A stretch of 64,000 nucleotides of DNA from Thermodesulfobacteriota bacterium (lineage in GTDB: Bacteria > Desulfobacterota > Desulfobacteria > Desulfobacterales > JARGFK01): contig JBFLWU010000015.1 in the NCBI GenBank assembly GCA_040757625.1, positions 7,684 through 71,683 on the forward strand, read 5' to 3'. The position numbers were made by a program, and so were the translations under genes. This document shows positions 1-64,000 of this stretch, piece by piece; positions within the stretch are counted from its first letter, which is position 1; every line of letters starts with the position of its first letter. The notes beneath the pieces were generated by a model. It did not search any database. It was not told the origin of the DNA and saw only the letters and a program-made list of their open reading frames with translations.

Positions 1-117
1 AAGATCGGTGATATCGACCCCCGCAAGGACAAGAGCTATTGCTATACGATTTCCGACAAGGCCAGAGCCATCGGCGGATCGGTGCTGGAGGCTATTCTGA
101 GGGTGTATAATGTCTAG
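1..117 (+). CDS. 3' end of an unidentified CDS entering from upstream (last 38 codons ...GGSVLEAILRVYNV*)
   Basis: Frame 1 is open from position 1 to TAG at 115-117. The fragment is too short to assign a family. Confidence 0.3.
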   Translation, partial: KIGDIDPRKDKSYCYTISDKARAIGGSVLEAILRVYNV

Positions 118-367
118 AAGTCATTTCAAAACCCCGTCTAAGGCCCGATAGCCGCGTTGCAAGCCTCTTCAAAATGCTCACATCCTTTCATGTATGCTGC
201 GTTTTCATCGGCTTGCGCCTGGCTCTCAGCCCTTATCCGGGATTTTGAAACGACTTCCCTGTTAGAGCAGGGAAGACGGATTGATTGCGTGTTGCGGGTA
301 CGCGTTGCGGCTTCCGGTTTCCGCTTACGCCATAGAATCCTGGAACCCTTTACCTGGATTTCAAACC

Positions 368-1147
368 ATGATTTCTCTGCGGGAAGGACTGCAGCTGAGG
401 AAGGGCGGTGTCGTCTGTTTCGTCGGCGCCGGCGGCAAAACCAGCCTGATGTTCCGTCTGGCACGGGAGCTTTCGGCCGGGAGCGATTCAGTTCTGACCA
501 CGACCACGACAAAAATTCGAATGCCCGCCCGGGACCAGTCGGAAACCATCGTGATTTCTTCGCAAAGGGAAGAAATTATCAGCCGGGCCGGCCGGTTTCC
601 TGCAACCGGCTTCCATTTTACGGCAGTCGCGGAAATATTAAGCTCTCAGAACAAACTGAAAGGGTACCTTCCCGAGTTTGTCGATGAATTGTGGGAAAGC
701 CGCCGTTTTACCTGGATTCTGGTGGAGGCCGACGGCGCCGCCGGCAAATCTTTAAAGGCCCCGGCCGGGCATGAGCCCGTTATCCCATCTTCGGCCAAAC
801 GGATCATCGGGCTTGCGGGGCTGGACGTGTTCGGGAAGCCGTTTGACGAACACTCGGTTTTCAGACCGGAGGTGTTCGCGAAGCTGACCGGACTTGCTTT
901 GGGAAAGGCGGTTTGCGCCTCGGCCATCGCGGCATCTTTCATCCATGCGGAAGGGATTTTCAGGGGGAGCCCTGAGACTGCCGGTCGTTATATATTTTTA
1001 AACAAGGCCGAACACCCTCGGGAAATTGAAGCGGGGCGTGAAATTGCGAAAATCGTCAAGAAAGCGGCCCCCGCCGGGATCAAACGAATCCTCATCGGCA
1101 GTGTTTTGAAAAGCCCGCCGGTATTGGACCAGTTTGATATACCATAA
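368..1147 (+). CDS. yqeC: YqeC-like accessory protein (selenium-dependent molybdenum hydroxylase maturation family)
   Basis: ORF 281..1147 trimmed to ATG 368 (MISLREGLQL). It has the N-terminal nucleotide-binding-like motif VCFVGAGGKTSLMF and the ~260 aa length typical of YqeC. An XdhC-family gene follows directly. Confidence 0.7.
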   Translation: MISLREGLQLRKGGVVCFVGAGGKTSLMFRLARELSAGSDSVLTTTTTKIRMPARDQSETIVISSQREEIISRAGRFPATGFHFTAVAEILSSQNKLKGYLPEFVDELWESRRFTWILVEADGAAGKSLKAPAGHEPVIPSSAKRIIGLAGLDVFGKPFDEHSVFRPEVFAKLTGLALGKAVCASAIAASFIHAEGIFRGSPETAGRYIFLNKAEHPREIEAGREIAKIVKKAAPAGIKRILIGSVLKSPPVLDQFDIP

Positions 1148-1271
1148 ACAAAATGAAATACGGTTGTTCGGGAATTTCCAGTTCAACCTTTGGCCCCACT
1201 CCTAATCGGATTCTGTGCGGGGGAAATGAATTGTGGGATCATAAGCAAATTCTTATTGCAAGGAGAGACAC

Positions 1272-2342
1272 ATGAACAATTTTTTCCTTGACTTGGATAA
1301 ACTATTGGCGGCGGGCAAAAAGGTCGTGATTGCCCGCATTATTTACCAGAAAGGTTCGGCCCCGCGTTCCATCGGAACCAAGTGCATCATCCTTGAAAGC
1401 GGCGAAATCCTTGGGACCATCGGCGGCGGCGCCCTGGAATATCAGGTGATCGAAAAGTCCAAAGATGTTTTCAAAGCGGGCAAATCCGCTACGATCCATT
1501 TTCAGCTGACGGGCACGGATGTGGCCGATACGGACATGCTATGCGGCGGGATTGTGGATGTTTTCCTGGAACCGGTATTTCCGGACAATCCGGCTGCCGG
1601 AGAGATATACGCAAAGACCCGGGCGCTCGTGATGAAGGGCAGCGGAAATGGAACGCTCCTGACCCTGATTGCGGACGGAATTTCGCATGGCCGGCAGGAC
1701 CGGCACGCCCTGATGATTGAAGACGCTTCCGGCAGGGAGGTGATCGGCCGGATCGCCGGCGCTGTTGATCTCGGCGCAGACTCGCGCTTAAAGGTTAAAG
1801 AACCTCAATTGATAAAATTAAAAGCCGAAGGGCAATCCGTCTTTGCGGAACCGATTCAAGCCGCCGATGTCCTCTACATTTTCGGCGCCGGCCATATTTC
1901 CACCTTTCTCAGCCCGCTGGCCAAACTGGTGGGATTCTGCGTCGTTGTCATCGATGATCGCGAGGAATTTGCCAATCGAAAGCGTTTCCCCGACGCCGAT
2001 GAAATCCTGGTGACGCCGCTGTCGCAAGCGTTTGACGGGATTGTCGTTACACATTCCGCCTATATTGCCGTTATCACCCGGGGGCACATCCATGATCACG
2101 CCGTTCTCCGGGAAGCCCTGAAACATCAACCCGCCTATATCGGCATGATCGGAAGCAGAAGAAAAAGAGAGATGATTTATCAGGCGTTAATGAAAGAAGG
2201 CATGCCGCAGACAATCCTTCAAACCGTGCATTCACCCATCGGGCTTGCCATCGGGGCTGAGACACCCGAGGAGATCGCCGTCAGCATTGTTGCCGAACTG
2301 ATCCAGGAAAGAGATCGTTTGAATAAAAAGCTTGCCGGGTAA
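1272..2342 (+). CDS. xdhC: XdhC/CoxI-family molybdenum-cofactor insertion/maturation protein
   Basis: 356 aa. N-terminal motif GSAPRSIGTKCII...GTIGGGALE and C-terminal Rossmann-like LYIFGAGHIS...VVVIDDREEF. AAGGAGAG lies upstream of the ATG. Confidence 0.85.
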   Translation: MNNFFLDLDKLLAAGKKVVIARIIYQKGSAPRSIGTKCIILESGEILGTIGGGALEYQVIEKSKDVFKAGKSATIHFQLTGTDVADTDMLCGGIVDVFLEPVFPDNPAAGEIYAKTRALVMKGSGNGTLLTLIADGISHGRQDRHALMIEDASGREVIGRIAGAVDLGADSRLKVKEPQLIKLKAEGQSVFAEPIQAADVLYIFGAGHISTFLSPLAKLVGFCVVVIDDREEFANRKRFPDADEILVTPLSQAFDGIVVTHSAYIAVITRGHIHDHAVLREALKHQPAYIGMIGSRRKREMIYQALMKEGMPQTILQTVHSPIGLAIGAETPEEIAVSIVAELIQERDRLNKKLAG

Positions 2343-2465
2343 AGCGGGAGAATTTGCCGGAGGCCGGTTCGAAAATAGGCAGAATCGGTTCGATCGGCTG
2401 AGAAGGCGGTGCTTCAGATGGAAAACAAATCAGCGGCCGGCCTCCGGCAAAACTGTTAGGCCTTG

Positions 2466-4076
2466 TTACACTTTCACGCGCAGTTTGGCCTGGTTTTCAC
2501 CATTGATGAAATGATCGCCTTTCAGGGCACGTTCGGCTTCCAGTTCCAGTTCCTCATCCCACTGGCCCAGGGAGTATCCGAACCAGGGCGGCTGCGGCGT
2601 CAGCGCAGGCAGGCCCAATTCCTCCCAGATCTTTCGGGCGTTTTCCATGTACTTCTTTTTCGGAAGCGAAATCGGCGGATACGGTTCTTTTAAAATGGCG
2701 TTGACCAGCAGGGCGGACTCGTCGGCCGGATCATGCTGAGACGCAATGTCCGTGCTGACGCTGGCGCCGCCGAAGGGGGGCGCATGACCTTTTTCAAGTC
2801 CCTTCAGAATCTGAACATCTAGATGGGGCTTCATCCGGTAACACATGGCCCACATGACGGCATCCAGGTTTTCGGGATCGATATCGGTGTCCACCGCCAC
2901 CAGAATTTTTCCGACCCCCTGATGAAGGGACACGGTGGCATACAGGGCCCGCCACACTTCCGATTCGCTGGGTTTGTCCATCTGGATGACGATGAATTTT
3001 CGCAGGTTGGTGAGGGGCTCGTGCAGGTATACCCGTTTGACGCACTTGATACTGTATACGTTTTTCAGGTGGTTGATAAACAGAGGCTCATATCCGACCT
3101 TCTTGACTACCGAGCTTTCGCTGGGGGTCACCTGGCTGATCCAGGAAACATAGGTGGCTTTCTTTTTGTGGGTAATGCAGGTGACTTCCATGTACGGATT
3201 GGTCTGGCGCGGATGCATATAGCCGTGGGACTCGCCGAAAGGCCCTTCCGGTTCCAGATATTCGGTCGACATTTTGCCTTCGATGACGATTTCCGCATCC
3301 GCCGGAACTAAAATATCCACGGTTTTACATTTGACCACCGGGATCGGTTCGCCCACCAGGCCGCCGGCAACGGTGATTTCATCAACATCGCGGGGTACTT
3401 TTTGAACGGCCGCATAGGAAACAGCCGGCGGAGCGCCGATGACCAGAGCGGCCTCCAGGGGAACTCCTTTGGCCTTGGCCTTTTCCCAATGTACCTGGAT
3501 GTCCTGCCCCAGGCCGCTGGGGAAGCACCCCACTTTGCGGCGCTGTTTCATCTGGCCCCGGTAATTACCGATATTTTGAATGCCGGTTTCAATATCTTTT
3601 GTAAACCAGTGAGAGCAGGTGGAATAGGGAGCGTTGTCAAAACCGGGCGTTGAAATGGGGACCGGAAAGCGATCGGTGCCGTTGCCTTCCTTGTCCAAAT
3701 CATTTCCCTTGATGACGACTTCCTGGCAGGGCGCTTTATCCACAATAACGGGATCAATCCGATTGGCAAGAGCTTTTTGCCAGATCGTGTTGACCTCTTC
3801 GGGTTTGCAGCCCACGCCGGTGAAATAAATTTCCGGGTTGGCCGCCAGTGCGCCCACAACCACCGGCATGTCATATTTTTTGCCTTTGGCGTCAACTACG
3901 TTTTCAAACAAAAATGCCTTGCGGTCTTTTTCGGCAATGCCGCCGCGGTATTGCCATCTTACCAGCGGATGGAGCTCCGTGTCTTTATTGATTTCTCTTT
4001 TGACACGAACCAGCAGCCCTTTTTTCTCCAGGGTTTTCAGGTGTTGGTTGAGAGTTTTATACCTTTTTGTTGCCAT
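2466..4076 (-). CDS. UbiD-family (prFMN-dependent) decarboxylase, long form L1 (536 aa)
   Basis: ORF 2466..4142 trimmed to the ATG at 4076 (MATKRYKTLNQHL), which has AGGAGGAAGG just upstream. UbiD-like blocks include PVPISTPGFDNAPY, EGPFGESHGYMHPR and GKILVAVDTDIDP. It has an acidic C-terminal extension, GYSLGQWDEELELEAE. Confidence 0.9.
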   Translation of the reverse strand: MATKRYKTLNQHLKTLEKKGLLVRVKREINKDTELHPLVRWQYRGGIAEKDRKAFLFENVVDAKGKKYDMPVVVGALAANPEIYFTGVGCKPEEVNTIWQKALANRIDPVIVDKAPCQEVVIKGNDLDKEGNGTDRFPVPISTPGFDNAPYSTCSHWFTKDIETGIQNIGNYRGQMKQRRKVGCFPSGLGQDIQVHWEKAKAKGVPLEAALVIGAPPAVSYAAVQKVPRDVDEITVAGGLVGEPIPVVKCKTVDILVPADAEIVIEGKMSTEYLEPEGPFGESHGYMHPRQTNPYMEVTCITHKKKATYVSWISQVTPSESSVVKKVGYEPLFINHLKNVYSIKCVKRVYLHEPLTNLRKFIVIQMDKPSESEVWRALYATVSLHQGVGKILVAVDTDIDPENLDAVMWAMCYRMKPHLDVQILKGLEKGHAPPFGGASVSTDIASQHDPADESALLVNAILKEPYPPISLPKKKYMENARKIWEELGLPALTPQPPWFGYSLGQWDEELELEAERALKGDHFINGENQAKLRVKV

Positions 4077-4269
4077 TTCCTTCCTCCTGTTGTGGGTTAA
4101 AGACCGGTCGGCATATTTTGTAAAAAAATGAACAATACCCAAGAAGGTTCATCATTCGGATTGCGAAAAAACAAACCAATTCCGGCTTACCAAGGATTAG
4201 AGAAGTCGCAGCATCACTGAAGCCGAAGGATTGCAGCTATTTTTCGATGCGGCCGAATTAACTACAATA

Positions 4270-4306
4270 TAGTCACAATGTAACTATAATCGTTTGGGGA
4301 TGTCAA
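4270..4306 (-). promoter_or_regulatory. sigma70-like promoter with operator A (TAGTCAC-AAT-GTAACTA) upstream of UbiD L1
   Basis: On the minus strand: a T-tract, TTGACA (4306..4301), an 18-nt spacer and TACATT. The 17-bp pseudo-palindrome at 4270..4286 overlaps the -10. Confidence 0.5.
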
Positions 4307-4372
4307 GAAAAAAAACAGCCGCTTTAAGTCTATCCGTTTCTGCCGAAAACATCCTGAAATAATTGAATAGAA

Positions 4373-5080
4373 TTAATCCCACAAAACGCCGGCCCTGCGA
4401 CCTTTTTCCAGATAATATTCCCAAACTTTTTTGATGCTTACGGATGGCAGGTAGGTTTTAGCGGCTGCGCGTTTGATCTGTTCCGGCGAAAGCGGCCGGG
4501 GGGTGCCGAGGATGGAGGATTCCACCAGCAGGCGGGCGTTTTCTTCCAGATACAGACAGGCCACAAAAGTTGCCTCGATGGAGGATTCAGCCACCACCGC
4601 ACCGTGTCCTTTCATAATAACGGCGCGTGAGCTGCCCAGCGCGTTGGCCAGTCCGTCTGCCTCTTCAAAGGTGGTGATTTTCTCCGCCTCGGAATAAACC
4701 GGGACCACCGCCCCGAAAATGCTGCCGTGATGGCAGACGGGGACCAGGTCCTTTCCGGCAATGCTGGGCAGAATCGCGTAATGGCAATGGATGTGAGCCA
4801 CGCTGTTGACATCGGGCCTGGCCCGATAAACAGCGGCGTGAATGGGGAGCTCTTGGGGCGGCTCATGCCTGCCGCCGACCCATTCGCCGGTCAACGAGAC
4901 TTCCGGCAGATCGTCCGGGATCACCGCCTCGCGGGAAATCCGCATGGGGTTTATAAAGAAGGTCTTCAGGCCCGGCGCCCGGACGCTGATATGCCCGGAA
5001 TAATCCAGCAGCCCCGCCAGGGTCAGGAGGCGGCAGGCCCGCGCCGCATTGTCTTTCGAGATCTGGATGTCTTTGTCCAT
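4373..5080 (-). CDS. class II aldolase/adducin-fold protein
   Basis: 235 aa. Metal-binding His cluster VAHIHCHYAILPS. The N-terminus LAGLLDYSGHISVR is typical of the family. Confidence 0.85.
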   Translation of the reverse strand: MDKDIQISKDNAARACRLLTLAGLLDYSGHISVRAPGLKTFFINPMRISREAVIPDDLPEVSLTGEWVGGRHEPPQELPIHAAVYRARPDVNSVAHIHCHYAILPSIAGKDLVPVCHHGSIFGAVVPVYSEAEKITTFEEADGLANALGSSRAVIMKGHGAVVAESSIEATFVACLYLEENARLLVESSILGTPRPLSPEQIKRAAAKTYLPSVSIKKVWEYYLEKGRRAGVLWD

Positions 5081-5093
5081 GAAATGCTGCTCC

Positions 5094-5486
5094 TCATTTG
5101 CTGATGGTTATCTCAACAACGTCGCCGTCATGCAACCCTAAGGTTTCCTTCAGGCATACCGGCGAAATAATTTCTATGATATGTCTTGCATGAATCCGGA
5201 CATTCTCGGCAGGGATGATGATCGCTCCCATAACGCCTTTTATGTTAACAGGAAATGTCCGGGCGCAGCAGAATTGAGGGTCCGGCGGCACCAGGGCCAG
5301 ACTGTCGATACCCCTCAGGGAATTCAGTTTGGCGGTGTCCGATTCGGCGATTTCCAGGTTCAGGGTTCCGGGATAAGGCTTAAACCCCAATTTCTCTTCG
5401 CACTGCTCCTGCACCCAGTCCAATTGCGTGAAAAAAGCGGCCTGGCGCGCTCCGCTTACAATTCTGCCGGTTAATGTATCGCTCAT
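5094..5486 (-). CDS. ribK: CTP-dependent riboflavin kinase (archaeal RibK-type domain)
   Basis: 130 aa. GRIVSGARQAAFF...LGFKPYPGTLNLEI matches the PYPGTLN signature of archaeal-type riboflavin kinases. Confidence 0.7.
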   Translation of the reverse strand: MSDTLTGRIVSGARQAAFFTQLDWVQEQCEEKLGFKPYPGTLNLEIAESDTAKLNSLRGIDSLALVPPDPQFCCARTFPVNIKGVMGAIIIPAENVRIHARHIIEIISPVCLKETLGLHDGDVVEITISK

Positions 5487-5525
5487 GTTCTTGACGCTTT
5501 CCGGGCATAGGGTTTTCAGCCGGAT

Positions 5526-5846
5526 CTATTTTTGAAACCATTTCTTGAATTGAAAGTCATTCGGCGATTGGATGGAAGTATCGCTTAATATGGATTTCAG
5601 ACTGACTACATGTTCATGGGTTTCACCCAGCGCAGCGGCCAGGGACCGGGCAGCTCGGCCCAGGGTGCCGTCCAGCGGCGCCTGAAATTTTTCTTTGGCA
5701 TCAGGCGGAAGGTGTTGATACGCGCTGACAATATTTCGGACCCAGTTGGACAGCTCGTCGGGATTTAAGTCCTTTTTACCATATACGTACCCTTCAAATG
5801 CTCCGACAGTCGCTGCGAATTCATAAATTTTCGCATATAGATGCAT
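5526..5846 (-). CDS. hypothetical protein (106 aa)
   Basis: Strong RBS GGAGGAAG lies 5 nt before the ATG at 5846. It is the first gene of the ribK-aldolase operon. No family recognised. Confidence 0.55.
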   Translation of the reverse strand: MHLYAKIYEFAATVGAFEGYVYGKKDLNPDELSNWVRNIVSAYQHLPPDAKEKFQAPLDGTLGRAARSLAAALGETHEHVVSLKSILSDTSIQSPNDFQFKKWFQK

Positions 5847-6081
5847 CAGGCTTCCTCCATTAAAGATTGAAACCGAGAAAAGATATTCGCAGCATAAAGG
5901 GGACGCCCCGATTTGTCAACGGTCCAGAAAGGGTTGGGCGGCAGTGGCAAGGAGCCGGTTTTGATTTGACATCCACTCAAACCGCGTGATACCTGAATCA
6001 TGCAAAAAACATGAAAGCTTCCGGCGCGTGTAATATTCAGATAAAGCGCACAACTATCAACCCATCCATGAACGGTTGAAA

Positions 6082-6954
6082 ATGGCCGCTGTCTACGCGA
6101 TTCTTTCAGCATTTTTGTATGCCGTTGCGAATGTTTATACCAAAAAGGGATTCGCACACACCAATATCCTGTCTGCTTTCATCATCAGCATTATTTCATG
6201 CTTTATTTCTTCTCTGGCGATTTGCCTGTTTCTGTTTTCATTCGAGCGGTATTTTGATCGGGCTGTCTGGTTTTTCATCGCGGCGGGTCTTGTCGGCCCT
6301 TTCCTGGGAAGGGCCCTTTTGTATGAAGCGATCGATCGCGTGGGCGCATCGGTGGCCTGCACCGTATTTGAAGCCAAGCCGATTTTTTCCGTCGTAATCG
6401 CCGTGCTTGTGCTGGAGGAACGGCTAAGCATTTCCATTCTGTTCGGGGTCCTATTGATGATGCTGGGAACCGTGATTATCAGCCGGGAAAGCTCCGGCGG
6501 CGATATTGTAAAAAAATGGACCCGCAGGGATTTGATTCTGCCGCTGTTTGCCGGCGCATGCTATGGGGGCTCTCACGTATTGAGAAAAATAGGAATTAAT
6601 TTGACGCCCGAACCTTTTATGGCGGTGATGTGGCAAAATGCCGGTGCGCTGATTTGTTCGCCTTTCCTTATCTGGGCCTATCGCAACAATCAGCAGGTAA
6701 CTTTTCACAATCAAAAGGCCTGGTTTGTTTTCGGCGTAGCCGGGATATTGCAGGTGGCGGCCCAATGGTGCCTCTTTGCGGCATTGGAATACGGCACCGT
6801 TGTAGTGGTGTCTCCGCTGACTTCGTTGTCCACGCTGTTCGTTCTGTTGCTGGCGGCGTTTCTTCTGAAGAAAGTCGAACGCATCACCTGGAAGATCGTA
6901 ACCGGCGCACTGTTGATTATCGGCGCTACGGTTGTATTGACGCTGTTTCCATAG
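6082..6954 (+). CDS. EamA/DMT-family membrane transporter
   Basis: About 10 predicted hydrophobic helices in two repeated halves. ATG at 6082 chosen over the TTG at 6076. Confidence 0.85.
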   Translation: MAAVYAILSAFLYAVANVYTKKGFAHTNILSAFIISIISCFISSLAICLFLFSFERYFDRAVWFFIAAGLVGPFLGRALLYEAIDRVGASVACTVFEAKPIFSVVIAVLVLEERLSISILFGVLLMMLGTVIISRESSGGDIVKKWTRRDLILPLFAGACYGGSHVLRKIGINLTPEPFMAVMWQNAGALICSPFLIWAYRNNQQVTFHNQKAWFVFGVAGILQVAAQWCLFAALEYGTVVVVSPLTSLSTLFVLLLAAFLLKKVERITWKIVTGALLIIGATVVLTLFP

Positions 6955-7022
6955 ACACCGGCCGAATCCGTCACATCGATTCGGCGCATCATTATTTCTC
7001 TTTCATCGCACTAAAATACCTC

Positions 7023-7078
7023 TTGACATTACCTATAATGAATGTATAAAAACTTAGCATATAGCTATAATTTAGCTA
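7023..7078 (+). promoter_or_regulatory. sigma70-like promoter (TTGACA-16-TATAAA) with operator B (TAGCTAT-AAT-TTAGCTA)
   Basis: -35 at 7023..7028 and -10 at 7045..7050. The 17-bp pseudo-palindrome at 7062..7078 lies just downstream, with an extra TAGCATA half-site at 7055. Confidence 0.55.
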
Positions 7079-7421
7079 GTTTCTTCCGTTTAAGATTTTC
7101 CCCGATAATTCCTCTTCGCTTTGGAGAGGAATTACTTCAAATATCAGCCCAACGTGCGCGATTTTGTTGCAGTTTGTTCGATAATAAACTGGTTCGACGA
7201 TAAATTGATCCGATATTAAAAGCTGGACCGTAGTTTAATTACTTTTCCCTGTATCTTTCAACAGGCGTATATATGAGCCGGTATTGATCGATACTTTCCG
7301 ATCAAATAGCGACCTGAAGAAATAATTATATTGCGATACCTGTTAATGAGTCAGTGGCCGGGAAAGTCGGTTCCCTGTTGCACGCTATTTCATTAAACTT
7401 AAAGCCGAATGAGGTGCTGCA

Positions 7422-8420
7422 ATGAAAACGAAATTGGTATTACTGATTATCGCATTTGTGTTGGCATGGATGCCCATAACGAACGGACATGCCACACCTT
7501 TCTATGAAGGGAAGGTCATCCAGTTGATCGTTTCAACAAAACCGGGAGGCGGTTTCGACTCCTATGCCCGTCTACTGGCCGGCACGATGGAGAAGTACCT
7601 GCCGGGCTGTACCATCATCGTAAAGAATGTTCCCGGTGCCGGCCATATCATTGGAACCAACCTGATTTATTCCGCGAAACCGAACGGGTTGACGTTCGGT
7701 ATTTTTGAAAGGTCGCTGGTCGCCACCCAGGTTGCCGGTTTGAAAGGCGTCAAATTCGATCTGAGCAAAATGAGCTGGCTGGGTTCGCCGGCATCCGACC
7801 CGCGTTCCTTTGTTGTGGCCAAGCATACGCCTTATCAGACCCTTGATGATGCGCTTAAGTCGAAACAGCGGATTAGGTTTGCGGCATCCGGAATCGGTAC
7901 TGCCGATTATCTGGATCCGGTTTTGATGGGAAAAATGCTTGGGGCGGAAAACTGGCAGATCAGTACGGGTTATGCCGGGCAGGAAGACCAGCTGGCAATG
8001 ATGCGGGGAGAGATTGATGCCGTAATTACTTCATGGAGCAACGGCAAGGGGTTTGTCGAAAGCGGGGAAGGACGGGTGCTGATGTTCAACAGCGACAAAC
8101 CGATACCGGGATACGAGCAATTGCCTTTGCTGAAAGATATCGTCTCAAAAGAGTATCAGCCCCTTATCGATCTGCTGCTCTTTATGGTGATGTTCAATCG
8201 GCCGTTTGCGGGACCGCCGGATATTCCGGCCGATCGCCTGGGGATATTGCGGGAAGCCTTCAAAAAGTCATGGAATGATCCGGAAATGCTTAAAAAAGCC
8301 GAGCTGATGAAACGGCCCGTCAATTACATCGGTTACGCCGAAGGTGAAAAACTGATCAAAAACGCGTTAAATCAACCGCCCGAGGTCGTCAAGCTGATTA
8401 AGGAGGCCTTTGGACAATAG
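7422..8420 (+). CDS. tctC: TctC-family (Bug) periplasmic solute-binding protein of a tripartite tricarboxylate transporter
   Basis: 332 aa. Signal peptide MKTKLVLLIIAFVLAWMPITNGHA and the motif KPGGGFDSYARL. Confidence 0.9.
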   Translation: MKTKLVLLIIAFVLAWMPITNGHATPFYEGKVIQLIVSTKPGGGFDSYARLLAGTMEKYLPGCTIIVKNVPGAGHIIGTNLIYSAKPNGLTFGIFERSLVATQVAGLKGVKFDLSKMSWLGSPASDPRSFVVAKHTPYQTLDDALKSKQRIRFAASGIGTADYLDPVLMGKMLGAENWQISTGYAGQEDQLAMMRGEIDAVITSWSNGKGFVESGEGRVLMFNSDKPIPGYEQLPLLKDIVSKEYQPLIDLLLFMVMFNRPFAGPPDIPADRLGILREAFKKSWNDPEMLKKAELMKRPVNYIGYAEGEKLIKNALNQPPEVVKLIKEAFGQ

Positions 8421-8620
8421 TCGAACCTGTCTCAAAAACCCAACCGGCGTCCGATGGCGGCGTTATCGGCCGGTTCAATATACTCACACCCGAGCAGGAC
8501 GGCCGCGGGTCGCCTTGCCCTCGAACAGCCTCTGTATTTTTGAAACAGGTTCTAATCAATTGGGGAGTGCCGGGAGTCGAAAACAAGGGAATTATCATTA
8601 CATCTGGAGGTCAATGGGAG

Positions 8621-9163
8621 ATGAATCCACAAAGTGATGCCGGAGAAATCAAGTGGGAGATGTGGCAAAAAAAAAGGGTATTTGTGCGGGAACTTTCGGG
8701 AAAATATGCCGAGATCTATGAAAATCTACTAAAACAGCCCAGGGTCTATAAAAGCAAGGAAATACCCTTTAAAGGCGGGCCGATTTTCTTTCACAAGCGC
8801 GCCGTTGATCCGAAAACCACCGCAATCACTCAGACAATCGAGTCACACATCGATGTGCTGGCCCCTGGCGGTTACGGCCAAAAACACGGCCATATGAACA
8901 GCGCACTTTTTTACATCCTGGATGGCAAAGGCTATGATATTCACGAAAAGATCCGCTATGACTGGGAGGCGGGAGATGTCTGCATCGTGGAAAACGGCTG
9001 CGTTCATCAGCATTTCAATGATGAATCCGAAAGGCCGGCGCGCTATATCGTTTTCAAGGCTAAACCGTTGTTTCTGTTTTTTCATCTGATGTTTCAGAAA
9101 AATGTGACCTATCCATCCGCGGAGCCTAAGCCGGGATGGGAAAATTTCCAGGCGGAAGATTAA
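8621..9163 (+). CDS. monocupin, gentisate-1,2-dioxygenase-like, type A (3-His pattern)
   Basis: ORF 8540..9163 trimmed to ATG 8621 (GGAGG upstream). Cupin motifs GQKHGHMNSALFYILDG and GDVCIVENGCVHQHFN. The canonical Glu of motif 1 is absent. Confidence 0.75.
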   Translation: MNPQSDAGEIKWEMWQKKRVFVRELSGKYAEIYENLLKQPRVYKSKEIPFKGGPIFFHKRAVDPKTTAITQTIESHIDVLAPGGYGQKHGHMNSALFYILDGKGYDIHEKIRYDWEAGDVCIVENGCVHQHFNDESERPARYIVFKAKPLFLFFHLMFQKNVTYPSAEPKPGWENFQAED

Positions 9164-9177
9164 AGGGGAGGAACCTC

Positions 9178-9729
9178 ATGCAGTACGAAGAAGCGAAAAA
9201 AGCGGTGAAAGGCGATAAACACGCCAATTACTATCAGGAGTTTCTTGAGCAGTCAAAAGCGTTTCGAGCAGATTACCGGAATCGCAAGAATGTCGTCAAG
9301 GCCGAGGAGATGCCCTGGGATGATTCCGTACAGGGACGCATCAAGCATATGGTGAATGAAAAGATGAATACGCGTGAATGCGCCATCGACCTGTATCAGC
9401 AGTTTCTGAAGCCGGGAGGCGCCAGCGGCAAACACCGTCACATGTCTGAAGAAATATTATATGTGCTGGAAGGAAAAGGATATGATCTGCATTGGGATGT
9501 TAAATTCGAATGCACGGAAACCTATGCCTGGGACTGGGAAAAAGAACCCAAAAAATTTGAATGGGAAGAAGGCGATTACGTTTATATCCCACCTTATACG
9601 ACCCATCAGCATTTTAATGCTGATAAAGAAAGACCAGTCCGGTTTATTTCTGCAACCAATCGCGTTGTAAAGAGCATGGGTTTTGACTGGATGGAACAGG
9701 TAGCGCCGGCTCCGGACTACAAACCATAA
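9178..9729 (+). CDS. monocupin, gentisate-1,2-dioxygenase-like, type B (HxH..E..H pattern)
   Basis: ORF trimmed to ATG 9178 (GGGGAGG upstream). Motif 1 is GASGKHRHMSEEILYVLEG and motif 2 is GDYVYIPPYTTHQHFN. Confidence 0.8.
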   Translation: MQYEEAKKAVKGDKHANYYQEFLEQSKAFRADYRNRKNVVKAEEMPWDDSVQGRIKHMVNEKMNTRECAIDLYQQFLKPGGASGKHRHMSEEILYVLEGKGYDLHWDVKFECTETYAWDWEKEPKKFEWEEGDYVYIPPYTTHQHFNADKERPVRFISATNRVVKSMGFDWMEQVAPAPDYKP

Positions 9730-9796
9730 TTTGGATTTTGATAAACATTGGCGCCGCGGAACAAAAACCGTGGGGATGACTTGGAGGTGATCTGAG

Positions 9797-11221
9797 ATGC
9801 ACAAGGACCTGAGAGAATGGATAGAAAAAGCGGATAAGATGGGCCGGGTGGTTCGAATTACGGGCGCCCACTGGGATAAGGAAATGGGGACCCTGGCTGA
9901 ATTGTTTTGCACGAAAAAAGGGCTGGAAACCCCCACATTATTATTTGAAAACGTTAAAGGCTGCGCCAAAGGGTACCGGGTGTTGTTTCATGAATTGATC
10001 ACCCCATGGGCGGTGGCGCTCACCATGGATTTCCCCTTGGAATATGAATCCCTGGTGGATCTGGTAAAGGTCGTACATCAAAAGGTCGAGAATATCAAAC
10101 CCATTCCCATTAAAAAGGTTAAAAAAGGACCGGTTCAGGAAAACATTCAGCAGGGTGATGAAGTCAATCTACTGAAATTCCCGGTACCGCTTTTTTCGGT
10201 ATTTGATGGCGGCCGCTATATCGGGACATCGGATGTCGTCATCATGAAAGACCCTGACATAGGATATATTAATCTGGGGACCTACCGCATGCAGCTTTAT
10301 GATGAGAAATCCGCGGCGCTTTTTATCTCCCCTGGAAAACACGCCAATATCATCCGGCAAAAATATTGGGAAAAGGGGCAGCCGTGCCCGGTGGCGGTGA
10401 GCCTCGGCCAGGATCCCTGCCTGGCGCTGTTTGCCGGAAACGAAGTTCCCTTCGGGATCAGCGAATATGAACTGGTGGGCGGTTTGAAAGGCAAACCCGT
10501 CGAAGTAGTCGAAGCTCCGGAAACCGGCCTTCCGGTCCCGGCAAATTCAGAGATTGTCATCGAAGGTTACTGTTATCCCGATGACAATCAGCCCGAAGGG
10601 CCTTTTCCGGAGTGGACCGGTTATTACGGCAGTTCCAGCAGAAAAGAGCCGGTGATGCGGGTCAAAACAGTCCTGCATCGCAACGATCCCATCCTGACGG
10701 CCCGGCATGAAATCCGCAACAAGGCGTTTGATTTCCGGTCCTTGATGCGTTCCGCCCTTCTCTGGAAGGAACTGGAGACCGCCGGGATTCCGGAGGTTAA
10801 AGGCGTCTGGCGCTATGAACAGGCAGGGTCTCGATACTTTAATGTGATATCGATCAAACAGCGCTATTACGGACATGCCCGCCAGGTGCTGCACGTGGCG
10901 GCCCAGACCACGGCCGGCGCCTATGCCGGCCGATGGGTGGTGGTGGTGGACGACGATATCGATCCGGCCAATATTCATGAAGTGTTGTGGGCCATGGCCA
11001 CCCGCTGCCAGCCGGCCACAGACATTGAATTCATCAACCGGTCGCGTAGCACCCCGCTTGACCCGTTGTGCTTTGATAAGAACAAAAACTACTATACTTC
11101 CCTGGCCCTGGTGGATGCGTGCATTCCTTATGAAGAAAAGGATAACTTTCCCCGGGCGACCGGTGCGCCGGCGGAATACGCCAGGAAAATTTACCAGAAA
11201 TGGCGTAAACTTTTCAAGTAA
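9797..11221 (+). CDS. UbiD-family decarboxylase/carboxylase, 474 aa, phenylphosphate-carboxylase-like class (U2)
   Basis: GGAGGTGA RBS. Blocks FDGGRYIGT, EGPFPEWTGYY, IKQRYYGHARQ, VVVVDDDIDP and STPLDP...VDACIPYE. Confidence 0.9.
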   Translation: MHKDLREWIEKADKMGRVVRITGAHWDKEMGTLAELFCTKKGLETPTLLFENVKGCAKGYRVLFHELITPWAVALTMDFPLEYESLVDLVKVVHQKVENIKPIPIKKVKKGPVQENIQQGDEVNLLKFPVPLFSVFDGGRYIGTSDVVIMKDPDIGYINLGTYRMQLYDEKSAALFISPGKHANIIRQKYWEKGQPCPVAVSLGQDPCLALFAGNEVPFGISEYELVGGLKGKPVEVVEAPETGLPVPANSEIVIEGYCYPDDNQPEGPFPEWTGYYGSSSRKEPVMRVKTVLHRNDPILTARHEIRNKAFDFRSLMRSALLWKELETAGIPEVKGVWRYEQAGSRYFNVISIKQRYYGHARQVLHVAAQTTAGAYAGRWVVVVDDDIDPANIHEVLWAMATRCQPATDIEFINRSRSTPLDPLCFDKNKNYYTSLALVDACIPYEEKDNFPRATGAPAEYARKIYQKWRKLFK

Positions 11222-11457
11222 ATCACGGTACTGTCTGCTCCAAACAGGTAATCAAGGCGCTACATTTCAAAGCATTTCTGGGGACAACCCGCCGGCATGT
11301 GCGGATAAAATTTGTTTTGCAGACGGATCCGAAAAGTCATTTTGGCCGACACCTGAATTTTGAACGAACAGATTGAAGGATGGAGTCGTTTTTCTTCGAT
11401 TATCATCAAGTTTCAGGTGGCAAGAATTGCGATAACCATTTAAAAGGAGGGGGGGGT

Positions 11458-12429
11458 ATGAGAAGAAAAAGCTGGCAAGTATTCCTGGTTGGAGGTCTGG
11501 CATTGATGTTAATGGCTTCGGCAATCAACACCCATGAGGCTTACGCTGAAAACTATCCGGAAAAGGACATCCTTTGGATTATACCCTTGCGGGCCGGCGG
11601 TGGATATGACACCTATTCGAGAAGAATTGCGCCGGTTATGTCGAAATATCTTCCCAACAAAGTCAATGTGGGGGCAAAAAACATTACAGGGGCGGGTGGC
11701 GTCACAGGCGTCAGCACGGTCTTTAAATCCAAACCGGATGGTTACACTATTGGTCTGGCGGCCTATCCCGGACTGGCGGTTGCAAGCATGACCATGGATA
11801 TCGGCTTTGATCCCAACCAACTGACCCCTCTTGCACAGATTGCGGTGAGCGAGCAGGCGCTGTTCGTTTCGAGCAAATCAAAGCTGAAATCTCTGGATGA
11901 CCTCAAGAAGACCAAGGGCGTCCGCCTGGGGACGACCTCACGGGGGGCGTCCATGTTTTCTTTCTCGCTGGTAGCCAGCAAGACGCTGGGGATTGACTCC
12001 GAACTGGTAACCGGATACGGCGGGACTTCCGATATTATACCGGCAATCATGCGGGGGGATGTTGACGGTGCCGTACTGAATCTGACACAGCTGAAAAAAT
12101 ATATCGAGAGCGGTGATTTAAAACCGCTTTTTACGTTTACCTCCAAACGGCATGAACTGACTCCGGATGTGCCCTGCGTGTCCGAACTGGGTGTCCCGGA
12201 AGCAACGGTTGTCCAGGACTACAAGATGCTGTTTGCCCCGCCGGGACTGCCGAAAGACCGGCTGGACATTCTGAAAAAAGCGCTAGTCGATTCATTTAAC
12301 GACAAGGAGTTGCTGGAATGGTCAAAGAAATCTAGCATGCCGCTGGAATTGAAAATGGATGCGGAAATGAAAGCTGAAATCGACAAAATGACCAAGGTTT
12401 ACGGGCAGTATAAGGAACTACTGAAATAG
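11458..12429 (+). CDS. tctC: TctC-family solute-binding protein (second one in this operon)
   Basis: ORF trimmed to ATG 11458 (AAGGAGGGGGG upstream). Signal peptide MRRKSWQVFLVGGLALMLMASA and the motif RAGGGYDTYSR. Confidence 0.9.
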   Translation: MRRKSWQVFLVGGLALMLMASAINTHEAYAENYPEKDILWIIPLRAGGGYDTYSRRIAPVMSKYLPNKVNVGAKNITGAGGVTGVSTVFKSKPDGYTIGLAAYPGLAVASMTMDIGFDPNQLTPLAQIAVSEQALFVSSKSKLKSLDDLKKTKGVRLGTTSRGASMFSFSLVASKTLGIDSELVTGYGGTSDIIPAIMRGDVDGAVLNLTQLKKYIESGDLKPLFTFTSKRHELTPDVPCVSELGVPEATVVQDYKMLFAPPGLPKDRLDILKKALVDSFNDKELLEWSKKSSMPLELKMDAEMKAEIDKMTKVYGQYKELLK

Positions 12430-12440
12430 ATGGAAAGCAT

Positions 12441-12473
12441 CGCGGAGGGGACTCTCCTTCCGCGGTGATTTTT
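12441..12473 (+). terminator. intercistronic hairpin plus T5 (partial terminator/attenuator) between tctC and tctA
   Basis: 10-bp stem CGCGGAGGGG/TCCTTCCGCG with loop ACTC, followed by GTGATTTTT. Confidence 0.45.
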
Positions 12474-12489
12474 CTCAAGGGGGGCGCAT

Positions 12490-13989
12490 ATGGGGTTGTT
12501 CGAGGCCATGACGGTTGCTTTATTCAAAGCCTTTGAGCTGCAGAATCTGTTATATGTTTCCCTGGGAACGATTATCGGCCTGGTGTTCGGCTGTCTTCCC
12601 GGTCTCTCAAGCGTGGTGGGCCTTAGTCTGCTGCTTCCGCTGACATTCGGCATGGATCCGATGTCGGGCATGTTCCTTTATGCCGGCGTCATGGGCGCCA
12701 ACCCGTTCGGGGGGTCCATCAGCGCTATTTTAATCAATACTCCCGGAACGGCAGTCAATGTCGCCACCTGCTTTGATGGATATCCCATGACCCAGCGGGG
12801 CGAAGCCGGCCGGGCCCTGGGGATTTCAGCTACTGCTTCCGGCCTGGGAGCGGTTTTCGGTCTGGTGATATTGATTCTATTAATTCCGGTGGTTCGACAG
12901 ACAATTATGCTGTTCGGGCCGCCGGAGTTTTTGATGTTTATCCTGTTCGGTCTGAGTTCCATCGTGGTTGCATCCCGCGGCAATATGATCAAGGGGCTTC
13001 TGGGCGGCGGGCTGGGTATGCTGGTCGCCTGCGTGGGACGAAGCCCCATTACCGGGGCGATCCGCTTCAGCCGCGACATACAATATTTCTGGGACGGCAT
13101 CGAGCTGATTCCGTTTGTAATCGGAATGTTTGCCCTGTCTGAAGTGATTCATCTTACCGTAACGGGGAAGACCAAGATCGCCACCCGCAAAATTGAAGGC
13201 AAGATCAGCGGTGTGTGGGAAGGCGTCAAAGATGTATTCCGCTATAAACTCTGTTTTTTCAGAAGTTCGGCCATCGGCACCCTGATCGGGATCATTCCGG
13301 GCATCGGCGGTGCGACGGCCAATTTTATCGCCTACACGGTTGCCATGCAGACATCCAGACATCCCGAAAAGTTCGGTACCGGAACTCCCGAAGGGGTCGT
13401 TGCTGCCGAGTCGGCCAATAATGCCAAGGAAGGCGGCTCCCTGCTGCCCACCGTGGGCTTCGGCATCCCGGGTAGCGTGGAAATGGCGGTGTTGCTGGGT
13501 GCTTTTATCCTGCATGGCTTGGTCCCCGGGCCGCTTCTGATAAAGGAAAACCTTGATATCGTTTGGGCGATTATCTGGGGGTTGGTCATTTCCAATGTGC
13601 TGGCATCCACGTTCGGATTGCTGGCCGCAAAGATCCTTGTCAGGGTTTCTTTTATCGAAGTATCCATCATCATCCCTGTGGTCGCAGCGATATCACTGAC
13701 CGGCGCTTATGCCAACAGGGGCAGTATTATCGACATGCTGATGGCTGTGATATTCGGGTTTTTCAGCTATTTTATGCGACGCAACGGATTTCCGGTGATC
13801 ACGCTGGTGATCGGTTTTGTGCTGGGCAAACTGGCGGAAGTCTCCTTTTTCCAGTCCCTGATGGTTTCGCGGGGCGATTATTTCGTATTCTTCAAAAGGC
13901 CGCTTCCCCTTACCCTGTTTCTTCTCCTGCTGGTGGTTCTGGTTCTTCCCTTTATCCGCCAAAAAGGAAGGCAAAAGGAAAGCTCATGA
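12490..13989 (+). CDS. tctA: TctA large permease subunit
   Basis: 499 aa polytopic membrane protein with TctA blocks GxxPGLS, INTPGT and GIPGS. Confidence 0.95.
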   Translation: MGLFEAMTVALFKAFELQNLLYVSLGTIIGLVFGCLPGLSSVVGLSLLLPLTFGMDPMSGMFLYAGVMGANPFGGSISAILINTPGTAVNVATCFDGYPMTQRGEAGRALGISATASGLGAVFGLVILILLIPVVRQTIMLFGPPEFLMFILFGLSSIVVASRGNMIKGLLGGGLGMLVACVGRSPITGAIRFSRDIQYFWDGIELIPFVIGMFALSEVIHLTVTGKTKIATRKIEGKISGVWEGVKDVFRYKLCFFRSSAIGTLIGIIPGIGGATANFIAYTVAMQTSRHPEKFGTGTPEGVVAAESANNAKEGGSLLPTVGFGIPGSVEMAVLLGAFILHGLVPGPLLIKENLDIVWAIIWGLVISNVLASTFGLLAAKILVRVSFIEVSIIIPVVAAISLTGAYANRGSIIDMLMAVIFGFFSYFMRRNGFPVITLVIGFVLGKLAEVSFFQSLMVSRGDYFVFFKRPLPLTLFLLLLVVLVLPFIRQKGRQKESS

Positions 13990-14477
13990 AAAAGAAAGAA
14001 GGCATCGTTTTTTCGGCGTTGCTGTGCTGTCTGGTAGGGGTGGCGCTTGTCAGCAGCTTTTCATATAATCTGAAAACCCGGATGGTGCCGGTGATCGTGG
14101 GAAGCGGCAGCCTGATACTGAGCGTCATGATTCTGCTGGGGGAACTCATCCCGAGGTTCAGGCAGTTATTTGAGGTCGATCTATTCACCCGGGACAAGAT
14201 CGTCTCACGTGAAAAATTACCGGGAAAATGGGATGAGAAAAAAGGGCTGTCCATCGCTGTTTTCTGGGTGCTGCTTTTTGCGGTGCTGTTGTTTCTGGCA
14301 GGGTTTAATGTGGCCGTTCCGGTCTGCGTGCTGATTTATGTCCGGGCTTTCGGCCGACAGTCCTGGCCGGCGTCTCTAACGGTAACGGCAATGGTCTGGG
14401 TTTTTATCTTTGGATTGTTTCAAATCATTATGGATTATAAACTGTTTGAAGGGATATTGTTCGGGGGGATTGTCTGA
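13986..14477 (+). CDS. tctB: TctB small membrane subunit
   Basis: ATG 13986 overlaps the tctA stop (ATGA coupling). 163 aa with 4 hydrophobic helices. Confidence 0.75.
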   Translation: MKKKEGIVFSALLCCLVGVALVSSFSYNLKTRMVPVIVGSGSLILSVMILLGELIPRFRQLFEVDLFTRDKIVSREKLPGKWDEKKGLSIAVFWVLLFAVLLFLAGFNVAVPVCVLIYVRAFGRQSWPASLTVTAMVWVFIFGLFQIIMDYKLFEGILFGGIV

Positions 14478-14632
14478 CACATTACTGCAAGCCGAGTCTT
14501 GGAATGCCAACATGCACGGACAGGTGATGGTTGTTGGCAGCCGTACTGTCACCCCATATCTAAATCCGTCCATTGCTACAAGTTCTAAGTACGGATATTT
14601 TCGGGTGTGCAATTCGCAAAAGGGGGCCGGTG

Positions 14633-15400
14633 ATGTTGATTGATTTAAAAGGGAAATCCGGAATCATTACGGGCGGCGGGCACGGCATCGGGCGGGCGTA
14701 TTGTATCGGCATGGCAAAGGCCGGTGCGAAAGTGGTCGCGGCTGACATTGACTTTGATGCCGCACAGGAAACGATCAGACTGGTTGAAGAAGGAGGCGGC
14801 GAGGGGATTGCCGTGCAAGTGGACGTGGCCGATGAGCTAAGCACGACCCATATGGCACAGGCAGCCATAAAAGCATACGGACAGATTGATTTTCTGGTAA
14901 ACAATGCTGCTGTTTTTGCGACAATCCCCATTTCGCGGGTTCCTTTTGACGAGGTCTCCCTGGACGAATGGGACAGGCTGATGAACGTGAATCTGAAGGG
15001 GACCTGGCTTTGCTGCCGTGCGGTCGCGCCGCAGATGAAAAAACAGAAATCGGGGAAGATCATCAATATTTCGTCCGGTTCTGTTTATTCCGGGACCGGG
15101 ATGCGCATTCATTATGTTACTTCGAAAGCCGGCATTATCGGTTTTACCCGAACACTGGCGCGGGAACTCGGCGACTATAACATCACCGTCAATGCCTTGG
15201 CCCCGGGGTCGACCTTGAGCGAAAAACCGGAAGATCCCAACGCAATCGAATACCGGAAGAAGGCGCTGGGTAAAAGATGCCTGAAGCGGCTGCAGTTTCC
15301 CGAGGATCTAGTCGGAACCATGGTGTTTTTATGTTCGAATGCCAGCGACTTTATGACCGGCCAGACGATGGTCGTGGACGGCGGCGCCATGATGATATAG
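14633..15400 (+). CDS. short-chain dehydrogenase/reductase (SDR)
   Basis: ORF trimmed to ATG 14633. TGGGHGIGRAY glycine motif, NNAA, and the Y..K catalytic pair in YVTSKAG. Confidence 0.9.
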   Translation: MLIDLKGKSGIITGGGHGIGRAYCIGMAKAGAKVVAADIDFDAAQETIRLVEEGGGEGIAVQVDVADELSTTHMAQAAIKAYGQIDFLVNNAAVFATIPISRVPFDEVSLDEWDRLMNVNLKGTWLCCRAVAPQMKKQKSGKIINISSGSVYSGTGMRIHYVTSKAGIIGFTRTLARELGDYNITVNALAPGSTLSEKPEDPNAIEYRKKALGKRCLKRLQFPEDLVGTMVFLCSNASDFMTGQTMVVDGGAMMI

Positions 15401-15490
15401 GGGCATGCGGATTCAGCTGCGATGATGCCCCCGAAAAATCTCGGAATACGATTCAATATTATTGCGGCTTACGCGGCGGCAGTAATATTT

Positions 15491-16441
15491 TCACCTGGCT
15501 GATTTGCCGGGATCGGTTAGCGGCGCCAAACCAAGGAGCCGGGCCGGGTTGACGCATGCCATGGTCTTTAAGCTCTCTTCAGGGATCCCTGAAACCAGCA
15601 GGCGTCCGATGAACATCCGAAGGAACTCCGGTCCGGGAGGCGTCCATTCCATAAACGTGTCGGTACTGAGGATGCAATGCGCAGGTCCCAGTTCGTCAAT
15701 AAAATCAAGCATCCTGTCAAGTACACTGCCGTAGAAAATATTAATGGCGGCCAGTTCGACATAGGCGCCCCGTCTGGTCATTTCTTTTGTCTGTTCCAAT
15801 GTGGCGCCCACGCCGCTGGAGAGGGGATGGGTGAAGATCAGATTTGAATAACCGATGCGTTCGGCTTCCTGGGCCACCGCCAAGCTTTCTTCCGGAGAAA
15901 TATGGCCGGTGCAAAGGACCAAATCCATCTCTTTAGCCAGTCGGACAATGCTCTGCACGTCCGCTGTTACTTTCCCGGAAGAATTGACACAGCATAATCC
16001 GGGTTCGAATTGAAGCGAAGGGAACCATGTTTTCATCATTGCGGCAAAACCGCCCTGACCCAATTTGTAGCTTGAACTCCAGGTGGGCAACCAGACCACC
16101 TTGGCCCCCTGCCGGGCAGCGGCTTCAACCACCCAGGGGTTAAGGCCGCCCGTTACCGAGTTTAAAACAATACTGCTGAAGCACTCAATACCCGGAATCA
16201 TCCGGCGCAAATGATATACCCGTCCGATACTGGGCCACATCTGGGATTTGATGACGATCCCGCGCATCCCCATATCCAGGGCCATTTGGAGTATTTCCAC
16301 ATCTTCCAGGCGGGCCTTTACACCCAGTGTGATTTCAGGATAGCCATGGTAATGCATATCGATGGCGCCCTGCATCAGGGGGCCGACGCTTTTGGTTTCG
16401 GCAACCTTTGCGATGTTTTCCCGATTCATGCTTTTTGACAT
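15491..16441 (-). CDS. amidohydrolase-superfamily TIM-barrel protein (function unknown)
   Basis: Trimmed to ATG 16441 (GGAGGAG RBS, 14 nt after the upstream SDR stop). HxH metal motif DMHYHG near the N-terminus. 316 aa. Confidence 0.65.
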   Translation of the reverse strand: MSKSMNRENIAKVAETKSVGPLMQGAIDMHYHGYPEITLGVKARLEDVEILQMALDMGMRGIVIKSQMWPSIGRVYHLRRMIPGIECFSSIVLNSVTGGLNPWVVEAAARQGAKVVWLPTWSSSYKLGQGGFAAMMKTWFPSLQFEPGLCCVNSSGKVTADVQSIVRLAKEMDLVLCTGHISPEESLAVAQEAERIGYSNLIFTHPLSSGVGATLEQTKEMTRRGAYVELAAINIFYGSVLDRMLDFIDELGPAHCILSTDTFMEWTPPGPEFLRMFIGRLLVSGIPEESLKTMACVNPARLLGLAPLTDPGKSAR

Positions 16442-16455
16442 AGGGGCTCCTCCAT

Positions 16456-17247
16456 TTAATGCAACATATCCCCGCCGTCGACGCAAATGCTCTGGCCGGT
16501 CATGAAATCGCTGTCCGATGAGGCCATGAAGATGACGGTGCCGACAAGGCTGTCGGGGTACTGGACGCGCTTGATGCAGCGCTTCGGCAGCAAGACTTCC
16601 TCGAACCGTTTCAGACGGCGTTCCATGGCTTCCTTTTCGTTGGGATCTTCCGTAACGGTTGCCCCCGGCAGCAGACAGTTCACATTGATGTTGTAGCTGC
16701 CCAGTTCACGGGCCAATGTGCGGGTCAGGCCGATGATGCCTGACTTGCTGGCGACGTAATGCACATAATTGGTGCTGCCAAAGAGAACGGTTGAAGAAGA
16801 GATATTGATGATCTTGCCGCTCTGTTGGGCCTTCATCTGCGGAAAGACCGCCCGGCAGCAAAGCAGCGTGCCCCTGAGGTTGACGGCAAAGACCCGGTCC
16901 CATTCTTCCAGATCCAGTTCATAGAAGGGTACCCGCGTTAATTTTACCCGGCCGAAAATGGCGGCATTGTTGACCAGGATGTCGATACGGCCGAATTGCG
17001 CTTGCGTCCGGCGGGCCATTTCATTGACGCTCGTTTCACTGGCCACATCGGTTTGAAGCGGCAGGGCTTCTCCGCCGGCGGTCTGAATGTCGTCGGCGGT
17101 TTTGCGGGCGGTATCCATATTAATATCGGCAATAACGACCTTGGCCCCTTCCTCGGCCATTCCCATGGCGTAGGCCCTTCCAAGACCGTATCCGCCTCCC
17201 GTTACAATGGCGATCCTGTCTTTAAGTCTCAGTCTTTCAGCGGACAT
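16456..17247 (-). CDS. short-chain dehydrogenase/reductase (SDR)
   Basis: 263 aa with TGGGYGLGRAY, NNAA and YVASKSG. Paralogous to 14633..15400. Confidence 0.9.
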   Translation of the reverse strand: MSAERLRLKDRIAIVTGGGYGLGRAYAMGMAEEGAKVVIADINMDTARKTADDIQTAGGEALPLQTDVASETSVNEMARRTQAQFGRIDILVNNAAIFGRVKLTRVPFYELDLEEWDRVFAVNLRGTLLCCRAVFPQMKAQQSGKIINISSSTVLFGSTNYVHYVASKSGIIGLTRTLARELGSYNINVNCLLPGATVTEDPNEKEAMERRLKRFEEVLLPKRCIKRVQYPDSLVGTVIFMASSDSDFMTGQSICVDGGDMLH

Positions 17248-17371
17248 GGCGGGTTACCTCCTCTCAAGCGGGTTCGGGTTGCTTTCATATCAAAAAAAAT
17301 GGATCGGATTCAGACAGGCCGGATGAAATTATCCGTAGTGCAAAAAGGGGCCTTGACGTTGTTTAAAAAAT

Positions 17372-17400
17372 CTATTAGCTACATTTTAGCTGAATTTCAA
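17372..17400 (-). promoter_or_regulatory. sigma70-like promoter (TTGAAA-17-TAATAG, minus strand) with operator C in the spacer
   Basis: Operator TAGCTAC-ATT-TTAGCTG at 17376..17392. A + strand TTGACG at 17353..17358 is also present. Confidence 0.45.
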
Positions 17401-17494
17401 TAATTATTTTTCAAGTCGGCAACAAAATTAACAAGACATTCAGGCGATACCGACGCGATATTGCCGAACCTTCTATGTGAACGCGGCGTTTAGC

Positions 17495-17523
17495 TTGACA
17501 CCCGGATGCTGTCTTTCTATACT
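17495..17523 (+). promoter_or_regulatory. near-consensus sigma70 promoter TTGACA-17-TATACT
   Basis: -35 at 17495..17500 and -10 at 17518..17523, about 80 nt upstream of the GTG start at 17603. Confidence 0.55.
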
Positions 17524-17602
17524 GCCCGGAAATCATTTCCTGCCCGTCAAATGGTATCGTTGCGGCTGTTGCCTGGAATCCCGTCACCGTAAGGAGGGCT
17601 CC

Positions 17603-18592
17603 GTGAAACATGTCCATCTCAGTGTTGCAATCAGCGATTACGACCATGTACGCGATTTTCTGGACGGAACCGTCAGGGCGGAGGGGATTGAAATAACCTA
17701 TCTGAACCTGGTTCACGAGGAGATATTCTACCGCTTTATAAAGTTCAGAGAGTGGGATGTTTCCGAAATATCGTTCGCCAAGTATGTTTCACTGGTTTCG
17801 CAGGGCGACAACAGCCTGGTCGCCATACCCGTATTCCCTTCGCGCGCATTTCGCTTGAGTTCGATCTATATTCACCGTGACGGCGGCATCAGCCGACCGC
17901 AAGACCTGGCCGGCAAAAAGATCGGCATACCCGAGTGGGCCCAGACCGCGTCCGTGTATACCCGCGGATATCTTGTGCACCAGATCGGCATTGCGCTGGA
18001 GAAGATCGCCTGGTACCAGGCCGGCGTCAATGCCCCGGGCCGGGCCGAGAAGGTTGCATTGAAAATCCCGGCCGGGGTGCGATACACGCCGGTGCCCGAC
18101 CGCTCCTTAACGGATATGCTGCTTTCAAAAGACTTGGATGCGGTGATGACGGCCCGCCCGCCCCAGGCCTTTGTTGACGGCAGCCCTGAAATCGTTCGCC
18201 TGTTTCCGGATTTTATTACTGTGGAAGAAGCCTACTGGCGGGATACGGGCATATTTCCCGTCATGCATGTAATCGTCATCCGGGCGGAAGTCCTGCAGCG
18301 ACATCCCTGGGTGGCAATGAATTTATACAAGGCGCTGGAAGAGGCCAAGCGGCGAAGCATCGAACGGGCGCTGGATGTAGCCGCTGTGCGCTTTCCGATT
18401 CCCTGGGGATATGAATATGCCGGCCGCGCCGTCAGGATTTTCGGAGAGGATTTCTGGCCGTATGGGATCGAGCCGAACCGCAGGACCCTTGAGGCTTTCC
18501 TGCAGTATGCCCATGAGCAGGGGGTCTGTCATCGCCGCTTAAAACCGGAGGAACTTTTTCCGGAGACGGTGCAGAGCAGGTTTGTCGTATGA
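17603..18592 (+). CDS. 4,5-dihydroxyphthalate decarboxylase-like protein (solute-binding-protein fold, no signal peptide)
   Basis: GTG start at 17603 with AAGGAGGG 5 nt upstream. Blocks ISDYDHVRDF, FREWDVSEISFAKY, VAIPVFPSRAFR and GKKIGIPEW resemble the PhtD/Pht5 family. Confidence 0.65.
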   Translation: MKHVHLSVAISDYDHVRDFLDGTVRAEGIEITYLNLVHEEIFYRFIKFREWDVSEISFAKYVSLVSQGDNSLVAIPVFPSRAFRLSSIYIHRDGGISRPQDLAGKKIGIPEWAQTASVYTRGYLVHQIGIALEKIAWYQAGVNAPGRAEKVALKIPAGVRYTPVPDRSLTDMLLSKDLDAVMTARPPQAFVDGSPEIVRLFPDFITVEEAYWRDTGIFPVMHVIVIRAEVLQRHPWVAMNLYKALEEAKRRSIERALDVAAVRFPIPWGYEYAGRAVRIFGEDFWPYGIEPNRRTLEAFLQYAHEQGVCHRRLKPEELFPETVQSRFVV

Positions 18593-18825
18593 TCAAGGGT
18601 AATAGGGGGCTGGGATTCAAGGGTTCATGGGGAAAAAAAACAATGGCCGGGAAGCTCGGAGGCAAAAGCAGCAGGCCGTAAGCAGTAGGCAGAAGATAGA
18701 AGTCGGAAGGCAGGGACATTCTAATTCTGACACTTGAATCCCTGGCCTCTTGACCCCTGGAATCCTTTTCCCAAGGTGCTGGAAAAAGACAGACATCCAA
18801 TCTTTTTCACCAAAGAGGGCATAAC

Positions 18826-19410
18826 ATGATCAAAAAACAAGCAGTGTATTTTGAACGCGGCGGAAGTGAAAATACCGAGGCCGTTATTGATATCGTTTAC
18901 GAACGCCTTCAGGAGGGCGATATCAAGAGCGTGGTGGTGGCAAGCTCCCGGGGGGCCACCGGCCTGAAGTTTGCCAAACGGATGGCAACGGAAACCAACC
19001 TGGTGATCGTGTCTTCCCACCCCGGGCGCAGCAAGCCGGGGGTGTGGGACTTTGACCGGCAAATACTGAAGGAACTGGAGGAGATGAAGTGCCCGGTGAT
19101 CCGGCAGACCCACGTACTGTCGGGGCTGGACCGGAGTTTCAGCCAGAAGTTTTCAGGTGTTTCCCACACCGAGATTTTAGCTGAGTGTTTGCGGACCCTT
19201 TTCGGCACCGGCATTAAAGTTGCCGTTGAATGCGCGATCATGGCGGCGGACGGGGGCGCGATCCCCATCGAGAAAACCATCGCCGTGGGAGGCACCTCGG
19301 CCAAGGGAAGAGGGTCTGATTGCGCCATTGTCTGCCTGCCGGCCCATGCCAGTAATTTTTTTGATTTCAGAGTGCTGGAACTACTGGCCAAACCGTTTCG
19401 CAGAGATTAG
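18826..19410 (+). CDS. pyruvate kinase alpha/beta (C-terminal)-domain-like protein
   Basis: 194 aa. N-terminus AVYFERGGSENTEAVIDIVYERL..IKSVVVASSRGATG is typical of stand-alone PK_C-like proteins. Confidence 0.65.
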   Translation: MIKKQAVYFERGGSENTEAVIDIVYERLQEGDIKSVVVASSRGATGLKFAKRMATETNLVIVSSHPGRSKPGVWDFDRQILKELEEMKCPVIRQTHVLSGLDRSFSQKFSGVSHTEILAECLRTLFGTGIKVAVECAIMAADGGAIPIEKTIAVGGTSAKGRGSDCAIVCLPAHASNFFDFRVLELLAKPFRRD

Positions 19411-19615
19411 AAACAGCTCAAGGACATTAACGCCTTGAAGCCATCCTCGGCTTACAGCTGAAGGGAACACAGAATGTAGGTCCAGCACGCTATTGTGATA
19501 TATTGATTTAACGTGCTTTACGGAACAATTCGCCGGCTGGGGTATGCAATGTGAGTTTTTCTGACAGGCGGTCAATATTTCAACATCGTACGCTATGAAA
19601 GAATGGGGAGCGCAA

Positions 19616-20110
19616 ATGAATGACATCGGCATATTAGAAAATAAGAAGATCTTACTTGTGGATGATGAACCGGATGTACTGGAGACCATTAAGGAACTGC
19701 TGTATATGTGTGTCATTGACGCGGCAATGAGTTTTGAGACAGCCGAAATTCTTCTAAACCGAAATACATATGATGTTGCGGTGTTGGATATAATGGGTGT
19801 CAAGGGGTACGATCTTCTAGAGATCGCCAATCAGAAAGGCATCCCTGCGCTGATGCTGACGGCCAACGCCCTCAGTCCTGATAATTTCAGCAGATCCATC
19901 ATGGCGGGGGCAAAAGCTTACATCCCTAAAGAGAAAATGTCGGAAATTGCCGTTTATCTGGCGGATTTCCTGAGATATCAGTCGGGACAGCAGAAACATT
20001 TCCACTGGTTTTTTCAGCTGAGGGCGTTTTTTGAATCGCAGTTCGGAAAGGACTGGATAGAAAAATATGAAGAATTAAAGGCTAAGTATGGACTGTCCGA
20101 CGATGAATAA
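19616..20110 (+). CDS. receiver-domain-only response regulator (CheY-like)
   Basis: ATG 19616 (GGGGAG RBS). KILLVDDEPDV...LDIMGV...LTAN...K receiver pattern. No DNA-binding output domain. Confidence 0.8.
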   Translation: MNDIGILENKKILLVDDEPDVLETIKELLYMCVIDAAMSFETAEILLNRNTYDVAVLDIMGVKGYDLLEIANQKGIPALMLTANALSPDNFSRSIMAGAKAYIPKEKMSEIAVYLADFLRYQSGQQKHFHWFFQLRAFFESQFGKDWIEKYEELKAKYGLSDDE

Positions 20111-20161
20111 GTGCTTTTTTTGTTTAGGCCAATCCATCATTATTTCTGATAAGGAGGCACG

Positions 20162-21805
20162 ATGGCCGATAGAAGGTATACAAACTTAGGCGAACACCTT
20201 CAGATACTGGAACAAAAAGGGTTGCTGGTCAGGGTCGCCCGGGCAATCAATAAGGACACGGAACTGCATCCGCTGGTGCGGTGGCAGTTCCGCAGCAGCC
20301 TGCCGGAGTCCCAGCGCAAGGGGTTTCTCTTTGAAAACGTGGTCGATGCCAAGGGAAGGCATTATGATTTTCCGGTGGCCGTGGGCGTGCTGGCCTCCAA
20401 TCCGGAGATATACGCTGCCGGGCTTCAGTGCCGCGTGGAGGAAATCGTTACCAGATGGGAAAAAGCCATGGCAAACCCGATCGAACCGGTCGAGGTGAAA
20501 TCGGGTCCGGTGCAGGATGTGGTTTATGAAGGGGGGGCGCTGGATGCTGTCGGGGGACTGGGCATGCTGCCGGTGCCGATTTCAACGCCGGGCTTTGACA
20601 ATGCGCCCTATACCACCTGCTCCCACTGGATGACCAAAGACCTTGAGACCGGCATTCAGAACTCTGGCAACTATCGCGGTCAGATCAAGGGGCCCCGTAA
20701 AATCGGGTGCTATAATCAGCCCGGCCAGCATTTTACCCTTCACCTGGAAAAGTATAAGGAAAAGGGTATTCCCATGGACGCCGCCCTGGTTATCGGCGGC
20801 CCGCCGGTGGTGTCCTATGCCACGGTTCAGAAAGTTCCTTACGGCGTCAATGAAATGGCCGTTGCCGGTGCACTGGCCGGTGAGCCGATCCACATGGTTC
20901 GCTGCAGGACCGTCGACCTGCTGGTGCCGTCCGAGGCAGAGCTGGTCATCGAGGGAAAAGTCAATACCGAATTCTATGAACCCGAGGGACCCTTCGGCGA
21001 ATCCCACGGCCATATGCACCCGCGGGAGCTCAGCCCCTTCATGGACGTTACCGCCATTACCCATCGAAAGGGGATGGTGTATGTTTCCTTTATCAGCCAG
21101 GTGACGCCCAGCGAAAGCAGTGTGATTAAAAAAGTCGGTTATGATCCCCTGTTTCTGCATTTTCTGCGGAATCAGGCCGGCATCAAGAATGTCGTTCGCG
21201 TTAAGATGCATGAGGAAATGACCAATCTGCGCAAGGTGATTTTTATTCAGATGCGCGCGCCTTCCGAAGCCGAGGCCTGGCGGGCATTGATGCTGGCGGC
21301 GGGGTTTCATCAGGGGGTCGGTAAAATCCTGGTGGCCGTGGATGAGGACATCAACGTGGACGACATGGATGCGCTGCTCTGGGCGATCAGCTATCGCTGT
21401 ACTCCCCATAAGGATATTCAGATCATTACCGGCCAGGAAAAAGGGCATGCGCCGCCGTTTGATTATTTTAAGGGATTGACGGAAGACCGGGTCGTTTTCC
21501 AGGAACCTGCGGATGACAGCTCCGTGCTGATCAATGCGGTGTTAAAACGACCGTTTCCGCCGGTTTCGCTTCCCAGGAGAGAATTTATGGAGCGTGCCGC
21601 CCGGATATGGGAAGAGCTGGGGCTGCCGAAAATCGAAAAAAAATACCCCTGGTACGGCTATTCCCTCGGACAATGGGACGAAGAGCTCGAAGAGGAAGCC
21701 GAACTGGCGCTCAAGGGCGAGCACTATCAGACCGGCAATAAGCTGGCGCAAAACAAGGTAAAAATGTCAAAAAAGAAAAGCCCCCTGGCCGGCTCTTATA
21801 AATGA
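20162..21805 (+). CDS. UbiD-family decarboxylase, long form L2 (547 aa), paralog of L1
   Basis: AAGGAGG RBS. Alignable with L1 along its full length (MA.RRY..L..HL..LE.KGLLVRV.R.INKDTELHPLVRWQ..., same GYSLGQWDEELE tail). Confidence 0.9.
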   Translation: MADRRYTNLGEHLQILEQKGLLVRVARAINKDTELHPLVRWQFRSSLPESQRKGFLFENVVDAKGRHYDFPVAVGVLASNPEIYAAGLQCRVEEIVTRWEKAMANPIEPVEVKSGPVQDVVYEGGALDAVGGLGMLPVPISTPGFDNAPYTTCSHWMTKDLETGIQNSGNYRGQIKGPRKIGCYNQPGQHFTLHLEKYKEKGIPMDAALVIGGPPVVSYATVQKVPYGVNEMAVAGALAGEPIHMVRCRTVDLLVPSEAELVIEGKVNTEFYEPEGPFGESHGHMHPRELSPFMDVTAITHRKGMVYVSFISQVTPSESSVIKKVGYDPLFLHFLRNQAGIKNVVRVKMHEEMTNLRKVIFIQMRAPSEAEAWRALMLAAGFHQGVGKILVAVDEDINVDDMDALLWAISYRCTPHKDIQIITGQEKGHAPPFDYFKGLTEDRVVFQEPADDSSVLINAVLKRPFPPVSLPRREFMERAARIWEELGLPKIEKKYPWYGYSLGQWDEELEEEAELALKGEHYQTGNKLAQNKVKMSKKKSPLAGSYK

Positions 21806-21936
21806 GGACTTTGAAAACGGTCCGATTTTTTGTCGTGCTGATTCGAATCCGGACACCTGGGCGCCATAGGGTTCATGCCGGCCGAATCCAAAATACGGCC
21901 GCGACTTTTATAAGTTATTTCCGGGACGCAACACTA

Positions 21937-22629
21937 TCAGGGTTGCGCCAACCGGCGCACATAATAGTTCCAGAACTCCTGGATATTTTTGGAATAGAAA
22001 ACCTGTTCGCCCTTGCCGGCCGACTCACTGGCGCCGGTAGCGGTTAAGGCCCCGATTTGCATCGCCGTGACCTGCAGCTTTGCCGCTCTTTCCAGCAGGG
22101 CGGCATAAACGGTCGCCTCTTCAACGGACGTTCCCGCCACCACCACACCGTGATTCTGCATGAGAAGGGCCCGGTGCCCGCCGAGAGCTCCGGCCACTTT
22201 GCCCCCGAGCTCAACGGAGCGGATCAGAAGGGTTGTTTCCTTAAAAACCGGAATGTTGCTGAACAGGCTGCCCTCATGGCTGATGGTTTGAATGGTATGG
22301 CCGGCAGCGGACAAAGCGATGCAGTAGAACGGATGGGTATGGATAACGCAATGGATATGGGGGTTCTTTTTGTAAATTTCAGTATGAATCGGAAATTCCG
22401 AATGTTTACGACCGGCGCCGGCAAGCTGGTTGCCCTCAAAATCGATGAGGATCATATCCTCGGGCGTCATCTCTTCCAGGCCGAGATCATGCGGGTTCAT
22501 GTGTAAAAAATCATCTCCGGGCCGACGCGCGGTGATATGTCCCATGGTAAGGTTCCCATGACCGGTCATCACCAGAATTTTACAGGCCAGAGCCAGTTTT
22601 CGTGACAATTCGGTATCAATCTGCATCAT
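21937..22629 (-). CDS. class II aldolase/adducin-fold protein
   Basis: Trimmed to ATG 22629 (AAGGAGGAAC upstream). VIHTHPFYCIALS His cluster. Confidence 0.85.
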   Translation of the reverse strand: MMQIDTELSRKLALACKILVMTGHGNLTMGHITARRPGDDFLHMNPHDLGLEEMTPEDMILIDFEGNQLAGAGRKHSEFPIHTEIYKKNPHIHCVIHTHPFYCIALSAAGHTIQTISHEGSLFSNIPVFKETTLLIRSVELGGKVAGALGGHRALLMQNHGVVVAGTSVEEATVYAALLERAAKLQVTAMQIGALTATGASESAGKGEQVFYSKNIQEFWNYYVRRLAQP

Positions 22630-22799
22630 GCTGTTCCTCCTTGTGAAGCGAAAGGGTTTGTCGGCCGACTTCATAAATAGTCAAATTAAGGATCTTTCAT
22701 TAAATGTCATCTCAAAAAAAACATGTCTAATTGATTAAGAGGAAGTGGAAAAAAATATCTATGGAGTGAACCGTCGTCACTTCACAGTTTGCCGGCGCT

Positions 22800-23069
22800 C
22801 CGGCCTGGGATAGCCCCTCCCCCAGTGGGAGCCGTAATCAGAGATTACTGATCCCTATCACGTTCCCTGACCCTTGCGCTGATCCGGAACAGGCAGCGAC
22901 GATCATCATCGTCGCGGCTGTCAGCCTGTGAGGCTGGATCAATGGAACTTGAGCGGGATCGCTGCCGGGCAGTAATGATTCGATAAATACTGATGATTAC
23001 GGCTCCCGGGCCGGAACGGAGAACATGTAAAATAGTCAGCGCCTCCTGAAATAATTATATTTTTTTGAG
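22800..23069 (+). repeat. conserved intergenic element with predicted secondary structure, copy 1 (possible ncRNA or MITE-like element)
   Basis: A perfect 14-bp closing stem (22827..22840 with 22994..23007) encloses core blocks shared with copies 2 and 3: AGATT, TTGCGCTG, GAACAGGCAG, CAATGGAACTTGAGCG, GCTGCCGGG, TTCGATA. The tail ends in TATTTTTTTGAG. Confidence 0.7.
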
Positions 23070-23298
23070 ATAGCTTTTAAATAAACGGTTACCTCAAAAA
23101 ATAAAAGAAAAAAATGCAAGCCGGACCAACGTACCGCCGTGTTCAATCCGAAATCGTCACCACGAGACCATGAGTGCAATTTTTCAATTGATTTTGGAGT
23201 CGTTTTTGAGTAATTTTTTACACATATTAGCCCCCATCTGAATTTGAACCTCTCAAGACTTCCACGTATAAAAAGCGGACGACTGAATGATATTTTCC

Positions 23299-23353
23299 TT
23301 GACAATTTAAAATGCCTTTGGCAATAGTTACAAAGTAGCTAATATGTAGTTAC
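23299..23353 (+). promoter_or_regulatory. sigma70-like promoter (TTGACA, extended TG-n-CAATAG) with operator D (TAGTTAC-AAA-GTAGCTA) plus an extra half-site
   Basis: -35 at 23299..23304, operator at 23325..23341, third TAGTTAC at 23347..23353. It lies about 150 nt upstream of the UbiD ATG at 23498. Confidence 0.5.
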
Positions 23354-23497
23354 ATATATCTTGGCCCGGCGGATCGGTGACATCCCAAAAATCCACTTCA
23401 ATGATCTTTTATTATATTAATCGGTATCAGTTGGCAGGGGCTCTAAAAGTCACCCGTTTTTTATCATCAATATAAGCAATCAGAGGAGGTCAATTCG

Positions 23498-25042
23498 ATG
23501 GCAAATGAACATCTCAGAAGTTTAAGGTCAACCCTGGATTGGTTGAAGAAAGACGGTCTGGTTCTGGAAACGGACCGCGAGGTTGATCCCAAATGCGAAA
23601 TGACGGCCTTGCAGAAACGCATGGACGGCGGCCCGCCCATGGTCTTTAACAAGGTCAAGGGGTATGACAATGCCCGGCTGGCGACCAACGTATTCGGTTC
23701 GGATAAAATCGTAGCGAAAATGTTCGGCTGCAAGGACCGCAAGGAATTAAAATTCAAGATCCATGAGGGCATTCTCAACCCCATGGAGCCGCGGATCGTC
23801 GAAGATGCTCCCTGCCAGGAAGTTGTCATTGATAAGAACATCGACGTCTGGCCGGTGATTCCCATGATCCAGCACACTCTCAAAGATCCCGGCCGCACCC
23901 TCGGCGCCGGCAAAACCCTGGCCGGCCCCAAACAGTTCTGGGGCGGCTGGCATATTTCATACAACCGCATGAGCTTTCGGGAAGATTTGCACTGGAAAGA
24001 CAAATCCACCTTTCAGATTTCGCCGGGATCCCATACCGACCAGATCGCCACCCATTTCTACAAAAAAGAACCGATTCCCTTCAGCATCAACATCGGCATC
24101 CCGCCGGCCGCCACCCTGATGGCCGGGGCCGGTTTCATGTACACGATCATTCCCCGGGGTTTCAATGAACTGGGGATCGGTGCGCGCATGCAGGGCTTCC
24201 CGATCGATGTGGTGAAATGCAAGACCGTCGATGCCTATGCCATTGCCGAGGCGGAATACGTCATCGAAGGCTACCTGGATACCACCAAGAAATTGTGGGA
24301 AAGCCCGCTGGCTGAAAAAGATCAGATGCAGGGGGTTTATCCCTTCCATCCGGAATGGTCCGGGTATTTCGGGAAAGCCTATCGTACCTGGCAGTTCAAC
24401 GTTACGGGGATCACCCATCGGAAGAAGAAACCGATCTACGACCCGCTGTGCGTCCACAGTTATGACGACCACAACATCGACGTGCTGGTTCGGGAAGCCT
24501 GCTTTTTCGAACTGGCCGAGCGGGTCAGTCCCGGCTTCTGCGTCGACACCCATATTCCCATGTGTATTCCGGACTGGGGCGGGGTTCTGTTCCAGGTCAA
24601 GAAACGCCGGGCGCGCGACGAGGGGTATCCGCGCAATATACTGGCGGCGGCGCTTTCCTGCTCGCTGGGCGCCAGGTTTGCCATGGTGGTCGATCCGGAC
24701 ATCAACCTGTATTCCATGGATGACATCATGTGGGCCATGTCCACCCGGGTGGACGCCAATGACGACATCATGGTGGTGGCGCCGGGCGGCATGGGGCAGA
24801 CCTTTCAGCCGGCGGAAAGAAGTTCGGCCGGGGAAAAACAATGGACTCAGAGCAATATCCGATTTTCCGGAGCCATCGGCATCGACGCGACGGTGCCCTA
24901 TCAGTATCAGGATGCGTTTGAACGCGCCAGCTACCCCATCGAGCTGGTCAAACTGGAAGACTGGTTTACGAAAGATCAGATCAAGCTGGCCCAGTCTTAT
25001 CAGGAAGCTTACGCCAAGTGGTTCTCTGAATCCGGAATTTAG
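23498..25042 (+). CDS. UbiD-family decarboxylase, 514 aa (U3); candidate aryl-dicarboxyl-CoA (phthaloyl-CoA-type) decarboxylase
   Basis: GAGGAGG RBS. UbiD blocks FAMVVDPDIN and IMWAMSTR. The substrate inference rests only on synteny with two family III CoA-transferases, SucCD and UbiX. Confidence 0.85.
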   Translation: MANEHLRSLRSTLDWLKKDGLVLETDREVDPKCEMTALQKRMDGGPPMVFNKVKGYDNARLATNVFGSDKIVAKMFGCKDRKELKFKIHEGILNPMEPRIVEDAPCQEVVIDKNIDVWPVIPMIQHTLKDPGRTLGAGKTLAGPKQFWGGWHISYNRMSFREDLHWKDKSTFQISPGSHTDQIATHFYKKEPIPFSINIGIPPAATLMAGAGFMYTIIPRGFNELGIGARMQGFPIDVVKCKTVDAYAIAEAEYVIEGYLDTTKKLWESPLAEKDQMQGVYPFHPEWSGYFGKAYRTWQFNVTGITHRKKKPIYDPLCVHSYDDHNIDVLVREACFFELAERVSPGFCVDTHIPMCIPDWGGVLFQVKKRRARDEGYPRNILAAALSCSLGARFAMVVDPDINLYSMDDIMWAMSTRVDANDDIMVVAPGGMGQTFQPAERSSAGEKQWTQSNIRFSGAIGIDATVPYQYQDAFERASYPIELVKLEDWFTKDQIKLAQSYQEAYAKWFSESGI

Positions 25043-25068
25043 TCTTCCGGTTTGAAATAGCAAGAAGA

Positions 25069-25104
25069 ATCTGCCGCGCATCCCGGCTGAGATGCGCGGC
25101 AGAT
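25069..25104 (+). terminator. 14-bp perfect hairpin after U3 (attenuator/processing site; no T-tract)
   Basis: ATCTGCCGCGCATC - CCGGCTGA - GATGCGCGGCAGAT. Confidence 0.35.
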
Positions 25105-25242
25105 CTTACGTTCTGTAACAATTTGTTCTTCCGGTATAACGTATTATTGAAGAACGTTCCTGCAGCTCCTTTTCGGTATTACCTGAAAGCATTTTTCAGG
25201 GTCTGTCCAATCAATTTTTTTCACTAAACAAAGGACAACCAA

Positions 25243-26496
25243 ATGGAAGAAAAAAAGAAATTACTGGATAATTGTCGGGTTCTGGATTTTAGCAATCAGC
25301 TCGGGTTTCTATGCGGCAAGATATTCGGCGATTTGGGCGCGGATGTCATCAAGGTCGAAAAACCCGGCGGGGACGAGTCTCGAAATGCCGGCCCGTATTA
25401 CAAGGACATTCCGGATCCGGAAAAGAACCTTTACTGGTTTGCCTACAATCACAACAAACGCGGGATTACCCTGGATATCGAGAAAAAAACCGGCCGGGAG
25501 ATTCTAAAGAAGCTGATCGAAAAAACGGATATCCTGATTGAAACATTCGCGCCGGGATATCTGGCCGGACTGGGGCTTGATTATGAAGACCTGGCCAAAA
25601 TCAATCCCAAACTGGTGATGTGTTCCATCACCCCCTTCGGTCGGACCGGCCCCTATAAGGATTATGACGGTTCGGATCTGATCTATATGGCCATGAGCGG
25701 TTTCATGTCCCTGGTGGGGGACCCGGACCGGCCGCCGGTGCGGGTGACCCTGCCGCAGTCCTATATGTGGACCAGCATGCACGCGGCCGCAGGCGCCATG
25801 ATGGCGTATTATCATCGTGGCCTTACCGGTGAAGGGCAGCATGTGGATGTCTCCGCCCAGGCCGGTGTCTTGTGGGCCTGTTCAATTTCGCCGTCCTTCT
25901 ATGATTATAACAAAGAACTTCCCGGCCGGGCGGGGGTGTTCATCACCGGCCGGAGCATTACCGGCGCAAAGATGCGGGCCGTTGAACCCTGTAAGGACGG
26001 GTATGTGAATTATATTATTTACGGCGGACCGGCGGGCATCCGCACCAACATGCAGATGACGGAATGGATGGACAGAAAGGGCAAGGCCCCCGATTATCTG
26101 AAAAATAAAGACTGGAAGAAATTCAACATCGCCACGGTCACCCAGGAGGAGATTGATCAGATTGAAGATGCCAACAATACATTTCTGAAGGGCGTTACCA
26201 AAAAAGAGTTTTTTGACACGTGTCTTGAAAAGGACATGCTGGGGTACCCGGTGGCCACCTCCCAGGATACCATGGAAGATGAACAGCTCAAAGCCAGGGG
26301 ACTCTGGAAAGAAATCGAACATGAAGACCTGGGGGCTAAAATCACCTATCCCTCGTTTTTTACGAAGTTTTCTACGCTGGCGTGCGACCTGTGGCGCAGA
26401 GCCCCTTTGATCGGGGAGCACAACGAAGAGGTTTACGCTGAACTGGGCTATACCAATGAAGATTTATTAAACCTCATGCGGGCCAATGTAATTTAA
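25243..26496 (+). CDS. family III (CaiB/BaiF) CoA-transferase, subunit 1
   Basis: 417 aa. N-terminus RVLDFSNQLGFLCGKIFGDLGADVIKVEKPGGD is typical of the family. Confidence 0.9.
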   Translation: MEEKKKLLDNCRVLDFSNQLGFLCGKIFGDLGADVIKVEKPGGDESRNAGPYYKDIPDPEKNLYWFAYNHNKRGITLDIEKKTGREILKKLIEKTDILIETFAPGYLAGLGLDYEDLAKINPKLVMCSITPFGRTGPYKDYDGSDLIYMAMSGFMSLVGDPDRPPVRVTLPQSYMWTSMHAAAGAMMAYYHRGLTGEGQHVDVSAQAGVLWACSISPSFYDYNKELPGRAGVFITGRSITGAKMRAVEPCKDGYVNYIIYGGPAGIRTNMQMTEWMDRKGKAPDYLKNKDWKKFNIATVTQEEIDQIEDANNTFLKGVTKKEFFDTCLEKDMLGYPVATSQDTMEDEQLKARGLWKEIEHEDLGAKITYPSFFTKFSTLACDLWRRAPLIGEHNEEVYAELGYTNEDLLNLMRANVI

Positions 26497-26538
26497 TCGA
26501 AAATCATTGCAGCGGAAAAAATATCAGGAGATGAAAGC

Positions 26539-27765
26539 ATGAAAAAGGGTGTATTTGAAGGAATAAAAGTGGCTGAGTTTGCTGCGATCGCCGCAGGACC
26601 GCTGATCGGCAAATTCATGGCCGATCACGGCGCCACGGTCGTCCATGTGGAGTCCTATGCCAGACCGGATGGCTTCAGATCCAACTATCCTCCTTACAAA
26701 GACAACAAGCCCGGCCTGAACCGCTCGGGTTCCTTTGCCATCTGCAACAACAATAAGCTGGGGGTTACCATTAATTTAAAGGCCCCCGGGGCCATCGACG
26801 TTGCCAGGAAGCTGGTACAGTGGGCGGATGTGGTGACCGAAAATTTCACGCCCGGGACGATGGATAAGCTGGGGCTGGGTTACGAAGACCTCAAAAAGGT
26901 CAAGCCGGATATCATCATGCTGAGCACCTGCAACCAGGGACAAACCGGCCCGCATGCCCAGCATCCGGGGTTTGGATCACACCTGTCGTCGCTGTGCGGT
27001 TTTACCTATGTAACCGGCTATAAGGACTGCGAGCCCTCTATCCTGTACGGACCCTACGTGGATCATATCGGGGTGGGATACGGCGTCATTGCGGTTACGG
27101 CCGCGTTGGAGCATAAACGCCGCACCGGCGAAGGCCAGCTGATCGATTCGGCCCAGTACGAAGGCGGCGTGCAATTCATGATGCCGGCACTGCTGGAATA
27201 TACCGTCAATAACCGGGTGATGGAGCGCGACGGCAACCGTCACGCCTATGCCGCCCCCCACAATGTTTATCCCTGCAAGGGCCAAGACCGCTGGTGCGCC
27301 ATCAGTGTGTTTACCGACGCGGAGTGGGGCCGCCTGTGCAAGGTCATCGGAAAGGTGCACCTCACGGCCGACCCGCGTTTTGCCACCGTGCTGGCCCGGA
27401 AACGGCATGAGGAAGCGGCCGATCGGGAGATCGCCGAATGGACCTCCCGGCAGACCGCCGAAGAAGCCTTTAAACTGCTTCAGGATAACGGCGTAAAGGC
27501 CGGGGTCGTTCAGACCATCGCGGACCTGTTTATCGATCCGCAGCTGGCGCACCGGGGCATATTCGCGCCGGTGGAGCATCCGGTGGTGGGCCGGACCCAT
27601 GCCGAGGGGCCGCCGTTTGCTTTTTCCAAAACGCCGTTTCAGATCGACCGCCCCTCGCCCTGCATCGGCGAACATAACCGTCTGGTTTTCACGGAGTATC
27701 TGGGATATTCTGAAGAAGAATTCAAGACATTTCATGAGGTGGGGATTATCGACGCTCCGAAATAA
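26539..27765 (+). CDS. family III (CaiB/BaiF) CoA-transferase, subunit 2
   Basis: 408 aa. IKVAEFAAIAAGPLIGKFMADHGATVVHVE. Paralog of the preceding gene. Confidence 0.9.
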   Translation: MKKGVFEGIKVAEFAAIAAGPLIGKFMADHGATVVHVESYARPDGFRSNYPPYKDNKPGLNRSGSFAICNNNKLGVTINLKAPGAIDVARKLVQWADVVTENFTPGTMDKLGLGYEDLKKVKPDIIMLSTCNQGQTGPHAQHPGFGSHLSSLCGFTYVTGYKDCEPSILYGPYVDHIGVGYGVIAVTAALEHKRRTGEGQLIDSAQYEGGVQFMMPALLEYTVNNRVMERDGNRHAYAAPHNVYPCKGQDRWCAISVFTDAEWGRLCKVIGKVHLTADPRFATVLARKRHEEAADREIAEWTSRQTAEEAFKLLQDNGVKAGVVQTIADLFIDPQLAHRGIFAPVEHPVVGRTHAEGPPFAFSKTPFQIDRPSPCIGEHNRLVFTEYLGYSEEEFKTFHEVGIIDAPK

Positions 27766-27952
27766 TGCCTGAGCGGAGCATTATATTGAAGAACCCTGCA
27801 GCAAGCTGCGGGGAAAGCGCTCGCTGTCGCGGTTCAGGCAAGGCCCGAATATCGAGGCGCAACGTTTGAATTTCGCGTTCCGAAACAAAAACCTGGGTTT
27901 TCGGTAAACTGCTAAACAATCCGGCTTTCGTAAGCGCATAGGGGATGGAGTT

Positions 27953-29116
27953 ATGAAAATTCATGAATATCAGGCCAAGGAGCTGTTTAAAAAGTTCGGC
28001 ATCCCGGTTCCCAAAGGGGCGGTCGCCTTCAGCCCGGCGGAGGCCCAGGCGGTCGCCCGGGATATCGGCACCTTGCCGGTGGTGGTCAAAGCCCAGATTC
28101 ACGCCGGCGGCAGGGGCAAGGGCGGCGGGGTCAAGCTGGCCCGGACACTTGATGAAATCGGAAAGCTGGCAGAAGAAATTATCGGGATGAACCTTGTTAC
28201 CCATCAGACCGGGCCCGAGGGGAAAGAAGTCAAAAAAGTCCTCGTGGAACAGGGGCTTGGAATTGATAAGGAACTATATCTCAGCATCGTTCCGGATCGT
28301 TCCTCCGCCCGGATCGTCGTAATGGCCAGCGAGGCCGGAGGAATGGATATCGAGGCGGTGGCGGCCAAAACGCCTGAAAAAATCATCAAGGTCGGCATCG
28401 ATCCGCTGGCGGGCATCCAGCCCCATCACTGCCGCCAGGTTGCCTTCGGGCTGAAGTTTTCACCGGCCGCCCAGAAACAGTTTGTCCCGATGCTGAGCGC
28501 ACTTTACCGTTTGTTTATCGCTTATGATTGTTCGCTGGTTGAGATCAACCCGCTGGTTTTGACCAAGGATGAAACCCTGATCGCCCTGGATGCCAAAATC
28601 AATTTTGACGATAACGGCCTGTTTCGACATAAAGACGTTCTGGCGTACCGTGACCTTGACGAAGAAGATCCCCTGGAAGTCGAGGCATCCAAATTCAATA
28701 TCAATTACATCAAGATGGATGGAAACGTCGGCAACATGGTCAACGGCGCCGGCCTAGCCATGGCGACCATGGATATCATCAAACGCGCCGGGGCCGAGCC
28801 GGCCAATTTTCTTGATGTCGGCGGCGGCGCCAGCGCGGAAATGGTGGAAAACGGTTTTCGCATTATTTTAAGCGATAAGAACGTGAAGGCCATTTTGATC
28901 AATATTTTCGGCGGCATATTGCGCTGCGACGTCCTGAGCACCGGCGTGGTTGAGGCCGCCAAAAAGACGGGCATCCAGGTGCCGGTGGTGGTCCGGATGG
29001 AGGGCACCAATGTCGCGGAAGGACGCAGAATCCTGGCCGAATCCGGCCTCAATCTGATTTCCGCAAAAGACCTTAAGGATGCGGCCCAAAGGATTTCTGA
29101 AATCGTCAGGGCCTGA
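27953..29116 (+). CDS. sucC: succinate--CoA ligase (ADP-forming) beta subunit
   Basis: MKIHEYQAKELFKKFGIPVP..., GGRGKGGGVKL, and 387 aa length. Confidence 0.95.
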   Translation: MKIHEYQAKELFKKFGIPVPKGAVAFSPAEAQAVARDIGTLPVVVKAQIHAGGRGKGGGVKLARTLDEIGKLAEEIIGMNLVTHQTGPEGKEVKKVLVEQGLGIDKELYLSIVPDRSSARIVVMASEAGGMDIEAVAAKTPEKIIKVGIDPLAGIQPHHCRQVAFGLKFSPAAQKQFVPMLSALYRLFIAYDCSLVEINPLVLTKDETLIALDAKINFDDNGLFRHKDVLAYRDLDEEDPLEVEASKFNINYIKMDGNVGNMVNGAGLAMATMDIIKRAGAEPANFLDVGGGASAEMVENGFRIILSDKNVKAILINIFGGILRCDVLSTGVVEAAKKTGIQVPVVVRMEGTNVAEGRRILAESGLNLISAKDLKDAAQRISEIVRA

Positions 29117-29173
29117 GTGTCGATTGCTATCCCCTACACGTTGTGATAATCCTAATTCATCAAAGGTGTTGCT

Positions 29174-30046
29174 ATGAGCATATTCGTAAATAAAGATACG
29201 CGACTCGTCGTCCAGGGAATTACCGGCCGGGAAGGGCAGTTTCACGCCCGCCAGTGCGTTCTCTATGGCACCCAGGTGGTCGCCGGCGTGACTCCCGGAA
29301 AAGGGGGCCAGAAGATGGACGATGTGCCGGTATTCGACACCGTCAGGGAAGCGGTTAAACAAACCGGTGCCAATTGCAGCATGATTTTTGTGCCGCCGCC
29401 CTTTGCCGCCGATGCGATTTTTGAGGCGGCGGATGCAGGCCTTGCACTCGTGGTGGCCATCACCGACGGCATTCCGGTCCTGGATATGATGCGGGTAAAG
29501 GCCTATCTGCAGAAAACGCCGACACGGCTGATCGGGCCCAATTGCCCGGGCATTATAACACCCGGGGAGGCCAAGGTTGGGATTATGCCGGGACCCATCC
29601 ACAAGCCGGGGGGGCCCATCGGGGTCATCTCCCGTTCCGGAACCTTAACCTATGAAGTCGTCAACCAGTTGACCCTGAAAGGAATCGGGCAGACAACCTG
29701 CGTCGGAATCGGCGGCGATCCGATTGTGGGAACCGGCATGATCGATTGCCTGGCCGCTTTTGAAAAAGACCCGGACACCAAAGGGGTGGTCATGGTCGGC
29801 GAAATCGGCGGGACCGCCGAGGAAGAGGCCGCCCGGTTTATCAAAGCTCATTTGACCAAACCGGTGGTGAGCTTGATCGCGGGACTGACCGCTCCTCCCG
29901 GACGCCGCATGGGACATGCCGGCGCCATCATCGACGGTTCGGGCGGAACCGCCCAGGGCAAGATCGAGGCGTTGAAAGCCTGCGGGGTCCATGTGTGCGA
30001 GGATCTGGGATCCATCGGTGATTTTTGCAGCAGAATCTTTAAATGA
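29174..30046 (+). CDS. sucD: succinate--CoA ligase alpha subunit
   Basis: [21 protein letters not shown]..., SRSGTLTYE, and the phosphohistidine loop GHAGAI. Confidence 0.95.
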
Positions 30047-30236
30047 TGCGGCTGGCTCGAGCCTGAATCTCCCTGATTCGTCACTTCCGCAAAGGCGGAG
30101 GCCCGGGATCTGACGGAAATACCGGGTTTCCGCTTTCGTGCGAAAGACTCTAAAGGGGAAACAGCGACTTTTGCTACCGGCTCATCAACCGCTAACTTTG
30201 AACCCAAACGTTTTTAATTTAGTAAAAGGAAGTTGA

Positions 30237-30806
30237 ATGGAAAGAATAGTCGTGGGAATGTCGGGCGCATCAGGCGCCATTCTGGGCATCAGGCTGCTGG
30301 AAGTCCTGTCGGTGTCCGATTTTGAGGTCCACCTGGTGATTTCCGGTTCCGCCAAACGAACGATCGAACTGGAAACGGACTGGCAGCTAAAAGATGTGGA
30401 GGCCCTGGCCTCAAAGGTGCACGATTTCGACGACATCGGCGCCCCCATAGCCAGCGGATCATTCAGGACCAGGGGCATGGCCATTGTGCCGTGCTCCATC
30501 AAGACCCTGTCGGCGCTTGCAAATTCTTACAATACCAACCTGCTGATACGGGCGGCGGATGTTACCCTCAAAGAGCGCCGCCGGCTGGTGGTGGTCCCCC
30601 GGGAGGCGCCGCTGCATGCCGGTCATCTCGATTTGATGGCAAAGGTGGAGCGTCTCAGGGGGATGATTTTGCCGCCGTTTATGACGTTTTACCACCGCCC
30701 CAAAAACCTGGACGACATGATAAACCACCTCGTGGGCAAGGTTCTGGATTGTTTTCATATCGACAACAACCTGTTCCAGCGGTGGGGAGAAAAAAATAAA
30801 AAATGA
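30237..30806 (+). CDS. ubiX: UbiX flavin prenyltransferase (prFMN synthase)
   Basis: 189 aa. MERIVVGMSGASGAILGIRLLE, MAIVPCSIKTLSA, RRLVVVPREAPL. Confidence 0.95.
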   Translation: MERIVVGMSGASGAILGIRLLEVLSVSDFEVHLVISGSAKRTIELETDWQLKDVEALASKVHDFDDIGAPIASGSFRTRGMAIVPCSIKTLSALANSYNTNLLIRAADVTLKERRRLVVVPREAPLHAGHLDLMAKVERLRGMILPPFMTFYHRPKNLDDMINHLVGKVLDCFHIDNNLFQRWGEKNKK

Positions 30807-30819
30807 GAGGAACAGATTT

Positions 30820-32280
30820 ATGAAGCACCGAATTCCCTACGAAGACCTGAGAGGCTGGCTGGATCAGGCCCGCAAGCTGAACGAGGTCAAAGACGTCGAC
30901 GGCGCCAGCTGGCAGGAAGACATCGGCATGGCCACGGAATTGCTGCATCATTCGGATCCGGCGCCGGCTGCACTGTTTGACAATATTCCCGGCTATCCTC
31001 AAGGATACCGCGTTCTGACCAATTTTTTCGGCGCCAGACGCATGAACATGACCCTGGGATTTCCGACCGACTTGAGCCGGGTCGAGCTTTCCAACGCCTT
31101 TACCGAGGTCTATCAGTCCGTCAAACCGATTCCGCACGAATATGTCAAAGACGGCCCCATTTTTGAGAATATCCAGGAAGGCGATAATGTCAACGTGCTC
31201 TCTTTCCCGACCCCTTTCTGGCACGAACAGGATGGCGGCCGCTATATCGGCACCGGCAGTTACGACATCACCCGGGACCCGGACGAGAACTGGATCAACC
31301 TCGGGACCTACCGCGTAATGGTGCACGACGAAAAAAGCTTGGGATTTTATATCTCCCCCGGCAAACACGGGCGGGTCCATCGCGACAAATTCATGGCCCT
31401 GAAGCAGCCGATGCCGGTGGTCGTGGTGGTCGGCGGCGATCCTTTCCTTTATTTGATGGCCTGCAACGAAGTCCCTTACGGCATCTGCGAGTACGACCTG
31501 GCGGGCGGCTTCCGCGGCAAGCCCTATCCGGTCGTCAAGGGTCGGGTGACCGGCCTGCCGATACCGGCCCATGCCGAAATCGCCCTGGAGGGCTTTGTCG
31601 ATCCGCGCAAAAGGCGGCAGGAAGGACCCTTCGGTGAATGGACCGGGTATTACGCCAGCGGCGCGCGCGAAGAACCGGTGGTGGACGTCAAGGCGATTTA
31701 TCACCGCAACAATCCCATTATTCTGGGCTGTCCCCCCAACCGGCCGCCGGATGAAATCGCCCGCTACCGGGCGGTGGTCCGATCCGGCCTGCTGAAACAG
31801 CAGCTGCTCAACAGTGGCCTTTCCGGAATCAAAGCGGTCTGGGGCCATGAGGTGGGCAGTTCGCGTATGCTCCTGACCGTCGCCATCGAGCAGCGCTACG
31901 CCGGGCATGCCACCCAGGTGGGTCACGTCGCCTCGCAATGCCATGTGGGGGCTTATGCCGGCAAGTATGTCATCGTGGTGGACGACGATATCGACGTCTC
32001 CGATCTTGAAGCGGTCATGTGGGCCGTGGTTTCACGTTCGGATCCGGCCACGTCCATCGATATCATTCACAACGCCTGGTCGACGCATCTCGACCCGCGG
32101 ATCCCTCCGGAAGACAAGCACAAGGGGCAGCTGACCAACTCCCGCGCCATTATCGACGCGACCCGTCCCTTTGCCTGGAAAGAACAGTTTCCGCTGGTGA
32201 ACATGCCCAGCCCGGAAACCGCGCGGAAGGCCAGGGAAAAATTCGGTTACCTGCTCGACGGGTTCTGCAAGTCGCTTTAA
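30820..32280 (+). CDS. UbiD-family decarboxylase/carboxylase, 486 aa (U4)
   Basis: Starts 13 nt after the ubiX stop. Blocks QDGGRYIGT, EGPFGEWTGYY, EQRYAGHATQ, VIVVDDDID, SRAIIDATRPF. Confidence 0.9.
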   Translation: MKHRIPYEDLRGWLDQARKLNEVKDVDGASWQEDIGMATELLHHSDPAPAALFDNIPGYPQGYRVLTNFFGARRMNMTLGFPTDLSRVELSNAFTEVYQSVKPIPHEYVKDGPIFENIQEGDNVNVLSFPTPFWHEQDGGRYIGTGSYDITRDPDENWINLGTYRVMVHDEKSLGFYISPGKHGRVHRDKFMALKQPMPVVVVVGGDPFLYLMACNEVPYGICEYDLAGGFRGKPYPVVKGRVTGLPIPAHAEIALEGFVDPRKRRQEGPFGEWTGYYASGAREEPVVDVKAIYHRNNPIILGCPPNRPPDEIARYRAVVRSGLLKQQLLNSGLSGIKAVWGHEVGSSRMLLTVAIEQRYAGHATQVGHVASQCHVGAYAGKYVIVVDDDIDVSDLEAVMWAVVSRSDPATSIDIIHNAWSTHLDPRIPPEDKHKGQLTNSRAIIDATRPFAWKEQFPLVNMPSPETARKAREKFGYLLDGFCKSL

Positions 32281-32392
32281 ATCCATGATCGCTGTCAACG
32301 CTTGAGAGGTAAATGACGACGGTGAATCAAAGGAAGCGTTTATTAAAGAATTGAAAAACAAAAAAGAGAGCTGGACAACAGGAGATCAAAAC

Positions 32393-33829
32393 ATGGCACA
32401 TAAGGACTTGAGAGATTGGCTGAAAAAAGTTGAAAAGATGGGGCAGTTGAAAAAGGTTGATGGCGCCAACTGGGACCTGGAAATGGGGGCCATCACCGAG
32501 CTGATATACCAGGAGGGCAAGGGGACCCCCCCGGCCGTTTTGTTCGACCAGGTTCCCGGGTACCCGAAAGGCTTCCGGGCGCTCTTCGGGATGACCTGTT
32601 CGGTGGAAAGAATGGCCCTGACGTTGAACCTGCCGCCCGTTAAAACCGGCGTCGAACTGGTCCGGGCGTATCGTAACAAACTCAAGGATTTTAAACCGAT
32701 ACCCCCCCGATATGTAAAGGACGGCCCCATATTTGAAAATATCGACCGGGGCGACGACGTCAACGTCCTCAAGTTTCCGGTGCCGCTCCATCATGAACTC
32801 GACGGCGGCCGTTATATCGGTACGGGCTGTATGACCATGACCCGCGATCCGGAGGAGGGGTGGGTCAATTTCGGCGCCTACCGCGTCATGGTGCACGATG
32901 AAAAGACGATCGGCTTTTATATTTCGCCGGGCAAGCACGGCAACCTCCAGCGCCAGAAATATTTTGACAAGAACCAGCCCTGCCCGGCGGTGGTGTGCGT
33001 GGGGCAGGATCCGATGCTGTTCCTGGCTTCGGGCAACGAGGTCCCCTACGGCCTGTCCGAATACGATTACGCCGGCGGTTTTAAAGGCGAACCCATCGAC
33101 GTGGTCAAGGCCGAGTATACCGGATTCCCCATCCCGGCACATGCGGAAATCGTCCTGGAGGGCGAAGCGGTCCCCGGCGATGAAAAACTGGAAGGCCCCT
33201 TCGGCGAGTGGTCCGGCTATTACGCCAGCGACGCGAGGGTGGAGCCGGTGATCCGGGTCAAGAACGTTTATTACCGCAAGAATCCGATCCATACCTGCGC
33301 CCGTCCCGGAAGGCCGCCTTCGGACTACTCTTTCAGCAAATGCGTCGTCAAGTCGGCCATGATCTGGGATGAGCTGGAGAAGGCCGGCGTTCCCAACGTC
33401 AGGGGGGTCTGGTGCCACGAGGCCGGCGGCGGCAGGATGTTCAATATCGTCTCCATCAAGAACTCCTACCCGGGACACTCCCGCCAGGCCGGCATGATTA
33501 CCTCCCAGTGCCATGCCGGCGCTTACCTGGGAAGATATGTCGTGGTGGTGGATGACGATATCGATCCCTCCAACACCTTTGACGTTCTCTGGGCGATTGC
33601 CTCGCGTTCCGAACCGACCGAATCCATCGAAATCATCCGCAGCTGCTGGAGCGGACCGCTGGATCCCCGCATTCCCGAGGAGCGAAAGGGGCTCAATTCA
33701 CGGGCGATCATCGATGCCTGCCGTCCCTATCAGTGGCGCAAACGCTTTCCGGCCGTGGCGGAATCGAGTCCGGAGCTGAAGAAAAAGACGCTGAAGAAAT
33801 GGCACCGAACGATTTTTGACGGAAAATAA
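32393..33829 (+). CDS. UbiD-family decarboxylase/carboxylase, 478 aa (U5)
   Basis: ORF 32351 trimmed to ATG 32393 (AGGAG RBS). Blocks LDGGRYIGT, EGPFGEWSGYY, KNSYPGHSRQ, VVVVDDDIDP, SRAIIDACRPY. Confidence 0.9.
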   Translation: MAHKDLRDWLKKVEKMGQLKKVDGANWDLEMGAITELIYQEGKGTPPAVLFDQVPGYPKGFRALFGMTCSVERMALTLNLPPVKTGVELVRAYRNKLKDFKPIPPRYVKDGPIFENIDRGDDVNVLKFPVPLHHELDGGRYIGTGCMTMTRDPEEGWVNFGAYRVMVHDEKTIGFYISPGKHGNLQRQKYFDKNQPCPAVVCVGQDPMLFLASGNEVPYGLSEYDYAGGFKGEPIDVVKAEYTGFPIPAHAEIVLEGEAVPGDEKLEGPFGEWSGYYASDARVEPVIRVKNVYYRKNPIHTCARPGRPPSDYSFSKCVVKSAMIWDELEKAGVPNVRGVWCHEAGGGRMFNIVSIKNSYPGHSRQAGMITSQCHAGAYLGRYVVVVDDDIDPSNTFDVLWAIASRSEPTESIEIIRSCWSGPLDPRIPEERKGLNSRAIIDACRPYQWRKRFPAVAESSPELKKKTLKKWHRTIFDGK

Positions 33830-33873
33830 AAGCGCAATACCTTCGACCATTACGCTTAACAAAAGGAGATCAC

Positions 33874-34440
33874 ATGACCGGACAGGAAACAAAGGATTAC
33901 AGCGACATCTGGGCCGCCGGACAGGAGAAATATCAGAAGCAGCGGCTTTACGTGAGAGCGATCGCCGGTTTCAGCTACAGCATGGCGCAGCAGCTCAAGG
34001 AACTGCGGAGCGTCCCGCGCGTCATGAAGGCAAAAGATCTGAAATTCGCCAAGGGCCCGCAGTATTTCAACTGTACCATCCTCAGTCCCATCCGCAACAT
34101 GGCCCAGTCGATCTTTACGCACATGTGCGTCCTGACGCCGGAGGGCAAATCCCAGAAGCACGGGCACGTGAACGAGGCCATTTTCTTCATACTGGACGGC
34201 GAAGGATATGACATCCACGACGGAGAGCGGCAGGACTGGAAGGCCGGCGATATCGCCATTGTCCCGAATTCAACAGTGCATCAGCACTTCAATAAGAGCA
34301 AGGACAAACTGGCGCGGGTGCTGATCATCAAGACCAAGCCTTTCTATCATTTCATGAATATGTTTTTCCAGGAAGTGGTGGAACCGCAGCCGAAGACGCC
34401 TGTTCCCGGTTATGAGGATTTTAAGCCCAGCATTACCTAA
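33874..34440 (+). CDS. monocupin, gentisate-dioxygenase-like, type A (second pair)
   Basis: AAGGAG RBS. SQKHGHVNEAIFFILDG and GDIAIVPNSTVHQHFN. Paralog of 8621..9163. Confidence 0.75.
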   Translation: MTGQETKDYSDIWAAGQEKYQKQRLYVRAIAGFSYSMAQQLKELRSVPRVMKAKDLKFAKGPQYFNCTILSPIRNMAQSIFTHMCVLTPEGKSQKHGHVNEAIFFILDGEGYDIHDGERQDWKAGDIAIVPNSTVHQHFNKSKDKLARVLIIKTKPFYHFMNMFFQEVVEPQPKTPVPGYEDFKPSIT

Positions 34441-34475
34441 ACAGCCTGCTAATGTCGAAAGGGGAGGATAACGTT

Positions 34476-35027
34476 ATGGATTACGGAGAGAAAAAATATG
34501 CCCAGCCCAAGGCGCCCACGGCGACCTACTACCAGGATCGCCTGGTCGAGGTTCAGAAGGCCAAGACCGCCCATAAGCGATCGGTCGTTTCCGCCGAAGA
34601 GATGGAGTGGGAGCTTTGCCAGCAGGGTCACATCAAGCACCTGGTGAACGAAAAGATGGAAACCGCCTCCAATACCCTCGATATCTGCATGCAGGTTATT
34701 CCCGGCGGGAGCCGCTCGGGCAAGCATTGCCACATGGCCGAGGAATATATGTTCATCTTGGAGGGAAAGGGCTATTCGCTGCACTGGGATGTCGATTTCG
34801 AGTTGGGTGAAGCCTATTACTGGAAAGCCCAGGAAACGCCGTCCAAGTGGGAATGGGAGCGGGGCGACTCGGTTTACATCCCGCCCAATACGGTTCACCA
34901 GCACTTTAATTCCGATCCCAAAAACCCGGTTCGCTTTATTTCGGCGGAAAGCCGCATGTTCAAGTACATGGGGCTGGACACCCTGGAGCAGTTCGAGAAC
35001 GCTCCGGAATTCGACCGGAAGAAGTAA
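34476..35027 (+). CDS. monocupin, gentisate-dioxygenase-like, type B (second pair)
   Basis: ORF 34452 trimmed to ATG 34476 (GGGGAGGA 7 nt upstream). SRSGKHCHMAEEYMFILEG and GDSVYIPPNTVHQHFN. Paralog of 9178..9729. Confidence 0.8.
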   Translation: MDYGEKKYAQPKAPTATYYQDRLVEVQKAKTAHKRSVVSAEEMEWELCQQGHIKHLVNEKMETASNTLDICMQVIPGGSRSGKHCHMAEEYMFILEGKGYSLHWDVDFELGEAYYWKAQETPSKWEWERGDSVYIPPNTVHQHFNSDPKNPVRFISAESRMFKYMGLDTLEQFENAPEFDRKK

Positions 35028-35166
35028 GGATCCGGGTTCAGAGGGACCAAGTTCGAACCCAGGCCCGGCTGGCATGAGTTTGAGCCTTCAGCGGCATTAT
35101 TCGCTTGTCCGGTAAGTTGCGATGGTGAAACGGAATATCCATTAATCCGAATTTCGAGAGAATTTT

Positions 35167-36624
35167 ATGAGTCGAAACATTAAATACCACGATCTGAGAG
35201 AATTCCTGTCCATCGTGGATTCCTTCGGGGAGCTTAAGATCATCAGCCGTCTTCATTGGGACAGGGAAATGGGCGCCCTAACGGAGATGGTTTACCGTGA
35301 AAAACCGGTGGATTCTCCGGCCCTGCTGTTCAACAAGGTGCCGGGTTATCCGGATGGCTTTCAATGCCTTTACGGCATGCTGGCGTCTCCGCGCCGGTTC
35401 GGACTGGCGATGGGGCTTGACGTGAGCGGTGAAATTTCGCGGATGGACCTGCTGCAAGCCTATCGCGCCAGGATGAAAGGGATGACCCCGATCCCGCCCC
35501 GGGTCGTAAAGACCGGCGCTGTCATGGAAAATGTACTGGAGGGGGAGGCCGTCGACCTGCTGAAATTCCCCGTGCCGATTCATCACGAACTTGACGGCGG
35601 CCGCTATATCGGTACGGCCTGCGGCGTTATCACGCGGGATCCTGACGAAGGCTGGGTGAACGTGGGAACGTACCGGGTCCAGGTGATCGCCAAAGACCGG
35701 GCGACCGTCTACATCTCCCAGGGAAAGCAGGGCCGGATTCAGCGGGACAAATACCTGAAAAGCGGCCGGCCCTGCCCGGTGATGGTGGTGGTGGGCATCG
35801 ATCCCCTGCTGTACGTGGCCGCGCGCTACCAGGTCCCGCTGCGGTTGTCCGAGTTCGATTTCGCCGGCGGCATCGCCGGGGAACCCATCGAAGTCATCGA
35901 GGGGGAGTCTACCGGCCTGCCGTTTCCCGCCAATGCCGAAATCGTCATCGAAGGCGAGATCTCGCCGGACGAGAAGGTGCCGGAAGGCCCCTTCGGCGAA
36001 TGGAACGGCTATTACGCCGGTTCCCAAAAAACAGAATACGTGATGAAGGTCAAACGGATCCTGCATCGCCATGATCCCATCCTGACCTGCGCGGCTTCCC
36101 AGCGGCCGCCCCATTCCCATCTGTTTGAGCGCTGTTTTATCCGTTCCGCCGGTTTATGGGAAAAGCTAGAAAAGGCCGACTGCCCCAGCATCAAGGGCGT
36201 GTGGGTTCATGAAGCCGGTTCGGGACGGACCTTCAACGTCGTTTCCATCAAACAGGAGTACTACGGCCATTCACGCCAGGCCGCCCTGCTGGCGTCCCAA
36301 CTGCCGCCGGCCGGGTATGTCAACCGGTTTACCGTGGTGGTGGACGACGACATCGATCCTTCCTATCTTTACGACGTCATCTGGGCCATGGGGACCCGCT
36401 GCAACCCGGAGGCGGATATCGATATTCTGCGCAAAAACTGGAGCAGCCGCCTGGATCCCCTGACTTTCACCGATGCGCTCTATAATTCCCGTGCGGTCAT
36501 CGATGCCTGCATCCCTTATGAACATCGCGATGATTTTCCCAAAATCGCCCAGACATCGCCGGAGTATAAAAAGTTCATGATGGAAAAATACGGGAATCTG
36601 ATCAGGGAAATCCTAAGTAAATGA
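35167..36624 (+). CDS. UbiD-family decarboxylase/carboxylase, 485 aa (U6)
   Basis: Blocks LDGGRYIGT, EGPFGEWNGYY, KQEYYGHSRQ, TVVVDDDIDP, SRAVIDACIPYE. Confidence 0.9.
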   Translation: MSRNIKYHDLREFLSIVDSFGELKIISRLHWDREMGALTEMVYREKPVDSPALLFNKVPGYPDGFQCLYGMLASPRRFGLAMGLDVSGEISRMDLLQAYRARMKGMTPIPPRVVKTGAVMENVLEGEAVDLLKFPVPIHHELDGGRYIGTACGVITRDPDEGWVNVGTYRVQVIAKDRATVYISQGKQGRIQRDKYLKSGRPCPVMVVVGIDPLLYVAARYQVPLRLSEFDFAGGIAGEPIEVIEGESTGLPFPANAEIVIEGEISPDEKVPEGPFGEWNGYYAGSQKTEYVMKVKRILHRHDPILTCAASQRPPHSHLFERCFIRSAGLWEKLEKADCPSIKGVWVHEAGSGRTFNVVSIKQEYYGHSRQAALLASQLPPAGYVNRFTVVVDDDIDPSYLYDVIWAMGTRCNPEADIDILRKNWSSRLDPLTFTDALYNSRAVIDACIPYEHRDDFPKIAQTSPEYKKFMMEKYGNLIREILSK

Positions 36625-36649
36625 GAGGTCGGGGGACTAGGGGGTGATC

Positions 36650-36858
36650 CCCCTTTGGTTGCGGTCCGCCCGGGGCTATCCCCCGTGGGAGCCGTAACCA
36701 AAGATTCCTGTGCCCTGTACGCGCCCCCCCATAACCTTTGCGCTGTTACAGAACAGGCAGAGATGATCATCGCCGCCGGGGAAACCAGCCTGCTGGGGGT
36801 AGTTCAATGGAACTTGAGCGGGACCGCTGCCGGGCGGTCATGCTTCGATAGGAAGATG
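36650..36858 (+). repeat. conserved structured element, copy 2 (5' hairpin plus core), abutting the ATG of the next gene
   Basis: It has the same core blocks as copies 1 and 3. The 5' arm GGGAGCCGTAACCAAAG (36687..36703) pairs locally with the upstream CTTTGGTTGCGGTCC (36653..36667) rather than with a downstream arm. The core ends ...TTCGATAGGAAGATGAT-ATG. Confidence 0.7.
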
Positions 36859-36860
36859 AT

Positions 36861-37958
36861 ATGACCCTGTTTTTGAACAACGACGACGTCAGGCGCGTCC
36901 TCACCATGGAGCTGACCATCCGGGCCCTGGAGGAATCCTACACGCGCATGATCCAGGGCGAGGGGGTATGCCGTCCGCGGATCGACGTCCAGATCCCCAC
37001 CAGCGACCCGGCTAAAACCTACCGCTGGGGAACCATGGAGGGGGGCTCGGCCAGCGGGTATTTCGCCATCCGAATGAAATCGGACATCGCCTTTGAAAAA
37101 CGCTACAGCGGCAGCATCACCCTGGAAAAGTACTGCATGGTGCCGGGAACGTTTTGCGGGCTGATATTTCTGTTCCGGGTCGATACCGGCGAGCCCCTGG
37201 CCATTTTAAACGATGGCTATCTTCAGCATCTGCGCGTGGGGGCCGATTCGGCCCTGGGCGTCCGCTACATGGCCCGGGAGGATGCGGAAACGGTGGGAAT
37301 GTTCGGATCCGGCGGCATGGCCAGGAGCCACATGGAATCGTTTTGCCTGGTCAGAAACATCAAGCGGCTCAAGGTGTACAGTCCCACCCGAAAAAACCGC
37401 GAAGCCTATGTCCGCGAGATGGAAGCGACCTATGGGATAGAGGCCGTCGCCCTGGACAATCCTGAAGATGTGTACAAGGACGCCGACATCCTGTGCAGCT
37501 GCACCGACGCCAGCGTGCCGGTGATACGGGGGTGCCATGTCCGCAAGGGGACCCATATCACCTCCATCGGCGGCCGCCCCGATGCGGATACGTTTAAAAA
37601 GATCGACCGGTTTCTGCGCTTTGGCAACGCCACGCCGCCTTTCGGCTGCGACCAGCCGGTGGTGGATGAATTCCTGCGGTACGTTACCCCTAAAATGGGT
37701 GGCGGCATCAAGCGCGAACACTCCCATGCCCGGGGAGTCGTTGGGGCAATCGCCGGGGAACGGGTGGTCTATTTAAAGGATATTCTCGCTGGCAGGAAAG
37801 GCCGGCAGACACCGGACGACATTACTTACTCGGAGCGGGGAAATCTTCAGGGCGCTCAGTTTTACGCAGTTGCCGGAAAGGTCTATGAACTTGCCCGGCA
37901 GCAGGGTTTGGGCAGGGAAATACCAACGGAATGGTTTCTGCAGGATATCCGTGATTAG
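36861..37958 (+). CDS. ornithine cyclodeaminase/mu-crystallin-family NAD(P)-dependent enzyme
   Basis: 365 aa. N-terminus LFLNNDDVRRVLTMELTIRALEESY and the Rossmann segment VGMFGSGGMARSH. Confidence 0.8.
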   Translation: MTLFLNNDDVRRVLTMELTIRALEESYTRMIQGEGVCRPRIDVQIPTSDPAKTYRWGTMEGGSASGYFAIRMKSDIAFEKRYSGSITLEKYCMVPGTFCGLIFLFRVDTGEPLAILNDGYLQHLRVGADSALGVRYMAREDAETVGMFGSGGMARSHMESFCLVRNIKRLKVYSPTRKNREAYVREMEATYGIEAVALDNPEDVYKDADILCSCTDASVPVIRGCHVRKGTHITSIGGRPDADTFKKIDRFLRFGNATPPFGCDQPVVDEFLRYVTPKMGGGIKREHSHARGVVGAIAGERVVYLKDILAGRKGRQTPDDITYSERGNLQGAQFYAVAGKVYELARQQGLGREIPTEWFLQDIRD

Positions 37959-38009
37959 AAGCTGTCTCAAAATAATTATACTCTAAAGCCTGCTAAATAA
38001 TAAATGGTC

Positions 38010-38093
38010 GAGTGGCTGGGGCTGTCCCGGATTGGACCGGAGAGCATTTAAAATACCCTCCGACCCCTGTAATAGTGATATATTTTTTTTGAG
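38010..38093 (+). repeat. detached 3' arm remnant and tail of element copy 2
   Basis: GGCTGGGGCTGTCCCGG...GGACCGGAGAGCATTTAAAATA...ATATATTTTTTTTGAG is homologous to the tails of copy 1 (23001..23069) and copy 3 (55820..55930). Confidence 0.6.
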
Positions 38094-38137
38094 CCCGCTT
38101 ATAAAAGTCTTTCTAAGAGAATGGAGGAATCAAGCGA

Positions 38138-38833
38138 ATGAACGAAGACAAACTGCGAATAGAGGTTGCTACCTGCGTACGCTTGCTGGAATATCTGGGG
38201 CTGATTGATTTCAGCGGGCATGTCAGCGCCCGCATCCCGGGGACCGACACCATCCTGATCAATGCCTGGGGAGGCAAGGCCAGCCCGGAAAAGGTAACGC
38301 CGGCGGATATCATCAAGGCCGACCTGGACGGCAATCCCATTAGGGAAGGGGATCAGCTGCCGTCGGAAAAGTATATCCACACCTCCGTCTACCGGTACCG
38401 GCCGGACGTCCTGGCGGTGGCCCATACCCATCCGCCGGTGACAACGGCGGTGAGCGCCGCCGGAATTGAATATGTTCCGGTGATGCACCATGGCGCCATT
38501 TTTCATGCAGGGGTTTCGGTGTATGACGACTGCCGGCATGTAAACACCCGCGAAAAGGGGGATGCCGTGGCCGCCGCCCTGGGCCAGCTGCGGGCGACTC
38601 TGATCCGCGGACACGGCGCGGTGGTGGTGGCCGAAAGCGTCAAGGGGGTGTTTTTCGGGTCCGTCTATCTGGAAGACAACGCCAAGAAGCTGGCGGACAT
38701 CTATAAGATGGGGAGAAAGCCGATCGTGCTGCGCGCCGAAGAAAACGAAGCCTGTGCCCGCATCTGGCGCGAAAACCAGTTCCATAAAATCTGGAATTAT
38801 TATCAGGAAAAAAGCGGCGTTCGCTTTGATTGA
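38138..38833 (+). CDS. class II aldolase/adducin-fold protein
   Basis: GGAGGA RBS. 231 aa. VAHTHPPVTTAVS His cluster. Confidence 0.85.
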   Translation: MNEDKLRIEVATCVRLLEYLGLIDFSGHVSARIPGTDTILINAWGGKASPEKVTPADIIKADLDGNPIREGDQLPSEKYIHTSVYRYRPDVLAVAHTHPPVTTAVSAAGIEYVPVMHHGAIFHAGVSVYDDCRHVNTREKGDAVAAALGQLRATLIRGHGAVVVAESVKGVFFGSVYLEDNAKKLADIYKMGRKPIVLRAEENEACARIWRENQFHKIWNYYQEKSGVRFD

Positions 38834-38845
38834 GTATTTAGTCGA

Positions 38846-38885
38846 GAAAAAGACCGCCCGGTCAGGACCGGGCGGTCTTTTTTTT
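38846..38885. terminator. bidirectional rho-independent terminator between convergent operons
   Basis: AAAAA-GACCGCCCGG-TCAGGA-CCGGGCGGTC-TTTTTTTT. Perfect 10-bp GC-rich stem flanked by an A-tract and a T8 tract. Confidence 0.9.
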
Positions 38886-38926
38886 AGGGACGGTTCCCAG
38901 TTGGTCGGGAACCTAAAGGAGAAATA

Positions 38927-39481
38927 TTACAGTTGGGCCTGCAACAGCAGATCAAAGAGCAGGTAAAAGCCCGCGCATACGGATATGCCGAGAATGATGG
39001 AGCGCTTCCAGCTTTCCCCGGCTTCCATGCGGGTGGCAAATACCGTAAAGGCGCCCACGGCGATGAGGTAGTTGACATAGGCCAGCAGCAGGATAAACCC
39101 GGCCAGCCATAGAATGACCCGGAAAAGGCGCCACCATTCAGAACGGCTTTCGGTTTCTTCCTGAACAGCCGGTCGGCCGCTGCCGGCTGCCGGTTTTTTT
39201 GCGGCAGAACTTTCTTTCGGTTTGCTTTCGGTTTCGAGCAGGCTGCTCTGGCTGATGAATCGCAGCTTGCTTTTGAGTTTCGGGAAGGCGTCGGAAAGGA
39301 GCTGCATAAAAATCATGAAGCTTCCGATCAGGCCGAGTCCCAGGGGGATCGACCGCGCCCGGGGATTGTATTCCAGCGACATAATTGCCAGGAGCAGAAA
39401 AAACACGAACACCAGCAGGTCGAAAATAACCCGGTCGTTGATGATAAGCCTTTTTGGTTGTTGCTCAGTTGTCATGATCAA
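38927..39481 (-). CDS. tctB: TctB small membrane subunit (with a long hydrophilic central loop)
   Basis: 184 aa, four hydrophobic segments, located directly downstream of tctA. Its C-terminal half resembles the tail of the TctA-TctB fusion at 49094. Confidence 0.7.
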   Translation of the reverse strand: MIMTTEQQPKRLIINDRVIFDLLVFVFFLLLAIMSLEYNPRARSIPLGLGLIGSFMIFMQLLSDAFPKLKSKLRFISQSSLLETESKPKESSAAKKPAAGSGRPAVQEETESRSEWWRLFRVILWLAGFILLLAYVNYLIAVGAFTVFATRMEAGESWKRSIILGISVCAGFYLLFDLLLQAQL

Positions 39482-39597
39482 TCTAATCCCCCGGTTTGGA
39501 TTGGTTGGCTCCGCTTACCCGGAACCCCCCCGGTTTTTTATCGGCCCTGATCCCGTCCCGGCCAAATTGGGTTGAGAGCGGTATAGGGCGCTTTCGT

Positions 39598-41082
39598 TCA
39601 AGGGGCGGTCTTTTTTCGCATGGCGGCCTGAATATACGGCAGCAGCACCATCGTGACCGTAATGATGAAAAGCCCCAGGGAGATGGGGCGCACAAAAAAA
39701 CCTTTTACGCCCCAGAGCATCAGGGTTTGGTGAAAGGTTTTCTGGGCCAGCCGGCCCAGCACCAGCGCGATCACCACCGCCACCCGCGAAAAGCCGAAGC
39801 GTTTCATGGCGTATGCCAGCACGCCGAAAACCAGCGACAATACCACGTCGAAAATCATTCCATGTGTCAGGTAAGAACCGATCAGCGCAAGCATAAACAC
39901 GACAGGCGCCAGCAGGGTTGCGGGAACATACGTCAGCTTGACCATCACTCCGGCGCCGAACAAGCCGAAGAGCGACACCAGAATGTTTCCGGCCACCAAC
40001 ACGTAGATAAGAATTAAAACGGTTTCGGGATTTTCCATCATCATGCGGGGACCGGGTTCCAGCCCCAGGACAATCAGGGCGCCCAGCAGGACGGCCATTT
40101 CAATGCTGCCGGGAATGCCGAATATCAGCGTGGGAACCAGGGCGCCGCCGTCCTTGGAATTATTGGCCGACTCGGGCGCTATCACGCCGCGGATGTCCCC
40201 CTTGCCGAAGTTTTCCGGATTTTTGGACGATTGCAGCGCGTGACCGTAGGCAATAAAATTGGACACGGCGCCGCCGACGCCCGGGATGATACCGATGATG
40301 GTTCCAATGATGGAACAGCGGATAAAAAGCCCGAAGTTCTGAAAAACGGATTTTACGCCGGCGGAAATGTCAGAGATCTTGCCTTCATAGTCCACCTGGG
40401 CGATTTTCCCTTTTTTGAGAAACAGCTCAATGGCTTCGCCGATGGCAAAAAGGCCGATAAAGGCGGGCACCAAGCGGATGCCGTCCCAGAGATGGTCGGA
40501 GCCGAAAGTAAAACGCACGGAGCCAGTAACCGGATCGTATCCGATGGTTGAAAACATCAGCCCCAGACCCGCGGCGATCAGTCCTTTCCACAAGGAGCCC
40601 TTGGAAACCACCACGATTACGCTCAGGCCCATCAATGCCAACATGAAATATTCGGGATAGGAAAAAAGAAGCACCACCCGGCGGCCGATGGGCAGCAGGA
40701 CCGTCAAAACAATAGCCCCGAAAATGGCGCCAAGGCATGAGGCGGTCGCCGAAGCGCCGATGGCCATACCGGCCTTGCCCTGCTGGGCCAGGGGAAATCC
40801 GTCAAAACAGGTTGCCGCGCTTTGGCCGGTTCCCGGAGTGTTGATGAGGATCGCCGGTATGGATCCGCCGAAGGGAACCGCGGCCATGGCGCCGATGAGC
40901 AGCACCATGGCCAGGTTGATGTCCATGCCGTAGGTGATGGGAAGGAGCAGTGCCAGAACCTGGGGACCTCCCAGACCGGGCAGGATGCCGAATGTCATTC
41001 CCAACAATACACCCAAAAACAAATAAAGGGGCGCCGGCCATGTAAACAGTTCTATCAGGGCCGGCAGTGCGGATTCAAACAT
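39598..41082 (-). CDS. tctA: TctA large permease subunit
   Basis: 494 aa. GILPGLGG, INTPGTG and GIPGSIEMAVLLGA blocks. Confidence 0.95.
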   Translation of the reverse strand: MFESALPALIELFTWPAPLYLFLGVLLGMTFGILPGLGGPQVLALLLPITYGMDINLAMVLLIGAMAAVPFGGSIPAILINTPGTGQSAATCFDGFPLAQQGKAGMAIGASATASCLGAIFGAIVLTVLLPIGRRVVLLFSYPEYFMLALMGLSVIVVVSKGSLWKGLIAAGLGLMFSTIGYDPVTGSVRFTFGSDHLWDGIRLVPAFIGLFAIGEAIELFLKKGKIAQVDYEGKISDISAGVKSVFQNFGLFIRCSIIGTIIGIIPGVGGAVSNFIAYGHALQSSKNPENFGKGDIRGVIAPESANNSKDGGALVPTLIFGIPGSIEMAVLLGALIVLGLEPGPRMMMENPETVLILIYVLVAGNILVSLFGLFGAGVMVKLTYVPATLLAPVVFMLALIGSYLTHGMIFDVVLSLVFGVLAYAMKRFGFSRVAVVIALVLGRLAQKTFHQTLMLWGVKGFFVRPISLGLFIITVTMVLLPYIQAAMRKKTAP

Positions 41083-41168
41083 GACTTCCTTCTTTATTTT
41101 TGAAAATTAATGGTGCGAGCTGCTGTCCGCATCCCGAAAATCGTCGCAAAATAATATTCGAAAGGCCC

Positions 41169-42161
41169 TTATTTCTGGTATTTCAGAATCAGGTCCTTGA
41201 ACTTGGCGACCATGCCTATCCCTTGCTTGATCATCTTAGCGGTGTCTTCAGGCGTCATAGGCATGGCCGGTTCATTGGCGGCAATCATCTTTTTCTGGAA
41301 CTCCGGATCATTGGTCGCCTTCCAGAAGGCGTCATACCAGATTTTTTTGACATCGTCCGGAAGCCCCGGCGGCGCTCCCACGGGACGATACATGGTGACG
41401 ACATCCGTTAGATCGCCGTATCCCAATTCTTCAACCGTTGGGACATCCGGAAGGATTTTGGAGCGCTTTTTGGAATAGATCCAGAGCGGAATGAGGTCCT
41501 TTGAATCGACAATTGTTTTCTTTAAGGTTGCTATGGGATACTGCACCCAGTCAACGTCGCCGCGCATCGCGGCCAGAATGGCCTCGGTACTTCCGTCATG
41601 GGGGATCGGTTTCATTTTGACGCCCATGGCCTGGGCGGCGATAATGGTCCCCAACCCGGCAGTGGAGGACAGGCCGACCACCCCGGAGGTGACCTCCGGT
41701 GCTGCTTGAAGCTCCTTTAACGTTTTGTATTTGGATTTGGGGGAAACGCACATGACATAGGTGACTTCGCTGATGTTTCCCAGCCAGGTGACCTTGTTGA
41801 GATCAAATTCGGCGGTACCCAGGACCTGATTGACGGCATTGGCAGGCCAATTGAATATGCCGAAGGTATTCCCGTCCGGTTTGGATCGGTACATTTTGTT
41901 GATGCCGATATTCCACTCGCCGCCGGGGGTATTCTTAACGACAATATTGGGATTACCGGGTAAATACTTTTGAAGATAGGGGACCAGCATGCGCGAGAAC
42001 GTGTCAAACCCGCCACCGGGACTGACCGGAATGATAAAGGTCATGGTTTTTGCGGGAAATTTTGCTTCGGCGGCACCGGCCCCAAAGGCGGTTACCAGCA
42101 ATGCCGTGAGCAGGCATAGAACGGCAATGTTCCTTGCCTGATGCAGGGTATTTCTTTTCAT
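41169..42161 (-). CDS. tctC: TctC-family solute-binding protein
   Basis: Trimmed to ATG 42161 (GGAGGGAG RBS). Signal peptide ...LLVTAFGAGAAEA and the motif SPGGGFDTFSR. Confidence 0.9.
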   Translation of the reverse strand: MKRNTLHQARNIAVLCLLTALLVTAFGAGAAEAKFPAKTMTFIIPVSPGGGFDTFSRMLVPYLQKYLPGNPNIVVKNTPGGEWNIGINKMYRSKPDGNTFGIFNWPANAVNQVLGTAEFDLNKVTWLGNISEVTYVMCVSPKSKYKTLKELQAAPEVTSGVVGLSSTAGLGTIIAAQAMGVKMKPIPHDGSTEAILAAMRGDVDWVQYPIATLKKTIVDSKDLIPLWIYSKKRSKILPDVPTVEELGYGDLTDVVTMYRPVGAPPGLPDDVKKIWYDAFWKATNDPEFQKKMIAANEPAMPMTPEDTAKMIKQGIGMVAKFKDLILKYQK

Positions 42162-42241
42162 GGCTCCCTCCATTTATTTAATGAGTAAAGAGGCATCTCT
42201 TGATACCTCTGAATTTCAGCGGGCACCCTGTTGTCCAACAA

Positions 42242-43696
42242 TCAGATATCCGTCCAGCGCCCGTTGAATTTAGATTTCCATTTGTCAAAAACTTCCTGGC
42301 GCAGCTTTTCGCTATTTAATGAAGTCGGTGGAAATTCATTCATCCATTCATAGGGTTTGACTGCGTAGATAATGCCGTGGGAGTTGGTATAATCATTGGT
42401 CGGTTTGCGGATGCGGGGATCCAGCGGGCCGCTCCAGGACCGTTTGATGATATCCATTTCCTTGGGGTCCGAGCGGGTACAGATGGCCCACATGACGTCT
42501 TCCATGTCGTAGGGGTTGATATCTTCATCCACCACCACGACATACCGTCCGATGTAGGCACCGGCCCGGGTCTGGGAAGCGATATGACCGGCTTCGGTGG
42601 CATGGCCCGGGTAGCTCTGTTTAATGGAGACCACCGTAAAGAGACGGGAGCCGCCGAAAGCCGGGCACCACACCCCCCGGACTTCGGGGATGCCGGCCCG
42701 TTCGATTTCATTATATACCAGTGCCGAGCGCCAGACAGCCCGCCAGAAACCCTGGTCGCTGGCCAGGCCCTTTGAGGGCGGTGATCCCAACAGAATGGGG
42801 TTATTGCGGTAATATAAGGCTTCAACCTTGACAAACGGCTCCTCCCTGCCTTTACTGGCATACGTGCCGGTCCACTCACCGAAGGGTCCTTCAAACTTCT
42901 GATCGCCGGGATTGGCGATTCCCTCCAGAACGATTTCCGCATTTGCCGGAAACGGCAGGCCGGTCACTTTGCCTTTGATGACCGGAACGGGTTCCTCTCT
43001 GACGGCGCCCATGTAGTCCAGCTCGTAAATGCCGGTGGGGATTTCACTGGCGGAGAGGATATAGCTGAGGGGATCGAAGCCCACCACCATTACCACCGGG
43101 CATGGTTCGCCTCTCTGGAAGTATTTATCGCGGTGGATGCGGCTGTGCTTGCCGGGTGAGATGTAAAATCCGACATGCCGGCTGTCATGCAGCATGACCC
43201 GGTAGGTTCCCATATTGACGATGCCGGTATCAGGATCCCGGGTGATAACGCCGACGCCGGTGCCGATATATCTGCCGCCGTCATGCTCGTGCCAAAGGGG
43301 GACCGGAAATTTTTCGAGATCGACCTTGTCGCCTTCTTCAACATTTTCGAGAACCGGTCCGGAATCTACAACCCGGCAGGGAAAATCTTTGGCGGACTGC
43401 GCCCATTGGCCCGCTTTGGTTTTCAGCGTTTCAATCGTTTGCCGGATACTGTTTTCAACCGGCAGGCCGAAGGTCAGGTTGACGGTTCGGATATTGGCCA
43501 CTGAATTGGTGACGATCCGAAGTCCTTTCCGATATCCCTTCACCTCGTCGAATAAAAGCGCCGGACCCTGGTTGCGCCCGTTGATTTGGACCATGGTTCC
43601 GATTTCCAGATGAGGATCGGCACCTTCAACGACTTGTAATTCTCCGATATTTTCTACCTGTTTCAGCCATTCTCTCATGTCCTTGAAAGCGATCAT
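42242..43696 (-). CDS. UbiD-family decarboxylase/carboxylase, 484 aa (U7)
   Basis: Trimmed to ATG 43696 (MIAFKDMREWL), 1 nt after the upstream gene's stop. Blocks HDGGRYIGT, EGPFGEWTGTY, KQSYPGHATE, VVVVDEDINP. Confidence 0.9.
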   Translation of the reverse strand: MIAFKDMREWLKQVENIGELQVVEGADPHLEIGTMVQINGRNQGPALLFDEVKGYRKGLRIVTNSVANIRTVNLTFGLPVENSIRQTIETLKTKAGQWAQSAKDFPCRVVDSGPVLENVEEGDKVDLEKFPVPLWHEHDGGRYIGTGVGVITRDPDTGIVNMGTYRVMLHDSRHVGFYISPGKHSRIHRDKYFQRGEPCPVVMVVGFDPLSYILSASEIPTGIYELDYMGAVREEPVPVIKGKVTGLPFPANAEIVLEGIANPGDQKFEGPFGEWTGTYASKGREEPFVKVEALYYRNNPILLGSPPSKGLASDQGFWRAVWRSALVYNEIERAGIPEVRGVWCPAFGGSRLFTVVSIKQSYPGHATEAGHIASQTRAGAYIGRYVVVVDEDINPYDMEDVMWAICTRSDPKEMDIIKRSWSGPLDPRIRKPTNDYTNSHGIIYAVKPYEWMNEFPPTSLNSEKLRQEVFDKWKSKFNGRWTDI

Positions 43697-43697
43697 A

Positions 43698-44171
43698 TTA
43701 CTTGTTGTCCTTTTTTTCCTCTTTTTTCGGTTTTTCAAAAAAGTTCACCGGCGTTACCGCCAGCGGGTTATAGTCCGTGTCAGTGACCTGAATGGTATAG
43801 GCGCCTTTCTTAATCAGTTTTTTGCTGATATATCGACCCGCATTCCAGGTGGTCGACCATGTGCCGGTCTCGTCGGCTTTGGGTTCCGGCTCCAATTCCG
43901 ATCCGATATCGGTGAGGACGCCATCCACATCGGTAATCAGAAAGACGATTTCCTTCCCCGGCTCAAATCCTGTCCCCATCAGAATAACTTCGGTTTTCTT
44001 GTCCATGGCAACGTTCGGCGTAGCCGCAACGACTACGGGCTCAAGAACGCCCGGGCTTTTCGACGTATCGCCGGTGTCGGCTTCTTTGGCCTTCATGGTG
44101 GCGCAGCCGGTCAGGGCGATCAGGCTGATAGCAAGCGAGAGCGCCAGCAACTGAATAAGTGATTTTTTCAT
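43698..44171 (-). CDS. lipoprotein of unknown function with a Lys-rich C-terminal tail
   Basis: Signal peptide with lipobox LTGC (MKKSLIQLLALSLAISLIALTGC). The tail is FFEKPKKEEKKDNK. Paralog of 44512..44958. Confidence 0.7.
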   Translation of the reverse strand: MKKSLIQLLALSLAISLIALTGCATMKAKEADTGDTSKSPGVLEPVVVAATPNVAMDKKTEVILMGTGFEPGKEIVFLITDVDGVLTDIGSELEPEPKADETGTWSTTWNAGRYISKKLIKKGAYTIQVTDTDYNPLAVTPVNFFEKPKKEEKKDNK

Positions 44172-44511
44172 ATAAACCTCCTTGATAGATTTTAAATTAA
44201 CTGCTTTTGTCGTGAATTAAAAAGCAGGCAGATTGAAACGGCATTGACGATCTTGAACACTAAATAAAAAGGAAGCTCTAGATTGACACGGCGATGCACG
44301 AGTATTTCCTCCAAAAAAATCGCCAATCTATCACAGGCTTCCTTTTTTGGCGACGGCCGGGCGCGACATCGAACGAAAGCGGAAAAAAAACATAGCGTGC
44401 GGAAGTCGACGGAAAAATTTGATCGATACCGAAAAGTGTCAGCCATCTATAATATTCTGAACCAGCAGGTTCAGCCAACCTGTTTCCGTGATCGAATGCT
44501 GCGCGCGCGAA

Positions 44512-44958
44512 TTATTTCTTGTCTTTTTTGCCCTTGTCGTCTTTTTTTTCAGCTTTCTGGAAAAAGACAACGGTGTGGGCGACCGGATTGTATTCCCCAT
44601 CCGCTGCCGTTATTTTACAGGGGCCGGGTTTAATGATCTTCTTTTTGAGAAAGTCAGTGGCGTTCCAGGTGGTCGCCCAGGTGCCGGTTTCGTCGGCTTT
44701 GGGAAGCGGTTTCAGGGCATAGCCGATGTCGGTTTGCAATCCGCTGTCGTCATAAATAAGCAGTGAAACATCTTCACCGGGTTTAAATCCCGAACCCATA
44801 ATGACAACATCAACTTTTTTGCCTTCTTTCACTAGGGGTGTTCCCAAAGCCACTACCGGTCCCACATCGCCTGCCAGACAGGGGGCGCTGCTTCCGCTGA
44901 AACCGACTATACCGATCACAAAAAATACCGCAACTAGAAATCCAAAGCATCTTTTCAT
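44512..44958 (-). CDS. secreted protein of unknown function with a Lys-rich tail (paralog of the lipoprotein)
   Basis: N-terminal hydrophobic signal sequence. Shares the ADETGTW.TTWNA block with its paralog. The tail is FFQKAEKKDDKGKKDKK. Confidence 0.7.
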   Translation of the reverse strand: MKRCFGFLVAVFFVIGIVGFSGSSAPCLAGDVGPVVALGTPLVKEGKKVDVVIMGSGFKPGEDVSLLIYDDSGLQTDIGYALKPLPKADETGTWATTWNATDFLKKKIIKPGPCKITAADGEYNPVAHTVVFFQKAEKKDDKGKKDKK

Positions 44959-45233
44959 GTGAACCTCCTCTTTAGATTTGATAATAATACCCCATGGTTA
45001 ATAAAAAGGGTAATAAACAACCTATCGGAAAGTCATTTAAATCGACAGTCGATGCAACGAAAAAACCAAATGTGCCGGTAGTAGAGATTCTTCTATAAAC
45101 AGATAGCAGGTGCCCGCACTAAATTGAGGAGCAGCCAGGATTCTGAAAAAATGTCAGTGCTTGAAGTATAAACAAATGTTGATACACTCTCTCGTTTGAG
45201 CATCGTGAGAGGAAAGTTAATAGAACTGCAAAT

Positions 45234-45276
45234 TAGCTATAATGTGACTATAAAGAAGTGTGCGCCGCCATGTCAA
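45234..45276 (-). promoter_or_regulatory. sigma70-like promoter (T-tract, TTGACA-18-TATAGT, minus strand) with operator E
   Basis: -35 at 45276..45271 and -10 at 45252..45247. Operator TAGCTAT-AAT-GTGACTA at 45234..45250 overlaps the -10. The upstream T-tract plus cTTGACA is shared with site A. Confidence 0.55.
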
Positions 45277-45488
45277 GAAAAAAAAAGAATTTATAATGGT
45301 TTGAGATCCGGTTGTCCGCATGGCTGATTGCCCTTGAGGCAAATGAACGTCAAAACAAAACGCTATTATTGCCTTTTGACGATTACGGCATGAACAGTTA
45401 CATGCAGCTATCCGCAGCAGAGATAGCGCTGTTTGCCAGGGCGCTTGATTAAAATAATTTCTATCAAATAAAAAAAAGCCTGTCAATA

Positions 45489-47276
45489 TCACCGCGAAGC
45501 CGAAACAACATCCACCAGGGCCGGCAGCTTCCGGTTTTTAACGATGGCAAGCGCTTTTTCAAGCGCCGGCCGCAGTTCTTCCGCCCGGCGGATGGGGCCG
45601 GCGGCGTAGACGCCAAAACCTTCGGCGATTTTCTTGAAATTTACGGCCGGGTTGTCCACATGGGTCCCGATGCCGGCGTTCTCAATCGGGCGTGATCGGA
45701 ATTTTGCAATCTGGACGTTATGCTCTTCGGAATTATAGAAGGATTGATTGTTGTGCATCACAATCAGGAGCGGAATTTTATGATGCGCGGCGGTATACAA
45801 AGCACTGGCGGTCATTAGCAGATCGCCGTCGGACTGAATATCGACGCATATTTTGCCGCTGTTGCGATAGGCCAGGGCGGCTCCGATGGCGGCGCTCAAC
45901 CCATAGCCGATACCGGCGCCGCCGCTTTCGCCGATATACTGATAGGGCCGGGTCCAGTCCCAGAGTTTTCGCGCCCATTTTCTGGCGTCGCCGTTGACCA
46001 GAACCCAGTCTTCCTTGCTGATAACCGACCACAACTCCCGGGCTAGAAAAGCCGTCGATATGGTATCCGTTGGATTTTGCTGTGCCGCTGTCGACCATTT
46101 GTTTCTAAGAGCGACGTGATGCGCGGTTATGCGTTTAAATCGTGTTGCTGCGATTTTTGCGGCGGCACTGTCTTTTTTCAATAAACGCCGGCAAAGCCCG
46201 ATCAGCTCCGGCAGCGCGATGGATGTGTCCGCACAGATGGGGACATCCACCGCCTGTAGGGCATAACAGTCATTTGCCCAGCTGCGTATCAGCATATCGT
46301 TCAGGGATATATGAATAATCCGGGCCGACGGTTGGACGACAGGTTCGCAGATGCGGGTGGTGCGGTTCACCTGAACCAGCGAGCCGTAAAGATCCGGAAC
46401 ATCCAGCGCAAGAATGACGTCGGCCTTTTGTAAGAATTCCGCTGAACCGCCGGTGATGTCCAGGGGATGCGTATTGGGGAAATTAAAGCGGTTGCCCTTG
46501 TCGATAACCGGAATGGCCAGCAGTTCGGCCAGTTTTACCAGCTCGGCAACGGCACGGGGGGTGCGGCCGAGGTAATCGGCAATGATGACGGGCGTTTTGG
46601 AAGCGACCAGCAAACGGGCGGCCTGTTGCAATGCTTCACGGCTGGCTTGCAGCGGCGCCGGTGGATCATGCCGATGGACATCGGGGATCGGGATGGTCTC
46701 TTTCAGCTCATCTTCCTGAATGTCCGCGTCGAAGCAGATATAGACAGGGGCCTTCGGTTCGGTCGTGGCAATGCGATACCCGCGGATAAAAGCGTCCGGA
46801 ACGCTTCTGATGCTGAAAGGCTGGTCATCCCACTTGACATAATCGCGAACCTGGTTTCCCTGGACAAGCGCCGTGTGGACCCAGTCGGTGCGGGGGCGGC
46901 GACGGGTGGTGTCCATGGGGCCGGTTCCTCCCAGGACGATAACCGGCACCCGGTCGCACCAGGCGTTGAAAATGGCCATGCTGGCGTGCTGCAGGCCGAC
47001 AATGTCATGGGTGATCGCCGCCATCGGCTTGCCGGCGGCCTTTGCGTAGCCATGGGCGATCGCCACCGAGAATTCTTCGTGGCAGCAGAAAATGACCTCC
47101 GGATTATTATTGTCGCCGTAATTGATAATTGAATCGTGAATCCCGCGAAAGGTTGCACCGGGATTGAAGGCTGCGTATTCAATGTCAAGGGCCTTCATCA
47201 GATCCACGATCACATCGGAACCGTACCGGGGAATTCGTTTACGCCTATCTTTGTTATCAGGAGCCATCTCCGCCAT
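45489..47276 (-). CDS. thiamine-diphosphate-dependent enzyme (acetolactate-synthase-like superfamily)
   Basis: Trimmed to ATG 47276, overlapping the upstream gene's end. Three-domain ThDP architecture with a GDG...N motif (SDGDLLMTASAL...NN). Confidence 0.85.
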   Translation of the reverse strand: MAEMAPDNKDRRKRIPRYGSDVIVDLMKALDIEYAAFNPGATFRGIHDSIINYGDNNNPEVIFCCHEEFSVAIAHGYAKAAGKPMAAITHDIVGLQHASMAIFNAWCDRVPVIVLGGTGPMDTTRRRPRTDWVHTALVQGNQVRDYVKWDDQPFSIRSVPDAFIRGYRIATTEPKAPVYICFDADIQEDELKETIPIPDVHRHDPPAPLQASREALQQAARLLVASKTPVIIADYLGRTPRAVAELVKLAELLAIPVIDKGNRFNFPNTHPLDITGGSAEFLQKADVILALDVPDLYGSLVQVNRTTRICEPVVQPSARIIHISLNDMLIRSWANDCYALQAVDVPICADTSIALPELIGLCRRLLKKDSAAAKIAATRFKRITAHHVALRNKWSTAAQQNPTDTISTAFLARELWSVISKEDWVLVNGDARKWARKLWDWTRPYQYIGESGGAGIGYGLSAAIGAALAYRNSGKICVDIQSDGDLLMTASALYTAAHHKIPLLIVMHNNQSFYNSEEHNVQIAKFRSRPIENAGIGTHVDNPAVNFKKIAEGFGVYAAGPIRRAEELRPALEKALAIVKNRKLPALVDVVSASR

Positions 47277-48186
47277 GTTCCCTTTCTTTTTTCGGATCAT
47301 TTTTTGTGAGCAGGCCGTATTCCCCAAGAAGTGTTAAGGTTTCCTGAAGCGTTCCCCTGCGGGTGCCGTCTGCAGCAGCCTTGGCAAGGCCCAGGGCGGC
47401 AATCGATTCCAGAACCTTTCGCGTCGCCGGCGCCATTTCAGACGACAAGCCATAGTGTTGCAATGTCTGTTCGAGCTCAGCCATTTCCTGGGCCCGCCGA
47501 CCGGCATGAACCGGCAGGGCGCTGATTCCGCGGCCGACTTTTGCGACGAGTCCCGGAAAACGTTCATCATAACATTCGATCAATTGATCCAGCAGGTTCA
47601 AACGCTTTGCGCCTACCAACAGCTCCGTCAGCAGCCCCTGCAGCCCCTTGGTCAGGCCGGCATATATAATTTTAAAGGCGGAGGCCTGGCCGATTTCAGG
47701 ACCGAGTGTTCTTACGGAAAAGCCGTATGTTCTCAACCCCTCCATTTTATCTGCTTCCGGGCCTGATACATACAGAACGGTATCCCGCTGTAATTTGTCC
47801 GAAGACCCGATGATGCATCCGTCTATGAAGGCTACCGGAAGGTCGGCCAGCATGCACCGGATTTCTTTGGCGGTCATCGGTGAAATGGCATTTGCATCCA
47901 GAAAATACAAGCCTTCCGATTTTATGCCGGAGATGGCCGATCCCAGCTCGGCCGCCACCTGTCTGGCGGCGGAGGGAACAACCAGGGAGACGATCAGGTC
48001 GGAAGCCGAGACCAGCGCCGCCATTGAAGGAACGCAATTCACTCCGGCGTTGGCGGCACGTTGCCGTGTTAGCAAACTTCTGTTTTTATCGAAAGTGAGG
48101 ACCTCGACGTTGCTGTCCCTGAGCAGGCGGGCCCAGTGAAAACCCATTTCGCCGATGCTCAGAATGCCGATGCGTTTAAAGGTCAT
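47257..48186 (-). CDS. NAD(P)-binding 6-phosphogluconate/3-hydroxyisobutyrate-dehydrogenase-like oxidoreductase
   Basis: 309 aa. N-terminal Rossmann segment IGILSIGEMGFHWARLL. Confidence 0.75.
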   Translation of the reverse strand: MTFKRIGILSIGEMGFHWARLLRDSNVEVLTFDKNRSLLTRQRAANAGVNCVPSMAALVSASDLIVSLVVPSAARQVAAELGSAISGIKSEGLYFLDANAISPMTAKEIRCMLADLPVAFIDGCIIGSSDKLQRDTVLYVSGPEADKMEGLRTYGFSVRTLGPEIGQASAFKIIYAGLTKGLQGLLTELLVGAKRLNLLDQLIECYDERFPGLVAKVGRGISALPVHAGRRAQEMAELEQTLQHYGLSSEMAPATRKVLESIAALGLAKAAADGTRRGTLQETLTLLGEYGLLTKNDPKKEREHGGDGS

Positions 48187-48586
48187 TGCCGGCTCCTTAG
48201 GGGGGCCCCTGCGGGTGGGGATATTTTATAATATATAGGCATGCGCGCCCTGAATCGCAACAGACAGGGTATTGTCCGACCCCATATATGAGCGGGACTG
48301 CGGGGGTTGCGAGCGAATATGAGAAGTCCTTAAAGCTTGGAGATTTACTACTGAATTAAATCAGCGCTTTTAAGAATGGCTATTAACATAATAAAATAAC
48401 TATTGACAGCATTTTTAAAAAAACGATGTAATGTGAATAAAGGATCGTTGCCGACTTTTACAAAAGACCGGTGCTGGCCGCGAGAATCTGCGGTTGTGAT
48501 CTCCTGCGAAGGTGTCCCCCCCGGTGCTGCAGTCCCCCTGTCCGCACGTTCTGGATCGACATCCCCTTGAACGCTGAAATTTTTTA

Positions 48587-48633
48587 TTGACAAGCCTGTG
48601 TTGGTTTCGATATTCATAGTTATAATATAGCTG
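48587..48633 (+). promoter_or_regulatory. promoter-like TTGACA with operator F (TAGTTAT-AAT-ATAGCTG)
   Basis: -35 at 48587..48592 and operator at 48617..48633, which contains a TATAAT. It lies about 460 nt upstream of the TctA-B fusion gene. Confidence 0.45.
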
Positions 48634-49093
48634 AATTGTAATTAGATTTCAGGCGCGCGCATCCATATCTTCAACAATCTTTACTGGAAGCCTGCCCGGT
48701 GGTTTAAATCTTTATGGTGATCCAGAATGGTCTTTTACCGTCATGGTGATCCGATTCTGAAAGTTTGAAACTCACACATATGGGTGCGTCGGAGAAAGCC
48801 GGATCGAACCCGCAATGCGATCGTGCCGAAACGGTTTCAAAATGCGTTTTCAAATTTTATGCTGGGCAGCTGCTCATTTCAAGTTGAATTACGTCATATG
48901 TGCATGTTCTGGCGTTTCCGCGCTTTGAAGATAGAGCGTTTCTGACAATCAAAAATTTTTTACTGAACCGCCTGTACGCCGGTTTGTTTTAAGGCAAAAC
49001 CTGTAACCGGATGATCATTCGTTGAATCACTTTTTTGAAAAGACTGTACAAAGTCAAGGAGGGATAATTTAACAACGAAAGGGGACAAGGATA

Positions 49094-51088
49094 ATGCTTG
49101 AAGCTATCTGGCAGGGATTTTTGATGTCGATCAGCCCGAAGGTTTTGGGATTAATGGTCATAGCGTGCTTCATCGGAAACTTTTTCGGAGCGGTACCGGG
49201 CTTGGGCGGCAATCTAGCGTTGGCGCTTTTAATTCCGTTTGTCTTCGGCTGGGAACCATTTGCGGGTCTCGCATTTCTTCTGTCAATGCATGCAGTGGTC
49301 CATACCGGCGGGTCCATTCCCGGGATCCTGTTTGCCATTCCCGGCACCGGACCGACGGTTGCAACCATTGTGGACGGGTATCCCATGACCAAAATGGGTA
49401 AAGGCGGGCAGGCCATGGGCGCCCAACTGGCGGCATCAGGCTTGGGGGGAGTTATCGGCGCTTTTGTTCTGGCGCTTTTGATACCGGTGGTCAGACCCAT
49501 TGCGATCGCATTCGGTTCCCCCGAGGTACTCATGTTGATCGTTTTCGGTCTGACGTTTGTGGTTATCCTCAGCCGCGATTCCATCCCCAAGGGGTTCATG
49601 TCGGCCATGCTGGGGCTGCTGCTCAGTTCGGTGGGGCTCAATCCCCATACCGGTGTGGGGCGTTATACTTTTGACCAGTTATGGCTGTGGGACGGCATTC
49701 ACATTGTCACCCTAGTCTTGGGCCTTTTTGCCTTTGCCGAAATGATCGATCTGGGCGCCAGGGGCCGAGGCGGCCAGATCGCCCATGGCGAGGTCAAAAT
49801 GACCTGGTATCAGCTCTGGGAAGGGACCCTTGCGGTTTTCCAGAACTGGTGGCTGTCGCTGCGGACCGCCATAATCGGCACCTTTATCGGGATCATACCC
49901 GGTTTGGGCGGGGACGTGGCCACCTGGGTCTGTTACGGACATGCCGTACAAACCTGCAAAAATAATGAAAACTTCGGCAAGGGCGACATCCGTGGTGTTA
50001 TTGCGGTTGAGACCGCAAATAATGCCAAGGAAGGGGGGGCGCTGCTGCCGACAATTGTCTTCGGCATTCCCGGCAGCAGCGGTATGGCGCTTTTGCTGGG
50101 GGCTTTTCTGATACTCGGGATCACTCCCGGGCCGCAGCTCCTTACCAACCATCTGGATCTTGTCTGGGGGATGGTATGGGTACTGGTTATTTCCAACATT
50201 TTTGCAGCAATTTCCCTTTACCCCATCAGCGGATGGATGGGAAAACTGGCCTATATCCGGGGCAGCCTGTTGATTCCGCCGATCATGTTTCTGGCCGCCA
50301 TCGGCGCCTCTCTGATTCGGGGGCACTGGCAGGATTTTCTCTTCGTGGCCTTTACCGGCCTGCTGGGCTTCAGTATGAAGAAATGGAAATATCCCCGGCC
50401 GCCCATGATCCTGGGCTTTATATTGGGCCGCTTGGCCGAGGATTATTTGCATAAGTCTCTGGCCGCCTGGGGATTTGCCTTTTTACTGCGACCGGTCTGT
50501 TTCGGACTGCTGTTGCTGTCGATTGCATCCCTGGGTTATTCCATTTGGCATCAGCAACGTGAGCGCGCAAAAAAGAAGAAATCAATAAAAAATATTCCGG
50601 GGGAATTTTATTTCACCGTGTTCATGTTCGTTTTGTTTGTGCTGGGTTTTTATTTCTCGACCCGATGGGGTGTCAAGGCGCGGCTGTTCCCGCAGTTGGT
50701 CGTTATCATCGGCGGTGTGATTTCCCTGTGGCAGCTGTTTAAGATGAAAATTGTTGCAAAACAGGCCCGGGAAGCGGTTGAGATCGGCGATGAGGAAACA
50801 GAAAAGGCGCCGGGGGCCGTACGACAGATCTCGACACCCCGTAGCGAATGGACGATGATCCTGTGGGTTGCGCTCTTTTTTACCATGACCATCGTGCTGG
50901 GTTTCCATGTGTCGATGGTGCTCTATACGGTGATATTCCTTTATTTTTTTGGTCGCGAGAGTTGGAAAACCATCACGTTATTTACCATCAGCCTCTGGGT
51001 GGGTATTCATTTTACCTTTGAGGCATTTACGAAAACGACACTATACGGCGGGGTAATGGATTACTTGATTGAATATTTTTCGGGTTGA
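49094..51088 (+). CDS. tctA: TctA-TctB fusion permease (664 aa)
   Basis: The first ~500 aa are TctA-like (GAVPGLGG, GIPGSSGMALLLGA). After a KKKKS linker, the C-terminal ~150 aa resemble TctB (SEW..ILW...GESWK). Confidence 0.9.
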   Translation: MLEAIWQGFLMSISPKVLGLMVIACFIGNFFGAVPGLGGNLALALLIPFVFGWEPFAGLAFLLSMHAVVHTGGSIPGILFAIPGTGPTVATIVDGYPMTKMGKGGQAMGAQLAASGLGGVIGAFVLALLIPVVRPIAIAFGSPEVLMLIVFGLTFVVILSRDSIPKGFMSAMLGLLLSSVGLNPHTGVGRYTFDQLWLWDGIHIVTLVLGLFAFAEMIDLGARGRGGQIAHGEVKMTWYQLWEGTLAVFQNWWLSLRTAIIGTFIGIIPGLGGDVATWVCYGHAVQTCKNNENFGKGDIRGVIAVETANNAKEGGALLPTIVFGIPGSSGMALLLGAFLILGITPGPQLLTNHLDLVWGMVWVLVISNIFAAISLYPISGWMGKLAYIRGSLLIPPIMFLAAIGASLIRGHWQDFLFVAFTGLLGFSMKKWKYPRPPMILGFILGRLAEDYLHKSLAAWGFAFLLRPVCFGLLLLSIASLGYSIWHQQRERAKKKKSIKNIPGEFYFTVFMFVLFVLGFYFSTRWGVKARLFPQLVVIIGGVISLWQLFKMKIVAKQAREAVEIGDEETEKAPGAVRQISTPRSEWTMILWVALFFTMTIVLGFHVSMVLYTVIFLYFFGRESWKTITLFTISLWVGIHFTFEAFTKTTLYGGVMDYLIEYFSG

Positions 51089-51151
51089 TTGACGAGGACG
51101 TCAGTTGGATAATATCATATCTTTAACAATTATGACAAGGGGAGGGGAAGC

Positions 51152-52150
51152 ATGAGAAAAACAGCATTCTTAGCTTTACTTGCAATCTTGATTGTACTTG
51201 TATCGACAACCCATGGTGATGCCAAGCCTTATTATGAGGGCAAGGTCATCAAGATCATCGTTGCCACCAAGCCCGGCGGCGGATATGACTTCTGGGCCCG
51301 TCTGATCGGGACCTATATGGAAAAGAACCTTCCCGGCAGCACGATAATTGTCAAAAATGTCCCGGGGGCCGGCCATGTGATCGGAACCAATGAAACCTAT
51401 ATGGCCAAACCGGACGGACTGACCATCGGCACCTTCAACCGGGCGGTGGGTCTGACCCAACTGGTGGGAATGAAAGGGGTCAAGTTCGACTTTACCAAAT
51501 TCAATTGGCTGGGGTCTCCCAACTCGGAGATATACAGTTTCCTGGTGCGTTCCGATCTGTACAAGAACATAGATGATGTCCTCAAGGCGGATAACGTCCG
51601 GCTGGCAACCACCGGCCTGGGGGCCATATCCTATATCACCCCGCTGTTGTTTTATCAGGCCCTGGGAAAGAAGAATTATACCGTGGCCACCGGCTATTCC
51701 GGAGCGGAATCGGAGATGGCGGTGATGCGCAAGGAGATGGACGGTACATGGGGATCCATAGAAAGTCTGAAAACAATGTTGGATGGCGGCTTTGGAACCT
51801 GCGTCCTGCTTATCGGCAAGAAGCAGCCGGCCGGCCTGGAAAATGTACCGCTGCTGAAAGATTTTATTAAAGATGAAAAAAACAGACCGGTGGTGGAACT
51901 GCTGAACGGACTGAATATCGTCGGTCGGCCTTTTGCAGCCCCGCCAAAGGTTCCGGAAGACCGCCTCAAGATCCTTCAGGACGCCTTTTACAAAGCCTGC
52001 CACGATCCGGGATTCATTAAAGCCGTCCAAAAATCGGAAAAAACGGTAGACTTCGTGGGTCCTGATGAAGTTGACGCATGGGCCAAAAGCATGCTGAGCC
52101 TTCCGCCGGAGACGGTGAAACTCATTAAAAAAGCATATGGAATCGAATAG
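51152..52150 (+). CDS. tctC: TctC-family solute-binding protein
   Basis: Signal peptide MRKTAFLALLAILIVLVSTTHGDA. KPGGGYDFWARL. Close paralog of 7422..8420. Confidence 0.9.
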   Translation: MRKTAFLALLAILIVLVSTTHGDAKPYYEGKVIKIIVATKPGGGYDFWARLIGTYMEKNLPGSTIIVKNVPGAGHVIGTNETYMAKPDGLTIGTFNRAVGLTQLVGMKGVKFDFTKFNWLGSPNSEIYSFLVRSDLYKNIDDVLKADNVRLATTGLGAISYITPLLFYQALGKKNYTVATGYSGAESEMAVMRKEMDGTWGSIESLKTMLDGGFGTCVLLIGKKQPAGLENVPLLKDFIKDEKNRPVVELLNGLNIVGRPFAAPPKVPEDRLKILQDAFYKACHDPGFIKAVQKSEKTVDFVGPDEVDAWAKSMLSLPPETVKLIKKAYGIE

Positions 52151-52174
52151 TTTTTTTGCGTACAGGGAGGACAA

Positions 52175-53827
52175 ATGGCCAAAATGACCGGTGCCAGAGC
52201 GGTGGTCGAGGTTTTTAAGGAGGAAGGAATCCAGCATGTCTTTCACCTTCCAGGTTCCCAGATCATCGATATTCTGGACGAGATTTATCAGAGCCCGATC
52301 CGGGCCGTCATGACCCGCCACGAACAGGGGGCCGCTTTTATGGCAGAAGGATACGCGCGGGCGACCCGCGGGGTGGGCGTATGCCTGTCGACGGTCGGTC
52401 CGGGCGCCGTCAATTTGGTATCCGGCGTTGCCGCCTCCTACAAGGCCGGGACGCCGGTGATCGCCATCACCGGCGTCCATGACCAGAAAATGCTGGAGAA
52501 AGATTCGTTTCATGAGATCGATCAGGTGGGGGTCTTTAAACCCATTACCAAGTGGAGCGCCTATGTTCCGCAAAGCGAAAAAATTCCGGAGATGCTGCGC
52601 AAGGCGTTTCGCGTCGCCCTGAGCGGGCGTAGGGGGCCGGTGCACCTGGCGATACTGGATAATGCTTCGAAAGGGAGGGTCAACTTCCAGCACATTCCTC
52701 CGGCCAGGTATCGTGCCCAGACGCCGCCAACCTGCCCGGAAGAGACCATCGACCAAATGATCGGCCTGCTCCAAGGGGCGCGTTTCCCCTTTATACTGGC
52801 CGGGGTCGACACCCTGTGGTCGCGGTCGGGGGCCGACCTGATCGAGCTGGCTGAAGCTGCCGGAATCCCTGTGGGCACCTTGAGAGATTCCTGGGGGGCT
52901 TTCCCGGCTTCACATCCGCTGGGGGTTGGCTTGGTTGCCAAAGGCAGGGGCGAGGCCGGCAACCGGGCGATTCAACAAGCCGACCTGATCCTGGCGCTGG
53001 GTGTCAAATTTGATTTCCAGTCCACCCGTTATTCCTATGACGCCATACCGCATAAGGCTAAAATTATTCATGTCACGACCGATGCGGAAGAGGTCGGACG
53101 CATCTACCCGTTTGCAATCGGGGCGGTCTGCGATCCGGGACCGGTCATCAAGGCTCTTGCTGATAAAGTGAAGGCCAAGCATATTCGCTTTAATCTGATC
53201 GATACCATCAGCAAAATCAAGAAGGCGAGCAGGGACAAACTGGATGCCGAAGTTGACCTTAAGGCCGTTCCGCTTCAGCCGCAGGCGATTGTCCGTACGC
53301 TCAGAAAGACATTGCCGCCCGATACGATCATTGTGCTGGACGGCGGCAATTTTGCGAAACACGTGCGCCGGCAGTTTGATATTGTCGAACTGGACACCTA
53401 TCACTATCCGGATGATTTCGGCTCGGTGGGGGCCAGTTTTCCCATGGCCATGGGCGTCAAGCTCGCCCGTCCGGACCGGCCGGTGGTCTGCCTGAGCGGC
53501 GACGGCGCCTTTCTGTTGAACTCCCAGGAGCTTGAAACCGCCGTTCGGGAGAAGATCAACGTGCTCACGGTGGTGTTCAACGATTTTGGTTTCGGCAATG
53601 TGCGGGCTTATCAGAAAACGAAATTCGACTGCCGCTTCATGTGCGACCACGATAACCCGCCCTTTGACAAGATGGCGCGGTTGTTCAAGGCCGATGGGGC
53701 GCGCGCCGAAAGCCTGGACCAACTGGAACGGGCCGTAAAAAAAGGATTGGGCATAGGGAAACCCTATGTCGTCGATGTGATGATGACGCCTGAAGCACTG
53801 GAAAAGCCGGGGTTTGTTGGTAAATGA
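52175..53827 (+). CDS. thiamine-diphosphate-dependent enzyme (acetolactate-synthase-like)
   Basis: 550 aa. N-terminus GARAVVEVFKEEGIQHVFHLPG and ThDP motif GDGAFLLNSQELET...NN. Confidence 0.9.
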   Translation: MAKMTGARAVVEVFKEEGIQHVFHLPGSQIIDILDEIYQSPIRAVMTRHEQGAAFMAEGYARATRGVGVCLSTVGPGAVNLVSGVAASYKAGTPVIAITGVHDQKMLEKDSFHEIDQVGVFKPITKWSAYVPQSEKIPEMLRKAFRVALSGRRGPVHLAILDNASKGRVNFQHIPPARYRAQTPPTCPEETIDQMIGLLQGARFPFILAGVDTLWSRSGADLIELAEAAGIPVGTLRDSWGAFPASHPLGVGLVAKGRGEAGNRAIQQADLILALGVKFDFQSTRYSYDAIPHKAKIIHVTTDAEEVGRIYPFAIGAVCDPGPVIKALADKVKAKHIRFNLIDTISKIKKASRDKLDAEVDLKAVPLQPQAIVRTLRKTLPPDTIIVLDGGNFAKHVRRQFDIVELDTYHYPDDFGSVGASFPMAMGVKLARPDRPVVCLSGDGAFLLNSQELETAVREKINVLTVVFNDFGFGNVRAYQKTKFDCRFMCDHDNPPFDKMARLFKADGARAESLDQLERAVKKGLGIGKPYVVDVMMTPEALEKPGFVGK

Positions 53828-53858
53828 TTTAGAGCCGACCGGAAGGGAAGAGTGAACC

Positions 53859-55550
53859 ATGAACGAAAAAGAGCTTAAAAACGGAGCTGAAATTATTGTG
53901 GACTGTCTCAAAGCCGAGGGGGTGCGCCATGTCTTTGGCGTTATCGGCAGCAGCATCCTGGATTTGCTGGATGCCCTTTACCGCACCCCGGAAATCAAAT
54001 ATGTCCGCGCCCAGCACGAGCAGGGCGCCGCTTTTATGGCCGACGGTTATGCCCGCGCAACCGGAAAGCCCGGCGTTTGCACCGCCACCTGCGGCCCCGG
54101 CGTCACCAACATGGTGACCGGCATTGCCGGCGCCAACAACGAATCATCGCCGGTTGTTGCGATCCTGGGGGATATCCATACCAGACATTACGGCAAGGGC
54201 CCGGCGAATTTTCACGAGATCGACCAGGAAAACATGTTCCGGCCGATTACCAAGATGAGCAAGCGTATTGAAAGCACCGGCCGCATCGAAGAATTCATGC
54301 GGATGGCGTTTCGAACCGCCCAGAGCGGCCGCAAGGGGCCCGTTTATCTGGGCATACCGCGAAACGTGCAGAAGGAAAAAGCCCCAAGCACCATCTGGCC
54401 GAAGGAAAGCTACCGGTCGGAGGCGGTCGTCCTGGGAGATCCCAGAGCCATCAATCAGGCCTGCGAAATGCTGCAGGCGGCAAAATCCGCCGTGATGCTA
54501 GTGGGCGGCGGCGTGCGCTGGTCGCGGGCGGAAAAGGAAATATTGCAGCTGGCCGAAATGCTGGGAATTCCGGTTGCGGCCAGCCATAAGGGCTTTGTGA
54601 CCGAGGATCACCCTTGGTCGGTGGGCGTGGTGGGGATGACCGGCAACCCGGTGGCAATGGATGTGGTGGCCGCTGCCGACGTCATTCTGGGACTGGGGTG
54701 CACCTTTAACCAGGTGACCACCGCCAGCTATACGCACCGCGTCATACCGGAAACGGCCAAAATTATCCAGATCGATATCGACCCGCTGGAGATGGGCAGA
54801 AACTTTCCGATTGCGTTGGGGATTGTGGGGGATTTAAAATCCGTCCTGCAGGAGATGATCAACAAGATCGACCCGAAAGCGGCCCCACAAAAAGAAGAGC
54901 GTCTGAATCAGCTTCTGGCCGCCAAAGAAGCATTTGATCAGCGGCTGTTGTCCGAAGGGGCCGGGTCCGATGCGGCGCCCATCAACCGGCTGCGCCTGAT
55001 GCGGGATCTCGGCAAGGTCATCGACAAGAATGCGATTGTATCGGCTGAGTCCGGTTCCACCCACGGTTGGTTTTATTACGGTTTCAAGAGCTATACCCCC
55101 CTGCTGGAGCCCGGGGATCTGAGCTGTATGGGCAGCGGCTGGTGCATGGCAATGGGGGCCCATTTTGCGTTTCCGCAGCGGCAGGTGGTGTCTTTCATCG
55201 GAGACGGCGCTTTCATGATGACCCTCAACGAGCTGGCAACGGCGGTGGATCATAAGATTCCCATCGTGGTGGTGGTTGAGCACAACGGGGTATACGGCAA
55301 CGTGCGCCGCAAGCAGATCGAACATTTTGACAAGCGTTTTGCCGGCAGCGAGCTTTATATTCCGGATCTTGCCAAAGTGGCCCAGGCTTTCGGCGCTTAC
55401 GGCGAGCGGGTTGAAAAGCCGCAGGAAATCATCCCGGCCATGGAAAGGGCATTGTCATCCGGCCTACCGTCGGTTCTGGACGTTATTGTCGATAACTCCT
55501 GGGAGAGTCTGGAGCCCTCCGTCAAGCTTCGCGTTAAGGACCGGTATTAA
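53859..55550 (+). CDS. thiamine-diphosphate-dependent enzyme (acetolactate-synthase-like)
   Basis: 563 aa. GAEIIVDCLKAEGVRHVFGVIG and GDGAFMMTLNELATA...HNG. Confidence 0.9.
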   Translation: MNEKELKNGAEIIVDCLKAEGVRHVFGVIGSSILDLLDALYRTPEIKYVRAQHEQGAAFMADGYARATGKPGVCTATCGPGVTNMVTGIAGANNESSPVVAILGDIHTRHYGKGPANFHEIDQENMFRPITKMSKRIESTGRIEEFMRMAFRTAQSGRKGPVYLGIPRNVQKEKAPSTIWPKESYRSEAVVLGDPRAINQACEMLQAAKSAVMLVGGGVRWSRAEKEILQLAEMLGIPVAASHKGFVTEDHPWSVGVVGMTGNPVAMDVVAAADVILGLGCTFNQVTTASYTHRVIPETAKIIQIDIDPLEMGRNFPIALGIVGDLKSVLQEMINKIDPKAAPQKEERLNQLLAAKEAFDQRLLSEGAGSDAAPINRLRLMRDLGKVIDKNAIVSAESGSTHGWFYYGFKSYTPLLEPGDLSCMGSGWCMAMGAHFAFPQRQVVSFIGDGAFMMTLNELATAVDHKIPIVVVVEHNGVYGNVRRKQIEHFDKRFAGSELYIPDLAKVAQAFGAYGERVEKPQEIIPAMERALSSGLPSVLDVIVDNSWESLEPSVKLRVKDRY

Positions 55551-55607
55551 TAAATTTTTAATTATTTCAGGATTCAGAGAGTATTTTATACGTTCTTCGA
55601 TCCGGTC

Positions 55608-55930
55608 TGGGACAGCCTTCAGGCCCCGTGAGGCCGGAATCAAAGATTGCTGATCTCCGTTCACGCCCCCTGACCGTTGCGCTGCTCCGGAACAGGCAGA
55701 GACGGTCATTGTCGCCGGGGGAATCAGCCCTTTGGAGCTGGTTCAATGGAACTTGAGCGTGATTGCTGCCGGGTGTTAATGATTCGATAAGATGGTTCCG
55801 GCTCTCACGGGGCGTGGGGGCTGTCCCAGGCCGGGCCGCCGGCAAACGGTGAGGAAACGACGGCATACTTCATAGAAGATTATAATTTAACTCTCCGACC
55901 TTTCACTCATTTAGAGTCTATTTTTTTGAG
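55608..55930 (+). repeat. conserved structured element, copy 3 (most complete closing helix)
   Basis: Outer stem CTGGGACAGCC (55608..55618) pairs with GGCTGTCCCAG (55820..55830). Inner stem CCCCGTGAGGCCGGAATCA pairs with TGGTTCCGGCTCTCACGGGG. Same core blocks and TATTTTTTTGAG tail as the other copies. Confidence 0.7.
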
Positions 55931-55968
55931 ATGAATAATTGATAGATACAAACCAGGGGGAGCACGTT

Positions 55969-56613
55969 ATGAGTGATGAGAAAAAGCAACCGGCAGAAGA
56001 AGAAAAGAACGGGTGGGGAATCGAAAAAATCCCTTACCCTAAGGGTGTCGCCTATATTTCCGCGCGCTGGGATGTCTGCGTCGGCTGCGGCGCTTGTGAG
56101 ATGGCCTGTTCCATGTTTCATTACGGCACCGTCAACCGGGAACTCTCCCGGATCCGGATCTACCGTTACCTGTTGCCGCTGCCGAAATCCGTTCAGAATG
56201 TCTGTTCGCAGTGTCCGGAAAAAGAGAGAGAGTGTCAGAAAGCATGCCCGGAAGATCCCCCTGTGATTCATTATGACCCCGAGCGGCAGCATATGGTCGT
56301 TGACGAAGACCGCTGCCTGGGGTCCGGCTGCGGCCAGTGTCGGGACGCGTGTCCGGCCCAGGTGCCGCGGTTTTATCCGCCGGAGCAGGATGTGTCGATG
56401 GTCTGCGATCTGTGTGAAAAAGACGGCCGGCGGCGGCCCCAGTGCGTCGAGATTTGCCCCACCCAGGCCCTGGAGTTTATTTCGCCCAAAATTCCGCACC
56501 ATCTGGAGCGGATTCATCCGGATGAAAAAGCGGCCAGCCTGGCCAATCGGCTCTATCCGCTGCCAAAGGGCAGGGTGATTCGAATGCCCGAAGAAATCTG
56601 GGGAGGCAAATGA
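55969..56613 (+). CDS. poly-ferredoxin-like 4Fe-4S cluster protein (electron-transfer partner of AOR)
   Basis: Trimmed to ATG 55969. Four Cys clusters: CVGCGACEMAC, CSQCP..CQKACP, CLGSGCGQCRDACP, CDLC..CVEICP. Confidence 0.85.
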   Translation: MSDEKKQPAEEEKNGWGIEKIPYPKGVAYISARWDVCVGCGACEMACSMFHYGTVNRELSRIRIYRYLLPLPKSVQNVCSQCPEKERECQKACPEDPPVIHYDPERQHMVVDEDRCLGSGCGQCRDACPAQVPRFYPPEQDVSMVCDLCEKDGRRRPQCVEICPTQALEFISPKIPHHLERIHPDEKAASLANRLYPLPKGRVIRMPEEIWGGK

Positions 56614-56614
56614 C

Positions 56615-58408
56615 ATGAGAGATAAAAAGTTTAAACTGCTGGAAGTGGATTTGAGCAATGAAAAAATTCAAACGGTGGATGTCACCTCAGAAGTGCGCCG
56701 GTTCGTCGGCGGGCGTTCACTGGGCGCAAAACTTTTGTGGGACCGGGTACCGCCAAAAGCAGACCCCCTGAGTGCGGAGAATGTCCTTTATTTTGGAATC
56801 GGTCCCATGACGGGATTGTTGGGATCGGTCACCAATGTCAGCGCCAAGTCACCCCTGACGCATTTGAGGGGCCAATCCAATATGAACGGACATTTCGGCG
56901 TGGAGTTCATCTACGCCGGTTATAATTCCGGCGTTATTTTTACCGGGAAAGCTTCCCGGCCGGTATATCTGTTTATAAAAGACTCCCAGGTGGAAATTCG
57001 GGACGCTTCCCATCTTTCCGGAAAATCCGGCATTGAAACCCAGAATCTGCTTACAGAAGAATTAAAAAAAGAGATTGACGATCAGAACATCCGGGTTGCG
57101 GCCATCGGTCCGGCCGGGGAGAACATGGTGAGAAATGCGGATATCTGTCACGATTTCTACCATCATGCCGCCCGGTTGGGTATGGGTACGGTGATGGGCT
57201 CCAAAAAGCTTAAAGCCGTCGTAGTAAAGGGAACCCGATCACCGGACTACGCCCATCCGGACAAAGTTCTTGAGATTATGAAAAAATGGCTTCACGCCGG
57301 GCGGTTGTACCGGATCCAGAACCGGCGCTGGGGACATACCCAGTCGATGTCCGGCCGCTATTATAAAACCGTCGAGGGCATTAAAAATAAGCAGAAGGGC
57401 TGGGATGACATGTGCGATTTATTTAATCCCGTCCTTTTAGAGCAGCGTTATAAAATCTGGGGGGATGCCTGCCACGGTTGCCCGGTTGCCTGCAAAGTGC
57501 CGTATTTTATGATGGGGCCGCCCCTGGGGCCGTTTGCCGGCGAGCTGCGTCATGACAATGCCGGGGGCTGGAGCGCCAATGTCATGATTCCGGGTTATGA
57601 GCTCCAGGGATATCTGTGCTCCTATGTGGATTATCTGGGTCTGGACGGCGAGGATGTTTCCGGCGTTGTTGCCTGGATGATGGAATGCTATGAAAAAGGA
57701 CTGGTCACCAAAGAGGATCTGGGCGGGATCGATCTGACATGGGGCAATGTGGAGGCTATCTGCGCGCTTTTAAAAAAGATTGCCCATCGTGAGGGTATCG
57801 GCGATGCCCTAGCCGACGGCCTGAAATTTGCGCCGGCCAAAATTGGGAAGGGGACCGAAAAATTCGCCATTACCGGCAAAGGCGTTGCGATTACGTCCTA
57901 TGAACCCCGCGGCAGCATGAAGGATGCATTGGAGCTGGCCGGGACGGCCGTCGGTGAAATTCATGGCGCTAGAGGAAATCCGGACCGGATCATGTTTGAT
58001 TCTTTGACCGGCTGTTCCTTCTGGCGCTCAACCGTTCAGGATATATACGGAAGTATTGCCGACTGGGCGATCCAGGGACTCCATGCCACCTGCGACTGGA
58101 AGTTAAGCCAAGAGGACTGGCGGCTGCTGGAACTGCGGGGAGCCACCATGGAACGGTGCTATTCCATTCGCGAAGGTCATTATGTTCCGGAGCGGGATGA
58201 TGTTATGCCGGAACGGTTTTTTCAGGAGACCATCTACAATAAATACAATGAGCCCAAGAAACTCAATAAGGAAGAATTTCTTGCGAAGAGAAAAGAGCTT
58301 TACCGCTCCTACGGCTTGAAAGACGATGGAACGCCTTCACCGGAGTTTCTTGAACAACTCGGGCTGGAATTTGCCATTCCGGTGATGGAAGAAACGTTAA
58401 AGTCGTAA
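56615..58408 (+). CDS. aldehyde:ferredoxin oxidoreductase family (tungsten/molybdopterin) enzyme
   Basis: 597 aa. Starts 1 nt after the ferredoxin stop. AOR N-terminal block LLEVDLSNEKIQ...GGRSLGAKLLW and the central Cys motif CHGCPVAC. Confidence 0.9.
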   Translation: MRDKKFKLLEVDLSNEKIQTVDVTSEVRRFVGGRSLGAKLLWDRVPPKADPLSAENVLYFGIGPMTGLLGSVTNVSAKSPLTHLRGQSNMNGHFGVEFIYAGYNSGVIFTGKASRPVYLFIKDSQVEIRDASHLSGKSGIETQNLLTEELKKEIDDQNIRVAAIGPAGENMVRNADICHDFYHHAARLGMGTVMGSKKLKAVVVKGTRSPDYAHPDKVLEIMKKWLHAGRLYRIQNRRWGHTQSMSGRYYKTVEGIKNKQKGWDDMCDLFNPVLLEQRYKIWGDACHGCPVACKVPYFMMGPPLGPFAGELRHDNAGGWSANVMIPGYELQGYLCSYVDYLGLDGEDVSGVVAWMMECYEKGLVTKEDLGGIDLTWGNVEAICALLKKIAHREGIGDALADGLKFAPAKIGKGTEKFAITGKGVAITSYEPRGSMKDALELAGTAVGEIHGARGNPDRIMFDSLTGCSFWRSTVQDIYGSIADWAIQGLHATCDWKLSQEDWRLLELRGATMERCYSIREGHYVPERDDVMPERFFQETIYNKYNEPKKLNKEEFLAKRKELYRSYGLKDDGTPSPEFLEQLGLEFAIPVMEETLKS

Positions 58409-58666
58409 GTCCTGAAAATATGAAGCATCGGACTTGCTTTTGAATGGCAATTGAGCCGGTTGCCTAACGGTCGATTAACAGATTATGGGTCAGTCAACAA
58501 TCTGTTTCTCGGCCGTTTTATTTTTTGCGGCACGGAAACGACGTGTAGCAGGCTGCTAGATCCGTTCGTACCGGCTGGTCTCCTTTAGTTGCATGAATTT
58601 AGTTTCCTTTTTGTTGGTCCGTCCGTGTAATGGCATTCGTTCGGTACTCAGTCGTCAACATTTTCC

Positions 58667-58711
58667 TTGACAAGCGAGATTATATATTACTATATAGAAC
58701 CATAGTAATTT
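58667..58711 (+). promoter_or_regulatory. sigma70 promoter TTGACA-18-TATATA with shared 22-nt motif CTATATAGAACCATAGTAATTT
   Basis: -35 at 58667..58672 and the motif at 58690..58711. 21 of 22 positions are identical to 62493..62514. Confidence 0.6.
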
Positions 58712-58843
58712 ATTTGTATCCAGCATCTTAACCGGCAAGGTATTACTATCCATAACACCTTCCCGACGAGTTCTATCCGCCCATGGCAATACTTCCATGG
58801 AGTCGTCGTCGGGTGTGTCGCTAAAGGAAAGGAAAACACGGTC

Positions 58844-59788
58844 ATGGCAGCCACCAAACTCGTATTAAAAACCGCTATCGGCAATTACGGAAATACCAAG
58901 GCTCTGAAAGACGGGGCCGCTTCTGCGGCCGGAATAACATTCGACTTTGTTGAAGTCAGCCCCATCTATAAAGCCTTTCTGGCGATGATCCAGCGTTCGG
59001 AGTTCGACGTATCCGAGATGGCCTTTACAACTTTCCTGGTGGCCAAATCTTTTAATAAGCCGCTCACCCTGCTTCCGATTGTTCTCGTCCGGATATTCCA
59101 TCATGGCACCATCCTGTGCAATGTTAATTCCGGGATTCGCGAACCCAAGGATCTGGAGGGTAAGAAAGTGGGGCTGAGGGCCTACGCCCAGACCGGTCCG
59201 ACCTGGAGCCGCGGAATTCTCCACAGCGAGTACGGGGTGGACCTCAACAAGGTAACCTGGGTGACCTACGAGGGCTCGCACGTCGAGGAGTTTCAGGACC
59301 CGGAGAATGTCGTCCGGGCGCCCGAAGGCAAAAAGATGAACGACATGCTGGTCGCCGGCGAGATCGATGCGGCTATCAGTCCCTATAAATTTGTTGCTCC
59401 GGAGGTTAAACCGCTGTTTGAAAATGCTCCGGAAGCTGAAGCCAACTGGTACCGGAAGACCGGTATTTATCCGGTCAATCATATGGTGGTGGTCAAGACC
59501 GACTTGGCCTTGTCTCATCCGGAGATCTTGCGCGAGCTTTACGAGGCCTTTAAGAAAGCGAAAGCGCTTTATCTGGATCGTCTCAAAACCAATGGGCCAT
59601 CGTCCGCCGACGATGAATTAAAGCTCCGGCTGATGGCGATCGTCGGCAGCGATCCTCTGCCATATGGCATTCGCAAAAACCGTAAAGGGCTCGAGGCCAT
59701 GGTGCGGTTTGCCTTCGAGCAGAAGATGCTGCCCCGGCATTATCGCCTAGAGGAAATATTCGATCCCGCCGTTCTGGATTTTGACTAA
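58844..59788 (+). CDS. 4,5-dihydroxyphthalate decarboxylase-like / SBP-fold protein, second paralog (no signal peptide)
   Basis: 314 aa. SEFDVSEMAFTTF, LLPIVLVRIFHHG and GKKVGLRAYAQTG parallel the blocks of 17603..18592. Confidence 0.6.
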   Translation: MAATKLVLKTAIGNYGNTKALKDGAASAAGITFDFVEVSPIYKAFLAMIQRSEFDVSEMAFTTFLVAKSFNKPLTLLPIVLVRIFHHGTILCNVNSGIREPKDLEGKKVGLRAYAQTGPTWSRGILHSEYGVDLNKVTWVTYEGSHVEEFQDPENVVRAPEGKKMNDMLVAGEIDAAISPYKFVAPEVKPLFENAPEAEANWYRKTGIYPVNHMVVVKTDLALSHPEILRELYEAFKKAKALYLDRLKTNGPSSADDELKLRLMAIVGSDPLPYGIRKNRKGLEAMVRFAFEQKMLPRHYRLEEIFDPAVLDFD

Positions 59789-59789
59789 G

Positions 59790-60046
59790 ACCCTAATTGA
59801 GCGAAAGTTGAGGCTGCCCAGTTTCAAGGCGTCAAAGGGCGAAGCCGTAGTCAGCTACTGCGAGCCCTTTGCAACGCAGAAGATGGGACAGCATCGGCTT
59901 TCCCAATGGGTAAACAAAACAGAGAGATTTTTTTATAAAGATATCTCACTTGCAAAAGAATGATGGGAACAGGCAAATATTGATAAAAAAGAAACTATTT
60001 TAAAATGTTAATATGGCTCTCCGTTTTGTTTACGCTCATTTAGGGT
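59790..60046. repeat. nested inverted-repeat element (MITE-like or structured RNA)
   Basis: The 30-nt right arm (60017..60046) pairs with two separated left segments, 59910..59926 (16/17) and 59790..59803 (13/14). The ~106-nt insert between them folds on itself (59829..59840 with 59864..59877). Confidence 0.5.
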
Positions 60047-60108
60047 AAGACATTCAACAGATAAAGGGCCTGTTGTTACACAGCCGGCCTGGGAAAGGAA
60101 CATTCATA

Positions 60109-61503
60109 ATGGCAACTTACTCGCAAAAGCTGGCAGAGTTTGTCTGCGATTTAAAATTCAAAGATCTGCCGGAGGAAATCCTTCGGCTTGCCCGCTGCAG
60201 CACCATTGACAGCATCGGGGTTATTCTCGCCGGTCATCAGACGGAGTCGGCCCGAATCGCCGTGGATGTCGTCAGATCAAATGGAGGCACGCCCGAAAGC
60301 ACCATTTTCGGATACAAAAGTAAGTTTCCTGCCCACGCTTCGGCCTTCGCCAATGCCGTGGCGGCCCACTCCACCGAGCTCGATGACCATATCGCCCATA
60401 CACGCTCACTCAATCATCCGGGGGTGGTCACTTTTCCGGCCGCTTTCGCCATGGCTGAAAAAGTCGGGGCCAGCGGCGAACAGTTCATGGTCAGCGTTGT
60501 CGCAGGCTATGAGATAAACTCGCGCCTGAACGGTGCCGCCAATCGCGGCATCTACGACCGGGGGTTTCACGGCACCGGTGTTTGCGGTCCCTTTGGTGCT
60601 GCGGCCGCCGCCGCACCCCTGCTCGGGCTGAATCCGGAGCAGCTCGCCAATGCTTTTGGGATTTGCGGCAGCATGGCCGCCGGCTTATCCGAATACCATG
60701 CATCAGGTGCGTGGACCAAGCGGATGCACCCGGGCTGGGCCTGCCAAGGGGGGATTACCGCCGTGGAACTGGCCCGGCGCGGCTATACCGGCCCCCCAAC
60801 GATCCTGGAAGGCAACTACGGTCTTTACAAAGCCTATGCGGGTGAAGGCAATTACGATCTGGATTCGTTGACGACAAACCTCGGCCGCGACTTTGAATTC
60901 AGTTTCATTATCTACAAGCCCTTTGCCTGTGCAGGACAGCTGCATTCGCCGCTGACTGCCGCGCAGCAGTTGTTGAAAGAACACACGATAGATCCGTCGC
61001 AAATCGAGAAGGTGACCGTAAAGACCCGAAGGGAATTGATCCGCCGGTTTACGCTTCCCAGGGAAAACAAACTCCATCCTAAAACCAGCGTGGACGGTCA
61101 ATTCAGTCTTCTGTATTCGCTGGCCGCCTTCCTTTATTTCGGTCGGGCCTTTTTAGAGGAATTCGGCGAAAAAGGCATCAACAACCCCGATGTGCTGGAT
61201 CTGGCCGCTCGAATCGACTGCATCGAAGATCCGGAAATGGATAAACGCTTTCCACAGGAAGAACCGTCTGAAATTACAGTACAGCTTAAAGACGGCGCAA
61301 CCTACAGGGCCTCCGTCAATTTTGCCAAGGGCTCGTTGGGCAACCCCTTGACCGAGGAAGAGCTGCGAGACAAGTTCCGCATCCTTGCCGGCAACGTTTT
61401 GTCCCGGGCAACCGTGGAAAGCATCATCGACAGCGTGTCAAATCTGGAGAAACTTCACAATATCGGGGAACTGACCGGACTGATCACCCCGTTGCAGCAC
61501 TGA
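60109..61503 (+). CDS. MmgE/PrpD-family protein (2-methylcitrate dehydratase-like)
   Basis: Trimmed to ATG 60109 (MATYSQKLAEFV). Family-typical length of 464 aa and blocks DSIGVILAG and HSTELDD. Confidence 0.85.
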   Translation: MATYSQKLAEFVCDLKFKDLPEEILRLARCSTIDSIGVILAGHQTESARIAVDVVRSNGGTPESTIFGYKSKFPAHASAFANAVAAHSTELDDHIAHTRSLNHPGVVTFPAAFAMAEKVGASGEQFMVSVVAGYEINSRLNGAANRGIYDRGFHGTGVCGPFGAAAAAAPLLGLNPEQLANAFGICGSMAAGLSEYHASGAWTKRMHPGWACQGGITAVELARRGYTGPPTILEGNYGLYKAYAGEGNYDLDSLTTNLGRDFEFSFIIYKPFACAGQLHSPLTAAQQLLKEHTIDPSQIEKVTVKTRRELIRRFTLPRENKLHPKTSVDGQFSLLYSLAAFLYFGRAFLEEFGEKGINNPDVLDLAARIDCIEDPEMDKRFPQEEPSEITVQLKDGATYRASVNFAKGSLGNPLTEEELRDKFRILAGNVLSRATVESIIDSVSNLEKLHNIGELTGLITPLQH

Positions 61504-61610
61504 TGACGACGGACGGCATTCGCAGGTCGAAACAGGGTTGGATTGCCGGCTTTCAGATCAGCCCATATGCACCAGTCTTGATGTAATCGTTCTCAATCGG
61601 CGACCATCCG

Positions 61611-62222
61611 TCATTCTTCTCTGCTGATGTTGAAGATGTCGGTCGTTCGGCAATAAGCTTTTCCTCTTCCTCCCAAGCGGGCGATGAGTTTTAATTTGGA
61701 TGCGTCGATTTGGTTTTCAACGATAACGTCATCCCTGATATGAATTCGGACAACCTCACCGATGATGAAATCATTTTTTCGCGGGCCGTCGTACAGGTGT
61801 AAAATCTGCAGCAACCGGCATTCCATGTTGACGGGCGATTCCGATACCAGGGGCGCGGCCACGATGTCTGCCGGCACCGGCGTTAAGCTAGCTTCTTTAA
61901 ACTCATCCACATGGATCGGGTAAGCAGCCGCGGATTTGATCATGGGACCGGCAAGGGCTTCGGTAACCACGCCGACGACAAACTCCTTGCACTCTTCGAT
62001 ATTGACCAGCGTATCTTTTTTCTGCCCGTTGGCTTTTCTGGCGACGGAAAAGCCGAGGATCATGGGTTGATTGCACATGGGAGTAAAATACGAATACGGG
62101 GCAAGATTGTATATGCCGTCTGCACCGATGGTCGCGACCCATGCAATCGGTCGCGGTGCTACCAGATCGGTTAGCAGATCATGAGATTTGTGCCAGTTTA
62201 ATTCCTTGGGATCGATTTTCAT
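61611..62222 (-). CDS. flavin reductase-like (FMN-binding split-barrel) protein
   Basis: 203 aa. VAPRPIAWVATIGADGIYNLAPYSYF is typical of the flavin reductase domain. Confidence 0.85.
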   Translation of the reverse strand: MKIDPKELNWHKSHDLLTDLVAPRPIAWVATIGADGIYNLAPYSYFTPMCNQPMILGFSVARKANGQKKDTLVNIEECKEFVVGVVTEALAGPMIKSAAAYPIHVDEFKEASLTPVPADIVAAPLVSESPVNMECRLLQILHLYDGPRKNDFIIGEVVRIHIRDDVIVENQIDASKLKLIARLGGRGKAYCRTTDIFNISREE

Positions 62223-62470
62223 CGCTGAGCCTCCGTTTCGCTTTAAGTTCTTGTACGTTGTTTTGATAATTTAAATAAGCATATTGCTTCATTCCAAACG
62301 CGTCAACCGTCATAGGGCGGCCGCGTCGGGTTTTTTCGATTGAAACGAAGGCGACCGGCGGCTGAAACTGCGTATTATGATTTCGGCAAACGACCCAGAT
62401 AGCCCGCGCAACAGCGCCTGGACCTATCAATCGGTTGACATGACCTGTCATGAAACGGTTCTGTTTTTGC

Positions 62471-62514
62471 TTGACACCTAAATAATATCATTCTATATAG
62501 AACCATATTAATTT
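62471..62514 (+). promoter_or_regulatory. sigma70 promoter TTGACA-17-TATATA with shared 22-nt motif CTATATAGAACCATATTAATTT
   Basis: -35 at 62471..62476, -10 at 62494..62499, motif at 62493..62514. Confidence 0.6.
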
Positions 62515-62663
62515 CATTTCCGTTAGTCGAATATAGCTGAAGAAGCAGGATCCAAAAACATCATATCAAAACTTGCGGTGTTGTGTAACGACATGATTCC
62601 TGATTTTTGTATTTAAATCAATAGAACAGCCAAATTAGAAAGTTGAAAAGTGAGGTGCGAACC

Positions 62664-63908
62664 ATGAATTTCAAGCTTACAGATTTACAGAGGCGGATGC
62701 TGGACGGAGAAATGGGTGAACCGGTCCGGCAGGGGATGGAGCTGACGGTGCAGCTGGCCAAGTTCTGGGAGGCCCCCAGTCTGATCCCGGTTCAGAGCGT
62801 CCACATGCCGGGGGCATCCGCCAAGACCGCCCGGCGCGCCGGAAGAAAATACATCAGTTGGGCTGCGGATGCGGGCGGGCGATTTGTGACGACGACCACG
62901 CTGAATCCGGGAGCTGCGGATTTGACGGGTTTCGAAATCGGGATAACCCCGGAAACCATGGCCCAACAAATGGAAATAACCGAATCCTATAAACGCATGG
63001 GGGCCATTGCCTGCCATACCTGCACCCCTTATCTCGTCGGGAATGTACCCAAAATCGGCGAGCATGTGTGTTGGGGCGAATCGTCGGCGGTGGTGTACTG
63101 CAATTCAGTGCTGGGGGCAAGGACCAACCGCGAGGGCGGGCCGGCGGCCCTGGCAACGGCCCTGACGGGCTTCACCGCCGGTTACGGCCTGCATCTGAAG
63201 GAAAAACGCCTGGCGACCATTCACGCCGCCGTCGACTACCCTCTGGCCGACGGCTGTGATTTCGGCTGCGCCGGTTACTACCTGGCCAAAAATTATCCGG
63301 ATGCGCTTCCGGTTTATACCGGATTGCCGGAGCGCTGCCCGACATTCGGTTTAAAAGCGATCGCTGCCGCTACAGCGACCTCCGGATCAGTGTCCATGTT
63401 CCATGCGGTAGGAATTACACCGGAGGCTCCCACGCTGGAGGCGGCTTCGGGCGGCAAGAAGCTTGAAACCATTAAAATCGGGAAAAAAGAGATTGAAGAA
63501 ACCAGGCAATATTTGAACCGCACCAATGATTCCAAAGAGGTCGACTGCGTCTTCATCGGCTGTCCGCATTTGGACTATGAAGAGATCGAGCGGCTGGGAA
63601 AACTGTTGAAAGGGCGCAAAGTTAAGGCGGATGTAAAACTATGGCTTTTTGCGGCCAATAGCGTCTGGAACAGCTGCGAACGCTCCGGACTGACGCAGGT
63701 TTTAAAGGATTCCGGCGCTGTTCTGGTTTCGGACACATGCCCCAATATTACCATATTCAAGGAAGTGATTGCTTCCAGAAATTTACGGTCCGGTGCGGTG
63801 GATTCGGCAAAGCTTGCCCACTATCTGCCCTCATGGGGACTGAAGATGCATTACGGAACAACGGCCGACTGCATAGATGCGGCTGTGACAGGGAAATGGA
63901 GGGTTTAA
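62664..63908 (+). CDS. aconitase X (AcnX, DUF521) catalytic large subunit
   Basis: ATG 62664 (GAGGTG RBS). LTDLQRRMLDGEMGEPVRQGME... N-terminus and ~415 aa length. A DUF126-like gene follows. Confidence 0.8.
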   Translation: MNFKLTDLQRRMLDGEMGEPVRQGMELTVQLAKFWEAPSLIPVQSVHMPGASAKTARRAGRKYISWAADAGGRFVTTTTLNPGAADLTGFEIGITPETMAQQMEITESYKRMGAIACHTCTPYLVGNVPKIGEHVCWGESSAVVYCNSVLGARTNREGGPAALATALTGFTAGYGLHLKEKRLATIHAAVDYPLADGCDFGCAGYYLAKNYPDALPVYTGLPERCPTFGLKAIAAATATSGSVSMFHAVGITPEAPTLEAASGGKKLETIKIGKKEIEETRQYLNRTNDSKEVDCVFIGCPHLDYEEIERLGKLLKGRKVKADVKLWLFAANSVWNSCERSGLTQVLKDSGAVLVSDTCPNITIFKEVIASRNLRSGAVDSAKLAHYLPSWGLKMHYGTTADCIDAAVTGKWRV

Positions 63909-63911
63909 TCA

Positions 63912-64000
63912 ATGGGATCGGTTATAGAAATCAAAGGTTCGGGCGTCGGCAAAGGGATTGTCAAGGGTGAAGCGCTGGTTACGAAAGAGCCGATCAGTTT
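63912..64000 (+). CDS. aconitase X swivel-domain small subunit (DUF126), 5' fragment truncated by the window end
   Basis: MGSVIEIKGSGVGKGIVKGEALVTKEPISF is a typical DUF126 N-terminus. It starts 3 nt after the AcnX stop. Confidence 0.65.
   Translation, partial: MGSVIEIKGSGVGKGIVKGEALVTKEPIS

What the first reader, a model, noticed from the sequence alone, without database searches (positions are those of the whole stretch)
23299..30806. Phthaloyl-CoA-type module with succinyl-CoA regeneration built into the operon
The gene order is UbiD (514 aa), two paralogous family III CoA-transferases, sucC, sucD, then ubiX. Known anaerobic o-phthalate degradation uses a heteromeric succinyl-CoA:phthalate CoA-transferase plus the prFMN enzyme phthaloyl-CoA decarboxylase and a UbiX-like protein. 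This was described in denitrifying Thauera, Aromatoleum and Azoarcus strains and in Desulfosarcina cetonica. In this window a complete SucCD sits between the transferases and UbiX. That placement would regenerate the succinyl-CoA donor locally, which may matter because the phthaloyl-CoA intermediate is very labile. The true substrate (o-, iso- or tere-phthalate, or a substituted dicarboxylate) cannot be read from the sequence.
Basis: partly seen in the sequence, partly recalled or inferred. Interest (0 to 1): 0.7.

Follow-up and report, generated by a model that had tools for sequence, protein, structure and literature searches.

The report
Anaerobic phthalate module with built-in SucCD
An uncultured sulfate-reducer-type bacterium carries the known anaerobic genes for turning the plasticiser breakdown product phthalate into benzoyl-CoA, in a version where the enzyme that recharges the CoA donor (succinyl-CoA synthetase) is wired into the same operon; this is a modest new variant of a known pathway.

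Summary
In detail: six intact + strand genes, UbiD, two family III CoA-transferases, sucC, sucD and ubiX. The UbiD is a phthaloyl-CoA decarboxylase (PCD) homologue: 48% identical over its full length to the solved Thauera enzyme (E 2e-154; next UbiD 6e-42). The transferases match one-to-one the two subunits in the Aromatoleum EbN1 phthalate cluster (46% and 49%). As in benzylsuccinate CoA-transferase, only one subunit keeps the catalytic Asp. SucC and SucD pass NCBI's equivalog cut-offs.

Among 99 related loci carrying a PCD match, 37 pair PCD with these transferases and 17 with an AMP-forming ligase. sucCD adjoins 8 of the 37 and 0 of the 17, upstream or downstream, with different sucCD and transferase lineages. 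The linkage is therefore selected.

Best reading: phthalate + ATP + CoA gives benzoyl-CoA + CO2 + ADP + Pi, through a succinyl-CoA/succinate shuttle.

- Desulfosarcina cetonica is reported to use a ligase, not a transferase.
- The gene string does not stop at ubiX. It runs to a strong terminator near 38.9 kb and includes three more UbiDs.
- Substrate identity is inferred, not shown.

Verdict: new variant of a known kind, moderate interest.

The parts
23299..23345 (+). Promoter-like sites upstream of the PCD gene: TTGACA-18-AATAGT, overlapped by TTGGCA-16-TAATAT. A direct repeat TAGTTACA...TAGTTACA follows.
   Evidence: consensus scan, not above the shuffle expectation; sequence read.
23498..25042 (+). 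Phthaloyl-CoA decarboxylase homologue (UbiD family, prFMN enzyme), 514 aa.
   Evidence: 8oz5/8pmk, E 2e-154, residues 7-498; 47% to EbN1 PCD; 48% to Thauera PCD; inside the PCD clade.
25068..25105 (+). A 14-bp GC-rich stem-loop 26 nt after the PCD stop, with no T tract. It may act as an RNA 3'-end barrier or attenuator between pcd and the transferase genes.
   Evidence: spacer z = -3.6. Similar but non-homologous hairpins occur in 16 of 27 related transferase-type loci.
25243..26496 (+). CoA-transferase family III, A-type subunit, 417 aa. It has Tyr in place of the catalytic Asp.
   Evidence: 46% to the first EbN1 transferase, only 27% to the second; 9fn0_A, 3.5e-67.
26539..27765 (+). CoA-transferase family III, B-type subunit, 408 aa. 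Catalytic Asp175 (YVDH) is present.
   Evidence: 49% to the second EbN1 transferase; 9fn0_B, 5.6e-76; Asp aligned with the Asp of BbsEF chain B, 4ed9 and SUGCT.
27953..29116 (+). SucC, ADP-forming succinate-CoA ligase beta subunit, 387 aa.
   Evidence: NF001913, 580 bits, cut-off 370; malate-CoA ligase model below its cut-off.
29174..30046 (+). SucD, succinate-CoA ligase alpha subunit, 290 aa, with the GHAGA loop at residues 247-251.
   Evidence: NF004230, 450 bits, cut-off 336.
30237..30806 (+). UbiX flavin prenyltransferase (prFMN synthase), 189 aa. It is the only ubiX in the window.
   Evidence: NF004685, 250 bits, cut-off 188; 47% to EbN1 UbiX.
30820..33829 (+). Two further UbiD paralogues (486 and 492 aa) of the PhdA / phenylphosphate-carboxylase-beta type. 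The first starts 13 nt after the ubiX stop.
   Evidence: 7pda, 7.7e-111; 7PDA is phenazine-1-carboxylate decarboxylase; 66% to an EbN1 plasmid UbiD near the phthalate genes.
33874..36624 (+). A cupin-cupin-UbiD cassette (188, 191 and 485 aa). The cupins resemble halves of the gentisate 1,2-dioxygenase bicupin. A paralogous cassette lies at 8540-11221.
36861..38833 (+). Ornithine-cyclodeaminase/mu-crystallin family gene (365 aa) and class II aldolase-like gene (231 aa). The aldolase's best NCBIfam match is PhtC 3,4-dihydroxyphthalate decarboxylase, below cut-off.
38847..38885 (.). Strong bidirectional intrinsic terminator (AAAAAGACCGCCCGG...CCGGGCGGTCTTTTTTTT). This is the probable 3' end of the gene string that begins at 23498.
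   Evidence: z = -7.3.
38927..42173 (-). Convergent TctB-TctA-TctC tripartite tricarboxylate transporter, a candidate uptake system.
   Evidence: TctA/TctC genes also adjoin PCD modules in L001, L007, L009 and L051.
20162..22674 (.). Upstream, syntenically conserved pair: an HmfF-like UbiD (547 aa, + strand) and a class II aldolase-like gene (245 aa, - strand).
   Evidence: conserved in L021, L101 and L104.

Best explanation
The six genes form the transferase-type anaerobic o-phthalate activation and decarboxylation module, fitted with its own CoA-donor recycling.

Proposed steps:
1. The heteromeric family III transferase moves CoA from succinyl-CoA to phthalate. The B subunit (26539-27765) carries the catalytic Asp. 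The A subunit (25243-26496) does not.
2. The prFMN enzyme PCD (23498-25042), supplied with cofactor by UbiX (30237-30806), decarboxylates the labile phthaloyl-CoA to benzoyl-CoA.
3. SucCD (27953-30046) reconverts the released succinate to succinyl-CoA at the cost of one ATP to ADP.

The net reaction is phthalate + CoA + ATP -> benzoyl-CoA + CO2 + ADP + Pi.

Co-transcribing sucCD keeps the succinyl-CoA/succinate ratio high. This matters in a strict anaerobe whose central metabolism may not deliver succinyl-CoA at catabolic flux. It helps drive the unfavourable formation of phthaloyl-CoA. It also costs one ATP equivalent, against two for an AMP-forming ligase.

Homology, residue patterns and conserved linkage are shown. 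Substrate, donor, direction and energetics are inferred.
For: PCD:
- Full-length match to the solved Thauera PCD, E 2e-154, against 6e-42 for the next UbiD.
- 48% identity to Thauera PCD and 47% to EbN1 PCD.
- It lies inside the PCD clade, separate from two window UbiD paralogues used as outgroups (UbiD486, UbiD547); it is only 24-27% identical to all seven paralogues.

Transferase:
- Reciprocal one-to-one similarity to the two EbN1 phthalate-cluster subunits (46% and 49%; 27% for the one cross-pair that gave a hit), in the same order after PCD.
- Best solved relatives are the two chains of the succinyl-CoA-dependent benzylsuccinate CoA-transferase.
- Catalytic Asp is present only in the B-type subunit; Tyr replaces it in the A-type subunit, as in EbN1 and BbsEF chain A.

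SucCD and UbiX:
- They pass the curated cut-offs, and SucD has the GHAGA loop.

Linkage:
- PCD-A-B is a conserved module in 37 of 99 related loci that carry a PCD match.
- sucCD is adjacent in 8 of those 37 and in 0 of 17 ligase-type loci. It is also adjacent in L101 and L104.
- It lies downstream of the transferases in most loci and upstream of PCD in L031 and L051.
- PCD-linked SucC copies fall into three groups, only 38-44% or 55-66% identical between groups, while PCD is 80-89% identical between the two larger groups (62-63% to the third, L051). These groups combine with two different transferase lineages. That pattern indicates repeated recruitment or retention.
- A random 20-kb neighbourhood should hold sucCD in about 1% of cases (my estimate).

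Other:
- The window contains no AMP-ligase homologue.
- Literature: succinyl-CoA:phthalate transferase plus PCD plus UbiX is the established denitrifier route, and excess PCD is thought to capture labile phthaloyl-CoA.
Against: - Identity to characterised enzymes is only 46-49%, so substrate specificity is not proven.
- A sister clade of the PCD family includes a 68%-identical protein from the isophthalate degrader Pelotomaculum isophthalicicum.
- No isophthaloyl-CoA decarboxylase sequence could be obtained for comparison.
- About two thirds of well-flanked transferase-type loci lack an adjacent sucCD (5 of 16 have it). The linkage is therefore helpful rather than obligatory.
- The window SucC is about 80% identical to ordinary Desulfobacterales SucC, and one such homologue sits in a methylmalonyl-CoA-pathway context. 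It may be the genome's only copy rather than a dedicated one. This is unresolved.
- Co-transcription is inferred from strand, spacing and one terminator, not measured. Three spacers of about 190-200 nt could hold internal promoters.
Confidence: 0.72

Rival explanations
1. The architecture is the same but the substrate differs. The module activates and decarboxylates another aromatic or alicyclic dicarboxyl-CoA, such as isophthalate, terephthalate, or a hydroxy-, methyl- or carboxy-substituted phthalate. Alternatively, o-phthalate is only the last intermediate of a longer decarboxylation funnel encoded by the neighbouring UbiD, cupin and aldolase-like genes.
For: - Only 46-49% identity to characterised enzymes.
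- The 13-gene string with three extra UbiDs, a split bicupin and a PhtC-like aldolase-fold protein is conserved at 78-98% amino-acid identity in L021, L101 and L104.
- The window holds eight UbiDs and four TTT transporter sets.
- A second PhdA-like UbiD recurs beside PCD modules in EbN1, L041, L045, L007, L049 and L063.
- The closest cultured-organism homologue comes from an isophthalate degrader.
Against: - Characterised o-phthalate PCDs (EbN1, Thauera) lie inside the same family.
- Many loci consist of only the three-gene PCD-A-B module among unrelated genes, so the module can stand alone.
- The denitrifier transferases are reported to be specific for o-phthalate.
- The pcd-first gene order with a downstream hairpin fits the need for excess PCD, which arises from the instability reported for o-phthaloyl-CoA; isophthalyl-CoA is reported stable.
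Confidence: 0.2
2. sucCD is simply the host's housekeeping succinyl-CoA synthetase. It sits here through neutral gene-order drift and has no functional tie to phthalate catabolism.
For: - The window SucC is an ordinary equivalog-level SucC, 78-83% identical to very many Desulfobacterales SucCs.
- One homologue lies in a central-metabolic context.
- Most transferase-type loci lack it.
Against: - Adjacency recurs in at least four PCD sub-lineages, in two arrangements, with mixed sucCD and transferase ancestries. It is never seen next to ligase-type modules.
- sucCD is embedded between the transferase genes and ubiX, not at the edge of the cluster.
- There is no terminator between these genes.
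Confidence: 0.06
3. The SucCD-like enzyme itself is an ADP-forming phthalate-CoA ligase, and the transferases serve a different step.
For: SucCD enzymes of some bacteria are known to accept other dicarboxylates (my recollection, not tested here).
Against: - Equivalog-level score and about 80% identity to ordinary SucC.
- PCD-A-B modules without sucCD are common.
- The transferases correspond subunit for subunit to the two CoA-transferase genes of the EbN1 phthalate cluster, which sit directly after its PCD gene.
Confidence: 0.02

Closest known systems
Succinyl-CoA:phthalate CoA-transferase + phthaloyl-CoA decarboxylase + UbiX-like protein of denitrifying Thauera chlorobenzoica, Aromatoleum aromaticum EbN1 and Azoarcus sp. 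PA01
   Same: The same four protein types are present. Similarity is one-to-one (PCD 47-48%, subunits 46% and 49%, UbiX 47%). The order PCD, A subunit, B subunit is the same. The A subunit lacks the catalytic Asp in both.
   Different: - In the window, sucCD is inserted between the transferase genes and ubiX. The EbN1 cluster has none within the 19.5 kb examined.
- ubiX is downstream here and upstream in EbN1.
- The neighbouring transporter is TTT here, against TAXI-TRAP in EbN1.
- The host is an uncultured Desulfobacterales-like anaerobe rather than a denitrifying betaproteobacterium.
- A 200-nt spacer with a hairpin follows pcd here, against 27 nt in EbN1.
ATP-dependent phthalate CoA ligase + PCD route of the sulfate reducer Desulfosarcina cetonica
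   Same: The host type is a strictly anaerobic deltaproteobacterium. The route goes through phthaloyl-CoA and a PCD. ATP ultimately pays for activation.
   Different: - Activation here uses a transferase plus SucCD (ADP-forming), not a ligase. The window has no AMP-binding ligase.
- Ligase-type PCD loci form separate clades and never carry sucCD.
- The D. cetonica sequences themselves were not available for comparison.
[quoted passage not shown]
   Same: These are the best solved relatives of both subunits (3.5e-67 and 5.6e-76), chain for chain. The heteromeric design is the same, with Asp in one chain and Tyr in the other. The reference enzyme uses succinyl-CoA as donor.
   Different: The pathway context differs: no bbs or bss genes are present. 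In toluene catabolism succinyl-CoA is regenerated by the pathway's own thiolase step (established knowledge), so no sucCD is needed there.
Isophthalate:CoA ligase + isophthaloyl-CoA decarboxylase of Syntrophorhabdus aromaticivorans
   Same: The logic is the same: CoA activation followed by UbiD-type decarboxylation to benzoyl-CoA in a strict anaerobe.
   Different: It uses a PaaK-type ligase, and succinyl-CoA is not a donor. Its decarboxylase sequence could not be retrieved, so relatedness to the window protein is untested.

Membership tests
Phthaloyl-CoA decarboxylase (UbiD family) | Full-length sequence similarity to a biochemically and structurally characterised PCD that clearly exceeds similarity to other characterised UbiDs | tested here: met
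   8oz5/8pmk E 2e-154 (518 bits, residues 7-498), against AroY at 6.5e-42. Identity is 48% to Thauera and 47% to EbN1.
Phthaloyl-CoA decarboxylase (UbiD family) | Branches inside the clade that holds characterised PCDs, apart from paralogous UbiDs | tested here: met
   NJ tree of 90+ PCD-family sequences with UbiD486 and UbiD547 as outgroups. This is a distance tree without support values. Identity to the window paralogues is only 24-27%.
Phthaloyl-CoA decarboxylase (UbiD family) | UbiD three-domain architecture and conserved prFMN/metal/acid-base residues | tested here: inconclusive
   The three Pfam domains are present. N156, R161, H179, E224 and E286 (in FHPEWSGY) are invariant in a 14-sequence alignment that includes EbN1 PCD. 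Equating them with the catalytic residues of Fdc1/UbiD rests on my memory of motif spacing, not on a structure-based alignment.
Phthaloyl-CoA decarboxylase (UbiD family) | Co-encoded UbiX-type prFMN synthase | tested here: met
   UbiX at 30237-30806, NF004685 250 bits against cut-off 188.
Phthaloyl-CoA decarboxylase (UbiD family) | Decarboxylates o-phthaloyl-CoA to benzoyl-CoA and discriminates against the iso- and tere-isomers | not testable with these tools
   This needs an enzyme assay.
Succinyl-CoA:phthalate CoA-transferase (heteromeric family III, SptAB/PhtSaSb type) | Two adjacent paralogous family III subunits, each matching one subunit of the reference enzyme | tested here: met
   CoAT417 is 46% identical to the first EbN1 transferase gene (27% to the second). 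CoAT408 is 49% identical to the second. The order is the same. Assigning the EbN1 genes to the characterised enzyme rests on their position next to PCD and on the literature.
Succinyl-CoA:phthalate CoA-transferase (heteromeric family III, SptAB/PhtSaSb type) | Family III catalytic Asp present in only one subunit type | tested here: met
   Asp175 in CoAT408 aligns with the Asp of BbsEF chain B, 4ed9 and SUGCT. The aligned residue is Tyr in CoAT417, in the EbN1 A subunit and in BbsEF chain A.
Succinyl-CoA:phthalate CoA-transferase (heteromeric family III, SptAB/PhtSaSb type) | Not of the formyl-CoA/oxalate, carnitine or bile-acid type | tested here: met
   All NCBIfam equivalogs for those enzymes score far below their cut-offs. 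PDB formyl-CoA transferases score 1e-28 to 1e-43, against 1e-67 and 1e-76 for BbsEF.
Succinyl-CoA:phthalate CoA-transferase (heteromeric family III, SptAB/PhtSaSb type) | Uses succinyl-CoA as donor and o-phthalate as acceptor | not testable with these tools
   Indirect support only: the sucCD linkage and homology to succinyl-CoA-dependent enzymes.
ADP-forming succinyl-CoA synthetase SucCD | Both subunits reach the curated equivalog scores, and the alpha subunit has the phosphohistidine loop | tested here: met
   SucC 580 bits (cut-off 370) and SucD 450 bits (cut-off 336). The malate-CoA ligase model scores 522 bits, below its 604 cut-off. GHAGA lies at SucD 247-251; its role as the phosphohistidine loop is from established knowledge.
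ADP-forming succinyl-CoA synthetase SucCD | A dedicated extra copy, distinct from the housekeeping enzyme | tested here: inconclusive
   Only one sucCD lies in the 64-kb window. An 80% homologue lies in a methylmalonyl-CoA-pathway context in another genome. Accession spacing hints that some Desulfobacterales MAGs have two sucC genes. The window's own genome could not be searched.
Ligase-type anaerobic phthalate module (D. cetonica / Pelotomaculum type) | AMP-binding CoA ligase encoded next to PCD | tested here: not met
   No homologue of the Pelotomaculum PCD-adjacent ligase occurs anywhere in the window, and no AMP-binding domain was found in any annotated ORF.

The most novel reading that the evidence does not exclude
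The PCD/transferase/SucCD genes may be only the terminal step of a conserved gene string of about 15.5 kb and 13 genes. In the window they lie within a wider 64-kb island with eight UbiD decarboxylases, duplicated cupin-cupin-UbiD cassettes, PhtC-like aldolase-fold proteins and four tricarboxylate-type transporters. Together these would funnel benzene polycarboxylates or substituted phthalates, by successive non-oxidative decarboxylations, into o-phthalate and then benzoyl-CoA without oxygen. Such substrates could come from humic matter, coal, black carbon or PAH breakdown. This would be an undescribed anaerobic pathway. It would also explain why 'xenobiotic' phthalate genes are common in groundwater, sediment and soil metagenomes.
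Probability: 0.2. Interest if true: 0.7.

Novelty: new variant of a known kind. Interest (0 to 1): 0.45.

Why it matters
Current accounts split anaerobic phthalate activation in two: succinyl-CoA-dependent transferases in denitrifiers and ATP-dependent ligases in obligate anaerobes. This locus and its relatives blur that split.

- Transferase-type modules appear common in uncultured Thermodesulfobacteriota.
- A recurrent subset couples the transferase to its own succinyl-CoA synthetase. That makes an ATP-driven route that forms ADP, using a transferase.
- This gives a concrete, testable answer to how energy-limited anaerobes pay for the unfavourable formation of one of the least stable CoA esters known.
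- It improves annotation rules for plasticiser-degradation potential in metagenomes. PCD plus the A and B subunits, with or without sucCD, should be scored as a phthalate module.
- It supplies a compact six-gene cassette for engineering phthalate-to-benzoyl-CoA conversion in hosts with a low succinyl-CoA supply.

Tried and rejected
- Literature search for prior description: no paper in the held library combines phthaloyl-/phthalyl-CoA with succinyl-CoA synthetase. One multi-synonym search was uninformative. The key primary papers (Geiger 2019, Ebenau-Jehle 2017, Junghare 2019, Boll 2020) are not held, so prior mention cannot be excluded.
- PDB codes 8OZ5/8P02/8PMK led to no paper, so substrate-contact residues could not be checked.
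- Comparison with isophthaloyl-CoA decarboxylase and with D. cetonica PCD/PCL was not possible.
- Exact look-up of the window's SucC found no other contig.
- Trying to show a second sucCD in the L104 genome through accession numbers was inconclusive.
- Rfam: no known RNA family in the window at gathering thresholds.
- RNAalifold on the three copies of the 190-nt repeat gave no convincing covariation. Its terminal inverted repeats point to a MITE rather than a riboswitch.
- The sigma-70 promoter scan is no better than shuffles, so the promoter call is weak.
- I considered that the AOR at 56615-58408 might be a BamB-type benzoyl-CoA reductase subunit. NCBIfam gives only a partial, sub-threshold AOR match, so I make no claim.

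Full report
**1. Observation**

Pfam and NCBIfam assign them as follows:
- A three-domain UbiD, 514 aa.
- Two full-length family III CoA-transferases, 417 and 408 aa, 28% identical to each other.
- SucC: NF001913, 580 bits, cut-off 370.
- SucD: NF004230, 450 bits, cut-off 336.
- UbiX: NF004685, 250 bits, cut-off 188.

All match their profiles end to end. SucD has the GHAGA loop. The finding's start coordinate is a TTGACA-18-AATAGT site, but such sites are not enriched over shuffles.

**2. The decarboxylase**

Against all PDB chains, the 514-aa protein hits Thauera phthaloyl-CoA decarboxylase (8oz5, 8p02, 8pmk) at E 2.3e-154 over residues 7-498. The next characterised UbiD, AroY, scores 6.5e-42. 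Identity is 48% to the Thauera chain and 47% to the Aromatoleum aromaticum EbN1 plasmid homologue, which is itself 95% identical to the Thauera enzyme. The protein is only 24-27% identical to the seven other UbiD paralogues in the window.

In a neighbour-joining tree of more than 90 family members rooted with window paralogues, it lies inside the PCD family. The EbN1 sequence branches basally. Residues N156, R161, H179, E224 and E286 (in FHPEWSGY) are invariant across a 14-sequence family alignment that includes EbN1. Equating them with the UbiD metal/prFMN and acid-base residues is my inference from motif spacing.

**3. The transferase**

The EbN1 phthalate cluster reads UbiX, PCD, CoA-transferase, CoA-transferase. 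The window's first transferase is 46% identical to the first EbN1 gene and only 27% to the second. The window's second is 49% identical to the second EbN1 gene. So this is a one-to-one correspondence in the same order.

The best solved relatives are chains A and B of the succinyl-CoA-dependent benzylsuccinate CoA-transferase (3.5e-67 and 5.6e-76). Formyl-CoA transferases are far weaker, and all NCBIfam oxalate, carnitine and mesaconate equivalogs fall below their cut-offs.

The family III catalytic Asp is present in the B-type subunit (Asp175, YVDH). It aligns with the Asp of BbsEF chain B, 4ed9 and SUGCT. In the A-type subunit of the window, of EbN1, of two related loci and of BbsEF chain A it is replaced by Tyr. 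This is the signature of a heteromer with one catalytic subunit type.

**4. Is sucCD there for a reason?**

Two collection scans with the PCD gave 98 related loci: 18 from species-representative genomes and 80 from metagenomes. With the Pelotomaculum locus L020, 99 loci carry a PCD match. A tblastn census of their neighbourhoods found:
- 37 loci where PCD is followed, or rarely preceded, by the A/B transferase pair.
- 17 loci where PCD is directly followed by an AMP-binding ligase. These include Pelotomaculum isophthalicicum JI.
- 45 loci with neither, or too short to tell.

sucCD is adjacent in 8 of the 37 transferase loci and in 0 of the 17 ligase loci. Among loci with at least 2.5 kb on both sides the figures are 5 of 16 and 0 of 5. 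Two more cases came from a SucC search (L101, L104).

The arrangement varies. sucCD lies after the transferases in most loci and before PCD in L031 and L051. Component histories are mosaic:
- PCD-linked SucC copies fall into three groups that are only 38-44% or 55-66% identical between groups, while PCD is 80-89% identical between the two larger groups (62-63% to the third, L051).
- L009 and L005 share SucC at 78% but the A subunit at 53%.

SucCD-linked loci are scattered over at least four places in the PCD tree. A random 20-kb neighbourhood should contain sucCD in roughly 1% of cases (my estimate). The linkage is therefore selected, and it is specific to the transferase route. This also supports succinyl-CoA as the donor.

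The window SucC is otherwise ordinary. It is 78-83% identical to very many Desulfobacterales SucCs. One of these lies beside methylmalonyl-CoA mutase, MeaB and carboxyltransferase genes. I could not determine whether the window genome has a second copy.

**5. Mechanism proposed**

1. Succinyl-CoA + phthalate -> phthaloyl-CoA + succinate (A/B transferase).
2. Phthaloyl-CoA -> benzoyl-CoA + CO2 (PCD, with prFMN from UbiX).
3. Succinate + ATP + CoA -> succinyl-CoA + ADP + Pi (SucCD).

Homology, residues and linkage are shown. Substrates, direction and energetics are inferred.

A better rationale has three parts:
- Strict anaerobes may lack a high-flux source of succinyl-CoA.
- Both removal of succinate and removal of phthaloyl-CoA help drive an unfavourable transfer.
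- An ADP-forming recharge costs one ATP equivalent, against two for an AMP-forming ligase.

Futile decay of phthaloyl-CoA also consumes succinyl-CoA, which SucCD can replace.

**6. Correction on prior knowledge**

The papers held here state that denitrifiers use the transferase. They state that Desulfosarcina cetonica uses an ATP-dependent phthalate CoA ligase.

The hosts of the window's clade are annotated as uncultured Desulfobacterales, Syntrophales or Thermodesulfobacteriota MAGs from groundwater, sediment and peat. Transferase-type modules in obligate anaerobes thus appear common, and the sucCD-coupled form is a hybrid of the two published strategies. I found no held paper that mentions it, but the key subscription papers could not be read.

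**7. Extent of the unit**

The next UbiD gene begins 13 nt after the ubiX stop. The same-strand string continues with UbiD486, UbiD492, cupin, cupin, UbiD485, an OCD-family gene and a class II aldolase-like gene. It ends at a canonical bidirectional terminator near 38847-38885 (z = -7.3). From there a TctBAC transporter converges.

The whole string, together with the upstream HmfF-like UbiD and aldolase-like gene, is conserved at 78-98% amino-acid identity in three other contigs: L021, L101 and L104. L104 is a Desulfobacterales MAG. A shorter version occurs in L001. Many other loci carry only the three-gene PCD-A-B module among unrelated genes such as mutS or ribBA, so the core module can stand alone.

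**8. Rivals**

- A different or broader substrate remains possible (about 0.2). Reasons: identities below 50%, a 68%-identical homologue in an isophthalate degrader, and conserved neighbouring decarboxylases.
- Chance placement of a housekeeping sucCD is unlikely (about 0.06), given the census.
- A phthalate-activating SucCD is very unlikely.

**9. Verdict**

This is a new variant of a known pathway, not a new kind of system. It is of moderate interest for anaerobic aromatic catabolism and for annotating plasticiser-degradation potential.

Noticed in passing
window 2466-4142(-), 9797-11221, 20162-21805, 23498-25042, 30820-32280, 32351-33829, 35167-36624, 42242-43738(-): There are eight UbiD-family genes in 64 kb, served by a single ubiX. 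They fall into three classes: PCD (1), HmfF-like (2, 62% identical to each other) and PhdA/phenylphosphate-carboxylase-beta-like (5, 42-52% identical). The island also holds four TTT transporter sets, three TPP enzymes, an AOR with its ferredoxin, PrpD and AcnX.
   Followed up: partly
window 8540-11221 and 33874-36624; L017 2626-3731; L001 9212-10383: A duplicated three-gene cassette, cupin-cupin-UbiD. Cupin207 matches cupin188 at 41% and cupin197 matches cupin191 at 50%. The two monocupins resemble the halves of the gentisate 1,2-dioxygenase bicupin (3bu7, E 2e-13). In L017 the same cupin pair directly follows a PCD homologue. Their function in a presumed strict anaerobe is unknown.
   Followed up: partly
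window 25068-25105; the PCD-transferase spacers of L004, L005, L007, L008, L009, L013, L021-L026, L030, L033: A long GC-rich stem-loop without a T tract lies just after the PCD stop. Among related transferase-type loci with a spacer of at least 50 nt, 16 of 27 have z < -2 and 20 of 27 have stems of at least 10 bp, although the hairpin sequences differ. It could raise the PCD:transferase ratio, which would fit the reported need for excess PCD. Alternatively, these could be REP-like elements.
   Followed up: partly
window 22800-22995, 36655-36848, 55598-55790 (with an inverted partial copy at 55793-55834); L104 19013-19238 and 1-53: A repeat of about 190 nt with three + strand intergenic copies, 76-81% identical. 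About 40 nt of its 5' end recurs inverted just downstream of the copy at 55598-55790 (55793-55834) and of the L104 copy. It is also present at the same UbiD485|OCD junction in a related MAG. It matches no Rfam family and shows no convincing covariation. It is most likely a MITE.
   Followed up: partly
window 4373-5080(-), 21937-22674(-), 38138-38833(+): Three class II aldolase/adducin-fold genes. Two were scanned against NCBIfam (21937-22674 and 38138-38833): PhtC 3,4-dihydroxyphthalate decarboxylase is the best match for one and the fourth-best for the other, at 83-101 bits against a cut-off of 200. This hints at metal-dependent aromatic acid decarboxylases.
   Followed up: partly
L019 (EbN1 plasmid 2) 3711-5225 and 1-406; L041, L045, L007, L049, L063: A second, PhdA-like UbiD recurs next to PCD modules in unrelated hosts. 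The EbN1 plasmid copy is 66% identical to window UbiD486 and lies beside an ABC transporter, 3.7 kb from the phthalate genes. Its role is unknown to me.
   Followed up: no
L016 (CP070751.1, labelled Thermoplasmata archaeon) 10001-11032: An 81%-identical match covers only PCD residues 1-344 in a record labelled as an archaeal chromosome. This may be a truncated gene or a binning/assembly chimera.
   Followed up: no
L006 13092-14048: In one complete MAG chromosome, an Amidohydro_2 gene is inserted between the A and B transferase genes of the PCD module.
   Followed up: no
(P0158/P0203; P0185/P0222): Pairs of distinct SucC proteins, each about 80% identical to the window's, have NCBI accessions only about 1,500-2,200 apart. 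This suggests that some Desulfobacterales MAGs carry two sucC genes.
   Followed up: no
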